A stretch of 64,000 bases of DNA from positions 124,001-188,000 of the forward strand of contig NIVC01001838.1 of the NCBI GenBank assembly GCA_002269645.1. The letters run 5' to 3'. The notes beneath the pieces were generated by a model. The model did not search any database, was not told the origin of the DNA, and saw only the letters and a list, made by a program, of their open reading frames with translations. The stretch is from Macrostomum lignano. Its lineage: Eukaryota. Each line of letters starts with the position of its first letter. The first letter of the stretch is position 1. This document shows positions 1 through 64,000 of the stretch, one piece after another. A program made the position numbers and the translations under genes.

Positions 1-212
1 GGAGGCAGGTGTGAGCATCGCTGGCTGGGATAAGGGCCATACCAGTCTCATACTGCACAGATAGTTCACCACGCCATTGCGTGCAGGACCCGGGGTCCTG
101 GGGGCAACAGCCCCGGCTCTCTGCCCTCTCGTCTCCCATCTTTTCTCTCTCCCGATCATCTCTGCCCTCTCCTCAGCGGTGTCGGAACCAAAGTAAAAAG
201 GCTAAACTAAAA

Positions 213-1270
213 TAGGGGTCGGCAAACCCCCAGGTTGGCCACATGTGGCCCACAAGCCCGTGGGTTCTTTGAATCTTCACAATAGCAATCCAGCCCACTC
301 TATGTTTGTGTCTCTTCTTAGCTGTCTTCTCTCACAGCTCTCTCTTCTCATATTCTCTCTTGTCCTCTCCTCTCCTCATCTCTCTCCTCTCCTCTCATCT
401 CTTCTCTTCATCTCCTCACCTCTTTCCTCTCATCTCCCTTTTCCTCTTCATTCTCTTCTCCCTTTCCTCCTCTCTCCTCTCCATTAATCTCCCTTCTCCT
501 CTATTCTCTCTATTATCAGCCTCTCTCTACTCTCAGCCTCTATCCACTCTCAGCCTCTGTCTACTCTCAGCCTCTCTCTACTCAGCCTCTACTTTTAGCT
601 TCTCTCAGCTCAGCTTCATATGCGATGCACAGGTAAAGCTATTACCTTCTCACTGATTGCTATCATTTTGTTATATTAATTTTATTTTTAGTCTTTAAAT
701 ACTAGACTTAAGACCCCCGCACTGAATTTTCCTCCCAAACGGAGGATTGTTGTTACCTCCTAACCCCCAGTATTTCCTTGCAATTCTTTACCATGCACTG
801 ACAAAGCATGCACTCTGCAGAGGACGCTTTTATAAGACCTAAATTTCATTTTCATTTCATTCCTCCGCTCTTCTCTCGTCTCTTCCCTCGTCTCTCTTCT
901 CTCTCGTCTTTGTTCTCAGCTCTCCTTTCTCCTCTTTTGTCTCTGCTCTCTTATCTTTTCTCACTTCTCTTTTGCTCTCTACTTTATCTTCTCTCTGGGA
1001 TTGCAATCCCGGGATTGGCCAAATTCCGGGATCCCGGGATCGCAAAAAACGGGATCTTGCAATCCCTACTCTCCCCTCTCTCAATACTTCCCTCTTCTCT
1101 CATCTCTCCTCTCGTCTATGTAATCTCTTCTCTCCTCTCTTATCTCTCCTTTCATCTCTCTCATCTCTACAACCTTATCTTTTCTCTCTTCCCTTTACTC
1201 TCTCTTATCTCTCCTTTCTCCTCTTCTCTCCTCTATTTTCTATTCGATATCCATTCTCTCCTCTTATTTT
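213..1270. repeat. CT-rich low-complexity tract preceded by a hAT/Charlie-like terminal motif
   Basis: Pyrimidine-rich (CT) sequence from about 320 to 1270. TAGGGGTCGGCAAAC...GGCCACATGTGGCCC at 213-250 resembles Charlie-type MITE ends. The Leu/Ser ORFs here are compositional. Confidence 0.6.
997..1066. repeat. 70-bp palindromic cassette
   Basis: Perfect palindrome GGGATTGCAATCCC (997-1010), internal GGGATCCCGGGAT, and closing TTGCAATCCC forming an inverted repeat with the start. Confidence 0.7.
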
Positions 1271-2429
1271 CTAACATATCAGTTACGAGCTCGTACATGT
1301 ACTTAATATCTGTACATGTACATGCATTTATAAGTTCGGCTTATTTTGACGAGATTTCAGAATTGTCAGACTTTGTATTGAAGCCTTGCGTTTCCCTAGG
1401 TATCAGTACTTGCTGAAAAATACATGTAGCTAATATCTGTGCAAATTTGCCGCAGTGCATAAACAGTACATATTTACATAAATAAATCTGAGGCTTCATG
1501 CTAAGTGCTGCATGCAAAGTCACTATAGTGAGTTATTTATTTACGAGCCAAATTGTTATCATGGTTACCAACCATAACAGTTGGCTAAAAACGTTGAAAC
1601 TGAAAAAAAAATTGCAACGAAAAATAACGATATGGCTGTTTTGAGGTGAGCTGTTTTATATAGATAGATTTCTATCTCCACGCAAGCCAGCAGTCAGTTA
1701 TTTAGACTGTATTTATGACTTCCAATCGTATCGTATCAGCACAGGCCAAAATTGAAAAAAAAGTTGCTCTAGGGTTGACTTGAGTGTAACGATCCGTGAG
1801 GTACCACCTAGTGTGGGAGCGGTGTGAGGACTGGTTGACCATAAATTAACTCTTTGCACATTCAAGCTTGAATTGACAGCAACCCCGCCTACCTTTTGTA
1901 TTCAACTCAAACAACAGAATACGGCTCGTGCGTGAACTCAATAGAAGTGGAAATAAAAAACTAAAAAAATTGCATCAGTTGCCACCCATTCACGATATTG
2001 AATATTATTTCTAGATACTAACGGATTGACAACAGTTTGTAGCAATGAAAAAATTGTTTTTCTATGAAATATTTCATCAGGCCTGTTCTGCGAACTTGAG
2101 CGCAAAAGGTATCTCATATCTGAATTTTAATAGCTCGTATACGTAGCTCATATAATATCATGCATAATGATGGGGATGATGATGAATTACGGAGGCTGCA
2201 GAAGTGCACTGAGTCGTACATACATGTACATGCAGTGACTAGCCCAAGTAAATGCTGCTTGCTCTGCAAGTGTGACGCAATGAACCCCATTCCTAATTTG
2301 AGCGTAAAACAAAGTTAATATCTGGCAAGAAATGTGGGGATTCTTAAATATGCTACAGGGCTATATTGGATGCAAAAAATAAGTAAGTGCGGATTTTTTT
2401 GGCTTTTTTAACTTGTTGTTATGATCTGA

Positions 2430-3571
2430 AATAGCAATAAGGTTGGCATGGATAGTATGATAATCGCGCCGTGTACACTGTAAAGCTGTTTGAAAGGTGC
2501 CTTGACAATGCTAAAAGGTCCGTCGCACTTCAAGGGAAGATTCGTCGGGTTGATGATATTTCTCGCTGAGTTGTTGTCATGAAGACGAAGTGTCGCGGCC
2601 GTTTGTCTCAGGAACTGTCACATCCTGCAAATGAAACTGGGCAGGTACATGTCTAGGATCAACTTGGAAATGTACGTCAACAGGTTCCATAGGCGATCTT
2701 TTTGCGACTGTAACTAGCATTGCGACTCAATGACTCAATACCTGCACTTCAGGTGAAAATTCTCTTACCTTCTCCTCCGCGATAATTCTAGCAACAAACT
2801 GTTCTTAAATAACATGCGCTTTGCTCCCTCCTTTACCTCCTTTGCTGCCTTTCTCTTCTGAGCTGGCCGATCAACTGGATCGCACGTGTGCGGAGCAATT
2901 GGGCTTCTATGGTCCCATCAGCCCGGCGGACTGCGGAGCCATGACAGTGCAGTGATAAATGCTTAGTGCAGCGATAGTACGTGTTTTTCGCCGCGTTTTT
3001 TCATCCATCAGATAGCCAAGGTCTCGTTGGGCATACTGCACTAGAAGGTCTTTTCCGTGACTGCATCCTGCACCTGTAAGAATCTCAAAGGGCTGGGGAG
3101 GTGGGCTGCGGGGCGGTGCAAGCTCTGCTGGAGGAATTTGAACGGATTTTTCCAGAGCTGGATCAGGGTCATTGAAATCTGGATAAATGGTAAAAAAATT
3201 TCCGCTTGTGCCGGAATCCTCAGATGCACTGCATGGTTCTGGATTTTCAGCAGGCAGAGGAACAGCCGCTGGTCCAGAATTCAGGGCTTGTCTAACATGT
3301 ACCACTGCAGCATCTGCAGTTTGAGATTGAGACACTGCTAAGTTGTCTCGGCCTAGTGAAGAGTTCACAAGAGCCCGTCTATTAAATTGCATTAATTTGC
3401 AGTCAAAGCCAGAAAAACTCACCGACATTTCTCATTGCAGAATACTGATCGATTGTGACGCGACTATCACATGCACGGTGCTGCCAATTCAAGCATTGAG
3501 AACACTCAATTGCTTCTTGTCTATCGCAAACTGGTTTGCAGACAGACCACACATGGATATGCGCATGCCAT
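2430..3571 (-). pseudogene. Degraded Mutator-like (MULE) transposase with N-terminal PHD finger and FLYWCH-like region
   Basis: Manual minus-strand translation across frameshifts gives: MACAYPCVVC/KPVCDRQEAIECSQCLNWQHRAC (PHD-like, ATG at 3571); FEILTGAGCSHGKDLLV...YHCTV (FLYWCH-like); PMEPVDVHFQVDPRHVPAQFHLQDVTV.../HFVFMT; and CDGPFSIVKAPFKQLYSVHG (MULE DGTF-type first catalytic motif). Several stops and frameshifts. Confidence 0.7.
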
Positions 3572-4285
3572 TTTGTATCTAAGTGCTTAGACTGTTGTCA
3601 GTGAATAAACAGATGAATTTTGAACAGGGCATGAAATTTACCCAGTTTTATCCCTTTTAAAGAAGTAACTTAGTCTCGACCAATTAGAGAAATTGAAAAA
3701 AGCTACACCTGATTTTATACGAAGAAGAGATTTGTTTAATACGAAATATGTTTACACCTCTTAGGGGCCTACTATAAGTAGGAAATTAAGACTCGTTCCA
3801 TTTTTGTCTTTAACCCAATATACGAGCTCCTACTAATAAAATTTTCTGACTGCCCTGTCTAAACCCCCCCATTGCAACCCCACATATCTCCCCACCCGAA
3901 GCTATCCAATAGTAAACCAGTTGTCATTTTCCGTGACCCCCACCCCAGCTGTGGCCATATTGGTGTGTGCATGCCATCTTGGTCTTACACGTACTTACAC
4001 AGGGCCTGCAAAACAACTGTCAACCAAGTCCAAACTAGGCCTACAATAATAATGAAACATTATAAATAGCAAACAACATAATGATATAAACATATAGACA
4101 GCCTCATTGATCATCCCCAAGAGTCTGTTCTAGCATATTCTAGGCCTTAACACATTCCTATCAATTGGCATTGCTATAGGGATAGGGCCTAGGCCTAACA
4201 AAGTTGTATAGAGTCTAGAACCTACTGCAGTTTCTAAAGCTTTTAACTTCCTAAGTTGCTATTACTATCTTGGCCCTTCCACAAG

Positions 4286-5229
4286 GGCTTCCAGACAATC
4301 CGGCGACAAGACGATCCGGCGAAAAACGAACCGGCGACAGTCAAATCGGCGACAGACGATCCGGGGACAGATTTTGTATTGTACATAGGGCCTTTTCATA
4401 TTGCTTGTTCTGGTTCCAGAACCAAAACCAATTTGTGAAGTATACTTTTTGTCTCCATAACTAGAGGGAGATACGTGCTATAAAGTTTTTATTTTTGAAT
4501 GACAATCGCTAAGAAGAAAGTGAAAAATTGTGCTAAGTGAGGTTGTTAAGGCAGTCAAACATTCAACAGAATTAAATAGTTATACTGCTGTTTTTCTTGG
4601 AAGATCCGAACCGATTCTGATTCTGGAATTGGTAATATGAAAAGCCTCATAGATTTTACGGATTTTAGATAAAAAATTTAGATATATAAAACAAAACTTT
4701 ACATGAACTACTGTAGTTTTCAATTTTACATGTAGAGATAGAGAATTCACCTTAGGACGATGAGTATATCCTTTCTAATAAAAATTTTACATTATGTCAG
4801 TACTTCTGGCAGTTTAGGATGTCACGACTCACGTCAAACGCGTTTTAATGTATCTGCAGATTAATAAAACTACATGTAGTGTGCGGCCATTAGTTAAAAT
4901 ATAAAAGAACGCTTTGATTTAATGCAGTTCTCCATTTTTAAAACAATACATGTATTATGTATCATAAATATAAGAAAACAAGCTGTTGATAGTTGATCCA
5001 AATCCGCGCATTTTGAACCTGATAAATTCCAATTCTCTCAGTTATTTTTGCATACATTCTAATAAAAAAGTTAATAACAATAATACCAATTATAATAATT
5101 ATAACAATCAAAGCTCCGTTTAATCTGTTTAAATAGCAATCGCCGGCTTTCATGTAATAGCTTTTTACTACGAATTGTCGCCGGATTGACTGTCGCCGGA
5201 TCGTCCTGTCGCCGGATTGACTGGAAACC
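4286..5229. mobile_element. Non-autonomous TIR element (MITE-like) with subterminal repeats
   Basis: Left end GGCTTCCAGACAATCCGGCGACA matches the reverse complement of the right end (GGTTTCCAGTCAATCCGGCGACA). ATCCGGCGAC-like units are repeated at both ends in inverted orientation. Flanks are cacaag / tacaag. Confidence 0.8.
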
Positions 5230-6475
5230 TACAAGTATGCACAAATGTAAAAAAGGATAAGAATCTATAGTTAACGTCAGTTGGAGCCAGAACTAAGGAA
5301 GAAATTAAAACACGATGTAAATGACGTCACGACGGTCACGTCGAGTCAACCATCCACCCAGCCATGCAGTCAGATAAATACCAGTGAATTAATATGTCAA
5401 TTTTGTAAGTGTTTCAAACAAAAACATTAATGTTTAAACAAATTTTAACTAACGATTATAGAAATGATGAACAGACCTAATAAAGCAAGATGTAAGGAAA
5501 AGATAAAATTTTAAGTTTGAATAAATTTAAACGCTTGAAACATTTACTTTAGCTATTGAACGATTTTTTTTATTTTGAGAGAAAAGGTGCGGAATCCATT
5601 AATTAAAGTTCAACTTATCACATTATATGTATATGCAGTCAGACAGAGTAATAGATATAATTTCTTTCATTGCTAGAAAATCGTACTTCGTTTTGATGAA
5701 TCTTGTGTAACTAATTCATTCGAAGTTGTTAGTGCACAAAGCTTATCGAAAATTTGTTCGACTTTCATCTTATTTCTTAGCAGTAAGCAGAGCAACCTTT
5801 CCCTTGCTGCAAATAATAAATCTGTCACAATCAATACTTTTTGTGTCTGGTATCCACATCTTGTTTTTTGTAAATTAGCATGTTCCTCTAGCTGATAGGA
5901 AACTGTACCCTATATTATCTCTTTCAACTTTTTTATTAATATTTTTGCCCTAACTGTTAGTAAAAGTTTTGTAAATTTTCTTAGTTAGGTCTAGGCCCTA
6001 ATTATATTTAATTAGGTATTAATATTTTAGGCAAAAAACAAAACCTAGTGACATTTTAAGACTTAGCTTAACATTAATCTTATCTAAGGTAACCTTAATC
6101 TGACAGACAAAAGTATGTCAGAAACTCTATCTTCAGCAACCCCAATGGAAACAAGTGACACTGAAGAAATGGAAATTTCTTCTGATAATGATAAGGCATT
6201 GGATTCAACAATTGATTCAGGTAAGTATTATTTGCTAATTAAAAAAACTCTATTATTATTAGTATTAGCCTTGTTTTAAAATGATTTTAAATAATAAATA
6301 TTATATAAATAATTACATAAATATTATATAAATAATACATAAATATATTTATATAGCCTAGGCCTTAGGGTATTATTTTTGCTTTATATAAATTTATACT
6401 ATATAATTTAGTTTTGTTTTTATTCATTTCAATGTTTCTAAGCCTTTGCTTTAAATCTAAAAGTTGAATATAATA

Positions 6476-7282
6476 CAAGGGGTATTTCAAAAGTAATAAG
6501 AATTTTGTTATAACTTTTGATTGGATGAACATATGAACCTGAAATTGTTATCCAAAAATTTTATACATATGAACAACTAATAGCTTTATTTAAGCCTTAT
6601 TTAACTGCATGCAACTGTGTAATTGTAAATAAAAGTCTATGCCTCAAGATTGAAAATTACAATTTTTGTCCATGGCAAAAAAGACTCAAAAAAGTTTAAA
6701 ATTTGAAGGCTTTTAAACTTCTGCTACTAAATTTGGCTACTTCTCATAAGAGCCTACTCTTTCTGCTTTCTATGGACAAAGTTGCCTGGGAATAATCTTG
6801 TAGTTTTGAGCTGCATAGCATTGCTGGTTAAAGTCACGATTTCTGACTGATATGGGCACAGAATATTCTATAAAAATGGCTCAATTTTTTTCTAACTAAG
6901 ACCTTTTTCTGAAGGTCCAAAATTGTCATCAAGTTTTTGGGAGGAAGAAGTTAACAAACTGGTACATTGCTGCAAGAAAGGTATCTAGATGAATAACAAC
7001 TTTATAAAGCTTGCTGAAATCACAGAAAAAATGAAAAATTGTACCAGATTTTTTACTTGATGAACACATTCAAACTTGGTTACTTTTGCCATAAACAAAA
7101 AGTATAATTTTTTTGAGGAATGATCTTTCACTTACAATTACATAGTTGTGTGCAGCTATATAATGCTTAAAATGAAGCTATTAGTTGTTTATATATGTAA
7201 CATTGTTGGGTGAAAATTTCAGGTTCATATGTTCATCCAATCAAAAGTTATAAAATTCTTGTTACTTTTGAAACACCCTTCA
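6476..7282. mobile_element. Tc1/mariner-like non-autonomous element, ~75-bp TIRs, TA flanks
   Basis: Left end: TA|CAAGGGGTATTTCAAAAGTAATAAGAATTTT...GATTGGATGAACATATGAACCTGAAATT. The same sequence is inverted at about 7205-7282 and followed by TA. Confidence 0.8.
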
Positions 7283-7419
7283 TAGATACTAACTAGGTAA
7301 ATCTTAAAGTTTAACATAGTATATATATTTAATATTTTTAATAAAATCTTGTTTTTATTGTTTATTCCAAGTATAGTATAGTATCTAGGTTAGAACTTAG
7401 ATATTATCTATAATTGGCA

Positions 7420-7998
7420 AGTCTATGATAATTGCTTGCAAATGAATTGCCTGCCAAGATTTGCCCATCGAGATTTGCCTGCTAAGCTTTTCTTGCAAGA
7501 TTTGCCTACAGTGCATTTTGCCCATTAGCAAACTGCCCAAAGAGATTTGCCCAGCAAAAATTGCCCACTGAGATTTGCCTGCAATGCAATTTGCATGCGA
7601 GAATTTTGCCTACCAAGGTTTTCCTGCAATACTTTTTCCGGCATTGCATTTGGTAGTTAGATTCTGTCTGTATTGCCCCTCTCATATTCTAAAAATATAC
7701 TTTTGATATACAGTTACTATTAAAACATTTTGATTAAATAAATCTATTAAGATTTACTATGTATTAAGGAAGCAATGCAGACAAAATCTGATATGTGGCT
7801 AAATGCGATACAAGAAAAAAGCATTATGGGTTAACCTCAGCGTGAAAAAACTTAGCTAGCTAATCTTCACAGGCAATTTGCTCATAGGCAAATCTCAATA
7901 AGCTATTTTTGGTAGGCAAATTTCCACAGGCAAAATGCATTGTAGGTAAATCTTGGTGGGCAAATCTAGGCAATTCGTCTGCGGGCATTTTTTGTGCT
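7420..7998. mobile_element. Degenerate MITE with ATTTGCC(C/T) subterminal repeats
   Basis: Many ATTTGCCY units on the left (7435-7660) and inverted RGGCAAAT units on the right (7870-7990). Flanked by direct repeat TCTATAATTGGCA (7407-7419 and 7999-8011). Confidence 0.65.
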
Positions 7999-8761
7999 TC
8001 TATAATTGGCATATCATCTTTACATTTACGAATTTTAACTATATACTATATGAATAAAAATATATTAATATCATTTTAGTTTTACTTTAAAATGAATAAA
8101 GTAAAACATTCTAAGTTCCTTATTTAAATGATATAAGTTATTAAAACTGTGTTTTTCAAGGATAACTCAATCCTTAAAAAAGAAATAATAAAACTTAGGA
8201 GCTTAGGAGAAGTTTTAACTACAATTGTAAAGTGACTAACTACAAAGTTTAACCTACAATGCTTTTTGAAGACTAAGTTTTTATTGGATTGGCTTCTAGG
8301 TTTTGTTATTTCCCATTCTGAGTATGGAGTAGTTTCTTTGTTTTTTTATAATTTTCAAACATGAAAAATAAAAATTCTTTCATTTTGCAAACATTTAAAT
8401 GAGTTAAGTTTTCAATCAAGCATTCTCATTTTGATTAAAAATTTATATTTTTAAATAGATTTTATCATATTAGATAGAAGGCTTTGCCTTTATTAGTAAT
8501 AAATTTAAAATATATAAAATATTCTGTAATATTAAACAAGATTAATTAAAAGGAAATAATATCTTTAAAAAGTTAGCATTTGGCCTATTTAGAATGATTG
8601 ATTTTTTACTATTTCTATTCCAATTTCTTATTTCTTTTCAATTTCTTTAATTCTATTAAACTTATTGATTTCCCTAACCAAATGTCTTATAAATAATATC
8701 AATTTGTTTGCTATTGATTAATAATTTAAACTTTGAAGAATTAATGCTTATGGTTGTAGTT

Positions 8762-11516
<2,755 letters not shown>

Positions 11517-12069
11517 TATTTTAAACAAATTTTCAATTTCTTGAGTTATAAATATGTTTTTGGTACTGACTTTAAAAAAATGTTTTCTAGCAAAAAATCC
11601 TCTTCGAAAAGTATATAAATATGTCTTGCAATTTATATTAAGCCAAAATATTGTTTTATTAGTTTACATTTTTTAAAACAAATAATAATATATTCAAAAT
11701 GCTATATATCAATTAGCTTTTGTTTTTGTCTTAGTTAAAATGAGTAAGAAGTATGTTCTTAGTAGTCAAAATTTTTAATAGTCATTTCAAGTCTTGACAT
11801 ATGTCATAATATATACTATACTTTATATAAATGTATTCTAGCAGTTTCATATATGCAAATATGTGATAAAAGTATATATTGCATTGTAAAATGCAAAGCT
11901 AATATGTATCACAAGTATCTATTGTTGCATAATGAGCCTAAAAACATATCAAAAGTCTTGATGTTAGATAGTATTTGTACAAATAATGTCAAGGTCATTA
12001 AATGCATATTTATTAGAATAAAAATTAGAAGAATAAGTGAATATTGTTTATATTTTCTAACATACATGC

Positions 12070-12221
12070 GCAACCTAGGGATTCACCCGGCCATTTCTAA
12101 TGGCAACACACACATTTAAGTCGCTATTGGCTGAGAGCAGTCATGTAACTACTATTCCGTCCAATAGCGACTTACATGTGTGTGTTGCCATTAGAAATGG
12201 CCGGGTGAATCCCTAGGTTGC
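12070..12221. mobile_element. 152-bp hairpin element (foldback/MITE), copy 1
   Basis: 61-bp arms (12070-12130 and 12161-12221) are reverse complements with one mismatch, around a 30-nt loop. A second copy lies at 24639-24790. Confidence 0.85.
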
Positions 12222-15200
12222 ACCCAAGCATGTTTTCTAACCAATAGTAGTTATCAATCTGAGATGTCAGTGCTAATGTAAGAATCACTGAGATATCAAG
12301 GCTTAGGTTAGGCTTTTAGAGAAAAATTTCCAAGATGTTAAGGTTGACATAAGAATTGTTAGGAAATCAAGGCTAAAAGATAAAGGCTATAAAGCTATAT
12401 AAGGTTATAAGGCTATTTAAAAATTTTATTTCATTTTTTTGTTGCTTCTCCAATTGGAAAACATTGTGTTATGGGGGTATAAACTTCTATATCTTAATCC
12501 TACTAGTAAGCCATTAGGCTGTCACAGGGCTCTTGGTTCTCCTTTCAAAATCTTACCAAGTTGCCATTAAGTTGTAACAGTTTTATTCTTATGTAATATC
12601 TTGATGTATTTTTGGTATTATACTTTTTACTAGTAGTGTATCATATATGTTTGTTTCCATATCAGTAGCATATTACATACTATAAGCCTGAGTAGTCTTA
12701 TAATACTTGTATTTATATCTTATCTTATATCTTAGCTCTCTTTTATTGGGGGTTTTTCTCTCAGTCTGGGCATTTACTGGGATCAAAGAGTCACTCTTAC
12801 ACTCTAGGTAGGTTTTTTGCCCTAAGGCAAAGTCTCAGATCCTGGTCTAGATATGCTTACACTTTGATAGGAGTTCTGCCTTATAAGGCAATTTCTTTGT
12901 CCTAGATACTAAATCTAGAAGTCTCTAAAAATAGAGTATCTTGGCTGTTTCTAGTTGTTATCTAGTACTCAAAATAAGTAACATAAGAGCAAGTACTAGC
13001 CCTAAGGCTGGTTGATTTTATCTCCAAATAGAATAACTAGAGAGGTGCTCAATCAATATTAAAGCACAATTTAAGCTTAGGAATAAGGGAACAATTGAAC
13101 AATTAATTTGAGTTGGCTTTTAGATAGCTCTTATTTATACTAAAATTTTCTTTATTATTTAGAACAAAAAGAATGTCTAAAAAAGATACAACACATTTAT
13201 AATTTTTTACAGTATAAAAAATGGTGGAGCTTTGAAATCATAATAAAGTTATATACCAAATGAAGCCTATTACAATTGATGATAGTTACTTATAACAATA
13301 TCAATATAAAGCTTCAGTTGAATCCTGATATGATCTTGATATAATATGATATGATCTTGATATAATATGATATGATCCTGATTATGATATTTATCATATT
13401 TAATCCTAAAAGTTCTAGTATTATCCAACTTTTTATATGTATATAATTAAAAAGATATCTAAATTTTTGGTCATTGAGAAGTTTTTTATAATTTTATAAA
13501 ATATGACAAGTTAAAAAGAAAAGCAATTATATTTACTCAACAAAATAGTCACCCCTAGCTATAACAATAGCTTTCTAATAAATTATAGGCCATTCTGAAT
13601 TAGATCTATAAAATTGGTCATTTTTGGATTAAAATCCTATGATCCCATATTTAAGTTGTACAAATGGGGATTTTTTGACCAAAATTTGGTTAGAAAAATA
13701 AAAGATAATTGCAAAAGAAACATCTTAGGCTATAAACTGGATATGACAATATCTTCCAGCCTAGCTGCTGCAGATACTGAACTTCCAAGTTTAAATTTAG
13801 AAAGGCAAAAGATACATTTTTTAATTTTGTTGTTTCCATTTCACACATATACGGCTTGTATATCATTGGTTGAAATAAGAATCAGAATTTCCTATGTAAT
13901 TCATTCAAAAGTGTGTATCCTTTTGTGTCCCTTTTTATTCATTGTTATGTCTGCTAGGTTTAACATTTGTCCAAAATTTATGGATCATTAAGTTTATTAT
14001 AAGTTAAGCTATGTTTTTTTAAGTAGTAACTGCTGTTAAACATCTTTTATCTTGGCAACATTTTTTGTGATTGTTTTTAATAGCAAGGGTTTACTGTTTT
14101 AAAAAGTAAATTCTAAAATATTTGTTTTTGGGTTAACTGGTTTATAATTTGCTTGTTGTGTATATCAGATTGTAATGAATGCTGTCAGACATTTTCTTGG
14201 CAGGGCCTGTTGCAAGTAGCGCTCAGCCATTGAATTTTTCACTCAATTCCTATAGCTTTCCCTCCCTGTAGTAGCTGTGAACTCACAACAATTAGGTCTT
14301 TAACTAAGAAAACAAACCCTGCATGCATGTTTCTCTCCCCCCTTTGACTGCTAGTTAAGGGCCTGGCTTAACCTCTTGCTCTAGACACACGATTTGCCAT
14401 TGGCTAAGGAGTAAAGGCCCCTGTTTTTATGCCCAAGTGCTGGCTGGGGGGGAGTGCAGCCGGCTGTTGAGTGACTGGCCACCCACTGTGCCCCCCTCGC
14501 TGTTGCTGCTGCATGTATTCTGTCGCCGAATATCTAGCACGGCCTTCCCTATCCCCCCTTATTCCCTTTCTTCGCCATTTTCCTCGTCTCTCTACCCTCG
14601 CGCCCGTTACCCCCCCCCCCGCTATATTTTTTTAACGCCAGCTCGTATAATGGCTTCAATAAAAAAGTTGAATAGCAAAGGCGGAACAGAAGTCACTGAG
14701 TGACAGTGAGCGGAAGGGGGGAGACAGTCCTCTCACCACTCCCCCGGCATGGATCGGGGGTTGAGAGAGGGTAGTGCAGCGCTAGGAGGATCGGGTGTTG
14801 TCGTCGGTCTATGCAAAGCCGGAGCCAACCAGAGTCACCGAGGGGTTCACAGGAAAGAGAGACACAGACGTTGGGTGGGGTTTGGGGTGCGTCAAGCTGC
14901 AGAGAGTTGCCGACTGCTTGTAGGCCATGCTAGACACTGAAATACGTATGCTGCACACACATGACACCAGTGTTAATTTAGGAAGTCTTCAAAACTGCGT
15001 CGTCCGCCCGCCCGACCGCCTCCCTCCTTTTGCCCACCACCTCCGCCGCCTTATATTTCTCTGTCCGTCTCTCAACTTAGCCGCCTATAAATCGGCGCTC
15101 CTCGGGGCTTCCCTGGCGCTTTATTAAAACAAAATAGAAAGTGGAAGCACAATAGCAACAAATTGGCAGCCTTGCGGTGCAGTTTGACAATGCGCGGTCA

Positions 15201-15281
15201 AGGCTGCAGTTCCTTAGACGCGGCTCCAGCGCAGTAAATGACCCGTCGTCAGGCCCCCCTATCCAACTGGGCAGCCGTCAG

Positions 15282-16248
15282 ATGTGGCCGTTTAACCGGC
15301 ACAGTAAGAGGCGCCATCGTTCATCTTCGTCAAATTCTTCGTCCGCAGGTCAGCAAAGGGCGGCGGCAGCGGCCGGCACCGCCGAGCGGACGCTGCGCTG
15401 GCAATTCTCCCAGGTGAAAGGCACAGCCTGGGAGGCGGTCAACGAGCAGGATATAATCTCCTGCGTTGAGTTCAACCACACTGGCGAGCTATTGGCCACC
15501 GGGGACAAAGGCGGCCGGGTGGTGGTGTTCCAGCGGTCGGACAGCGGCCTGTACAATGTCTATTCGACTTTCACTAGCCACGAGCCGGAGTTCGACTACC
15601 TGAAATCGCTGGAGATTGAGGAGAAAATTAATAAAATCCGCTGGTTACCCGGCCATTATCGGGCCAATTTTCTGCTATCGACTAACGATAAGACCGTAAA
15701 GCTGTGGCGCGTCAGCGAGAAGGACCGGGCCCTGGAGGCTGTGGAACCCGATCCCAATGCCAACGCGCAAGCCCTTCGCCTGCCCCGCTACGTTCCCGCC
15801 GAGCTGATAGTCGAAGCCGCGCCTCGCAGAATATTCGCCAACGCGCACACCTACCATATCAATTCGATTTCTGTTAATAGCGACCAGGAGACATTCCTTA
15901 GCGCCGACGACTTGCGTGTGAACCTGTGGCACCTGGGCATCACGGATCAGAGTTACAATATTGTGGACATCAAGCCCAACAATATGGAGGACCTCACCGA
16001 GGTGATCACAGCCGCCGAGTTCCATCCCAGCCATTGTCATCTGTTCCTGTACTCCAGCAGCAAAGGCTCAATCCGCATGTGCGACATGCGCCAGCGGGCC
16101 CTGTGCGACCAGCACGTTGGCATCTTCGAGGAGGCCGACGATCCCTCTAGCCGGTCGTTTTTCTCCGAGATCATTTCATCTGTTAGCGATATAAAATTCT
16201 CCCATTCTGGTCGCTACATACTCAGCCGGGACTATCTTCAGTTGAAGG
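15282..16248 (+). CDS. PPP2R2: PP2A regulatory subunit B55 (PR55/twins), exon 1
   Basis: [76 protein letters not shown] and [28 protein letters not shown] are hallmark B55 WD40 sequences. Donor G|GTGAG at 16249. The start ATG at 15282 is the first in frame but is less certain. Confidence 0.95.
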
Positions 16249-16356
16249 GTGAGTTTTGGGCTAATCAAAGCTTTATTTGCCAATATTCTGCTTTTCTTCA
16301 GCAGAAGAAGCATGTGTCTTATTCTGCTTTTTGGAGATTTTGGGTACATACTGCAG

Positions 16357-16745
16357 TTCTCATTGATTCGGTTCTGATTTATTCGGGTTCTCATAGATTC
16401 GGTTCTGATTTATTCGGGTTCTCATAGATTCGGTTCTGATTTATTCGGGTTCTCATAGATTCGGTTCTGATTTATTCGGGTTCTCATAGATTCGGTTCTG
16501 ATTTATTCGGGTTCTCATAGATTCGGTTCTGATTTATTCGGGTTCTCATAGATTCGGTTCTGATTTATTCGGGTTCTCATAGATTCGGTTCTGATTTATT
16601 CGGGTTCTCATAGATTCGGTTCTGGTTTATTCGGGTTCTCATAGATTCGGTTCTGATAGATTCGGGTTCTCATAGATTCGTTTCTGATAGATTCGGGTTC
16701 TCATAGATTCGTTTCTGATAGATTCGGGTTCTCATAGATTCGAGT
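16357..16745. repeat. 31-bp minisatellite (~12 copies) in B55 intron 1
   Basis: Unit TTCTCATAGATTCGGTTCTGATTTATTCGGG. Confidence 0.95.
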
Positions 16746-18359
16746 TCATTTAGGTTCTATGAATGTTCGAGTTTGTGCCGCTTGTAATTCGTATGATTAC
16801 AAAATAATGAATATTTTTAGCGTTGGTATTAGTGGCGGCTATATCGCTATAAACTATCTGCAGTTCATTGAACATGAATAGCTAGTTGAATATACTGCTA
16901 GGAGCTAAACTGGATAAGAGGCGATGGCGTGTCAAGCCGCTTTCCTTACTCAGCTGAGGCGGCCTGTCTGAGTCCAGAAATTGAGTTATACATCTTGCCA
17001 ATGGAAGGGGAAATGTAGTCTTTGGGGATCTGGAGACAGGCAAGGGAGCTCACCTATAGGTAGGGGAGGCGGGGGAACGGGTTGCTAATTGAATCTCGTA
17101 AGGAGCATTGGCCAGTCTGAGCACAAAATAATGCTAGGGGAATGAGCGCATACTCATCCCTGCTCTGCACTGTGTGCAAGACTATAGGATCAACACTATG
17201 CCATAAGAAAGCAGGCGGCCATATAACAGATATCAGCCGATGAAAGAGAAGATAGATGGAGTGAGAAGAACCGGCCGTTGGGACAAAATGGGACAGTTCG
17301 ATGCAGACGGTAATTTAAGAGTGAATTATAGGATTGCACAGGCCTGGGAGGCTGCCGCTGCTGCTGCCGGACGGGGATGGCTGGCAATTTTTCTGCTCTA
17401 CTGGCTTGCCCAAATCCGCCTCTCCGTTCCCATCTGCTCTGCTGCTCTCCCCACTGTGTCCATCTTATCCAGCACATGCAGATGCAGCAGATGGTTTTTT
17501 AGAGAAAAAAGGGAGAATAAGAAGTCACCGCTGTTGGGGGGATAAGGATTAAAAGGATCTTTTCTTTATAATCAGGCGGCTCTGGGACTTTCCTCAACTG
17601 CAGCGGGGGAGACTTCCTCCCCCCCCCCCTGCTGCTGCAGCTCTGCAGCTTCGATTTCTCTCCATATATAATGAGTGAAAAGGACAGGCGCTACAATTTG
17701 CCTATAGTTTCTGCTTCTGCTAGCCTAGCTGTCTTCTCAACCCTCCCCCCAGCTCCTCGGGCTGTCACGCACCGATTTCATCCCTGCTAATCCTCATCCC
17801 AGCAGCCCAGTTATCCTCAAGGTGTGCGCGTCTCTACTTAACGCCAATGCACAATGCTCGCGTGTTTACGCGGCCCCATCTGTGCGGCTCGGTTCCAGAT
17901 GATGAAAGAAGGCGAGTTGGGATGTAAAGAGAAAGAAAATTGCGGAGGCAAGATTAGCCCAGCCCCCTCCCTCCCTCCTAGCTTTCTTCACCTCCCGCAC
18001 TTCGCTTTACTCCTGCCTAATCCCTGTAATTAACGAGTTCCGTAGAGACTAAACAGGTAGCTGGCTAAGTACAGGGCAGCGGAGTGGCACTGATGAATGC
18101 TTTCTGTTCGGTTCTCTTTCACTACAAGAAAATCTGCAGGTTAATTTTTCTGGCCTATACTTACCCCTGCAGAGTCTATTGGCTAGATTTATACTTTATT
18201 TTCCTTGCTGGGATTGAAGGCTTTGACTTGGCTTATTCGCTAGTTTTTTGTCTTTGCGTCATTGCTATGCACAGATGACGCTTGGTGCACATTGGGAGAC
18301 TGTCTATTCTCTTTGAGTCTTTCTGAGTGCTTTCCGGAGTTCTGCTTATGGTTCGCTTC

Positions 18360-18870
18360 TCCTTCAGGTCACGCCTTTTCTCCTTTCCCTTCTCTCCTTT
18401 CCCTTCTCTCCTTCCCCTTCTCTCCCTCCCCTTTTCTTCCTCTCCTTCTCTCCTTCCCCCTTCTCTCCTTCTCTCCTTCTCCCTTCTCTCCCTCTCCTTC
18501 TCTCCTTCCTCCTTCTCTCCCTCCCCTTCTCTCCCTCTCCTTCTCTCCTCCCCCCTTCTCTCCCTCCACTTCTCTCCTCCCCCCTTCTCTCCCTCTCCTT
18601 CTCTCCTTCCCCCTTCTCTCCCTCCACTTCTCTCCTTCCCCCTTCTCTCCCTCCACTTCTCTCCTTCCCCCTTCTCTCCCTCCACTTCTCTCCTTCCCCC
18701 TTCTCTCCCTCCCCTTCTCTCCTTCCCCCTTCTCTCCCTCCCCTTCTCTCCTTCCCCTCTCTCCCTCCCCTTCTCTCCCTCCCCTTCTCTCCCTCCCCTT
18801 CTCTACCTCCCCTCTCTCCCTCCCCTCCTCTCCCTCCTCTTCTTTCCCTTCCCTTCTCTCCCACTCCATC
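18360..18870. repeat. CT-rich degenerate tandem repeat in B55 intron 1
   Basis: Reiterated CTCCCTTCTCTCC-type units upstream of the exon 2 acceptor. Confidence 0.85.
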
Positions 18871-18958
18871 TACCAGTCTTATCGTCCCACTTTCCGCTTG
18901 TGTATATGTAGCCTCCTTTTGACTACAACACTGCTATATTTCTTTGTTCACGTTTTAG

Positions 18959-19094
18959 TGTGGGACCTGAACATGGCAACCAAACCCGTGGAGGTCTACC
19001 CGGTGCACGAGCACTTCAGGCGAAACCTGTGCGCTCTGTACGAGAATGACAGCATCTTTGATAAATTCGAGTGCTGCTGGTCTGGCGACGACAG
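18959..19094 (+). CDS. PPP2R2: PP2A B55, exon 2
   Basis: TTTTAG| acceptor; (V)[44 protein letters not shown](R); donor AG|GTGAG. Phases match exons 1 and 3. Confidence 0.95.
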
Positions 19095-19147
19095 GTGAGC
19101 TCAAGTCTCAGATTGGTGGCGTTGAAGTTGAAGGAAAGAGAGTAGGA

Positions 19148-19490
19148 AACGGAGATTAGGGGCGAGAATCCAGAGAAGCAGAGCAGGAGACGTAGGGAGA
19201 TTGAGGGATGAGAATCGAGAGAAGTAGAGCAGAAGACAGGGAGATTAAGGGGTGAGAACCGTGAGAAGTGGAGCAGGAGACGGAGATTGAGGGGTGAGAA
19301 CCGTGAGAAGTAGAGGAGGAGACAGGGAGATTGAGGGGTGAGAAACGAGAGAAGTAGAGCAGAAGACAGGAAGATTGAGGGGTGAGAACCGTGAGAAGTA
19401 GAGCAGGAGACAGGGAGATTGAGGGGTGAGAACCGAGAGAAGTAAAGCAGGAGACAGGGAGATTGAGGGGCGAGAATCCAGAGAAGGAAG
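19148..19490. repeat. 44-bp minisatellite (~8 copies)
   Basis: Unit GAGATTGAGGGGTGAGAACCGTGAGAAGTAGAGCAGGAGACAGG, period seen at 19327/19371/19415/19459. Confidence 0.9.
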
Positions 19491-19499
19491 CTTAGAATG

Positions 19500-19501
<2 letters not shown>

Positions 19502-19561
<60 letters not shown>
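19502..19561. repeat. (AG)n microsatellite
   Basis: Pure AG run of about 60 nt. Confidence 0.95.
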
Positions 19562-19563
<2 letters not shown>

Positions 19564-19976
19564 CCATCAGAGCATAGCGGTACCGGCACTACTTATCTAG
19601 TACTCTTTGCTCTTCAAATGTGTGGCTGCGAAATCTGTTTGTTGTTGAAATTTCTCAATTTCTGGTCGAACAGACCACAGAGCGCTTGAATCAAGTGATT
19701 TACATTTAATTAGGTTTAATTAGCGCTTCTTCAGCTGCGCTCAGTGCATTCTTGGCTGGATTCCGCATATTCTCTTATCAAAGCCTGTTCAGCTCGAGCA
19801 GGTGCTGCCGTCTCGCTGATTTTGCTTCACTAATTTTATTCTGCTTTGCGCAATTAGCAAAGGCTTTTGCAAGTCTGCGTCTTTTGTCTGCTCTGGCTTT
19901 TTAAATTCTTGTCTGCTGCTAACTGATGTGATTGCGAAATCTGTAGCCCCCGAAGTACTGTCATGGTACATTAATT

Positions 19977-20785
19977 ATCGAGTACCTGAATGATCTGAGT
20001 ACCTGAATTATCTGAGTACCTGAATGATCTGAGTACCTGAAGGATCTGAGTACCTGAATTATCTGAGTACCTGAAGGATCTAAGTATCTGAATTATCTGA
20101 GTACCTGAAGGATCTGAGTACCTGAAGGATCTAAGTACCTGAATGATCTGAGTACCTGAATGATCTGATTGCCTGAATGATCTGATTGCCTGAATGATCT
20201 GAATACCTGAATGATCTGAGTGCCTGAATGATCTGAGTGCCTGAATGATCTGATTGCCTGAATGATCTGAGTGCCTGAATGATCTGAGTACCTGAATTAT
20301 CTGAGTACCTGAAGGATCTGAGTATCTGAATTATCTGAGTACCTGAAGGATCTGAATACCTGAAAGATCTGAGTACCTGAATGATCTGAGTACCTGAATT
20401 ATCTGAGTACCTGAAGGATCTGAGTATCTGAATTATCTGAGTACCTGAAGGATCTGAATACCTGAATGATCTGAGTACCTGTATCTGAGTACCTGAAGGA
20501 TCTGAGTATCTGAATTATCTGAGTACCTGAAGGATCTGAATACCTGAAAGATCTGAGTACCTGAATTATCTGAGTATCTGAATTATCTGAGTACCTGAAG
20601 GATCTGAGTATCTGAATTATCTGAGTACCTGAAGGATCTGAATACCTGAATGATCTGAGTACCTGTATCTGAGTACCTGAAGGATCTGAGTATCTGAATT
20701 ATCTGAGTACCTGAAGGATCTGAATACCTGAAAGATCTGAGTACCTGAATTATCTGAGTATCTGAATTATCTGAGTGCCTGAATG
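19977..20785. repeat. 17-bp minisatellite (~47 copies) in B55 intron 2
   Basis: Unit (G/T)ATCTGAGTACCTGAA(T/G) with variants. Confidence 0.95.
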
Positions 20786-20900
20786 ATATTGTAAATAGTA
20801 ACCAGCTGAATTACTAGTTATCATCAACCGCCCTGAGCATTATTAAGTAGCCTGGCGCAGTCTAAGTTTACTAAACTCCCCCCTCCCAACCCGCTCCCAG

Positions 20901-21216
20901 GCTGGTGCTCACCGGCTCCTACAACAACCTGTGGCGCGTGTTCGATCGCCAGTCTGGCGGCGCCGACGTCACCCTGGAGGCCAGCCGGGAGGGCGTGGCG
21001 CCCGGCAGCGACTTGAAGCCCCGCCGTGTGGTCCTGTCCGCGGCGGCCAAGGCTGCTGCAGCGCAGAGCGGCGCCGGCCAGCACGCCGAACTGCTGACAG
21101 CCGACAGCTTGGACCTGCAGAAGAAGATCCTGCACCTGGCCTGTCATCCAAAGCATAACTGCGTTGCCCTGGCAGCCACTAACAACCTCTATTTGGTTGT
21201 GTCGCCGCACAATTAA
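20901..21216 (+). CDS. PPP2R2: PP2A B55, exon 3 (terminal)
   Basis: CTCCCAG| acceptor; LVLTGSYNNLWRVFDR...DSLDLQKKILHLACHPKHNCVALAATNNLYL; TAA at 21214-21216. Spliced total is 1419 nt = 472 aa. Confidence 0.95.
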
Positions 21217-21647
21217 ATCAGAATTTTACCTGTTGGTCCATTCTAAATTCTAATTATTTTTTTACTTCATTATTAACTATTAATTATTAATGTTATAGAT
21301 GTTCCGTTCGAGTGTTGCTATTTAAATATTCCAAGTAAACTTAAATTATTCATATTAAATCTAGTTTTTGGCCCAACAGAAATTTCTGCTTGCTGCCTTG
21401 TCGTGGGGGTGGGGGGTCCCTGTAACTTGTTGGCCCTTCAAGTCCTATCGAAAATAACTGTGCTATCTTATTTTTTCAAAAACTATTATAACTCATGTTA
21501 GTAAGCCGGCAGTTAGGCCATCCGTTATGCCGCCAGCTTCAACTAGCGATAAATTTATTTCTATATGTCCATATGTTTCCATTGCTGAGGAATTAAAATA
21601 TTTTTGTTATGCTTGCTTCACTGGTTTTTTATCTACTAACTTTGAGG

Positions 21648-21679
<32 letters not shown>

Positions 21680-21830
21680 TTCTGCCTGTCTTGATGTCTT
21701 TCTGTCTGTCTGTCTGTCTTGCTGTCTGTCTGTCTGTCTGTCTGTCTTTCTGCCTGTCTTGATGTCTTTCTGTCTATCTATCTATCTGTGTATCTGTCTC
21801 AGTGTCTGTCTGGTCTGTCTGTCTGCCTTC
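21648..21830. repeat. (TGTC)n imperfect microsatellite
   Basis: Interrupted TGTC/TCTA tetramers. Confidence 0.85.
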
Positions 21831-22639
21831 CCCTGAACTCGCCACAATTTTGCAAGCTACCCTCTTATCTTACTTCTAGTACTAACTACAATACATGTTT
21901 TTTACGTAGGTGTGCACGCGGCAATATTCATTGCGTCTAGCTATCGCAGCAGTATTCTGTGCGCTCGCGATGAACTTCGATCGATCCATCCAATGCTGTT
22001 TCGAGTGCACTAAATGACCCCAAGATTTGTGTTAAGTTGGCTCGTTCTTCTCGTCTCCACGAAGGAAGCAAGGCTCAAAGTTCCATTGTTCCCTGGCCGC
22101 TAAATATTGAATAATATGCTCGAGTTTTATTTTCCCATCATCTAATTTATTTGGTCATTCTGTGTACGCATAAGTTTGCCCTATTTTCTACACACGCAAG
22201 TTGTAATACGTCTCTCTTGCGCACGCAGTCAGTAGTATGCTGTGCGCATTATTGTTGTTCATTTTCTGCATCTTGTTATTATTGTACAGTGCATATTGCA
22301 TTGTACTTCGGCAGTTTGTTTACTATATATTGTAATTGTACTGTGTTTAATGAATAAAAATAATACAGAAACCATAATGTGTCCGCGTGCTCTACTAGAA
22401 TAATTGCTATTATTCTAAAACTTTATTTTTCCAATACAGTACGCAGGCCCGTGTGCAATGCCGACCAAGCGCTGTGCCAGTCAAGCCGCCTCTGTTCTCC
22501 CCATAGTGATTCCTAACTTACTTGCTTTTTTAACTGCGCCCACAGACATTGGGGCCGTCTTACACAAGCCCTAATTAGTTTGTTCTCTTGTGTTGCATGT
22601 GAAATTCTGTTTTATAATTTCACTTTTGAATAGAAGCTA

Positions 22640-22912
22640 TCCTCCCAGATCCTCAGGTTGAGCAGCAGCCACCCTCCCAGATCCTCAGGTTGAGCAGCAG
22701 CCACCCTCCCAGATCCTCAGGTTAAGCAGCAGCCACCCTCCCAGATCCTCAGGTTGAGCAGCAGCCACCCTCCCAGATCCTCAGGTTGAGCAGCAGCCAC
22801 CCTCCCAGATCCTCAGGTTAAGCAGCAGCCACCCTCCCAGATCCTCAGGTTGAGCAGCAGCCACCCTCCCAGATCCTCAGGTTGAGCAGCAGCCACCCTC
22901 CCAGATCCTCAT
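22640..22912. repeat. 32-bp minisatellite (~8.5 copies)
   Basis: Unit CCCTCCCAGATCCTCAGGTTGAGCAGCAGCCA. Confidence 0.95.
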
Positions 22913-23431
22913 GTAAAGCTGCAGTCACTTCCAGATTTTATGGGACTTCAGTTCAATTAGAAACGATCATCGATTGCCAATAATACATATGATTCAATCT
23001 CATGAAACACAAGGTGCAAACATTTTATTGTATGCTAGGTATCGACTCCTTCAGTTTAATTGTGTCATTCAGCTACTCACCTTTTGCAAATTTAAATAGG
23101 TATTAGCGTCTATTTTATTAATCACACTTAGTTAAATTAAACAAGTTTGCTTTGTTCAAATTTTTTGCATAAAAAGGCGCCAATTTGAGTGTTTGAACTG
23201 CCGCAGTTTCGCAATCGTTGATTCTTATTTTTTCTTACGTATATTTTAGCTCAAATAGGAACATTAAGCATAGTCCTGTCTGCTTTGTACAAGCTTATAA
23301 GCTGTTTTTGCAGCTTCCTTTACTGTTTGTTTTGCGACTTGTGGTGCCCCACATTGCTCCTCCGATCATTGTCTGTTGATCATTAATCGCACAGGTTTGT
23401 AGATGCTTGACTGCCTGGGCACTGCCTGTTG

Positions 23432-23980
23432 AGATGTTTACCTTCCCCACCCATCCTTCAGGGAGATTTTTACCTTCCCCACCCATCCTTTACGGAGATG
23501 TTTACCTTCCCCACCCATCCTTCAGGCAGATGTTTACCTTCCCCACCCATCCTTCAGGCAGATGTTTACCTTCCCCACCCATCCTTCAGGGAGATCTTTA
23601 CCTTCCCCACCCATCCTTCAGGCAGATTTTTACCTTCCCCACCCATCCTTCAGGGAGATCTTTACCTTCCCCACCCATCCTTCAGGCAGATTTTTACCTT
23701 CCCCACCCATCCTTCAGGGAGATCTTTACCTTCCCCACCCATCCTTCAGGGAGATTTTTACCTTCCCCACCCATCCTTCAGGCAGATTTTTACCTTCCCC
23801 ACCCATCCTTCAGGCAGATGTTTACCTTCCCCACCCATCCTTCAGGGAGATCTTTACCTTCCCCACCCATCCTTCAGGGAGATTTTTACCTTCCCCACTC
23901 ATCCTTCAGGGAGATCTTTACCTTCCCCACCCATCCTTCAGGGAGATTTTTACCTTCCCCACTCATCCTTCAGGGAGATA
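23432..23980. repeat. 32-bp minisatellite (~17 copies)
   Basis: Unit TTACCTTCCCCACCCATCCTTCAGGGAGATTT with variants. It explains the overlapping periodic ORFs. Confidence 0.95.
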
Positions 23981-24638
23981 CTTGCCTTGCCCATCGAGCC
24001 TTTAGGGAAAATATTTCCAAAGAGATGTATAATTGAATTTTTGCCACTATGGTGAAATAGATACAGATGACGTACAAAAACGAACGCCAAGTTGTTGTTC
24101 GCGGTGGGCTATCTCGCCTTCATTTTGTATGTAGTTTAATTATGTATTTTGCTTCACCTGTTCCCCGCCTGCGCACCAATATCCTGTGCCGTGCGGTGCA
24201 AATTGGCTCACACCAAAGCTGTGCGCAGATGTGCCCCAACATTGCACCGAGTGACCTTCCTACGTTGTCTGTGTTCCAGCAGCCGGATTTTTGCTATCCC
24301 GAATTGTCTCACTGTCTATTCTATTCTAGTGAAGATTATAACAATTTGGAATGGACAATATTTGCTCTATTGTATCCTGTGTGCTTTATGTGTCTTGCTT
24401 TAACTACTTTTGTCTCCTCTGTCCGCCCAAAAGTCACTTACGCTTCTAAGAACATTGAAAATAAAGCACAAAAATCTATCTTGGCAATATTATTATATAC
24501 CCGTATTGTTATTTATATAGGCTAATTATCGTAGCGTTAATTTTTCTTATTGAAAATTTTCTTGGTTGCACCAGGATTTCAATTGCAAACAGGAGCGATT
24601 CTTTTGTGTTATTATTCATCTTTGCGAAGCATGCTTGG

Positions 24639-24790
24639 GCGCAACCTTGGGAATCACTCGGCCGTTTCTATTGGCAGCACACATGTAAGTCACTATTGGA
24701 CGGAATAGTAGTCACGTGACTGCTCTCAGCCAATAGCGACTTACATGTGTGTTGCCAATAGAAACAGCCGAATGATTCCCAAGGTTGCGC
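24639..24790. mobile_element. Hairpin element, copy 2 (inverted relative to copy 1)
   Basis: GCGCAACC...GGTTGCGC arms. The loop is the reverse complement of the copy 1 loop. More arm mismatches than copy 1. Confidence 0.85.
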
Positions 24791-24837
24791 ATGTATGTTA
24801 AATGCGCAGCGTTTACTGGATGTATGTAACCTTTACA

Positions 24838-24990
24838 GGGGGTTGTTACCGAGTGGTCAGAGCGTCCGACTCACGACTGAAAGGTCTGGGGTTCGATTCT
24901 CGACCCTCAACGATTGGTGTCCTTAAGCAAAGCACTTGACTCTGCATTGCTTCAGTTCACCAAGGTGTAAAATGGGTACCAGCATTAGCG
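24838..24990 (+). mobile_element. tRNA-derived SINE with CORE-like domain
   Basis: A-box-like TACCGAGTGG and B-box GGTTCGATTC. These are followed by GTGTCCTTAAGCAAAGCACTTGACTC...TTCAGTTCACC...TGTAAAATGGGTACC, resembling the CORE/MIR central domain. Confidence 0.7.
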
Positions 24991-25616
24991 GGTAAACACT
25001 AAACTCACAATGTCTCACTTTCTGGGAATTCCGAGTTGCAAAGCAAACAGGCGTTGCAATCCTCACAAGCTTGCTGAGAACAGTTAGAAGTATTGTTGGA
25101 GAGCGGCAATGCTCAAAATACCGAAGTTATGTTTTCAAAACAGATTTCGCATAGATTTGCTTTTTTGCACAGCGCAGAGTGGGGTTTGGCCATGGCCACA
25201 GACAAATCCGATCGAGAAAATTCCGAAAATTGCTTTTAAAGACAATTCTAATTAACCTATCTACATACGAAGTGATGTGATGTAGATCACCAGGCCTAGC
25301 TTTTCTCCATGAATACATTGTAAGCCCGGTTGTCAAAAAGGCTATTTTTATTATTTAAATAACTCAAATTTAATAGCTTGTTTACGAGTAGGTAAAATAT
25401 CTAGTTATTCTTAATAATGCAGAGATTTTTGCACTTTTGAATCTCAGCCACTGAAATCAAATTGGAGCCAAGGACAACCTAATCAATCAGGACTGTAAAC
25501 TCGAAAATCATGGCTTTGAGTTGGAGGCACAGAATATATAGAAGATTGACGGCTACACGAAAATGTAGCAAGTGCGAAAGAAGCGAATAAAAAGCCCTTT
25601 TGACGGAAAATATCCA

Positions 25617-25760
25617 ATGCCTAGAAAGTACAGCGTATTTAGTTGCTGCTCAAACAACAAAAGTAAGCCATGAGAAGACGACAATTTATTCATTCCCGAA
25701 AGTCCAGAAAAGTGCGAGGCATGGCGAGTTGCATAGCCGAATATTTTGACGGTGAGTTCT
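25617..25760 (+). pseudogene. Possible degraded THAP-domain N-terminus (transposase relic)
   Basis: MPRKYSVFSCCSNNKSKP*EDDNLFIPESPEKCEAWRVA*PN has THAP-like spacing (M-P-R-K, C..N, F.P, W..A.P) with two stops. Confidence 0.4.
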
Positions 25761-25816
25761 TAAGCCTCTTTTATTCGGTGTTTCCTGACTCTTATACCGG
25801 CGTACCGCATTTAAGA

Positions 25817-26000
25817 TGGGTTTGGCCCACAGACTATCTCACTGTGACAATCCAATCTCAGCTATATAACCATCGCTGCTATGGGAGCCGGGGTTTGGCC
25901 CACAGACTATCTCACTGTGACAATCCAATCTCAGCTATATAACCAACGCTGCTATGGGAGCCGGGGTTTGGCCCACAGACTATCTCACTGTGACAATCCA
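25817..26000. repeat. 73-bp tandem repeat (~2.4 copies)
   Basis: TTTGGCCCACAGACTATCTCACTGTGACAATCC recurs at 25821, 25894 and 25967. Confidence 0.9.
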
Positions 26001-26589
26001 AGCCAGCCACGACTCCGTCAGCTCATTTGCCATTCCGATGAACATATGTGTGTTGCCGTAATCTTCCATCACCTCGGGCTCCATGTGAAATAAAAACGCA
26101 CTAAAAAAGAAACAATTCAAGAAAATTACCGTAAAAGAACCAGTAGTGAAATGAATTTACCTACTTACACGAAAATAATTAAATAGCCGGTGACTAAGAT
26201 TCATATATATTTATATATATACTATATATATTTAAAATTATTGCCATCGCAACACAAATGACAATATCGTGAAAAAGAACACTCCGAACAGAGTGCCGAT
26301 AAAATTACAAAAACTGGCTTGTAAATTGTAGATTCTGAGCACTGAAATGCTGCAACGGAAAAATTTACATTATATACTGAAGAAAGGGTGAGCAAGTGAT
26401 AAAACAGTTCCCTTTGTAAAACTCGAGTAGACAATTCGACAAAGGCATCAAAATCTACTCCAACTACCCAGTGGTAATGATAGCTCATGCTACATTAGTA
26501 GAAGTTCATTAGAATGACGCTACACTTGGCTTTCTTAGAAATGAGCTGAAGGGCCGGACCATAAGGAAGGTGTCTGTGTCGTTCTAGAG

Positions 26590-27000
26590 AACGCATAGCA
26601 CTGAATGGGGTTTCGTCATAGAGAAAAATCCAGTTTCTCCTAAGCATTCTACATGCACTGGCGATGCGACAAAAATGCGTTCTTAACGGCCCTCCGGCTC
26701 ATTTCTAGGAAAGTCGAGTGTAGCTTCCTCGCACTGCAGTTGTCTATGCCATCAAAGATACTGAAGTAGTCTGCTTTGAGTGCCAGTTGTTTTTTCACGT
26801 TTTTGAAAATTCGTTTACAATCTTTAGATCTACCAAAATGCTTCATCCATTCGTAGAATCCAACTCAAATTCGCGCCTTTCACGTTTCGCGTTTTAATAA
26901 TATCCCCAGAAGTACTCAGTAACTCGTAAGCTTTGCCTTTACCAACCTTAACATAGTAAAGCTAGTTCAAACTGCATTTTACCTGCTATTTGGCGGAAGG
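26590..27000 (-). pseudogene. Possible degraded Polinton/adintovirus-type DNA polymerase B C-terminal fragment
   Basis: Across frameshifts: GKMQFE ... KAYEL ... NVKGANL ... KLHSTFLEMSRRAVKNAFLSHRQ. The motif order is reminiscent of pPolB; similarity judged only by eye. Confidence 0.3.
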
Positions 27001-27144
27001 TGTCCAGAACCTGTTTTAAACAAATGCTCAGACGATAAGTTCACTCGGGTCCTAACAAACATGAACCAGTCATAAAAATGCACTAAAGGGTCAACAGGAT
27101 GCCACAAGATGCCAGTGCAACAGCAGGGCAGGTGCAAACGTCAG

Positions 27145-28584
27145 TCAATTTTGTACAGGCAGCTTTTTCCCGGAAGACGGAGACTGGAAAAAGTCGGTGA
27201 TGGGGCGCCGCATTTTCTTCCCAGACTCGGCCGGAGATGCGGCGGAGGCTGAGGAGCCGCGAGCCCGCTTGGCCGATCCCGGGCGCTTGCGTCCAGCCTC
27301 ATCAGGTGTCGGAGGCTGGCTGGGTGGCGGGTCACAGTCGACTGGCAGAGCCTCGTGGCAGCAGAAGGCCGCCTCCTCGGCGATCTCCGCGAGCTCGGCA
27401 AAGCTGATGCCGAACAAAATCGGCTTCAGCCGCTGCACTTTTCTCTGCTGGCTCTCCTCGAACGCGCGCTGCCTCAGCTGCTGCCGCTTCTTCCTGGTTT
27501 CAGCATCCTCAGCCTCATCCTCAGCTTCCGCAGGGTTCTCGCCTTCGTCATCGCTCAGGTAGCCGTGGGGGACAACAAAGGCAGCCTCATCCTCGTCATC
27601 ATCATCCGACCCAGCCTCCTCTGGATCTCCCTCGGACCTGTCCAGATCCTCGCCCTCGCCCTCCTCCTCCCACTCGGCCTCGCTGTCAACATCGTAGTCC
27701 AGGGTGGCCGCGTCTCTGCTCAGCGGGTTCCGGCCGGAGATGGCGCTGCTCCGCCTGCCCCAGGTGCCAAAGTAGGCGGGCCTGTGGTTCTCGCAGAACT
27801 GCAACAGCTTGCACTTGCGCAGCGACTGCGTCTCCGTCACCATGACAACGTCGGGATCGGAGCCGCCTTGCAGGAACTCGCTAAGTGGCCAGGTCTGAGG
27901 GCAGCTGCGACCCCGGCGATGCTTCAGCTCAGTGAGGTAGGACTCAGCCTGCGGCGCTGCATCGCTGCTCAAAAACTGCTCAAGAGTATTTCTCTCCGAC
28001 TCAGTCAGCGGCTCCCTGCGAATCGCCGGGCACAGCCGGGCGTCTCGGCGCAGCGGAAACGGCATGAAGCGCCGCTTCTCCTCCGGCGCTGCCGCCTCCT
28101 CAGTCTGAATCGAACCCCCGACCTCCGACTGGGCTCCGCTGGAGGCTGCCGGCTTCTTGATGAAGAAGCTGGCCAGAAGACTCGCCTGCTTCTCCTTCTG
28201 CCTGCGCTCTTCTTCCTGCCTCTTTTGCTTCTCGTCCTCCTTGGCCTTCCTTTCCTCCTCTTTCGCCTTTCTCTCCTCCTCCTTGGCCTCCTTCAGCTTG
28301 GCTTTCTCTTCTTCTTTCGCTTTCCTCTCCTCCTCCTTGGCTTCTTTCAGCTTGGCCCGCTCCTCCTCTTTGGCCTTTTTCTCTTCCTCCTTCGCCTGTC
28401 GCTCCTCTTCCTTCTTGCGCAGCTCCTCCTCCTTCTTCAGCCGCTTCTCCTCCTCTCGCTTCTGCCGCTCCGCCTCCTTCGCCAGCCTCTCCGCCTCTTT
28501 TTGCAGCCGCTTGCGCTCGCGCTCCGCCCGCCTGGCGGCCTGCTCGAGCTCCCGCTGCTGCTTGCTGGTGTTGTGCGGACTGGC
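27145..28584 (-). CDS. CHAF1A: Chromatin assembly factor 1 subunit A (CAF-1 p150/Cac1), single large exon
   Basis: Open frame of 480 codons from acceptor TTCCAG|GCC at 28584 to TGA at 27145. It holds a K/E/R coiled coil (ERERKRLQKEAERLAKE...), PIP-like ASLLASFF, then KLLQFCENHRPAYFGTW, GRNPL, LDYDVDSEAEWEEEGEGEDL and FVVPHGYLSDDEG (CAF1A/ED domain). The supplied ORF covers only the last 306 aa. Confidence 0.93.
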   Translation of the reverse strand, partial: ASPHNTSKQQRELEQAARRAERERKRLQKEAERLAKEAERQKREEEKRLKKEEELRKKEEERQAKEEEKKAKEEERAKLKEAKEEERKAKEEEKAKLKEAKEEERKAKEEERKAKEDEKQKRQEEERRQKEKQASLLASFFIKKPAASSGAQSEVGGSIQTEEAAAPEEKRRFMPFPLRRDARLCPAIRREPLTESERNTLEQFLSSDAAPQAESYLTELKHRRGRSCPQTWPLSEFLQGGSDPDVVMVTETQSLRKCKLLQFCENHRPAYFGTWGRRSSAISGRNPLSRDAATLDYDVDSEAEWEEEGEGEDLDRSEGDPEEAGSDDDDEDEAAFVVPHGYLSDDEGENPAEAEDEAEDAETRKKRQQLRQRAFEESQQRKVQRLKPILFGISFAELAEIAEEAAFCCHEALPVDCDPPPSQPPTPDEAGRKRPGSAKRARGSSASAASPAESGKKMRRPITDFFQSPSSGKKLPVQN

Positions 28585-30848
28585 CTGGAAGGCAATCGGA
28601 CATGCATATATGGGAGTTGGTTGTATGGATAGGCATCAATTAAGTGCTAAAAGTGAGCAAAAATATGAAATCCAGAATTGAGTTTCCTTTGCAATACAGC
28701 AATTTTTCATTTTATCTAAGAATTCAAGCATTTATTGCAATACATTCTACTATTGAATTTCAGACAGAACTGAAAAGTAAATTCAGACTAGTCATTTCAC
28801 AATGCAAATTTATGGACATGGAGTCTGGAGAGCAGTGCTGCCACTTGCTGCAGAAATTTGCCCACCCAGGATGCAGAAATTGTGAAATATATTTCATTTT
28901 CAGCAAAACCTGTAGAAATTTTAGCCATGTCAAATATGCATTAATTTTTGTTTCACAGCTCAACTTAATATTTGTTAGATTTACAGCACCAGTATGTTTT
29001 AATTATTCTGCTGTTTATTTAGCTTTGGCAAATAAATAAAAAGGAAAGGAAACATTTCTTTTTTGTTTCTTGTGCTTTTTTGCAGCTTAAAAATTTCTTG
29101 GCCTTGCAATAGCCATTCTGTCTTCTTCAGAAGATAAATAATCAAATAGATATAATCATTTTGTTGCATAAAATTGCTGTTGTACACATTTTTATAGACA
29201 CAAGGGAATACAGATCACAGATTACTTTTTTTACATGTTTGTGTATTATTACAGGTATATTTATATTCAGATTTATATTTGTATTACATTTAATTATACT
29301 TTTATTCTTTACCTGGCTTATGGCTATGTAGCTATTCTAATTTTATAAGTTTGGCCTACAATAATTTTGTTTTTGCTTTTTTCCAGACCAAGAAGTACTT
29401 TTTCTCTATTTGTTTTGTTTTCTTAAGATGAAATATAAATGACTATACCCAATTCGCATAATCATCATATATAACTTATAATTATATATAACATCCAATT
29501 TGTCAGTATGAGGTTTACAATGCATAGAAAGATGTCTGCCTACTTAAAAATTATTAGTATATAACTCATCTTTACTGTAACATGCATTCAATTTGTGACA
29601 TAAAAAATGTACATTCTACCTTTTCAATGTAAAATGTAATGGCTCTAGTATTTTTTACCATTTCTAAAAAAGTTTGCCCTTAGACAAAGAAGAAAAATCT
29701 GAAATAGGTTAATTTTTTATTTGTAATTTTCTGCAAACCTATAATGAAAAAGGCCCCAAAATGACCCAAAATTTGTTTAAAAAGTAAGTTGCATATCTAG
29801 TGTAAATCACATGTATGACTTGCAAAGCCACAATTAACAATGTTTTGCCTAGAATGACTAGAAAGAAGCATTGATAGCAAGCATATTAATGAATGGCTGC
29901 AGTGGCATCCTGATGACCTAATGCAAGCCTAGTGTATTGCATACAAGAAGTCTATACAGCTTGGATCTAGTGGGTTCAGTATAATAATAGCTTTTGAGCA
30001 TAGCAATATGTTCTAGCACATGTTTCCAAACAAGAAGATAGCATCTAGCTTTCAGTCCAAGTGCACTGTTGCATTCTTGTAAATAAATAAGAATGATATT
30101 GATTGTCCAAGGCTCCTAACTGAGCCAAAACCAAGAAAACAAGTATCGCCCTCTGGCGCGCACTAGGTCTATTTATAGACTTATCAAAAATGGGGTGGCA
30201 CAAAGAAAAGTCCACTGTCACATGCATAAAGACTTATCTCATCAACAATGCAATTTCTCCTGATGTTCAAAATGGCTTAATCTAGGACCTCAACTTGAGT
30301 TATATTGTTTTTTCCCTGTCTGTTGATAAATCTAATGATCATGCTCCTAAGTTCTTTGAAATCACTTTGACTTTCTTTTCTATAAAGCAGAAGAAGCTTA
30401 TGGTACTTTCAATAAAAAGCATTGAGCTAATCATTGGCAAAGCTAAGACAATGGTGGATTTAGGGGGAAGGCACACAGGGTGCACCCTGCCCCCATAGTT
30501 TGAATTTTACCTTAATATAATCTACATCCCCCATCCAAAATTTTCTGACTTTGTACTTGAGCTAAGTAGAGATAGACCTCAGACCAGTTGCAGCAGTGCT
30601 CAATATGTGCAATTTTAGTTTGCAACTAGCAATCTACGCCCCCCGTTGGGGAGCCAAATAAATGCTATACACGTTTTTTAATAAGCTAGATGTATCCTTG
30701 AAATCTTAAAAAATCTCCTGTCAAACCTTGTAAGCCTTGACATGTCAGTAATTCCCCCCCCCCAGCTTTAACATATCAACTTCCCCCCCTTGACATCTCA
30801 GCAATGCCCCCAATAAGCCTTGGAAATCTAAAAATATCTGTCAACCTT

Positions 30849-30899
30849 CTAACCCTAACCCTAACCCTAACCCTAACCCTAACCCTAACCTAACCCTAA
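30849..30899. repeat. Interstitial telomere-type (CCCTAA)n, ~8 units
   Basis: CTAACC hexamers embedded in a duplicated block with GCCTTGACATCTCAGCAATT repeats (30700-31400). A degenerate second copy lies at about 31226-31275. Confidence 0.85.
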
Positions 30900-31663
30900 A
30901 GCATTGAAATTTCAGTAATTCTCTCTAAGACGACTAAGAGTCATTATAGCACTACTACAGCATTATAGCGATAAGCTTCTTTTATTCTTTATATAACGCT
31001 TTTTTTATCAGTGATCCCTCGCCTGAGGAGGCATCAAATAATGTAATAAAAAGTTTTCAATAAACTACATGTAGCTTCTGACTTTAGCCTTGAAATCTCA
31101 TTTATACCCCCGTGAGCCTTGACATCTCAGCTATTCCCCCCCGTAAGCCTTGACATGTCAGCGATGGCCCCCATAAACCTTGAAATCTAAAAAATCCACT
31201 GTTAACCTTGAAACCCGATAAAATATAACCCTCAACCTACACCTGACCTAAACCTAACTTTAACCCAACCTAAAGCCTTGAAATCTCAGCAATTCTTCTC
31301 CCTAAGCCTTGACATTTTAGTGATTCCTTCTTTAAGAATCACAGCACTATAACGATTTCCACCAAGCTTTGACATCGTAGCAATTCCTAAATGAATCTTT
31401 TAACTTCGACATGACTTTTCTTTTATGTATACATAGTGCTACTTTTATTTTTTACATGACTCTTCTTCTATCAGCACCCCCCCATGGCGAGCTAACAAAG
31501 AATGCAATAAAAAATTGAGTAAAGTACATGAACTTTGAAGTAGCTTCTGACTTTTGCTTTGAGATCCCAGAAACAACCCCCCCCCTTGTAATCTCAGTTA
31601 TTCTCTGAGAGCCTTTACGTCTCAGTTTTTCTCCCCAGCACAGCATTATAGCTGCATTTCATT

Positions 31664-33985
31664 TTTACATGACACCCTTCATGTCTGACATGACGCTTCT
31701 TTTGATTTTTACATTACACTTCTTTTATTCTTCCATGACACTTCTTCTTTTTTTAAATGACGCTTTCATTAGGTTTTAAATGAGGCTTCTATGATTTTTT
31801 CATGACGCTTCTATGATTGTTTACATGACGCTTCTATGCTTTTTACATGACGCTTCTATGATTGTTTACATGACGCTTCTATGATTATTTCATGACGCTT
31901 CTATGATTTTTACATGACGCTTCTATGATTGTTTACATGACGCTTCTACGATTTCCGCAGGACGCTTCTATGATTTTTACATGATGCTTCTATGATTTTT
32001 TCATGACGCTCCTATGATTTTTTCATGACGCTTCTATGATATTTTACATGATGCTTCTAAGATTTTTTACATGACGCTTCTGTGATTGTTTACATGACGC
32101 TTCTATGCTTTTTACATGACGCTTCCATGATTTTTTACATGACACTTCTATGATTTTTTGCATGACGCTTCTATGATTGTTTACATGACGCTTCTATGAT
32201 TTTTTACATGACGCTTCTATGATTTTTTACATGACGCTTCTATGATTTTTTACATGACGCTTCTATGATATTTTCATGACGCTTCCACGATTTTTTAATG
32301 ATGCTTCTATGATTTTTACATGTTGCTTCTATGCTTGTTTACATGATGCTTCTACGATTTCTGCAGGACGCTTCTATGATTTTTACATGATGCTTCTATG
32401 ATTTTTTCATGACGCTCCTATGATTTTTTCATGACGCTTCTATGATTTTTACATGACGCTTCCATGATTTTTTACTTGACGCTTCCATGATTTTTTACAT
32501 GACACTTCTATGATTTTTACATGACACTTCCATGATTTTTTTTCATGACGCTTTCATGATTTTTTACATGATGCTTCTATGATTTTTTACATGACGCTTC
32601 TATGATTTTTTCATGACGCTCCTATGTTTTTTTCATGACGCTTCTATGATTTTTTCATGACACTTCTATGATTTTTTACATGACGCTACTATGATTTTTA
32701 CATGACGCTTCCATGATTTTTACATGACGCTTCTATGATTTTTACATGACGCTTCCATGATTTTTTTTCATGACGCTTCCATGATTTTTTACATGACGCT
32801 TCCATGTTTTTTACATGACACTTCTATGATTTTTGCAGGACGCTTTTATGATTTTTACATGACGCTTCTATGATTTTTTTTCATGACGCTTCCATGATTT
32901 TTACATGACACTTCTATGATTTTTTGCAGGACGCTTCTATGATTTTTTACATGACGCTTTTATGATTTTTTACATGACGCTTCTATGATATTTTCATGAC
33001 GCTTCCACGAATTTTTACATGACGCTTCTATGATTTTTACATGACGCTTCTATGCTTGTTTACATGATGCTTCTACGATTTCTGCAGGATGCTTCTATGA
33101 TTTTTATATGACGCTTCCATGATTTTTACATGACGCTTCCATGATTTTTTACATGACACTTCTATGATTTTTTGCAGGACACTTCTATGATTTTTTACAT
33201 GACGCTTCCATGATTTTTTACATGACACTTCTATGATTTTTTGCATGACGCTTCCATGATTTTTACATGACGCTTCCATGATTTTTACATGACGCTTCCA
33301 TGATTTTTTACATGACACTTCTATGATTTTTTGCAAGACGCTTCTATGATTTTTTACATGACGCTTTTATGATTGTTTACATGACACTCCTATGATTTTT
33401 ACATGACGCTTCCATGATTTTTACATGACGCTTCCATGATTTTTTACATGACACTTCTATGATTTTTTGCAGGACGCTTCTATGATTTTTTGCATGACGC
33501 TTCCATGATTTTTACATGACGCTTCCATGATTTTTACATGACGCTTCCATGATTTTTTACATGACACTTCTATGATTTTTTGCAAGACGCTTCTATGATT
33601 TTTTACATGACGCTTCTATGATTGTTTACATGACAATCCTATGATTTTTACATGACGCTTCCATGATATTTTCATGACGCTTCCACGATTTTTTAATGAC
33701 GCTTCTATGATTTTTACATGTTGCTTCTATGCTTGTTTACATGATGCTTCTACGATTTCTGCAGGACGCTTCTATGATTTTTACATGATGCTTCTATGAT
33801 TTTTTCATGACGCTCCTATGATTTTTTCATGACGCTTCTATGATTTTTACATGACGCTTCCATGATTTTTTACATGACACTTCTATGATTTTTACATGAC
33901 ACTTCCATGATTTTTTTTATGACGCTTCCATGATTTTTTACATGATGCTTCTATGATTTTTTACATGACGCTTTTATGATTTTTT
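31664..33985. repeat. ~22-bp minisatellite (~100 copies)
   Basis: Unit TTTTTACATGACGCTTCTATGA with T-run length variation and point variants. Confidence 0.95.
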
Positions 33986-34024
33986 AGTTTTCTTCTTGGT
34001 GTTAAAAAGCTTTAATTAAAAAAA

Positions 34025-34097
34025 TTCCACTCTCAAAAAATTCGAACCATCGTCTCTGCATTTAGCAGTCAGTCTGTTTACCTCTAGGCTAGCTCTC
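34025..34097 (-). mobile_element. Degenerate tRNA-like head (SINE relic or tRNA pseudogene)
   Basis: Minus strand has A-box-like TAGCCTAGAGG and B-box GGTTCGAATT at tRNA-like spacing. No intact cloverleaf. Confidence 0.45.
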
Positions 34098-34224
34098 ATC
34101 GTTTTGATAATATGAATTTTAGCACTTATAATTATAAGTTTCAAAACTCCAAGTATAGAGTAAATGACATGAGGCAGTTATGACATAATCAATTTCTCAG
34201 TCAGTCAGTATCAGTTAACAATAT

Positions 34225-34982
34225 GGTTACGCAATTTAAATCAAGTCTGGTGCTATGCTTCCACACTGCATTTTCAATACTATGACGCAATTCAAGTTGG
34301 AGTTACAATTTAGTTATGATGCAATCTATTTCAGAATCAGAATTCAACCAGTCAGTTTTTTCTCTAGCATTCTTACAATGCATTTCAAGTCGAAAAGTTT
34401 GCTTGACCTTTGCAAAAAAGCATGTTTTTCGAATATTTAATCCCTTAAACATGGAGCAATTTCTTAGCCAAGATGCATGTACTGTCACAGGAAAATTTCT
34501 GATCAAACAGTGCAAGTCTCATGAAAATCGGTTAAGCCATTTTTTCTCTAATCGATTACAAGCAAGCAAGCAAGATTTTCATTTTTAGTATATAGGAAGG
34601 ACTAGCAGGGGTAGGCTGTCTGCCAGCATCCAGAATTTTTATTATACCCCCCTCCCTTAATTGGTTACGCAAGTTAAATAGAGTAATTATCTGGGCAGTG
34701 GGGCGGAGTGAGTTTTCTTATCAGTTGGCTCTGGCGCAATCATTAAGATTGGCAGTGAAGTTTCTCGTTGATAGAATTTTGCATTGAAAAAGCCCATTTA
34801 AAACAGTTTTTCGAATATTTAATCCCCTTAGCATTGAGCTAGAGCCTAATAAAATTACATGTACCGTCCCGGGCACATTTGACATGTTTTGGCGAAGAAA
34901 CGGAGAAAATCGGTTGAGCCGTTCGGGAGATAATCGATTGCATACAAGCAAGCAAGATTTTCATTTTTAGTATATTAGAAGA
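34225..34982 (-). mobile_element. Two tandem short Helitron-like elements (~34225-34600 and 34602-34982)
   Basis: Both start (minus strand) with ...TATACTAAAAATGAAAATCTTGCTTGCTTG and share GGTTACGCAA, TTTTCGAATATTTAATCCC and GAAAATCGGTT blocks. The second ends with a GC-rich stretch plus CTAG|T at 34602. Confidence 0.65.
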
Positions 34983-35009
34983 AGACACTAATAAAGGCCA
35001 TTGTTGAAA

Positions 35010-35856
35010 CACTGTCTATTAGTTAAAGATAAAAAATTGTCTATGTCAGATGGCCTTTCTATCATGATTGGTAGCCACAGGTGGCACAATGGTTTCCACA
35101 AGCTAATACAGAACATTGCTCTATATCTATTTCCAAATCCAACCTACTGGTTACAGTATGTTATTAATGCTTTGCACAATGCCTGCAAGAAGCTTGGCAA
35201 ACAATAGGAGGATTTCTGCAATGCTATATATAATTATTTCACTTCACATCATACTGGACTCTGTACAAGAAGGTTCAGTCTCTTTTGGAGGCCCAAAATC
35301 ATTACCTAGGTACTTTGGCACATTGAGATAAAGTGGCTTTAGATTCTGCCTATTATAAATTGTGTTCTAGAATAGCTAATAGCACTAAAGACTTTCCTAG
35401 AAATATTGCCTAGCCTAGGCAGAGACTAGACCACTTATGAAGTGGGAAAGTTGTTGAAGTGCATACTACTCTGCATCAAAAGGTGATTGAACTAGATTTG
35501 TGCTTCCTGTTTTGCTGACTTTGAAAAAGTTTGAAAATTCATACTAGTAAGAAAGATGAATTATACTCAGAAATCTGCTAAATGTACAAGAGTGTACTAG
35601 TTCTCTCCCTTGACTGAGCCAGCATGAACAATAATGTTTGATGGCTTAGCACAATGACCTTTGACCATATGCATTGGCTGCCCAAAGACAAGCTGTCTAT
35701 AGATGATAGAATACAAATTGTACTGCAGCAAGCTAAAAAAATGAAGAGGCAAGAATTCTTTATTAGAGTGAAAACCTTCTTTGCCTGCTTAGCTAGCAGT
35801 TTGAAAGATGCCTTGCCATTGGGCAATGCACTTCTGAGAGATGTGCTTTTTATAAC
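35010..35856 (+). pseudogene. Degraded hAT-family transposase fragment
   Basis: SDGLSIMIG...ALHNACKKLG; KWL*ILPIINCVLE*LIALKTFL (the RW...LEQW.AL..YF-type motif); EFFIRVKTFFACLASSLKDALPLGNALLRDVLFI. Many stops. Truncated by Helitron copy B. Confidence 0.6.
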
Positions 35857-36543
35857 TAGAAAAGCTGTTAAAACCCGCGGATTTTGAGCCCGGGGAATTC
35901 CAATCCCTGGAACTATTTTTGCATATATTAAGATTAAACTCAAACAAAAACATTTGGGATAGAGTTAAACATAAAATAGAGTACATTTGTGTAAAATTAG
36001 GATTTGAGGCAAACATTGATATTGTTGGCTGGGGTGCTGCGCAGAATGTCAGGAAAACTCTGGCCTCTACCTCTGCCTCTCCCTATGTCCCTTGCATCCT
36101 TTGAAACTTCTATCTTCTCTTCTGTTTTCTCACTTCTCTTTTGTCTCTTGTCTCTTTTCTCTCCTCTCATCTCTTCTTTCTTCTCTCCTCTGTCCCCTCT
36201 TCTTTTGTCTCTTCCCTCAATTTGTTTCTCTCTCCTTTCCTCTCTTCTCTCGTCTCTGCTCTCTCATCTCTCCTTTCTCCTATTTTATCTCTTCTTATTT
36301 CTCTCTGCTCTTTCCTCTCTCTTCTCTCTCTGCTTTCTCTTCCCTCTCCTATCTTCTCTTCTCACTCATTACATTACCCTCTCTCAACACTTCCCTCATC
36401 TCTCCTCTCTCCTTTCTCTTCTCTTCTCTCCACTCTCTCCTCTCATCTCTTCTATCGTCTCTTTCCTCACCTCTTTTCTCTCTCATCATTGCTCTCTTAT
36501 CTTTCCTTTCTCTTCTTTTATCTTTTCTCTCGTATCTCTTCTC

Positions 36544-36617
<74 letters not shown>

Positions 36618-37069
36618 TCTCCTGTCTTATCTCTCTTCTCCCCTCTTTCCTCTCCTCTCTCGTCCTTCCCCTCTTTCCTGTGTCTTCTCGATTCTCTCCC
36701 TCCCCTCCTCTCTCCTCACTCGCTTCTCTCTCCCTTTGTCTCACCTCTCATCTCTCATCTCTTATTTCTTATCTCTCCTCTTTTCTGTCATCTATCATCT
36801 TTACTCTCTTATACTCGTATGCTCTTTCACCTCTCTCCTGTGTATTCTTCTCTTTCCCCTCTTCTGACTCCCCTCTTTCCTTACTCCTCTCTTCTCTTCC
36901 CTCTTCTTTACTCTCTCCACTCTATTCTCTTCTCTTGTCTCTCTGCACTCTGCTCTCTCCTCCTTCATCTCTCATCTCTCCTTTTCTCTCTCTTATCTCT
37001 ACAATCTAATTTCTTTCCTCTCTCCTCCTCTTCCCTTGACTCTATCTCTCCTTTCTCCTCTTCTTTCTC

Positions 37070-37139
<70 letters not shown>

Positions 37140-38613
37140 TTTATCTCCTCTCCTCGATCCTTTCTAATCTCTCCTCTCGATCCTCTCCTCTCCTTTCTCA
37201 TCAATCCTGTCTTATCTCTCCCATCTTCTCTCTCCCTCTTCTCACCTCTACTCTTTCCTCTCTCTCCTCTCTCCCCTCCTCTCGCTTTTTCCTCGCATAT
37301 TCTCTGCTCTCTCCTCACCCCCTCGTATCTCTTGTTATCTTCTATTATTTCTCTTATTCCCCTCTCACCCCTTCTCTCTTTCTAATAGTCTATTCCTTCT
37401 CCTTTCCACTCTCATCTGGCCGGCAGCCATGAGCTGGATTCTTTATCTGACCTTTGAGGTAAAAATCTGCCGATCCTGCTTCGAAAGCCAGTTTTTGGGA
37501 CGTAGTTGTTATCATTTCTCATGCTTTTCTCAAAGTCATCTTTCTGGCCAATTAGTAGCCCTGAGAGCAATCTCCAGCTCCACAAACACCACCACAGTCT
37601 GCAGCAGTCTAACAACCAAGGACATACGCATTTCTTAGAAGCCATTTAAATTCGAAAATACCTTATGCGAAACTTAATGTAAAAAGTTCCATGGTGTAAC
37701 TAATTTAGTAGGATTGTATCGTAATAAGTTATTTATTAATTTTTTGCTATTTTTATAAATACAAACCATCCTGCCTTGGTTTGCCGCTGCTGCAGACTTG
37801 TCCATACAGAGGGCAATGGTTAGAATCTCTCACTAAACTGTCATGGCTAAACGTAGCCTCTCCACGCGCAGGATGCAAAGAAGGCTATTAAAAAGTTATT
37901 CCAAAACACTGTACATTTGCTATATACATTCAGCCCTATCGCCTGACCCTTCATCTGGGCTGGGGAATGAATGAGTGAGTGGCACTAACAACAGAAAAAG
38001 CAGACAAACTTCACATGCTTATAGTTTCTTTTTTGGTTGAGTTACAGAGTTGAAACTTTACATTTAGATAGAGAATGAATCAATGAAGAATTGTGTCAAG
38101 TTTAAAGTCAATTGCTTCACATGGAGCAAACTTATGGCAGCTGAAAGTTAGTCAATCTTGAAACACATTTTACACATCTGGGCCTAGATCGGGATTGAGA
38201 AAGAGAGGCAGGCAGGCGGCAGTGGTTGGGGTGGTTGCTACGCTGAAAAAAAGCAGCCTAACTTTAAAAGTGCACAGCGCCATTCAGGATTCACTTTGAG
38301 ACTTGAAATTTTACACGATTGTGCCAAAATAGTTGAAGATCATGTGTGTCAAATTTGAAGAGAATCAGTAGAAGTGGAGCAGCACTATGGAGGATTTAGT
38401 AAAAAAATCGCGCATTTTCAGCAGTTTTTTGCACTTTTAGGTAGGAAGACTCAAATTTAGGAAATTTAAAGGTAGCCTAAGACATTCTCTGTAGTGAGTT
38501 TAAGGTGGGTGTAAAGTTTGGTGTCATTTGGTTGAGCAGTTTGGGAGTCCATAGCAAACAAAATTGTCCAGACACACAGACATACAGAGTTTTGATTTTT
38601 ATATGTAGAGATT
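35856..38613 (-). mobile_element. Non-autonomous Helitron-like composite element, copy B (inverted relative to copy A)
   Basis: Reverse complement is colinear with 8762-11516. The 5' end is A|TCTCTACATATAAAAATC. The 3' end is CCCCGGGCTCAAAATCCGCGGG...CTAG|T at 35856. Contains (CT)n runs at ~36547-36616 and ~37075-37135. Confidence 0.7.
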
Positions 38614-40746
38614 TTTCTGGCAATGAAGACTGCCTAACTGGTGTTGCAAAGGCTCTCCTTAAATGGTCTTTCTTAAATTGTAATGCTTTCTTACTAGAAT
38701 GGCATTTGTTTCTAATTGATCAAAACATTCAACACTCAACAATGGCATTTTAAAGATCCAGATCTCACCAAGTTCTAATGTCATATTTATAACATTGAGA
38801 AATACCTACTACAAGAAAAGCTTGCTACCAATGCTCAAACATTGCCATGTGGCAAAGTGGCAATAGAAAAGATCTTCAATTTGCTTTCCAAATTACTGAC
38901 AAAGAAGTGCTATGGTTTGGAAAAGGTTTTAATTGATCCTTATTTGCTTTTTGACTTTTATCTAAAGCAATTTGGTTTGATATATATGGACTTTAAAATC
39001 TTAAATGTTCTTATTCTCTCTATATATAATGCACAATAATCGCAACTTCTCATCACTTGATAGGTATAGGTAGAAAAACAGAAAAAACTTTTCTAATTTT
39101 CTGGACAAAAAGCTCTATGAATATCGATAGAGCAATAAGAAAGGCAAACCATATCAAAAGATAAACACTGGATCTGCCTCATATCAAAAGCAATAGCAAT
39201 TTTTGTGCTGAAAAATGAAAACTTCCATCTCCGTACTCCCGTAGTGTATCTTTCTCGGGAAAACTTGCCTTCTAAAATTTTCTAAGAAACGAGGTTTCCC
39301 GTCCTACTTAAGTCGTCCTTGCTAATACTCGTACCATGGGTTCCTAGTCATTTCGTCATCTGCCATTTCGTCATCTGGGTGTCTGGGGTGCTCACCTCGA
39401 CTATGGTCACTTCGTCATCTTAATTAGCATGCATGTACTACCTGAAGAGAGTCATTTTGTCATCCGCCAATCATATTATTTCCAACTTCAAGTGAATTAA
39501 CGTGGCAGTCAAACATATTTACTTGAAATCCAAATGATCCCAGTCATTTTGTCATCTCGATTGATAAAATGACGATCTGACCAGTCTTTCTGACCAGTCT
39601 GCATGCATGGTCGACCATCGACGCGTTACATTCAGCTGGTTTAAATAAAAGCCTGTCTAGAACCTGTTTAGATTTTTTTCATTTTTAATATTCCGTGATT
39701 TCAATATTCCAGCCAGTTCTGGTTCTGGTATTTAAATCATGATATTTTCAATTTTGTTACACAGCAACAGCACGATAGGCCTATGGCTTAAAAATTAGGG
39801 GTTAAGTAGAGTAGAGCATTATAAAATATCAATGCTTTCATTTTCCTGCCAATTAAGGTTCTGGTTCTAATGTACAAATATTCTTTCAAAAACCATTCCC
39901 ATCAAAAAGCTAGGCCCTATATGACTATAATAATTCAATGGACAGTTGATCTATTTATTAGTAGGGTCTATTCATTGACAAGTTTAAGTCAATGACAATT
40001 TCTTAGGCCTATGGATTATGGCTATTGGATATAGTCCCATATTTGCAATTTGATTGTGTTTATTCTATGGTCATAAATAGACATAGAAGAGTCCCAATCC
40101 ACTTGGGACTGAGCTGAACTCTTGCTGAACTTTTCAAACAAGCAGTCAATAAAACAAACTTGTAGGCCGACTCGTAGAGTCACAAATAAATATTTTGGTA
40201 CTGCAATTATAATAAGTAGAATGTGCTTATTATGTTATGACAAATATGTCTTGGAATTTGGTATAAAAATATTTTCCACTAAGAAGAAGCAAAGAGCATA
40301 GCACTTGTATTATACATTTGCTTAAACTTGGTCTTGGTTTTACCCTAATAACCCTCTAGGCTCTATGCAGTTAGTGTTGACAATATAGGCCTACTTTTCT
40401 CTATTGCATTTAACCTCAATACTAAATTGTCTAAATATGGTTTTGTAGCAAACAAACAACCCAATGTATGTTATTGTTAGGCCTACATGTATTTGCAATC
40501 AGGCTTGTCAATAGCAAGGTTGGTAGACTATCTATCACGATTCACAATCACTGTAATTCTATAAATAGCTATAACAAATGTAGATAGAATATACTTCTCA
40601 ATGACAAGTATAGGCAGAAGTATTGCAGTATTATATAAAGCAATAGGCTAAATGATGGTGTTGAAATATAAAGCATTGCATTAGACCATGCCAAAAATCT
40701 AGATCTATATACCTTTATAAGATCCCTAATGGTAGGGCCTATAGTA

Positions 40747-42377
40747 GGCCCTATAATGTCTGCAAACTTGTAGAGTTTATATAATGTCTACAAACCAAAA
40801 GCCACTAGGGGGCTAGGCTCTTTTCATGCAACGCCTACTTTAGTCATTATCTTATTAGGCCCAAAAAGGGACTTGAGTTTTAACAATTTTTCCTAAGCCT
40901 CCAATTAGTTAAATTGTTTTTAGCATTTTAAACCACTCATATATATATCCCTAGCAAATTTGCATTGGCTCATTCCATATAAGATAGACATTTTTGGAAA
41001 ATAGAAAAAAGTCAATATTTTTGCTTGCCATTGCCTTATCAGCCAATTTTTTTACCAAATGTTTTTTATGTGTAATATCTACAATCTAAGAATAAATGAA
41101 TGATAAAATGTTAGATTAGTATGCTATCAAGTGGCAAAAAGTCATTTTTGTAAAAATTTAGACATTTTTCTAAGCAAAAGACATCATTAAGTTTGTGTAC
41201 CTTTTAAAAACAAATAGAAAGCTTTGGAAGGTTGAAACAAACTATAGATAAAAGTATAGTACTTGCATCATCAGATAAAAGTATTGGTGACCAAATAATC
41301 TATTATATTTTTAATATATTGGTACCTTAAAGTTACTGAATTGACAGAAAAAAATATGTTACGACCATAATGTTACGACCATAAGGCTGCCTTTTCTTTT
41401 GTATCTTTGTTGCCTTTTTGAGTTTATATATTCTACAAAAAGAGTATGATTACTAAAGATGTTCTTAGTCAAATTTTAAAAAAATGTATTGCAAAATATC
41501 AAAAATAAAAATGTTATAAGACTTTTACCTTTTAGTTTCTATATGTCAAAAATCCTGTTGTTACGACCATAAGTGCCATTCAAGGTTTAATAGCATCTAT
41601 ACTAATGATGATATCTACATGAAACTCTATAAAAATATTTTTGACAAAATTATCTTTCATTTAAAATATTGGTTTAGTATATTCTATTATTATATTTCAT
41701 TTTATAAGTAAAAATAGCCTGTCATGTTACGACCATGCTTATATGGAATGAGCCCATTAGTTGACGGCAGTTTTGGATTCCAACTGATATATCTTCATAA
41801 AAAATCTACAAAGTTGAGAAGAAAGTTTTTCATTATAATAAGCATCTGTACCCTTTCACTTTTGTCTTATAATCCCCCTCAATATATAAAATAGGTCCAT
41901 TTCACTAAGGGGATCATGAGATGAAAATGAGAGGAAAAAAGGGGGCCAGAAGCAGATGCATTAGTTATAGTAAATTTTCCCTTCTTACTTTTGTAGACTC
42001 TCAAAAGATAACCAAGACAAAACAAAAGGATATCCATTTGATAATGATGTTATCTAGCAAAAAAACTATTAGTTCAAAGGCGTTCAAATGGTATGCTGCT
42101 TTTCCTATGTGCCATAAAGACTTGCCAATATCTTTTTATACTAGAAAACAAAACTATCCTTTTTTGAATGCCTAGACACTTGTTATTGGCTTAGTGCATG
42201 TTGGACAAAGGACAATTTCTAGAAAGAGTCTGTTCTAATATAGGAATGGATAGTTAGTTATCATCATTTAAAACCTTATAGACATAGGATGCAATTAATC
42301 TTCTATGTCTTAAATAACTTAGTTGCATGAAACAGCCTAGGTCCCTAGTGGCTTTTGGTTTGCAGACATTATAGGCC
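40747..42377. mobile_element. Outer TIR element (~1.6 kb) hosting a nested MITE
   Basis: ATAATGTCTACAAACCAAAAGCCACTAGGGGGCTAGGCTCTTTTCATGCAAC (40781-40832) is inverted at 42322-42377. Confidence 0.65.
40967..41754. mobile_element. MITE with perfect 17-bp TIRs and 4-bp TSD
   Basis: CATT|GGCTCATTCCATATAAG ... CTTATATGGAATGAGCC|CATT, with four internal TGTTACGACCAT motifs. Confidence 0.85.
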
Positions 42378-44336
42378 TAAACATTGAAATAGTTTTTTTA
42401 ATTAAATCATCAATTTTGATTAATAATAATATAACAATATAATCCTAAAATTTCAAAATATAATCCATCCAATACAATTTTACTATTTGCTATGATTATA
42501 ATTTGAAACCAATAAAGCTCTTATAGTTTTGTCTTATAATTATCTACATATATACACATAATTTCACTATTTAAATAATCACATTGCAAAAGCAAATATA
42601 AACTATGTTCCTAAAAGACACTACAATATAGTTATAGTATATATAGATTTCAAAATTGTAGAATGTAGGTCATCATTGATAAAAAACAAAATTGCTAGAT
42701 ACATTTTCTTGACTTAAAATGGTTAGCATAAATGTCCTTTAGGGTTACTAACATTATGTTAAATTAGTTAAATTTATTGTTATATGGTTTAGATAATCAT
42801 TTTATTGTGTTAAGAGGCCTTCACAAATTATATAAGGCAGAAGGGCCAACAAAACCTACTGCCCTAGTTATACATGTGCATTAGTCGGCTGAGTTGGCCA
42901 ATCCAGCCAACTGATTTGGTGGCCAACCAAGGTAAGTCGCAAAAATGCCCACCCAAATAAATACCCAAGTAGTACTAAGTAGATAATAAGGCATTTTGCC
43001 ATGATAAAAAAATCATATTTACTCCTGCTATTTACCCAAAGTTGCTTTAATTTTGCTTTAGGGTTTCTTTCACATATAAGTTGCATTTTTGGCCAAAAAC
43101 TACGTTGCATTTTTTGTTAAAACTAAGTCACATGGCTAACCCAATTTTGAAGGTTGCGCATGTATTGCCCTAGCCCAAGATACTAGAAGGTATTGCCAAC
43201 TCTTTGGATATTGAAGAGTTATCACTATTGACTAGGCCAATAGCAGGGGTCACTTGCCAATATTGCCAGTGCTAGGGTCTGTGTCCAATGGCTTTCTGGT
43301 AGAAGTCCTCTTCATTGACCCCCTTGAGCACTTTAGTGCACTCCCTGAATATCTATTCAATATAGCTAAATGAGTTGCTGACAGCACAAGCTGGCATATC
43401 AGCCTTGAGCATAGGGGGATACTGCAAGGCCACTGTGTGCTGAGTCTCAGGCACTGCAAACAGAATTCTCCATTTAACCCCCCTCCTACAACAGTGACAC
43501 AGTGACAGGCAAACTGTTACTTGACTGCTATCTTAATTGCTACCTTATGGGCTATCAACTTTTGATATCCTTAGATGCTATGGCCTGTCAATTCAGTCTT
43601 TAAACAATACTAAAAGCTGATATCTTTAATTGCAAGCATGCAAAAGAATAATATAATTGTATACTATATAGCATGCATTTGTATATGTTTAAAGAACAAA
43701 AGTATTAACATTGAAACTGTGCATAGCATTGAGGAGTTTTAGTAGTAGAGTACAGAGTAGTGGTATTTCATGTAGTCATTTTTTGTATATTTGAGAACAT
43801 GATTCTGACATGTCATGAGAAAATAGACAGTTGTCTAGTAAAGGTACCCACACTAATGCAAAATGCTATTTGCAAAGTAAATGCTCAGAAGAAAAATGGT
43901 CTAACTTTAATAATTTTCCTGCACAAAGTAAAATGGTTAAATACAAGAAGAGACAATTCCTCATTTGTAATATTGTTTCATTAGATGAGTAATTTATTAT
44001 AGTGATCTTTGGTTACAAATTTGGCAATCCACCATCTAAGGGTCTAAGAAAGGGTAAAAAAACAATGAAATTTATTTGAGAATTGGAAAGGTCCAAAACC
44101 CTTGTCTACAATGGTATTATAATGAAACAAGCTTTTCTAACCTTCATTTTATAATTATCACAAACTAAAGGCTAAAGGTATCAAAATATGAACCAATGTA
44201 TAATTTATATGCAATAAATTTTGTAGTCTCACATCATTTCTACTGGCAACTTGAGGTTGTACAAAATCAAAGTTTTTTTAGATTAAATAGGATTAGGATA
44301 CTGTCGCTACACTGCTTTCAGCCAGTTGAAAGTGCG

Positions 44337-44727
44337 ATGGAATCGGCCATGGATGTAGACGATGCAGCTGCCACATTCAATGCCGAGGTTTCGCTGACTG
44401 CGCCAGCTCAGCAGCCGTCAGTGCCAGCCAGCGAGCTGCCCTGGATTGAAAAGTACAGGCCGACCCGCCTAGCCGAAATAGTTGGCAATGAGGACACGGT
44501 TGAACGGCTGGCCGTGTTTGCCAAGCAGGGCAACCTGCCCAATGTGATCCTGTGCGGCCCGCCGGGCATCGGCAAGACCACCAGCATTCTCTGTCTGGCC
44601 AGGGAGCAGCTGGGAGAGGCCTGCAAGGAGGCTGTGCTGGAATTAAACGCCTCTAATGATCGCGGTATTGAAGTTGTACGCGGTAAAATTAAAATGTTCG
44701 CCCAACGTCGGGTCACCCTGCCGCAGG
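44337..44727 (+). CDS. RFC2: Replication factor C subunit 2 (RFC40), exon 1
   Basis: [21 protein letters not shown], Walker [33 protein letters not shown]; donor G|GTGAG at 44728. Confidence 0.95.
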
Positions 44728-44875
44728 GTGAGTAATTGTCACCTACTAATACTAATTAGTATCGCAAAAGCATACTAATTAGCTGACGAGGCACTTCAGT
44801 AACCCAGATCAATTCGCGCTGTTTACCCAAGCAAAAGTTTTATTTATAAGCCCGTCTGTTCTGATCTCTATGCAG

Positions 44876-45201
44876 GCCAGCACAAGCTGGTAATTCTTGA
44901 CGAGGCGGACAGCATGACAGACGGCGCACAGCAGGCGCTGCGGCGCACAATGGAGATCTACTCGCGCACCACCCGGTTCGCGTTGGCTTGCAACGATTCG
45001 TCTAAGATCATCGAGCCGATACAGTCCAGGTGTGCCGTACTGCGCTACTCCAGGCTGACAGACGCCCAGCTGCTTGGCCGCCTCATCGAGGTCTGCCGGG
45101 CCGAGGGCGCCGTCTATACTGACAGGGGACTGGAGGCTGTGGCCTTTACTGCCCAGGGCGATCTGAGACAGGGGCTTAACAATTTGCAGGCGACTCTGCA
45201 G
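44876..45201 (+). CDS. RFC2: RFC2, exon 2
   Basis: TGCAG| acceptor; [37 protein letters not shown] (SRC motif), [13 protein letters not shown]; donor CAG|GT at 45202. Confidence 0.95.
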
Positions 45202-45287
45202 GTTTGGGAAATTTCTGTTATCTGCTTCTTGCTGTGCTTTCTTTTTCGCTGTTGATCTTGTCTCTTGTTCGTAGCTCCTTTATTCTG

Positions 45288-47783
45288 TGGTGTTTTATGA
45301 GATCTCACCCTCATCACTGGTGTTTTATGAGATGTCACCCTCATCACTGGTGTTTTGAGATCTCACCCCCATCACTGGTGTTTTATGAGATCTCACCCTC
45401 ATCACTGGCGTTTTATGAGATCTCACCCTGATCACTGGTGTTTTATGAGATCTCACCCTCATCACTGGTGTTTTATGAGATCTCACCCTCATCACTGGTG
45501 TTTTATGAGATCTCACCCTCATCACTGGTGTTTTATGAGATCTCACCCTCATCACTGGCGTTTTATGAGATCTCACCCTGAAACATCACTGGTGTTTTAT
45601 GAGATCTCACCCTCATCACTGGTGTTTTATGAGATCTCACCCTCATCACTGGCGTTTTATGAGATCTCACCCTCATCACTGGTGTTTTATGAGATCTCAC
45701 CCTCATCACTGGTGTTTTATGAGATCTCACCCTCATCACTGGTGTTTTATGAGATCTCACCCTCATCACTGGTGTTTTATGAGATCTCACCCTCATCACT
45801 GGTGTTTTATGAGATCTCACCCTCATCACTGGTGTTTTATGAGATCTCACCCTCATCACTGGTGTTTTATGAGATCTCACCCTCATCACTGGTGTTTTAT
45901 GAGATCTCACCCTCATCACTGGTGTTTTATGAGATCTCACCCTCATCACTGGCGTTTTATGAGATCTCACCCTGAAACATCACTGGTGTTTTATGAGATC
46001 TCACCCTCATCACTGGTGTTTTATGAGATCTCACCCTCATCACTGGTGTTTTATGAGATCTCACCCTCATCACTGGTGTTTTATGAGATCTCACCCTCAT
46101 CACTGGTGTTTTATGAGATCTCACCCTCATCACTGGTGTTTTATGAGATCTCACCCTCATCACTGGTGTTTTATGAGATCTCACCCTCATCACTGGCGTT
46201 TTATGAGATCTCACCCTGAAACATCACTGGTGTTTTATGAGATCTCACCCTCATCACTGGTGTTTTATGAGATCTCACCCTCATCACTGGCGTTTTATGA
46301 GATCTCACCCTGAAACATCACTGGTGTTTTATGAGATCTCACCCTCATCACTGGTGTTTTATGAGATCTCACCCTCATCACTGGTGTTTTATGAGATCTC
46401 ACCCTCATCACTGGTGTTTTATGAGATCTCACCCTCATCACTGGTGTTTTATGAGATCTCACCCTCATCACTGGCGTTTTATGAGATCTCACCCTCATCA
46501 CTGGTGTTTTATGAGATCTCACCCTCATCACTGGTGTTTTATGAGATCTCACCCTCATCACTGGTGTTTTATGAGATCTCACCCTCATCACTGGTGTTTT
46601 ATGAGATCTCACCCTCATCACTGGTGTTTTATGAGATCTCACCCTCATCACTGGTGTTTTATGAGATCTCACCCTCATCACTGGTGTTTTATGAGATCTC
46701 ACCCTCATCACTGGTGTTTTATGAGATCTCACCCTCATCACTGGTGTTTTATGAGATCTCACCCTCATCACTGGTGTTTTATGAGATCTCACCCTCATCA
46801 CTGGTGTTTTATGAGATCTCACCCTCATCACTGGTGTTTTATGAGATCTCACCCTCATCACTGGCGTTTTATGAGATCTCACCCTCATCACTGGTGTTTT
46901 ATGAGATCTCACCCTCATCACTGGTGTTTTATGAGATCTCACCCTCATCACTGGCGTTTTATGAGATCTCACCCTGATCACTGGTGTTTTATGAGATCTC
47001 ACCCTCATCACTGGTGTTTTATGAGATCTCACCCTCATCACTGGTGTTTTATGAGATCTCACCCTCATCACTGGTGTTTTATGAGATCTCACCCTCATCA
47101 CTGGCGTTTTATGAGATCTCACCCTGAAACATCACTGGTGTTTTATGAGATCTCACCCTCATCACTGGTGTTTTATGAGATCTCACCCTCATCACTGGCG
47201 TTTTATGAGATCTCACCCTCATCACTGGTGTTTTATGAGATCTCACCCTCATCACTGGTGTTTTATGAGATCTCACCCTCATCACTGGTGTTTTATGAGA
47301 TCTCACCCTCATCACTGGTGTTTTATGAGATCTCACCCTCATCACTGGTGTTTTATGAGATCTCACCCTCATCACTGGTGTTTTATGAGATCTCACCCTC
47401 ATCACTGGTGTTTTATGAGATCTCACCCTCATCACTGGTGTTTTATGAGATCTCACCCTCATCACTGGTGTTTTATGAGATCTCACCCTCATCACTGGTG
47501 TTTTATGAGATCTCACCCTCATCACTGGTGTTTTATGAGATCTCACCCTCATCACTGGTGTTTTATGAGATCTCACCCTCATCACTGGTGTTTTATGAGA
47601 TCTCACCCTCATCACTGGTGTTTTATGAGATCTCACCCTCATCACTGGTGTTTTATGAGATCTCACCCTCATCACTGGTGTTTTATGAGATCTCACCCTC
47701 ATCACTGGTGTTTTATGAGATCTCACCCTCATCACTGGTGTTTTATGAGATCTCACCCTCATCACTGGTGTTCTATGAGATCT
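45288..47783. repeat. 30-bp minisatellite (~83 copies) filling RFC2 intron 2
   Basis: Unit CATCACTGGTGTTTTATGAGATCTCACCCT. It contains the 10-bp palindrome TGAGATCTCA. Confidence 0.97.
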
Positions 47784-47829
47784 ATGAGAACAGTTAATCA
47801 CTTATCCCAACTCCTACCCACCGTCCCAG

Positions 47830-48148
47830 GGCTTCGGCTCTGTCACCGAGGACAATGTATTCAAAGTGTGCGACCACCCGAAAACTGTTGGCCCACTGCC
47901 AGGCCGGCGAGCTTGACCCGGCGCACAAGATTCTGCGCCACCTGTGGCACATGGGCTACTCAGCTGAGGACCTGGTCAGCATACTGTTCCGCGTGTGCAA
48001 GTCGCACCCGGACCTGTCCGAGGAGGTCAAACTGGGCATGGTGCGCGAGATTGGCATCACCCATATGCGAGTGATGGACGGGGTTGGCACCCTGTTGCAG
48101 CTGTCCGGCCTGCTGGCCAGGATGTGCCGCCTTCGACAGGCTGACTGA
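47830..48148 (+). CDS. RFC2: RFC2, exon 3 (terminal), frameshifted at ~47881
   Basis: CCCAG| acceptor; GFGSVTEDNVFKVCDHP, then in another frame KLLAHCQAGELDPAHKILRHLWHMGYSAEDL...EIGITHMRVMDGVGTLLQLSGLLARMC; TGA at 48146-48148. Spliced length 1036 nt is not a multiple of 3. Confidence 0.9.
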
Positions 48149-48265
48149 CCGACTACGGTGTAATCAATTTACAACTACTACTATTAATGTAACTGCATTT
48201 TTAAACTCTACTGTTTAAGCATTCGTATCTCCCTGCGTACTTCGTTTAGCGAGTCAAAGGAATGT

Positions 48266-48271
48266 AATAAA
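48266..48271 (+). promoter_or_regulatory. Candidate RFC2 polyadenylation signal
   Basis: AATAAA about 120 nt after the stop codon. Confidence 0.5.
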
Positions 48272-48492
48272 AAAGTTGATGCCTAAATAAATCGATTGTA
48301 TCACCCGGTTGCTTCTGTTCTATTGCATTCTTTTTAACATTTTCAAATCAGCGTTTTCTATATTAAAATTATTTGATTTAATCGGATAAAACTCTACTGG
48401 CTTCTGTCGATGTTAGTAGCAGTAGTAGCACACGAACACTGACTGTCCCACAGTACCTGCGTTTTTTTACGAGGCTTTGACTGTAGACTTGT

Positions 48493-49666
48493 GTCTGTCA
48501 TGAGACTGTTTTGTCTGTCATGAGACTGTTCTGTCTGTCATCGGGCTGTTCAGTCTGTCATGAGACTGTTCAGTCTGTCATGAGACTGTTCTGTCTGTCA
48601 TGAGACTGTTCTGTCTGTCATCGGGCTGTTCTGTCTGTCATCGGGCTGTTCTATCTGTCATGAGACTGTTCTGTCTGTCATCGGGCTGTTCTGTCTGTCA
48701 TGAGACTGTTCTGTCTGTCATGAGACTGTTCTGTCTGTCATGAGACTGTTCTGTCTGTCATGAGACTGTTCTGTCTGTCATGAGACTGTTCTGTCTGTCA
48801 TGAGACTGTTCTGTCTGTCATCGGGCTGTTCAGTCTGTCATGAGACTGTTCTGTCTGTCATGACGCTGTTCAGTCTGTCATGAGACTGTTCTGTCTGTCA
48901 TGAGACTGTTCTGTCTGTCATGACGCTGTTCAGTCTGTCATGAGACTGTTCTGTCTGTCATGAGACTGTTCTGTCTGTCATCGGGCTGTTTAGTCTGTCA
49001 TGAGACTGTTCTGTCTGTCATGACGCTGTTCAGTCTGTCATGAGACTGTTCTGTCTGTCATGAGACTGTTCTGTCTGTCATCGGGCTGTTCTGTCTGTCA
49101 TGAGACTGTTCTGTCTGTCATCGGGCTGTTCTGTCTGTCATGAGACTGTTCTGTCTGTCATGACGCTGTTCAGTCTGTCATGAGACTGTTCTGTCTGTCA
49201 TGACGCTGTTCAGTCTGTCATGAGACTGTTCTGTCTGTCATGAGACTGTTCTGTCTGTCATCGGGCTGTTCTGTCTGTCATGAGACTGTTCTGTCTGTCA
49301 TGAGACTGTTCTGTCTGTCATGAGACTGTTCTGTCTGTCATGAGACTGTTCTGTCTGTCATCGGGCTGTTCTGTCTGTCATGAGACTGTTCTGTCTGTCA
49401 TCGGGCTGTTCTGTCTGTCATGACGCTGTTCTGTCTGTCATGAGACTGTTCTGTCTGTCATGAGACTGTTCTGTCTGTCATGAGACTGTTCTGTCTGTCA
49501 TCGGGCTGTTCTGTCTGTCATGAGACTGTTCTGTCTGTCATCGGGCTGTTCTGTCTGTCATGAGACTGTTCTGTCTGTCATGAGACTGTTCTGTCTGTCA
49601 TGACGCTGTTCTGTCTGTCATGAGACTGTTCTGTCTGTCATGAGACTGTTCAGTCTGTCATGAGAC
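48493..49666. repeat. 20-bp minisatellite (~58 copies)
   Basis: Unit TGAGACTGTTCTGTCTGTCA with recurrent TCGGG- and TGACG- variants. Confidence 0.97.
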
Positions 49667-51448
49667 TTCTGTTGTATTCCCATAGTACAACTGGATCCGC
49701 TGTTTAAAGCTCAATGTGTGTACTGCATACACATCTATCTGCGCTGTCGCGACTCTTTCATCTCTACTCTTCTCAGCTCATCTTTACCTTATCCATGTTT
49801 AACAAATCCACTTTCTCCAGCCTTCTCCCATCTTATTTCTCTCCTTCATATCGAAGCCATAACTTCCACGACGACCTTCGAACACAACAGCGCTATCGGA
49901 AAGATCGCAACTGCAGGGGACACTCAGCAGCAAGAACAACAGCTCTCGAAAAGCAGATATGAGCAATTTTTGTCCAACTGCTGGGCGCAGTCGAACGACG
50001 CAGACAAAGATTCCATTTTGAAGAGTAACGAGTTTAAAAGAGAAATATTTGACGAATTAAACGGATTGACAAAAAAATTAAGTCAATTTTTCTGGCATGG
50101 ACCCTGGCTCCATAATAGCCGATAATTTGATAAATTGATACAGAACTCGAGGTAATCGTAATATCAAACGAAGTCAACTGACGCACTCAACAAGCACACG
50201 CAAATTAAACAGATTACCTAAGTATGGAGAAACTAAATAGCACCCACGTAGGTGAAATGCAATAATTAGCATGAAAATGTACCGATTTCAATGAAATAAA
50301 TTATATTCAATTTCAATCTCAATGAAATTATTTAATTTGCAAATAGCAAAGAAAAAAGTACTTTTAAGACACAGAAAATCCAAACAGCTGGAAATTACTC
50401 AAGTTAAACATGAATTAGCTAACATTTTAAGTGTAATTGAGACATCGAAGGATTCTATAAAAAATTTACATAAAATATAAAATAAACTTGAAAACTAATA
50501 GCAACAAACCAATTTCTTAGTATGATTCAATCCAACTCATGATCTTAAATTAAGGCGCCGAATTCTGTTAAATAAGTTGTGAGTGGCCAAACAGCCGGAG
50601 ACAAGTTCGGTGTCTGGAGCTCAAGGATGCATAGTAAATTGGTGATAATAAAGTTCTTGATTATGGTTTTTCGCTCGCTCTGATTCGGACCAGCACTTGT
50701 GAAAGAAGACTGGAGCTAGCTGAGCGAAAGAAGGGACGCAAAAGAAGAGCTCAAATGAACAAATTGACAGCCAGCCATCCGTTCAGCCGCTGAAAACAAT
50801 CGTTTTGGCCCGGTGACTGTCTGAACAGCCCCGGCTGAAATTAACCGTAGATGTCTCTCAGAGGGTTTCCCGGCTCTCACAGAGGGTTTTTTGCTTTCAC
50901 TGCATCAGAACTGGATACCAAATCAACTTATAAACTTGCATTTCTACCAAAAGCCATTTAGGCACAGAACAGCCGATCGGTAACATTGTGCGAAAGCAAT
51001 AAAGATCGCCAAAGCGACTTGCAATCTTATAAATCAAGCACAGGGGGGAGAGCATGGCAGTCAACTCAATATAGGCAGCAGCAGCAACTAGAGAGCGAGT
51101 TGCGAGTTCTGCGAGGAAGCTGTATTCGTATAAACATAGATCTTGAGGTGAAGCTCAGGTGGCGCTGTTGGAAGTTATCCTACAAGTCACAGGAGGCACT
51201 CATGCGGCAGACTGCAGTACCCAGTTGGCAGGAATGTTCCTGCAACAGCAGCATTTATTTGCATGGCAGTAATCCACTTCTGATAGCGGAACACTTATCT
51301 GAGGCTTTGGTAGATTGTCTTTTAATTCATTGCTCTAAATGATTTAAGTACTGTTCTGTTGCACGGGTTAAATACATAAAACCCAAGAGAAATGACACCT
51401 CGACTAGATACAGAATCTGATTGATCATTTCATCCATGCAGAGCTGCT

Positions 51449-51744
51449 ATGATGCTCAAGCTGGGCCTATTTCTGCTACTGCCGATGGCCTGGGGAACTG
51501 GTGACGCGATGCCGCAAAAACTACCGACTTCTCTGGCGTGCTCGGCAAGCGCTCGGAGCCCATCGCTATCCCAATTGAAGCTTTGCTGGCGCAGGACGAC
51601 GACGACTCCAAGCTACTTGAGGGATTCGAAGACGTCGCTACCGATCGACAATTGAAGAAGCGAGACGATTATGAATATGATTACGGATATGAATCTCGTA
51701 TGTCCGCTGGACTGCTCGGAAAGCGAAGCAGCTCCTTTACTTAA
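51449..51744 (+). CDS. Neuropeptide precursor (amidated peptides), split over two frames
   Basis: Frame A gives a signal-peptide-like MMLKLGLFLLLPMAWG. Frame B gives DFSGVL-GKR, an acidic spacer, KKR, and DDYEYDYGYESRMSAGLL-GKR, stop at 51744. One extra base near the A5 run (51516-51520) joins them into 98 aa. A 3' splice-site-like TTTCATCCATGCAG ends at 51441. Confidence 0.8.
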
Positions 51745-53109
51745 AGCAAGGAGAATGAGATTCGTGACTGAAACAATATTCTTATCTGCGTTTGAGAATT
51801 CGTAAAAAGATTGGAGAATAGAAAACTGATGAGCTAAAGCAAAGAACTTAAAAGCCAGTGAGTGTAACAATAAGACCTTCTTCGTGAAATACAGCCGCAA
51901 GAAGAGCAAATACGCCTCAGAAAATTAGAACCGGCGCGCTCCGCTGATTTATTTTGTTCTCGCAAAAACGTTTAACATAATTTATTCCAGTGTCGACTCA
52001 TTGTTGCATTTAATCTATTCTTGAGATAGTAATCTAATTAATTATAAAGTATAAAGCAATTATTTATTCATTCAAGTCCTCGCAGTCCGCGGACTACAAG
52101 GTCCTGTTTTACAGACGTTCAGGACGTATTTCAAATCGAAGCCCATTTAGTACGTACGTAGGCAGCATTTAGAAGCTGCACCATCATCCGATGGATCCAT
52201 CATTTTGAAGGCGGCACAGGAGACTTTGAAGATGAACCAGCCAGACTGTTGTTAAATGTGTCAGACGAGGACAAGCAAGTGGCTGTTGCTAAAGAAGCAG
52301 AGGCCCGTGGCCCAACTGTAAACTGTCAAACTGTCAAAGGTTTGTGCCAAAACTCCTGACTGCAGAGATACAGCGAAGCAAGGTACGAACTTGCCAAGCA
52401 GTGCTGCCAGAGAAGCAGACGGTCGCTAGTGACTCCTACATAGTCACATTGTGCCATGCAGCTCAAGGAGACCATCAAAAAGAGGAAAAGAGGTTCGGTA
52501 CGGTCATTAGGAGCATCCGGCTTCTTCACAGCAATGCTTTGGCGCACACGTGCCACAAGGGATCCAGGCAACCAGGATAAAGAGTGATTACACAGCAGGC
52601 AGTGCAGTTAGAAGCCGCCGGATCGCCGGAACTTCATGCGAAACTTTGATGCAAATTTCAGGACGAATTACAGTTGCATATAGTTGTTTTGTTTTAACGT
52701 ATTAAATTTACAGGTGTCTTATTGCATAGTATTAATCTGGAGAGTAATAATACTTAATTAATTAAAAATAGCTTAATGCTTAATTTCAGGCGAAATTGGG
52801 CACTAGTAGCCATCAACGGGTTTTGAAAAAAAATTATTAAATTGGGCAGCATGAGGAACAGGGCGAATTAAAAACATTATTTTTGCTACTAAATGTAGAT
52901 AAAATATTATCAGCTACAATTTTCTCACACCCCTACTTCAAGTAGTTTTTTAAATATTAGTTGTAACACAATAGTTAATGTCAAAGCGCATAGTAAAGCT
53001 CGTGCTGTTTATAACTGTCGCTGTTATCTTTGACAGCGCAGCTTGTCCAATTGTCAGCTGCTGTTCAATGTGCTGTCGAATATCTGTGGAGCAAGATGTC
53101 ACTCGAACA

Positions 53110-53619
53110 TTACGAGTAGATGATTGGAAAAGTTTTCTTTGCCTGGCCCTGGATGACCAGGCCCTGGATGACGGGCTCAAGGCTCGGCTGCTTCAGGCAG
53201 TCGTTGAGACTCTTGTTGTACAACGTCGAGACCTGGACCCTGACGGACGCTTCGGAGAGGCAGCTGGACGCCGCGCATGCCGTCCAGGCAGCGAGACCAA
53301 CGCCGCGCTCTACACGAGGTCGCGCCTGATGCGGCCTTCTGACCTGCTGCGCGGGCGGCGACTTCGACTGGCCGGCCACGTCATCCGGTCGGAGGCTCGC
53401 TGCCCTCGCAGGCTCGCTCGCTTGGCTCGCAGGCGAGGCCAAGGGCGAACGGCGAGATACCCTGACAGGCTTTTGACCGATGCTGGCGCCCCGAACCAAG
53501 CTGGGGGGAGGGGCTTTCTGAGGGCTATGGCCCCGAGACGCGCTCTCTGACTTCTCCCCCCCATTTCTGGCCACTGCCTGGCTGGCGGGTGAAGTACTTT
53601 GTTGTTGTTGTTGTTGTTG
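53110..53619 (+). mobile_element. 5'-truncated RTE-like non-LTR retrotransposon 3' end
   Basis: KARLLQAVVE/LLLYNVETWTLT, NAALY and RGRRLRLAGHVIR are post-RT LINE motifs, with frameshifts. Ends in a (GTT)n tail at 53598-53619. Confidence 0.75.
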
Positions 53620-55068
53620 CCTGGCAGTGCAGTGTCTGGAAGGACGTTTGAATTGGTCAGGTAAGTCAAAGAAATGTGCATTTTCTGAACAACACATCTA
53701 AAGACAGCGTTGGAAATCTAGTGATGATTGCAATCGTCTTCTGGTAGGCTCTCCATCAGCTGAGCCAAAGCTGGCATTGAGAAATTATGGTTCAAATCAA
53801 TAAATTGGATGGGGAAGGAGACTGGCTTGATCTTCCATGTGCTCTCATACTCATCGATTTGAAAGATCATAAAGAAAGAGACCAAAAGACGCGGTTTTAG
53901 CGCCACTTGCTGTTTAATTTCTTTTTTTAACGCTCTTAGACCTGGTTTTTTTACCCATTTTAGCTCCTTAATGGAGCCTTTGAGTTAAAGCTGTTTAATA
54001 GCGTCATCTTAGCACACCCTAAGGTATAAGCTACTTTTATGCACCGATCATCTTAGCGCATTTAAAGGGCTCTCGATTCTATTTTAGCGCCTTTGGCATC
54101 CATCCATGAATTCATTTCCTGCCAACGCTTATCCTATTAGCACATTCCATGCGCAACCCCCTTAGCGATGAAAGCATCTTCATAACGATCTCTCGGGCTC
54201 AGTCAAATTACCAACTTGGCACGTCGCGCCTTGCCGTAACGGGTCTTAGCAGGTTAAAGTTTTTCACACCTGCGGTATATCTGTATTGTGTCGATAGGTC
54301 GATAGCGCCGCCAATTTATATCAGAGACAATACCGACTTCTCTGGCACGCTGCCCGTCGCTTTTTTCAGGGTTGAAAGTTTCTCTGTTGAGAGTCTGTTT
54401 TTCATAGTTCGGTCTGGCTCTCAAACACAGTTTACAATGTGTCGGAGACTAAGCGCTGGAGTCCCCGGGCAATCATCCCTTCATAACACTATTCTCTTGG
54501 CTCTTCTTGAGCACTGCCACTGATCATTGCAGCCTTATAAGCCTGGCTGTGAGTGACAAGTCTTCAAATATAGCCAGCAGCTTATATAATAAATTGATGT
54601 CGGAGCCCTCTGCCCGACCCCCCGCCGCGGATAAAAAGAGAATTGGAGCTGCCGGCTGACCCCCCAACCCACTTGCGCCGGAGCTCCCGCAGTCCAAGTT
54701 CCACTTGAATTCAATGGCGCTAAAATGCCCCAGCTCGAAGCTTGATGGATAGATTGCCCGCTGGGACAGAGGGGTGGTCCCGAATACTCCTGCATGTCTG
54801 TATGCGAATTCTGTAGCCCTAACATGGCCATCCTGTGCCCTCAATTGTCTAATAATAGGCGCTCCGTGCGGCTGAGTATCCAGACAGCCATTGCTGGGCT
54901 GTGATTGGCTGAGCCGCCGCCTCTTTCCTCTCCCTGCCGACCCCAACTGCCCGCGACAAGAAGCCCCCGGTATAGAATAGCCGGGCAAGGAGAAGCTCGC
55001 TGGCTAAAACTCGGCATTGCAGCCTTGAGAGGATCAACTGTCTTACTAATCTCAGCAACCGAGGCACA

Positions 55069-55567
55069 ATGCCGCTATTGCTGCTTTCACTACTGCTTGC
55101 CGCCGCCGCCAGCTGTCTGGCCATGCCGCCTGACTGGAATCCGCCCAGCCTGCCCGGCGGCTCCGGCGGCATCAATGTCTCGCCGCTGGCCGCCGCCTCC
55201 CGCTGCGTGCCGATTCCGCGCAGTCTGGAACTGTGCGCCAACATCGGGTACGCGGAGATGCGCCTGCCCAACATGCTGAACCACGACTCCGTGACCGAGG
55301 TGCAGGACAACACCAAGCAGTGGCTGCCGCTGACCCGCACCGAGTGCCATCGCGATGTTCGCGTCCTGCTCTGCTCCGTGTACGCGCCCGTGTGCATCCA
55401 CCAGCTGCCCGACAAGCAGATCAAACCCTGTCGCAGTCTCTGCGAGGCCGTCCGCCAGCCCTGCGCCGCCTTCATGCGGGGCTTCGGCTTTCAGTGGCCC
55501 GAGATGCTCAACTGCTCCCAGTTCCCGCCTGACTCGGACCTCATGTGCATCAGGAGCTCCGTCAGCT
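55069..55567 (+). CDS. SFRP: Secreted frizzled-related protein, exon 1 (signal peptide + Frizzled CRD)
   Basis: Signal [18 protein letters not shown]; [67 protein letters not shown]; donor T|GTGAGT at 55568. Confidence 0.93.
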
Positions 55568-55575
55568 GTGAGTCT

Positions 55576-56542
<967 letters not shown>

Positions 56543-57095
56543 ATGGATCCTGCATTTTTTATATATCCCTCGTGTTCCCAGTCTTGTTGTCAGGAAGCCA
56601 TGTATCAGCCAGTTTAGTTGCACTGGTTGCGACGCCTAAAAATCGCCGCAGAACCCAAACAGCTCAGTCACCGGACTAAACTGACCGCAGAAACACGGAT
56701 AGAACAGAGTGGCAGTCGCAAAAGTCCTTCGTCTGGCCCACGCCTGACTCTAGCCGCCACTGGGCTGGCGGAAATGGCCGAGAATGCAAGAATGTTGCTG
56801 CTGCTGCATGCACTGCAGGCTGCAATCGCTTGAAAAAAGTAAAAGTTTTCAGCTGCGCAGTACCGGCAGAGCTGGTCCACAGACAGTTTATTCTGCCAGC
56901 CAGGCGATACAGAAGCGGCCAGGACGCCGAGGCCTTCGCCATGTGGTGCAGACTTCCTAAAATCTCTGATTCCTTTTTGCCCGCCGCAGTCCTGTTTTCG
57001 GCGCACATGTCAATCTTTTCCCTGCCTCTCTCTAATGTAGCCTCCATCCCCTGCCCAGTGATTAATTGCTACGCCTTACCTGATCTCCATCGCAG

Positions 57096-57173
57096 CCACC
57101 GCCGAGTGCTTGGCCTGTCGAGAGAAAGTCACCTACGAGTCAATTATTGCCAATTTCTGCGTCAACAAAGTTG
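57096..57173 (+). CDS. SFRP: sFRP, exon 2 (start of NTR/netrin domain; not in the ORF track)
   Basis: CATCGCAG| acceptor; 78 nt encoding (S)TAECLACREKVTYESIIANFCVNKV; donor G|GTGAGT. Phase 1 at both ends, matching exons 1 and 3. Confidence 0.85.
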
Positions 57174-58166
57174 GTGAGTGTGGCCAGGAGTTTGCCAAAT
57201 CCTAATGCCCAAGTATTTTTTGCTAATCGATTCAAACAGTCGGGAAAAGCTCTCCACTTAATCTTCTTGATAGCAGCTGACATTGGGGAAGCTGGGTCGA
57301 CCTGTTCTTGTCTATATTAGTGCCGATCTAAGAGGGAACCCGAAATCTTCGATGCAAAGATTGTTATCAGCCATCGGTGCAGAGGTTTCCCAGGGAAACT
57401 GCAATAGCAGTCCAAGCGCCTGTTGTCTCGTTCAAAGGGACAGCTGAAGTATCATACTCGTAGAAGCGAATTCTGCAGCCTTTAGCGGATTAGCGAGTTT
57501 AAGTTTTTCGGGTTTTTTAGCACTAAATTGACTGCATCTCAGCTTGTACTAAACAAGCAATTGAAGCCAGTTAGCTCTGAGGCATTTTTGCCGATTCCAC
57601 TGACTCCCAGGAACATATAACAAGCGCGACAATACTGTACTGTACAGTGGCCCTCTCTGTGTGCCAAGGGATTCGGCCCTGACAACTGCTGTAGAAAGAG
57701 GCTAACACTTGATTTTTCTTAGAAATGAGGCGTAGGCCCCAGTAAGGTACGCCAGTGCATTTTGTATTTTCTCAATAAACCGGGCGATCGAATTTGTCTA
57801 TGGCCAAACCCCATTCAGTGGCATGCGTTCTCTGGCGATACGACAAATATTCCAGTTCATTTCTAAGAAATTTTAGTGTGGTGTCCTGCTACTTCAGGTT
57901 GTCAATAGGGTGTGAACCGCACACACTCGGTCAATTTTCGTGCGACCCAAATGAATTTGTCGAGTTGCTTTGCTGCTTGACAGTAGGCAAGATGTTAACC
58001 GTTCTAAAGAGTTTTTTCCATAGTACACTAAATAGATAGGAAAAATGACGTTCGTCTGTCTCCCTCCAGCAGCACTGTAGACAGCTTTATTCCTTGGAAA
58101 AAAAAGCTGAAATTCCGGCCCGCAGTTCCCCGTTAATCCGCTCCAACCCGCTGCCCTCGCCCGCAG

Positions 58167-58972
58167 TCGTGAAAGCCCGCCTGAAGACGCCGATCTCCGG
58201 CGACTCCGCCCCGGACTCTGGCGCCACCCGCCTGCGGCTGCGCGGCCGGGTCCGCCACTTCAAGGCCGAGGAGGGCGGCGCCGCAGGCCGACAGCTCCGC
58301 TCCGCCGTGGTGGACACCGCCGGTTGCCGCTGCGCCGCGCTGGACAGCTCCTCCGCGGCTTCTTCGTCTTCTGCTTCCTCTAGGAGAAAGAAATTCCTCC
58401 TAATGGGATCCATGAGCCCGGATGGCAACCTCAAAGTGGCCTTCCTGGCCGAGTGGGATCGCAGCAATCGGCAGTTCCGCCGCGCCATCCGCCAGATCCG
58501 GCGCAGTCAGCGGCGGAGCCGTCGCCGGCCAGGCGGCAGCGGCGGCAACCTCTGCCGCGGCGGCGCCAGCATCGACAATGTTGACGGAGCCGGCGGTCGC
58601 CGACTGCCGGAGGTGCTGCCGCAGCCCAGGCCGAAGCTGCCGGATGCCGGCAGCCGAGGCGGCGGCGGTGGCCGACGTGGCGGCCGACGCGGCGGCAAAA
58701 AGCGAAACAAGAAGAAGCGGCGCAACGGCGGCGGCCGCGGCGGCAAGAGGAAGAAGAACAGGAGAAACGGCGGCAGGAAGGGCGCCGGCGCCGATGCGGA
58801 GCGGCGGGGGCGGCGGGGTCGAAGAGGCCGCCGGCAGAGGCGCAACAGGCAGCGAGGCCGCACAGCTTTGCCGACTCTGCCGCCGCGGCGACCGGCGCAG
58901 CCGCCGCAGCCACCGCCTGGCGGGAGTCGGTACTCGTACGACAGCTACTACTACAGCGACTACAAGAACTAG
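58167..58972 (+). CDS. SFRP: sFRP, exon 3 (rest of NTR domain + basic tail)
   Basis: GCCCGCAG| acceptor; VVKARLK, GCRC, KFLLMG, FLAEWDRSNRQFRRAIR, final Cys at 58553; TAG TAG TAG stops. Spliced total is 1383 nt = 460 aa. Confidence 0.88.
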
Positions 58973-61654
58973 TAGTAGGCCGGCGCGCTGTTTCTCTGCC
59001 TCCGTTGGGATGCAGACTAAAATGTCACTATTTCCGGAGACGAGAAAAGTCCAATTGAGACAAACAATTTCTGTCGACTACTTGTTCCTGTGCCCGCCTC
59101 TCTAACCCCTCATCTTAGCGAACTGTTGTGTCACTTTTCATGCTCGAAGCTGACACGACTGATAAATTCATTCTTAAATATTGAAAGTTCGCATTTCTCA
59201 CGAGTTTGTTCGGCTATTATAAAAATAATAATTCTTTTTTAGAGTTCTCAGCCCAGTTTTGTTAATGCACCATCATATTCTACCTCCTCTACTCGTTAAT
59301 ACTTTTGCGAGCAGCGAGTTCCGCCTGGCAACCAGGTGCCTGGCTGCTCCGTCTGTACATATCGATCAGCAACTGGCAACTGGCAATTTGAGCAGACTGA
59401 GGATCGGGCGAGATTTGTCCCACAGAGGGCATCGAGTTCCCCTTGTAGGTCTATCCTCAGGTGGTAAAACCAAATATCCATTATCGATATGCAGGTCTGC
59501 AACAATACCCGATTAACTGTGGTCCGGTTTGTGAAATTCACTGTCCCAAAGGGTTTCCGGTTTCGGCCTGGGTTGCCTGGATCACCTGTCATCCTCTGTC
59601 GCCATCCGCCTGCCCCCCTCACTGCACTATTCCACACTGCTCATGCTGTTTCTGCACCAGTTTAGCACAGTTTTAGCGCTTTGCCCCCTAAACTTTAAGC
59701 TTAAACTTGATTTGTTTAAATTTTGTCAAATTCCTTTATTTAGGCACTGGTATGAAATTATTGTTATTTAAGAATCTATACCTGCATCTGCAATCAATTT
59801 ATTGCATCACCAATCACAAATCCCTATAATTAACATGCGATTACATTTACCTTGGCTATTTAACATTATCATTTTAACACACCTCTAATTGTAAATGAAA
59901 ATAAATGACGGAACGGCATGCCACTATCTCCGTTTGTTGGTCTCGTTTTATTTAATGGCAAATATTATAACTTTTTTCCTCAAATTTATCAGAATGAAAG
60001 TCAAATGGCCACTGCCGAAGGCGTTGCGCCAGGGAGGGCCTTCCTGCAATCATGATATTATTACTGCAACTCCAAGAAACCGTCGAGACAGCCCGAATCT
60101 TCAAGGTCCCGAAATTGCTTGCAGTTTATTTAGTCTTCCGCCTGCCTGTCAGCCTGTCTGTCTCCTACTGTTACGAAGCGTCTGCATAATCGTCATTATT
60201 TATTATTATTCTTCGAAAGTCACTAATAGCCCTCAGTATTAATTGCTCCATCTGTCCGTCAGGCTCTCGTTCACCCACGCGTGTCGTCAGCTTGGCTGAG
60301 CAAGTCTAGTAACAAGCTTTGGACTCCCACGGCCGAATTTCACTTCTAATTTGCACTCGCTAAGCACCCGAGAGAGCGGGGGGGAGGCGCTTAGGGGGGG
60401 GGCGATTTCTCACCGTTGAATGGTCATCTGCCTCCAGTTTCTCTGCGTAACACACCAGCATTATTCAGTCATGCAAACCTTTGTTCAAGCTATACGCATT
60501 TAACACTGCTGGCTAAGAGCGAGGCGGCGAGGGTCCGCCTCCCCAGCCCTCGGTTGTGATTGACGTGTGCCAATCAGGGCCAGCTGCCGCCCCGTGCAGA
60601 CAATTCAGCGGCCATCTATGGCTGCGGGACTGCCTGGCACCGTCTGGAGCTGCCGCAGCTGCTGCCTTACAGCTAGCAGTCTAAGCTGAAGACTCTGCCT
60701 TGCTGCCGTTCAGGCCTGGTTTGCCACCCCCGCTTTTTGGCTGAACCAGGATGCGCGAAGGTTCCCTATTGTGATGGCATCGGGGATTCAATTTCCTTTC
60801 TCTCTTTCTAAAATATTGTTCAATTCAATGCGTGTTTTGTGTTGAACAGAAAGCTTTGCTGTTGAATGACACTTTATTATTCATGTTCTAGACATCCTAC
60901 TGCTCAGTGTATCGACTAGTAGTCTAGTGCGCTCGCGTCATCTAAACTCTGTTATTTAAGAATCAAAAGTCCACATATAGACGTAACTTAGCAAAGATTT
61001 TTTTCAAAAAAACGAGAATGTTATTTCTAAGAAATTCCAAACTCCAGCGTCGAGCATCTGCAGACAGCTGCATGTGGCATTACAGGATCTGCGCTTCCTG
61101 ACTACTAAAGTAAAATCGCCCGCCACTCGAACTTTCAAGGGTAGCCCCAGCAACAAACACCGGCCTTGACTGACACTTCTTGCGCTGACCGGGCCTGCCG
61201 ACAAGTCCGCAAGCAATTTTTCTCCCGGTCAGTTGGGCCTCCAACTGCAGCAGATGGGGATAAATAATACGTGCGCTGATGGAACAGCTGCTGAACTTGC
61301 CAGGGGGATATCTGTCCCCGCTGTCTTCAACCCATGTGCCAACAGAATGTCCACATCGGATCCTCAACTCCTTGCCTGACAATCTGGCCATCAGTTGAGG
61401 CGATGAGTTGCCCTTGGACTTCAAATCCAGTAGGCACTGTGGCATTCATGGACTACTGTGTTTAGGACAACTTTTCATTTCTAGGAAATGTTTGAACAAA
61501 TCTTAGCTTTTCTTTTATCGCGTTAAAAAATTAATTTTGACTAAGAAAGAAAAGCTTGTTTCGTTTTTTCTGAAAAACGAGACATAAAAAAGATCTTCGG
61601 ACACTTTGGGTGTTGAGCCCTCACTCTGGGGGGCCCGGGGCGCCACCATGAATG

Positions 61655-62270
61655 CGCCACTTCTGGGGTTGGAGATGGGGCGCCACTTTTTGGGGGCTGG
61701 GGAGGGGGCGCCACTTCTTGGGGGTTGGGGAGGGGGCGCCACTTCTTGGGGGTTGGGGAGGGGGCGCCACTTCTGAGGTTGGGGATGGGGTGTCACTTTT
61801 TGGGGGCTGGGGAGGGGGCGCCACTTCTGAGGTTGGGGATGGGGTGTCACTTTTTGGGGGCTGGGGAGGGGGCGCCACTTCTTGGGGGTTGGGGAGGGGG
61901 CGCCACTTCTTGGGGGTTGGGGAGGGGGCGCCACTTCTGAGGTTGGGGATGGGGTGTCACTTTTTGGGGGCTGGGGAGGGGGCGCCACTTCTGAGGTTGG
62001 GGATGGGGCGCCACTTTTTGGGGGCTGGGGAGGGGGCGCCACTTCTTGGGGGCTGAGGAGGGGCGCCACTTCATGGGGGTTAAGGAGGGGGCACCACTTT
62101 TCGGGGCTGAGGAGGGGCGCCACTTCTGAGGTTGGGGATGGGGTGCCACTTTTTGGGAGCTGGGGAGGGGGCGCCACTTTTTGGGGGCTGGAGAGGGGGC
62201 GCCACTTTTTGGGAGCTGGGGAGGGGACGCCACTTTTTGGGGGCTGTGGAGGGGCGCCACTTCTGGGGTT
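61655..62270. repeat. G-rich ~27-bp minisatellite
   Basis: Units GGGGG(C/T)TGGGGAGGGGGCGCCACTT(C/T)T alternate with GAGGTTGGGGATGGGGTGTCACTTTT. Confidence 0.92.
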
Positions 62271-63839
62271 CGGCTGCCTCTTTAAGGTTTGGGGTCGCCC
62301 CACTGGGTGTCGGAGAGCCACCTTGACGAATACAGGTCGACAAAGTGCACTAAAAAGACGTTAATTCCCTGTGTTAAGTACGTCCTGAGCTCGATTCCCA
62401 AAGCGCCAGACTCACTAAGTTAATAGTAAACGATGAGGCTTTGAATTTGGATTTTGAATTCTCTGATTGGTCAGCCCAGCAGCCCAATGGGCTGGTAGGT
62501 AGGCTTGGGGATATCTGCCAGATCCCATGGGCCGGGTACAGATCCCGTTAACAAAGGTCCCACGGGCAAAAAGAAGCCTTCCAACTCTGTGACTGCATGA
62601 CCTGAGCAACAGACGAGTAGCAAGCTGAGAGGCAAGGTAGGTGTGCACTCCCAAATGCGTAGGCCCTCGTAGTAGTGAGTAAAAATCGTAGTAAGACATG
62701 GGGGAACAGCGAGCTCTATCAAAGTGGAAAGTTTGCTTTGATAGTTTAGAAGTAAACAACAAAATCATTTTCCTTGCTTAGAGTACGAAAGCACGAAAGA
62801 CTTGCAGTTCTTGGAAATCAAAACAATCAGATTTTCCGAAAAGTTTTTTTAAATCCTTCTTTTCCTAGAAAGCCTAAAATTCTAGCGTTTCGTGAATTAA
62901 AAAAATGGAAAAGTAATTAAATGTTTATATTCCTTTGCCACCTAGTCCTGTGTTTCCTAGAAAAACTCGAAAGTCCTACGTTTCCTCGAAACCCGGAAAG
63001 CCTGAATTTCTTGGAAATCAATAGAATCGGATTTTTCTCAAAGCTACATTTTAAAATGTTTTGTTTCCTAAAAACCCGGAATTTCTACATTTCCTGGAAA
63101 TCAAGAAAGCTTTCTTTTCCGGAAAAAAAACAAAAGAATAGGATTGTATTCAAAGTTCTATGAAAATTTGAATTATTTTAAAATTCGAAATTCGAAAGTC
63201 TTTTATTTTGTTGAATTCTCGTCAAGCTTGCGTTTATTGGAAAACAAGGTAAATTGATTTTTCTAAAATTATTATGCCTAGGATTTTATACGACATCACG
63301 TACTTTTCTTCATCACAACGGTCACAGTAAAACGGTCTGAGGGAGAAATTTCCCCATTCTTAATACTCTTGTAGAGTTGGCACAATTATGATATTCAACA
63401 ATTATAATCCAGATTCTCAGTGAAAGGCACAGATTTTCATTTGAACAGGAAGAAAGGCTTCGTCGAACACTTATTATTGCCAGCAAAGCTCTCAGTTTCC
63501 TTCCCTGATTCCTCAGTCGTTTGCCTGGCTGTCAGATGATCAAAAGGATTTGCTGCTAAGGCCGTGCACACTTATTTGGTTTCCCCAAGCATTCAAGGGC
63601 GAATGCCTTATAAAGAGGCTCGCCGCTTTATCACTTCAAAAGCAGGATTGTTATTTACGATGTTCATCGAGAATTTTTTATATACTCTGCTAGTACTGTT
63701 GCATCCTGCTTTAACCGCATCAGTCAAAACATCTCCTTCAGTGATACCTGAGAAACTGTAGTTTCAAAATTGTTGGGAAATTTTCAATATAGCTCGTAAA
63801 CTGCCTCTGACCTGTGGCGATCTAAAGGGTCTGTTTGGT

Positions 63840-64000
63840 GAGGTGATCAGAGAGCGTCGATCAGAGAGGCAGTGGTGATCAGAGAGCGCTGACCAGAGAG
63901 CGGTGAGCAGAGAGCGGTGATCAGAGAGCGGTGAGCAGAGAGCGGTGACCAGAGAGCGGTGACCAGAGAGCGGTGACCAGAGAGCGGTGATCAGAGAGCG
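63840..64000. repeat. ~14-bp tandem repeat running off the window end
   Basis: Unit CAGAGAGCGGTGA(C/T). Confidence 0.9.

What the first reader, a model, noticed from the sequence alone, without database searches (positions are those of the whole stretch)
28065..28630. CHAF1A exon has no start codon of its own: candidate for spliced-leader-donated AUG
Seen: a clean acceptor (GATTGCCTTCCAG|) at 28585 is followed in phase 0 by GCC AGT CCG. There is an in-frame TGA 14 codons upstream and no in-frame ATG for the first 173 codons, which encode the whole KER domain. I found no upstream coding exon in 15 kb of repeat relics. Known: flatworm spliced leaders end in AUG, and this AUG can serve as the initiator Met. 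Inference: SL trans-splicing would give AUG-GCC (M-A-S-P-H..., 480 aa), so a core chromatin gene would depend on trans-splicing for its start codon.
Basis: partly seen in the sequence, partly recalled or inferred. Interest (0 to 1): 0.75.

Follow-up and report, generated by a model that had tools for sequence, protein, structure and literature searches.

The report
Flatworm CAF-1 gene borrows its start codon
This copy of the chromatin-assembly gene CHAF1A in the flatworm Macrostomum lignano has no start codon of its own and almost certainly gets one from the AUG at the end of the trans-spliced leader; that trick has been known in flatworms since 2006, and two sister copies of the gene carry a genomic ATG at exactly the same codon.

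Summary
On the minus strand, a TTCCAG acceptor (AG at 28586-28585) opens a single coding exon (28584-27145, 479 codons). An in-frame TGA lies upstream: 18 codons, not 14. The first in-frame ATG is codon 174.

The window is Macrostomum lignano scaffold NIVC01001838.1. This species has a 35-nt spliced leader ending in ATG, and 30-39% of its genes are trans-spliced at [T/C]TNCAG acceptors.

I could not reach read-level data. Four indirect lines support SL donation of the AUG:
- GenBank models of all five gene copies are 5'-partial. One begins exactly after the CAG, as gene 2 of a transcriptional unit that the annotators cut at SL-read peaks.
- Trematode CAF1A proteins also begin just before the same RAERER motif, so no N-terminal domain is missing.
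- No conserved upstream exon exists.
- Two paralogues read TTCATG|GCC where this copy reads TTCCAG|GCC. They encode MASPHN… (480 aa), exactly as predicted.

Both gene types show purifying selection.

The mechanism is already known (Cheng et al. 2006, with many cases in Schistosoma and Echinococcus). This is therefore a new member of a known kind, and only this copy depends on the SL. The ATG/acceptor swap between paralogues is the one modestly new point. Interest 0.3.

The parts
28585..28602 (-). 3' splice (trans-splice) acceptor: pyrimidine-rich tract plus TTCCAG, with the AG at 28586-28585
   Evidence: Sequence read. It matches the M. lignano trans-splice acceptor motif [T/C]TNCAG (PMC8629364). 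It is identical in the three group-A copies and is replaced by TTCATG in the two group-B copies.
28636..28638 (-). In-frame TGA, 18 codons upstream of the exon start, which closes the frame in the outron
   Evidence: Conserved in all five copies.
27145..28584 (-). Single coding exon of CHAF1A (CAF-1 p150): 479 codons plus a TGA stop at 27147-27145
   Evidence: Translation. Pfam PF11600 and PF12253. 99% identical to M. lignano PAA75377.1 and PAA75395.1. Among the five copies there are 19 synonymous and 10 non-synonymous differences and no indel.
28066..28584 (-). First 173 codons, with no ATG, GTG or TTG in frame. They encode the N-terminal RAERER motif, the KER domain and a PIP-like box.
   Evidence: Seven synonymous to one non-synonymous difference in codons 1-140 among copies. 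Aligns to the N-terminal KER region of trematode CAF1A.
28162..28188 (-). PIP2-like motif QASLLASFF (exon residues 133-141), upstream of the first ATG
   Evidence: Aligns with KQRAVLLGFL in trematodes and KAEITRFF in vertebrates. It has one residue more than the canonical Qxx[LIM]xx[FY][FY].
28063..28065 (-). First in-frame ATG (exon codon 174), an internal Met and not a start
   Evidence: It aligns to the conserved internal F-[M/A]-P-F position of CAF1A orthologues.
28585..28832 (-). The 248 nt upstream of the exon (proximal outron) that is shared with the group-B paralogues. Homology stops at 28832.
   Evidence: blastn and alignment. 19 variable sites in 248 nt, against 29 in 1440 nt of the CDS.
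26999..27144 (-). 146-nt 3' flank (probable 3' UTR) shared with the group-B paralogues, marking the end of the 1834-bp duplicated unit
   Evidence: No poly(A) tract at the boundary.
27187..27201 (-). C-terminal PIP-like motif ITDFF (within MRRPITDFFQ)
   Evidence: Aligns with the trematode and cestode C-terminal motif RKRVTL[D/E]xFF.

Best explanation
Window 28584-27145 (minus strand) is the single coding exon of one copy of M. lignano CHAF1A (CAF-1 large subunit). Its pre-mRNA carries an unpaired 3' splice site, TTCCAG|, at 28585.

Proposed mechanism:
1. The spliceosome joins the 35-nt spliced leader (…UUGCAUG) to that site.
2. The mature mRNA then reads …UUGC-AUG-GCC-AGU-CCG….
3. The leader's terminal AUG serves as the initiator for a 480-aa protein, MASPHNTSKQQ….

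This compact CAF1A starts directly at the KER domain, as trematode CAF1A does.

What is shown: the acceptor, the frame, the missing ATG, the species' AUG-terminated SL, the conserved position of the N-terminus, and the paralogous genomic ATG at the same codon.

What is inferred: that SL reads join at this site (from the annotation pipeline), and that ribosomes initiate on the SL AUG (by analogy with Schistosoma).
For: 1. Species and SL. The window is 100% identical to M. lignano NIVC01001838.1. The SL ends in ATG with a GTAAG donor. 30-39% of genes are trans-spliced, with enrichment among conserved and stem-cell genes (PMC8629364; PMC5730564).

2. Acceptor. TTCCAG fits [T/C]TNCAG. It is phase 0 with the ORF, and an in-frame TGA lies 18 codons upstream.

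3. Annotation.
- All five GenBank models are 'partial', meaning they lack a start codon.
- Mlig020088g2 starts exactly after the CAG.
- It shares its transcriptional unit with Mlig020088g1, 7.1 kb upstream.
- Such units were cut at SL-read peaks.

4. N-terminus. Trematode orthologues start 4-25 residues before the same [KR]RAERER motif. Met174 and the PIP-like box align to internal conserved positions.

5. No upstream exon. There is no homology elsewhere in the 64 kb. Only two ATG…|GTRAG phase-0 candidates occur in the 15.6 kb upstream. Neither is conserved in the sister copies.

6. Paralogues. L004 and L005 share only a 1834-bp unit with this locus. They read TTCATGGCC instead of TTCCAGGCC, giving a 480-aa ORF MASPHN….

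7. Selection. Differences private to the acceptor-type copies are 6 synonymous to 2 non-synonymous (p=0.002 to 0.025). The overall count is 19:10, for a dN/dS of about 0.15. There are no CDS indels.
Against: - I could not inspect any SL-junction read, cDNA or RACE product. Searches of the protein collection for RNA-derived fragments beginning MASPHN found nothing.
- The window's own gene model starts 15 nt downstream of the acceptor, at TSKQQ, rather than at it.
- RNA-seq was mapped with multi-mapping allowed. With copies 98% identical, the annotation cannot say which ones are expressed.
- The selection signal private to the acceptor-type copies lies in codons 154-474. No private change falls in the KER part, so translation from the very 5' end is not separately demonstrated for this copy.
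- The SL AUG has a weak -3 context (U).
Confidence: 0.8

Rival explanations
1. The acceptor is cis-spliced to a small, unannotated upstream exon that carries the ATG. On this view the group-B ATG evolved to compensate when the 1.8-kb unit was copied without that exon.
For: The CAG/ATG difference between paralogues does not by itself distinguish cis- from trans-splicing in the A copies. The 15.6 kb upstream is transcribable space. In L001 the transcriptional unit extends more than 8 kb upstream.
Against: None of the five RNA-seq-derived models has an upstream exon. Orthologue tblastn found nothing. Only two phase-0 ATG…GTRAG candidates exist. One (38784-38695) has GTG, a 7-nt deletion and GTAGG in L001 and L003. 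The other (36968-36885) is absent from L001 and L003. The trematode N-termini leave room for only a few residues.
Confidence: 0.07
2. The acceptor-type copies (this window, L001, L003) lost their start codon (ATG to CAG). They are either decaying duplicates or make only a truncated 306-aa protein from Met174. Full-length CAF1A would then come from the ATG-bearing group-B copies.
For: Two paralogues have an intact genomic ATG and complete 480- and 493-aa ORFs. Multi-mapping means the annotation of the A loci could derive from B transcripts. No private substitution in the A copies tests the KER frame.
Against: - Differences private to the A lineage are 6 synonymous to 2 non-synonymous, with no indel or stop in 1440 nt across three copies, while the flanks carry 3-4 times more changes and a 13-nt indel.
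- The double change produces exactly a consensus trans-splice acceptor in phase 0. I estimate, by my own rough calculation rather than a tool result, that chance would do this about 2 times in 10,000 given the flank divergence.
- The L001 model boundary falls exactly at CAG|, as expected from SL reads. SL reads cannot come from B copies, which lack that AG.
- Met174 is an internal conserved residue, and a protein without KER and PIP would lack core CAF-1 functions (the functional point is from my own knowledge).
Confidence: 0.08
3. Translation starts at a non-AUG codon (for example an in-frame CUG) within the exon of a trans-spliced or unspliced transcript, and the SL AUG is not used.
For: There is no in-frame ATG, GTG or TTG, but in-frame CTG codons are present. 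The SL AUG has U at -3.
Against: The SL AUG would be the first AUG, is in frame, and has G at +4. SL AUG initiation has been demonstrated in flatworms (Cheng et al. 2006, as cited in PMC9851317, and PMC3510090). The paralogous ATG marks the same codon as the start.
Confidence: 0.03

Closest known systems
Flatworm mRNAs that use the SL 3'-terminal AUG as initiator methionine (Cheng, Cohen, Ndegwa & Davis 2006, J Biol Chem 281:733; Schistosoma mansoni and S. japonicum; extended to Echinococcus granulosus in PMC3510090)
   Same: The SL ends in AUG. The acceptor is in phase 0 with the main ORF. There is no nearby alternative AUG. The conserved N-terminus requires the SL Met. In S. mansoni, 28% of trans-spliced transcripts are in frame and more than 40 cDNAs need the SL AUG. 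In E. granulosus, 143 of 187 SL clusters are full length only with the SL ATG.
   Different: This is a free-living macrostomorphan rather than a parasitic neodermatan, and this gene has not been reported. There is no experimental proof of trans-splicing or initiation here. Uniquely, paralogues in the same genome carry a genomic ATG at the same codon.
SL trans-splicing in Macrostomum lignano (Wasik 2015; Wudarski 2017, PMC5730564; Ustyantsev & Berezikov 2021, PMC8629364; Wiberg 2023, PMC10468722)
   Same: Same species, same 35-nt SL, same acceptor motif [T/C]TNCAG. It is a conserved gene linked to proliferation, the class reported as enriched among trans-spliced genes.
   Different: Those papers do not analyse use of the SL ATG as a start codon. 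[quoted passage not shown] No paper in the library mentions this gene.
slORFs: ORFs created by SL-supplied start codons (slORFfinder, PMC9851317)
   Same: The ORF exists only after the SL is added.
   Different: slORFs there are mostly new or alternative ORFs found by ribosome profiling in nematodes, Oikopleura and trypanosomes. Here the SL completes the canonical conserved ORF.
Trematode CAF1A (e.g. Paragonimus P0012, Calicophoron P0005, Fasciola P0018, Opisthorchis P0045)
   Same: They lack the long N-terminal domain of vertebrate and insect p150 and start 4-25 residues before the RAERER/KER region. They share the PIP2-like box, the dimerisation domain and the C-terminal …TL[D/E]xFF motif.
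   Different: They have their own genomic ATG and a roughly 300-aa C-terminal block (…PYLIHLVH…FEFRVFW…) that the M. lignano protein lacks.

Membership tests
Flatworm SL-AUG-initiated trans-spliced mRNA (Cheng et al. 2006 class) | The organism has an SL RNA whose exon ends in AUG immediately before the GU donor | tested here: met
   Species identified as M. lignano. Published SL …TTGCATG followed by GTAAG (PMC8629364). No SL gene lies in the window itself.
Flatworm SL-AUG-initiated trans-spliced mRNA (Cheng et al. 2006 class) | [quoted passage not shown] | tested here: met
   TTCCAG| at 28590-28585 against [T/C]TNCAG. It is the only AG downstream of the in-frame stop.
Flatworm SL-AUG-initiated trans-spliced mRNA (Cheng et al. 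2006 class) | SL-containing transcripts joined at that acceptor | not testable with these tools
   Indirect evidence only. The paralogue's GenBank CDS begins at the base after CAG, as gene g2 of a transcriptional unit cut by the SL-read-based TBONE pipeline. No RNA-derived contigs were found.
Flatworm SL-AUG-initiated trans-spliced mRNA (Cheng et al. 2006 class) | The SL AUG is in frame with the main ORF with no intervening stop | tested here: met
   The exon starts at a codon boundary (GCC AGT CCG), with 479 open codons.
Flatworm SL-AUG-initiated trans-spliced mRNA (Cheng et al. 2006 class) | There is no alternative start near the 5' end, and the conserved N-terminus is lost without the SL Met | tested here: met
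   The first ATG, GTG or TTG is codon 174. The RAERER motif, KER and PIP-like box lie upstream of it and align to orthologues. The paralogous ATG sits at the same codon.
Flatworm SL-AUG-initiated trans-spliced mRNA (Cheng et al. 2006 class) | Ribosomes initiate on the SL AUG | not testable with these tools
   Needs ribosome profiling or reporter assays.
CAF-1 large subunit (CHAF1A / p150 / Cac1) | KER/acidic region (PF11600) and CAF1A dimerisation domain (PF12253) | tested here: met
   PF11600 E 1.5e-8 and PF12253 E 1.8e-25, both above their curated cut-offs. 458 homologues, all annotated as CAF1A.
CAF-1 large subunit (CHAF1A / p150 / Cac1) | PCNA-interacting (PIP) box after the KER domain | tested here: inconclusive
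   QASLLASFF aligns with the orthologous PIP2 position but has one extra residue relative to Qxx[LIM]xx[FY][FY].
Downstream gene of an SL-resolved operon (M. lignano criterion: repeat-adjusted intergenic distance under 1 kb) | A same-strand gene immediately upstream, within about 1 kb | tested here: not met
   No gene is annotated within 10 kb upstream in this locus or in L003. In L001 the same-unit upstream gene lies 7.1 kb away. Repeat-adjusted distance was not computed.
Processed retrocopy of a trans-spliced mRNA | SL sequence fused to the exon in genomic DNA, with a poly(A) tract at the 3' boundary | tested here: not met
   There is no SL match in the window apart from a 14-nt chance seed at 59793. 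The 248 nt of non-SL upstream sequence is shared between paralogues, and no poly(A) occurs at the unit boundary.

The most novel reading that the evidence does not exclude
Within one genome, paralogues of an essential chromatin gene are caught on both sides of an evolutionary swap. One type has a genome-encoded ATG (TTCATG|GCC). The other has a trans-splice acceptor at the identical position (TTCCAG|GCC), which outsources the start codon to the spliced leader. Both types are under purifying selection.

An AG acceptor followed by an AUG-terminated SL regenerates AUG at the same spot. A single T-to-A change (ATG to AAG) would therefore destroy the start and create its replacement at once. If so, start codons in flatworms can move between genome and SL almost neutrally. 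This could explain why the terminal AUG of flatworm SLs is so strictly conserved.
Probability: 0.45. Interest if true: 0.5.

Novelty: new member of a known kind. Interest (0 to 1): 0.3.

Why it matters
For annotation, thousands of M. lignano proteins are deposited as 'partial', as all five CHAF1A copies are. Cases like this are in fact complete once the SL Met is added, and gene finders that demand a genomic ATG will mis-model them. In this gene they would call a 306-aa fragment lacking the KER DNA-binding domain and the PIP-like box.

For biology, expression of this copy of a replication-coupled histone chaperone, a gene typical of stem cells, is coupled to trans-splicing.

The ATG/CAG paralogue pair is a ready-made natural experiment. 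M. lignano can be made transgenic, so it could be used to compare SL-AUG and genomic-AUG initiation. It also suggests a simple mutational route by which flatworm genes gain or lose dependence on the SL.

Tried and rejected
- Rfam and tRNA scans of the window found nothing.
- A search for the SL or an SL RNA gene in the window found only a 14-nt AT-rich chance match at 59793.
- I looked for RNA-derived (Logan) protein fragments starting MASPHN, hoping to fetch an SL-bearing contig. The N-terminal query returned no relevant hit. The 90% cluster holds only four NCBI models plus two unrelated 45-aa ENA entries.
- Gene IDs and 'CHAF1A' do not occur in the papers or in their held supplements. Cheng et al. 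2006 is not held in the library.
- Upstream exon by homology: none found.
- Upstream exon by ATG…GTRAG phase-0 scan: two candidates, both rejected because they are not conserved in the sister copies.
- Conservation between close duplicates (L001, L003) as an exon footprint was uninformative. Their flanks are 91-99% identical throughout.
- Retrocopy origin of the 1.8-kb unit was rejected. It has no SL and no poly(A), and outron sequence is included.
- The operon hypothesis fails by the published distance criterion.
- The ATG-free stretch as a statistical anomaly was rejected (P about 0.27).
Full report
**1. What is in the sequence**

The feature is on the minus strand. Reading 5'→3', the sequence is …TGA TGC CTA TCC ATA CAA CCA ACT CCC ATA TAT GCA TGT CCG ATT GCC TTC CAG | GCC AGT CCG CAC AAC ACC AGC AAG….

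- The AG of the acceptor is at 28586-28585, and the exon starts at 28584.
- The frame stays open for 479 codons, to the TGA at 27147-27145.
- The upstream in-frame TGA is at 28638-28636.
- No ATG, GTG or TTG occurs in frame before the ATG at 28065, which is codon 174.
- The CAG is the only AG between the in-frame stop and the exon.
- Pfam finds CAF1A_acidic and CAF1A_dimeriz above their curated thresholds.

The ATG-free stretch is not itself improbable. The region has 5% T, and 27% of shuffles have no in-frame ATG. The case rests on the combination of features, not on that statistic.

**2. Whose genome this is**

The exon product is 99% identical to four Macrostomum lignano GenBank proteins. 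The window is 100% identical over 21.4 kb to Mlig_3_7 scaffold NIVC01001838.1.

M. lignano has a single 35-nt spliced leader, CGGTCTCTTACTGCGAAGACTCAATTTATTGCATG, followed in the SL RNA gene by a GTAAG donor. Between 30% and 39% of its genes are trans-spliced. The top motif at trans-splice acceptors is [T/C]TNCAG. Trans-spliced genes are enriched for conserved and stem-cell genes (PMC8629364; PMC5730564).

Our acceptor, TTCCAG, fits that motif.

**3. Indirect RNA evidence from the annotation**

The Mlig_3_7 gene models were built from RNA-seq. SL-containing reads were trimmed and mapped, and the TBONE pipeline cut transcriptional units into genes at the SL-read peaks.

- All five CHAF1A models are deposited as 'partial', meaning the ORF runs to the 5' end of the transcript without a start codon.
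- In paralogue L001 (NIVC01000887.1) the CDS begins at the first base after the CAG.
- That gene is BOX15_Mlig020088g2. The gene 7.1 kb upstream on the same strand is BOX15_Mlig020088g1.
- The two were therefore parts of one transcriptional unit that the pipeline cut at this acceptor. This is what an SL-read peak produces.

The other four models, including the window's own (P0121), start 15 nt further in, at TSKQQ. I attribute this to ragged 5' ends of assembled transcripts. That attribution is inference.

I could not see any reads. A search for RNA-derived protein fragments starting MASPHN returned nothing.

**4. Is an N-terminal part missing?**

It is not. BLASTP and an alignment show that trematode CAF1A proteins (Paragonimus, Clonorchis, Opisthorchis, Calicophoron, Fasciola, Heterobilharzia) begin only 4-25 residues before the motif [KR]RAERER.R..KE. 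In M. lignano that motif starts at exon residue 18.

Met174 aligns to an internal, conserved F-[M/A]-P-F position. The PIP2-like box (KQASLLASFF against KQRAVLLGFL and KAEITRFF) lies upstream of it. The protein must therefore start at or very near the exon's first codon.

A tblastn of 119 homologues hit nothing outside the exon in the 64 kb. The 15.6 kb upstream consists of:
- a 22-23-nt satellite of 102 copies,
- TC-rich low-complexity sequence,
- a short telomere-like array,
- ORFs with no Pfam domain.

Only two ATG…|GTRAG phase-0 mini-exon candidates exist there. One is disrupted in the sister copies, where it has GTG, a 7-nt deletion and GTAGG. The other is absent from them.

**5. The paralogues give the most telling result**

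The assembly holds five copies.

- Group A: the window (L002), L003 and L001. These have PRP19 downstream.
- Group B: L004 (NIVC01000888.1) and L005 (NIVC01001326.1). These sit in an unrelated neighbourhood, with a divergent MAP65-like gene upstream and ATP-synt_F6 and an EXOSC10-like gene downstream.

A and B share only a sharply bounded 1834-bp unit. It comprises 248 nt upstream of the exon, the exon, and 146 nt of 3' flank, at 98% identity. The boundaries carry no SL and no poly(A).

At the acceptor, all A copies read GCCTTCCAG|GCCAGTCC and both B copies read GCCTTCATG GCCAGTCC. Two adjacent fixed differences turn the acceptor's CA into AT. This places a genomic ATG on exactly the codon where the SL AUG would land.

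L004 accordingly has a complete 480-aa ORF, MASPHNTSKQQ…. L005 has the same ATG plus a further in-frame ATG 13 codons upstream.

**6. Are both types functional?**

| Region | Length | Variable sites among the five copies |
|---|---|---|
| 5' flank | 248 nt | 19 |
| CDS | 1440 nt | 29 (19 synonymous, 10 non-synonymous), no indel |
| 3' flank | 146 nt | 8 substitutions plus a 13-nt indel |

With 22% synonymous sites, the 19:10 split gives p = 7e-7 and a dN/dS of about 0.15.

| Subset | Synonymous : non-synonymous | p |
|---|---|---|
| Private to A copies | 6:2 | 0.002 (0.025 with a generous 35% synonymous expectation) |
| Private to B copies | 13:4 | 3e-6 |
| KER codons 1-140 | 7:1 | 1.7e-4 |

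Both types therefore look selected as coding genes.

One limitation remains. The A-private changes all lie at codon 154 or later, and both of those that lie before Met174 (codons 154 and 159) are non-synonymous. Selection on the KER frame specifically in the A copies is thus not shown.

**7. Interpretation**

The best explanation (confidence 0.8) is that this copy is SL trans-spliced at 28585 and uses the SL's AUG as initiator.

The rivals are:
- a hidden cis exon (0.07),
- a start-less or truncated duplicate whose role is covered by the B copies (0.08),
- non-AUG initiation (0.03).

The CAG/ATG contrast does not by itself separate the cis from the trans option. The annotation boundary, the acceptor motif and the absence of any conserved upstream exon do that work.

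The claim that 'a core chromatin gene depends on trans-splicing' needs narrowing. This copy and its two near-duplicates depend on it. The genome also holds two copies with their own ATG.

**8. Relation to what is known**

Use of the flatworm SL's 3'-terminal AUG as initiator Met was shown by Cheng et al. (2006, J Biol Chem 281:733). I know that paper only through citations.
- In E. granulosus, 143 of 187 SL clusters are full length only with the SL ATG, and use of the SL AUG is conserved across Neodermata (PMC3510090).
- All reported flatworm SLs end in ATG (PMC12582326).
- For Macrostomum, the ATG is noted as the likely start codon (PMC10468722).

The mechanism is therefore established, and this is a new instance of it. 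No paper in the library mentions this gene.

The modest new element is the within-genome ATG↔acceptor interchange. I add one inference: xAG| plus an AUG-ending SL restores AUG at the same place. A single ATG→AAG change could therefore swap the source of the start codon without losing it.

**9. Verdict**

- Observation: confirmed, with minor coordinate corrections.
- Interpretation: supported by indirect but convergent evidence.
- Novelty: new member of a known kind.
- Interest: 0.3.

Noticed in passing
L004 9980-9990 and L005 9980-9990 (paralogues); window 28585-28587: The two group-B paralogues have a genomic ATG (TTCATGGCC) exactly where the window has the CAG acceptor. A and B share only a 1834-bp unit that sits in unrelated neighbourhoods.
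   Followed up: yes
L005 9944-9946: An A-to-G change 40 nt upstream creates an extra in-frame ATG in L005, extending its ORF to 493 aa (MQPTPIYACPIAFMASPHN…). The gene model was nevertheless deposited as 5'-partial from TSKQQ.
   Followed up: partly
window 30849-30899: Interstitial telomere-like repeat, (CTAACC) x 8.7, which is TTAGGG on the other strand.
   Followed up: no
window 31688-33986: A 22-23-nt satellite (ACATGACGCTTCTATGATTTTT) of about 102 copies. Together with its flanks (about 30625-34982) it is an insertion relative to paralogous loci L001 and L003.
   Followed up: partly
window 36158-37316: About 1.1 kb of TC/GA low-complexity sequence. It produces long spurious ORFs on both strands and is absent from L001 and L003.
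   Followed up: no
window 44300-44340 (+ strand): The replication factor C small-subunit gene (AAA/Rad17 P-loop hits) is preceded by CTGCTTTCAG|CCAGTT…. This is a consensus-like trans-splice acceptor, with exon start 44322, in phase 0 with the ORF. The gene's own ATG (44337) lies 5 codons downstream, so an SL AUG would also be in frame here but is not required.
   Followed up: partly
window 27145-27400 and alignment: M. lignano CAF1A lacks the roughly 300-aa C-terminal block (…PYLIHLVH…FEFRVFW…) present in trematode, cestode, insect and vertebrate orthologues. It keeps the terminal PIP-like motif (RRPITDFF, aligning with RKRVTLDxFF). It is an unusually compact CAF1A.
   Followed up: partly
L001 1841-2857: A Myb_DNA-bind_4 gene (Mlig020088g1, one 96-nt intron) lies 7.1 kb upstream of the L001 CHAF1A copy, in the same annotated transcriptional unit. 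It has no counterpart in the window and may be a transposon-associated insertion.
   Followed up: partly
window 19966-20787, 22626-22936, 23431-24008: Several tandem-repeat arrays between CHAF1A and the convergent PRP19-like gene (which ends near 21216) showed up as staggered self-matches in blastn.
   Followed up: no
cluster of P0001: Two unrelated 45-aa ENA proteins (MNHTVVTVLPKV…) are listed as members of the CHAF1A 90% cluster. This is probably a clustering artefact.
   Followed up: no

What the first reader, a model, noticed from the sequence alone, without database searches (positions are those of the whole stretch)
51449..51744. Probable novel neuropeptide precursor yielding xGVL-amide and xGLL-amide peptides
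Seen: signal-like N-terminus, two Gly-Lys-Arg sites, a KKR site and an acidic spacer. Known: G-KR marks convertase cleavage plus C-terminal amidation, and Tyr in acidic context is a sulfation substrate. Predicted products are ...TTDFSGVL-NH2 and DDYEYDYGYESRMSAGLL-NH2 (or MSAGLL-NH2). The DY-rich stretch recalls sulfated CCK/sulfakinin-type peptides, but the C-terminus does not; it is closer to buccalin- or LASGLV-amide-like endings. I cannot assign a family.
Basis: partly seen in the sequence, partly recalled or inferred. Interest (0 to 1): 0.7.

Follow-up and report, generated by a model that had tools for sequence, protein, structure and literature searches.

The report
Broken copy of flatworm neuropeptide gene

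Summary
The window is Macrostomum lignano DNA, assembly Mlig_3_7, contig NIVC01001838.1. The signal peptide and TGDAMPQKLPT are in one frame. FSGVL-GKR, the acidic spacer, KKR, DDYEYDYGYESR-MSAGLL-GKR and the stop are in another. The two frames meet at T51529.

An exhaustive protein search found one real relative, M. lignano PAA49395.1 (Mlig004832.g1, 'hypothetical protein'). Its locus shares flanking DNA with the window. It encodes the same signal peptide, then RR-SIFSGVL-GKR, the same spacer and KKR, then 16 units of (A/D)MYSGLL-GKR. So the family is a classical multi-copy amidated neuropeptide precursor.

The window copy differs by a 34-nt gap that removes the RR site and shifts the frame. 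It keeps one unit instead of 16, and that unit has lost the invariant Tyr-Ser.

My estimates: young pseudogene 0.55; short gene made intact by one missing T (mis-assembly) 0.30. The closest described peptide is planarian SPP-13 FRGLLamide. The buccalin/allatostatin-A, tachykinin and CCK motifs are not met. Transcription could not be tested.

The parts
50671..53018 (+). Block of DNA homologous to the Mlig004832.g1 locus (L001 8854-13092): gene plus 5' and 3' flanks of a duplicated segment.
   Evidence: blastn gives 80-93% identity in collinear pieces. MAFFT alignment. No homology outside this block.
51440..51441 (+). AG of a probable 3' splice (cis or spliced-leader) acceptor, TTTCATCCATGCAG|AG, 7 nt before the ATG.
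   Evidence: The motif is identical in both paralogues, although the surrounding flank is only about 78% identical. Splicing itself is inferred, not shown.
51449..51496 (+). Signal peptide MMLKLGLFLLLPMAWG (frame A). Predicted cleavage after A-W-G.
   Evidence: It has a Lys n-region, and a hydrophobic core with 9-residue Kyte-Doolittle means of about 1.7-2.4 that fall away after residue 10. Small residues sit at -3 and -1. It is 13/16 identical to the paralogue, and the changes are conservative (G/C, L/M, A/V). No SignalP was available.
51497..51529 (+). TGDAMPQKLPT, frame A, the last in-frame segment after the signal peptide.
Evidence: The residues are identical in the paralogue.
51529..51530 (+). 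Frameshift junction. A 34-nt gap relative to the paralogue removes DEAGSTSRRSI plus 1 nt. T51529 serves as the last base of ACT (frame A) and the first base of TTC (frame B). The window has TT where TTT would keep the frame.
   Evidence: It is the only gap in 215 aligned coding nt.
51529..51552 (+). FSGVL-Gly-Lys-Arg (frame B). In the paralogue this is the amidated peptide SIFSGVLamide, preceded by RR.
   Evidence: Across FSGVLGKRSEPIAIPI there are 16 codons with 2 synonymous and 0 non-synonymous differences from the paralogue.
51553..51654 (+). Acidic spacer SEPIAIPIEALLAQDDDDSKLLEGFEDVATDRQL.
   Evidence: It aligns without gaps to the paralogue's SEPIAIPIKALLPQEEDDSKLIEGLEDVAIVPQS.
51655..51663 (+). 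KKR, a convertase cleavage site.
   Evidence: Conserved in the paralogue.
51664..51699 (+). DDYEYDYGYESR, a Tyr/acid-rich stretch containing a 12-nt tandem duplication. It replaces EANSGNRD of the paralogue.
   Evidence: The gaps relative to the paralogue are 9 nt and 3 nt, both in frame.
51700..51726 (+). A single degenerate repeat unit, MSAGLL-GKR. The paralogue has 16 units of MYSGLL-GK(R/K).
   Evidence: It differs from the commonest paralogue unit only by TAC>TCC (Tyr to Ser) and TCT>GCT (Ser to Ala), both non-synonymous. Tyr-Ser is invariant in all 16 paralogue units.
51727..51744 (+). C-terminal tail SSSFT and TAA stop.
   Evidence: It aligns to the paralogue's SGSFASSKENNIRD*. The window has TAA where the paralogue has TCA.

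Best explanation
The locus is a reduced, frame-shifted paralogue of the Macrostomum lignano neuropeptide precursor gene Mlig004832.g1 (PAA49395.1). It is most likely a young pseudogene.

How the family works (inferred from the anatomy): a signal peptide takes the precursor into the secretory pathway. Prohormone convertase then cuts at RR, KKR, KR and KK. A carboxypeptidase trims the basic residues, and the exposed Gly is converted to a C-terminal amide. The intact gene should yield one SIFSGVLamide and 16 (A/D)(M/V)YSGLLamides, which presumably act on a G-protein-coupled receptor.

The window copy arose by duplication of a segment of about 2.3-4 kb. It stayed coding for most of its history. 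It then lost 15 of the 16 units, lost the Tyr-Ser of the remaining unit, and acquired a 34-nt deletion. That deletion removed the RR site and uncoupled the signal peptide from everything downstream. As assembled, the copy cannot deliver FSGVL-Gly or AGLL-Gly into the secretory pathway.
For: Shown:
- Organism and contig were identified.
- An exhaustive phmmer search of 1.84 billion representative proteins found one true relative, P0092, at E 3e-15. It is M. lignano PAA49395.1.
- The flanks are homologous as well as the coding region.
- The paralogue has 16 units. All but one of the nucleotide differences in the 21-nt unit core are synonymous, so YSGLL-Gly is under selection.
- The window shows a single 34-nt gap exactly where the conserved reading frame changes.
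- The window's one unit carries two non-synonymous changes in the invariant Tyr-Ser and no synonymous change.
- A coding history is supported. dN/dS is 0.43 over 72 codons. There is 1 gap event in 215 coding nt against 10 in 408 flank nt, P=0.03. FSGVLGKRSEPIAIPI has only synonymous changes.
- No assembly-error coincidence is needed if the 34-nt deletion is itself the lesion.
- The assembly was Pilon-polished with Illumina and RNA-seq reads (PMC5730564), so leftover 1-nt errors in non-repetitive sequence should be uncommon.
- A neural PC2 homologue whose RNAi knock-down killed hatchlings exists in M. lignano (PMC4490696).

Inferred: the processing steps, the receptor, and the direction of the changes.
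Against: - The gap is 33+1 nt, and the junction is a T-run (TT where TTT would restore the frame). One missing base would restore a 98-residue precursor.
- The same assembly shows two other 1-nt homopolymer frameshifts that look like artefacts. One is A4 where A3 restores a full, canonical RFC small subunit, at window 47881-47884. The other is A2 where A3 is expected, inside the paralogue's own repeat array, with five perfect units continuing in the new frame.
- All other indels in the window copy's coding region are multiples of three: 9 nt, 3 nt, and the loss of the array.
- No read-level or RNA evidence could be examined.
Confidence: 0.55

Rival explanations
1. Intact minor paralogue. The deletion is really 33 nt and in frame, and the assembly dropped one T at the junction. 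The gene would then encode a 98-residue precursor giving an N-terminally extended FSGVLamide (TGDAMPQKLPTFSGVLamide, because the RR site is gone) and DDYEYDYGYESRMSAGLLamide. It would be a sub- or neo-functionalised sister of the 16-copy gene.
For: - The junction is a T-run, and TTT restores a single ORF.
- Two other probable 1-nt homopolymer errors occur in the same assembly.
- The coding region is depleted of indels, and the remaining ones are in frame.
- The signal peptide, both GKR sites and KKR are intact. FSGVLGKR shows only a synonymous change.
- The lack of annotation is uninformative. The annotation pipeline judged coding potential with TransDecoder and excluded non-coding transcripts from the GenBank submission. 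From my own knowledge, TransDecoder's default minimum ORF is 100 residues. The ORFs here are 68 residues as assembled and 98 residues if repaired.
Against: - It requires an assembly error to fall exactly on the indel junction, in polished, non-repetitive sequence.
- The surviving unit has lost the Tyr-Ser that is invariant in 16 of 16 units of the paralogue.
- There is no basic residue at P4, P6 or P8 before ESR|MS. By the usual monobasic-cleavage rule (my own knowledge), the short MSAGLLamide would not be released.
Confidence: 0.3
2. The family is real but not neuronal. The peptides would be secreted products of gland or epidermal cells, for example defensive, adhesive-gland or pheromonal amidated peptides, rather than neuropeptides.
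For: No expression data could be examined. Multi-copy amidated peptide precursors also occur in frog skin secretions (papers that surfaced). In the planarian, several prohormone genes are expressed outside the CNS (PMC2953531).
Against: The peptides are short (7 residues), uncharged and invariant, flanked by dibasic sites with Gly. That is the standard neuropeptide design. The closest described peptide, FRGLLamide, comes from a planarian prohormone catalogue.
Confidence: 0.07
3. This is an intact, family-less precursor yielding ...TTDFSGVL-NH2 and a sulfated, CCK-like DDYEYDYGYESRMSAGLL-NH2.
For: The processing sites are present, and Tyr residues sit in an acidic context.
Against: - 'TTD' is an out-of-frame reading of conserved KLPT codons.
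- A paralogue and a plausible planarian relative exist.
- The DY stretch has no counterpart in the paralogue and contains a 12-nt duplication.
- The C-terminus has nothing in common with CCK/sulfakinin.
Confidence: 0.03
4. Chance ORF with no gene.
For: None, beyond the absence of annotation and of database hits in the word-indexed search.
Against: It is the only such segment in the window. It has a paralogue with 73% amino-acid identity over the aligned positions, and coding sequence is conserved above flank level.
Confidence: 0.01

Closest known systems
Macrostomum lignano BOX15_Mlig004832g1 (PAA49395.1, 'hypothetical protein, partial'; contig NIVC01003891.1)
   Same: - The signal peptide is the same (13/16 residues), and TGDAMPQKLPT is identical.
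- FSGVL-GKR-SEPIAIPI, the acidic spacer, KKR and the GKR-S(G/S)SF tail are shared.
- The 5' and 3' flanking DNA is homologous, and the AG acceptor before the ATG is conserved.
   Different: - The paralogue has RR-SI before FSGVL and 16 units of (A/D)(M/V)YSGLL-GK(R/K).
- The window copy has a 34-nt gap with a frameshift, one MSAGLL unit and a DY-rich insert.
- The paralogue has its own 1-nt frameshift in unit 11, which is probably why it was deposited as partial.
Schmidtea mediterranea SPP-13 (secreted peptide prohormone-13; FRGLLamide x2, confirmed by MS; Collins et al. 2010, PMC2953531 supplement)
   Same: It is a flatworm prohormone with a signal peptide, an acidic spacer, then KK-FRGLL-GKR units. 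The peptide form is aromatic-x-G-L-L-NH2, like YSGLL-NH2 (and FSGVL-NH2). Pairwise BLASTP against P0092 gives E 2e-4, with 34% identity over 65 residues.
   Different: - Position -4 is Arg rather than Ser.
- Only two units are known, and there is no N-terminal FSGVL-type peptide.
- The similarity rests largely on the repeated motif, and the E-value is for one comparison only.
- The database-wide search did not link the two.
- The window's own unit (SAGLL) lacks the aromatic residue.
Buccalin / allatostatin-A family
   Same: - Multi-copy precursors of short amidated peptides that end in Leu-NH2, with an aromatic residue at -5.
- Amidation is essential for receptor activation (PMC12509031).
- Buccalin A, recalled from memory as GMDSLAFSGGL-NH2, ends F-S-G-G-L. 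Compare F-S-G-V-L and Y-S-G-L-L here.
- AstA-like receptors exist in flatworms, with no ligand reported in that study (PMC6114109).
- An AstA/buccalin precursor is reported in a polyclad flatworm (PMC10396302).
   Different: The stated family motif, Y/F-X-F-G-L/I-NH2, is not met, because there is no F-G-L. No precursor-level similarity was found, and Pfam and the database searches gave nothing.
LASGLVamide (molluscs; 'LASGVamide' in a polyclad flatworm larva)
   Same: The ending is S-G-L-V-NH2 (for example MMDPLASGLVa in oyster), against S-G-L-L-NH2 and S-G-V-L-NH2 here. Its function and receptor are unknown (PMC4200219, PMC12564202, PMC10396302).
   Different: No aromatic residue precedes the motif. 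The copy number of the molluscan precursors was not checked. No sequences were available to align, so the resemblance is four residues only.
Tachykinins (FXGLMamide; protostome FXGXRamide)
   Same: The pattern is aromatic-X-G-L-(M/L)-NH2. Zebrafish NKBb ends FVGLLamide. Protostome tachykinin precursors are multi-copy (my own knowledge). The 2019 review found no tachykinin reported in flatworms (PMC6880623).
   Different: The last residue is Leu, not Met or Arg. Spiralian tachykinins end in Arg-NH2. There is no receptor or precursor evidence.
CCK / sulfakinin
   Same: Tyr residues in an acidic context upstream of an amidated C-terminus.
   Different: The C-terminus (AGLL-NH2) is unrelated to ...Y(SO3)GHMRF-NH2 or ...WMDF-NH2. 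The DY stretch is absent from the paralogue and lies in spacer position.

Membership tests
Amidated neuropeptide (prohormone) precursor, generic | N-terminal signal peptide | tested here: met
   MMLKLGLFLLLPMAWG has Lys4, a hydrophobic core and A-x-G before the predicted cut, and it is conserved in the paralogue. This is a sequence rule only; SignalP was not available.
Amidated neuropeptide (prohormone) precursor, generic | Peptides flanked by di- or tribasic sites, with C-terminal Gly as amide donor | tested here: met
   GKR lies at 51544-51552 and 51718-51726, and KKR at 51655-51663.
Amidated neuropeptide (prohormone) precursor, generic | One continuous ORF joining the signal peptide to the peptides | tested here: not met
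   The frame changes at T51529. The ATG frame ends at 51655, and the peptide frame has a stop at 51502-51504.
Amidated neuropeptide (prohormone) precursor, generic | Transcribed in neurons or endocrine cells; peptides detectable | not testable with these tools
   No read, expression or peptidome data could be reached. Exact-product look-ups of both 68-residue ORFs found nothing.
M. lignano Mlig004832 (MYSGLLamide/SIFSGVLamide) gene family | Sequence homology of the precursor and of the flanking DNA | tested here: met
   phmmer E 3e-15. 73% amino-acid identity over aligned positions. About 90% nucleotide identity in coding sequence, with collinear homologous flanks.
M. lignano Mlig004832 (MYSGLLamide/SIFSGVLamide) gene family | Tandem array of (M/V)YSGLL-GK(R/K) units | tested here: not met
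   The window has one unit, MSAGLL-GKR, with Tyr-Ser replaced. The paralogue has 16.
Planarian SPP-13 (FRGLLamide) | Peptide ending aromatic-x-G-L-L-NH2, released from KK/KR...GKR | tested here: inconclusive
   The paralogue's YSGLL-GKR fits. The window's units are F-S-G-V-L and S-A-G-L-L.
Planarian SPP-13 (FRGLLamide) | Precursor-level homology | tested here: inconclusive
   Pairwise BLASTP E 2e-4 against P0092, driven mainly by the repeats. It was not recovered in the database-wide search.
Buccalin / allatostatin-A | C-terminal Y/F-X-F-G-L/I-NH2 | tested here: not met
   The endings are FSGVL, SAGLL and (in the paralogue) YSGLL, with no F-G-L. The motif is as stated in PMC12509031.
Buccalin / allatostatin-A | Activates an AstA/buccalin-type (galanin/kisspeptin-related) receptor | not testable with these tools
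   This needs receptor expression assays.
Tachykinin | C-terminal FXGLM-NH2 (deuterostome) or FXGXR-NH2 (protostome) | tested here: not met
   The terminal residue is Leu. Only the atypical zebrafish NKBb (FVGLLamide) matches.
CCK / sulfakinin | Sulfated Tyr a fixed distance from a C-terminal ...MRF-NH2 or ...WMDF-NH2 | tested here: not met
   The C-terminus is AGLL-NH2, and the Tyr residues are 9-15 residues from it.
LASGLVamide | C-terminal (L)ASGL(V/I)-NH2 | tested here: inconclusive
   There is a three- to four-residue resemblance only (SGLL, SGVL, AGLL). No precursor sequences were available for alignment.

The most novel reading that the evidence does not exclude
The peptides of this family share the form [F/Y]-x-G-[L/V]-L-NH2 (MYSGLLamide and SIFSGVLamide here, with planarian FRGLLamide). 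They could be the flatworm branch of an ancient bilaterian signalling system, most plausibly buccalin/allatostatin-A-type, or alternatively tachykinin-type. That would supply a ligand for flatworm receptors that are still orphan. In this reading the window copy is not dead. It would be an intact, neofunctionalised sister gene making an N-terminally extended FSGVLamide and a Tyr-rich, possibly sulfated AGLLamide.
Probability: 0.12. Interest if true: 0.6.

Novelty: new member of a known kind. Interest (0 to 1): 0.35.

Why it matters
M. lignano is a laboratory model for regeneration, stem cells and reproduction, and knock-down of its PC2 homologue killed hatchlings (PMC4490696). A 16-copy precursor of an invariant amidated heptapeptide is likely to be a prominent signalling gene. 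In the public record it is only a truncated 'hypothetical protein', and I found no paper text naming its peptides.

Recognising the family gives concrete masses for peptidomics and concrete ligands for receptor de-orphanisation in flatworms. In liver fluke, allatostatin-like receptors were reported without a known flatworm ligand (PMC6114109), and a 2019 review found no flatworm tachykinin (PMC6880623).

The window locus itself matters less. It is a worked example of how duplicated neuropeptide genes decay, or slim down, in a recently polyploid genome. It also shows that 1-nt frameshifts in this assembly cannot be read at face value.

Tried and rejected
That null was misleading, because the tool missed P0092 although it shares 9- and 15-residue exact words. 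The exhaustive search found it.
- Exact-product look-ups found nothing on record for the two 68-residue ORFs or for two neighbouring ORFs.
I did not try them by any other route. As a result, the near-identical copy of this region on NIVC01000142.1 could not be reached, because the candidate lies about 11 kb beyond the fetched flank.
- A profile search with both paralogues added only two JGI proteins with GS(M/L)RGLL-GKR repeats, similar in the repeat alone.
- Pfam gave no family. The ITAM hit on P0092 is a YxxL-repeat artefact.
- Rfam found nothing in the window.
- There is no second copy inside the window.
- Literature strings MYSGLL, SIFSGVL, Mlig004832, YSGLL, SGLLG and GLLamide found no flatworm paper text.
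- McVeigh et al. 2009 is not held and I did not look up Koziol et al. 2016, so prior description there cannot be excluded.
- A mini-intron as the cause of the frame change is rejected, because there is no AG between 51502 and 51530.
- A spliced-leader ATG read in frame from the acceptor is rejected, because it meets the stop at 51502-51504.
- CCK/sulfakinin kinship is rejected on the C-terminus.

Full report
**Where the window comes from.** A CAF-1 p150-like ORF in the window matched a Macrostomum lignano protein at about 100% identity. The exact product of the window's copy is carried by two contigs of assembly GCA_002269645.1 (Mlig_3_7). One of them, NIVC01001838.1, is 100% identical to the window over 21,425 nt, so record coordinate = window + 124,000. 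The other, NIVC01000142.1, is a 91-99.5% similar copy of the region. This fits the known redundancy of this neopolyploid genome. Mlig_3_7 is a PacBio/Canu assembly polished with Pilon. Its annotation comes from genome-guided transcripts, with coding potential judged by TransDecoder, and non-coding transcripts were left out of the GenBank submission (PMC5730564).

**The observation.** All listed elements are present at the stated coordinates:
- signal-like MMLKLGLFLLLPMAWG, 51449-51496
- FSGVL-GKR, 51529-51552
- a 34-residue acidic spacer
- KKR, 51655-51663
- DDYEYDYGYESR
- MSAGLL-GKR, 51700-51726
- SSSFT and the stop, ending at 51744

In six-frame translation of the whole window, this is the only stop-free segment with two GKR motifs 20-120 residues apart. 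The elements nevertheless sit in two frames. The ATG frame continues into unrelated sequence and stops at 51653-51655. The peptide frame has a stop at 51502-51504.

**The relative that explains it.** The word-indexed search with a repaired protein found nothing. An exhaustive phmmer search of 1.84 billion cluster representatives, using the 79 residues of the peptide frame, found one true hit, P0092, at E 3e-15. P0092 is M. lignano PAA49395.1, 'hypothetical protein BOX15_Mlig004832g1, partial', on contig NIVC01003891.1.

Its locus (L001) is homologous to window 50671-53018, including non-coding flanks and a conserved TTTCATCCATGCAG|AG just before the ATG. The reading is:

MMLKLCLFLLMPMVWG-TGDAMPQKLPTDEAGSTS-RR-SIFSGVL-GKR-SEPIAIPIKALLPQEEDDSKLIEGLEDVAIVPQS-KKR-EANSGNR-

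This is followed by 16 units of (A/D)(M/V)YSGLL-GK(R/K) and then SGSFASSKENNIRD*. Seven nucleotide variants of the 21-nt unit core occur. All differences but one (Met/Val) are synonymous, so YSGLL-Gly is what selection preserves.

This is the textbook design of a multi-copy amidated neuropeptide precursor. A neural PC2 homologue whose knock-down killed hatchlings is documented in this species (PMC4490696).

L001 carries its own 1-nt loss (GGAAGCG where GGAAAGCG is expected) in unit 11. Five perfect units continue in the shifted frame after it. That probably explains the 'partial' deposit.

**What the window copy is.** Four differences separate it from L001.
- A single 34-nt gap lies between CCGAC and TTCTCTGGC. 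It removes DEAGSTSRRSI plus one base.
- One unit stands where L001 has 16.
- That unit reads MSAGLL. It differs from the commonest L001 unit only by TAC>TCC and TCT>GCT, which change the Tyr-Ser invariant in all 16 L001 units.
- A Tyr/acid-rich insert contains a 12-nt duplication. Its gaps against L001 are 9 and 3 nt, both in frame.

The conserved reading frame changes exactly at the 34-nt junction. Downstream, FSGVLGKRSEPIAIPI shows two synonymous and no non-synonymous differences. A repaired product would be ...QKLPTFSGVL-NH2.

**Was it ever a working gene, and is it now?**
- Over the 72 alignable codons from ATG to KKR, dN=0.084, dS=0.196 and dN/dS=0.43. That is 9 synonymous of 22 changes, one-sided P=0.06.
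- The MAFFT alignment has 10 gap events in 408 aligned upstream nt at 78% identity. The coding part has 1 gap event in 215 nt at 90% identity, P=0.03.
- So the copy was held open for most of the time since duplication.

On the present state the evidence is divided.

For an artefact:
- The gap is 33+1 nt, and the junction is TT where TTT restores the frame.
- The same assembly has two other artefact-like 1-nt homopolymer frameshifts. One is in the RFC small-subunit gene at 47881-47884, where removing one A restores a complete canonical C-terminus. The other is in L001's repeat array.

For a real lesion:
- The error would have to fall exactly on the indel junction, in polished, non-repetitive sequence.
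- The surviving unit has lost its conserved core, the RR site is gone, and the array is gone. All of this fits relaxed constraint in a genome with extra copies.

I put a real frameshift (young pseudogene) at about 0.55 and an intact short paralogue at about 0.30. The absence of an annotated gene says little. From my own knowledge, TransDecoder's default minimum ORF is 100 residues. ORFs of 68 residues, or 98 if repaired, would then count as non-coding, and non-coding transcripts were excluded from the submission.

**Predicted products if intact (inference).** The products would be TGDAMPQKLPTFSGVLamide, the spacer peptide, DDYEYDYGYESRMSAGLLamide and SSSFT. The short MSAGLLamide is unlikely, because no basic residue lies at P4, P6 or P8 of the ESR|M site. 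In L001 the corresponding Arg has Arg at P8 (rule from my own knowledge). Tyr sulfation is possible in principle but has no supporting evidence.

**Comparison with known families.**
- Pfam has no match.
- The closest described peptide is planarian SPP-13: KK-FRGLL-GKR-VHA-KR-FRGLL-G, with FRGLLamide confirmed by mass spectrometry and filed under 'miscellaneous amidated peptides' (PMC2953531 supplement). Pairwise BLASTP against P0092 gives E 2e-4. That is suggestive, not proof.
- A profile search also pulled two JGI proteins with about ten GS(M/L)RGLL-GKR units each. These look like SPP-13-type RGLLamide precursors.
- The buccalin/AstA motif Y/F-X-F-G-L/I-NH2 (PMC12509031) is not met. Buccalin A as I recall it (…FSGGL-NH2) does resemble FSGVL and YSGLL.
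- AstA-like receptors without a reported ligand exist in flatworms (PMC6114109). AstA/buccalin and 'LASGVamide' precursors are reported in a polyclad larva (PMC10396302, PMC13551398).
- Tachykinin motifs are not met, except for the atypical zebrafish FVGLLamide. The 2019 review found no flatworm tachykinin (PMC6880623).
- CCK/sulfakinin is excluded by the C-terminus.
- No held paper text contains MYSGLL, SIFSGVL or Mlig004832. McVeigh 2009 could not be read and I did not look up Koziol 2016.

**Verdict.** The interesting gene is the 16-copy MYSGLLamide/SIFSGVLamide paralogue on another contig, which is hidden in the public record as a truncated hypothetical protein. The window locus is its reduced, frame-shifted duplicate. 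It is a new member of a known kind and of moderate interest. The decisive test, read-level inspection of one T-run, is simple.

Noticed in passing
window 44337-44727, 44876-45201, 47830-~48150 (+); A-run at 47881-47884: Replication factor C small-subunit gene in three exons. As assembled, it frameshifts in CCGAAAACTG. Removing one A restores a complete canonical C-terminus (...KVCDHPKLLAHCQAGELDPAHKILRHLWHMGYSAEDL...). This is either a homopolymer assembly error or a broken redundant copy.
   Followed up: partly
L001 10571-10600 (contig NIVC01003891.1): The intact-looking 16-unit paralogue has a 1-nt loss (GGAAGCG where GGAAAGCG is expected) in unit 11. Five perfect MYSGLL-GKR units continue in the shifted frame. 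The GenBank protein PAA49395.1 stops at unit 9-10 and is flagged partial.
   Followed up: yes
P0094 / P0095 (JGI sample 3300030741, locus L002 98-787): Two environmental sequences encode precursors with about ten GS(M/L)RGLL-GKR units each. These are RGLLamide peptides like planarian SPP-13 FRGLLamide. The source organism is unknown.
   Followed up: partly
window 51052-51240 and 50671-50869: Two upstream non-coding blocks are 83-85% identical to the paralogous locus (L001 9492-9689 and 8854-9056), with a GTGAAG donor-like site at about 51149. They may be a 5' UTR exon or a promoter of the neuropeptide gene.
   Followed up: no
window 45288-47783, 48492-49667, 55573-56542: Three large tandem arrays: 30-nt unit x83 (inside the RFC intron), 20-nt unit x59, and an 8-nt TCTATCTA unit x121. 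The last lies in the intron of an sFRP/Frizzled-CRD gene and reads through as a spurious 536-residue ORF.
   Followed up: partly
window 27145-28569 (-); L003, L005: The CAF-1 p150-like gene is present in at least three copies in the assembly (NIVC01001838.1, NIVC01000142.1, NIVC01000888.1). They are 98.4-100% identical with no indels between them. The NIVC01000888.1 copy sits among different neighbouring genes.
   Followed up: partly
tool behaviour: The word-indexed homology search returned no hit for a query that shares 9- and 15-residue exact words with a protein present in its own collection (P0092). Its negative results for short, low-complexity precursors should not be trusted.
   Followed up: yes
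window 52978-53550 (+): A 190-residue ORF whose C-terminal half (…LRLAGHVIRSEARCP…GRTARYPDRLL…) looks like the tail of a LINE-type reverse transcriptase. This judgement is from memory only. No exact product is on record.
   Followed up: no
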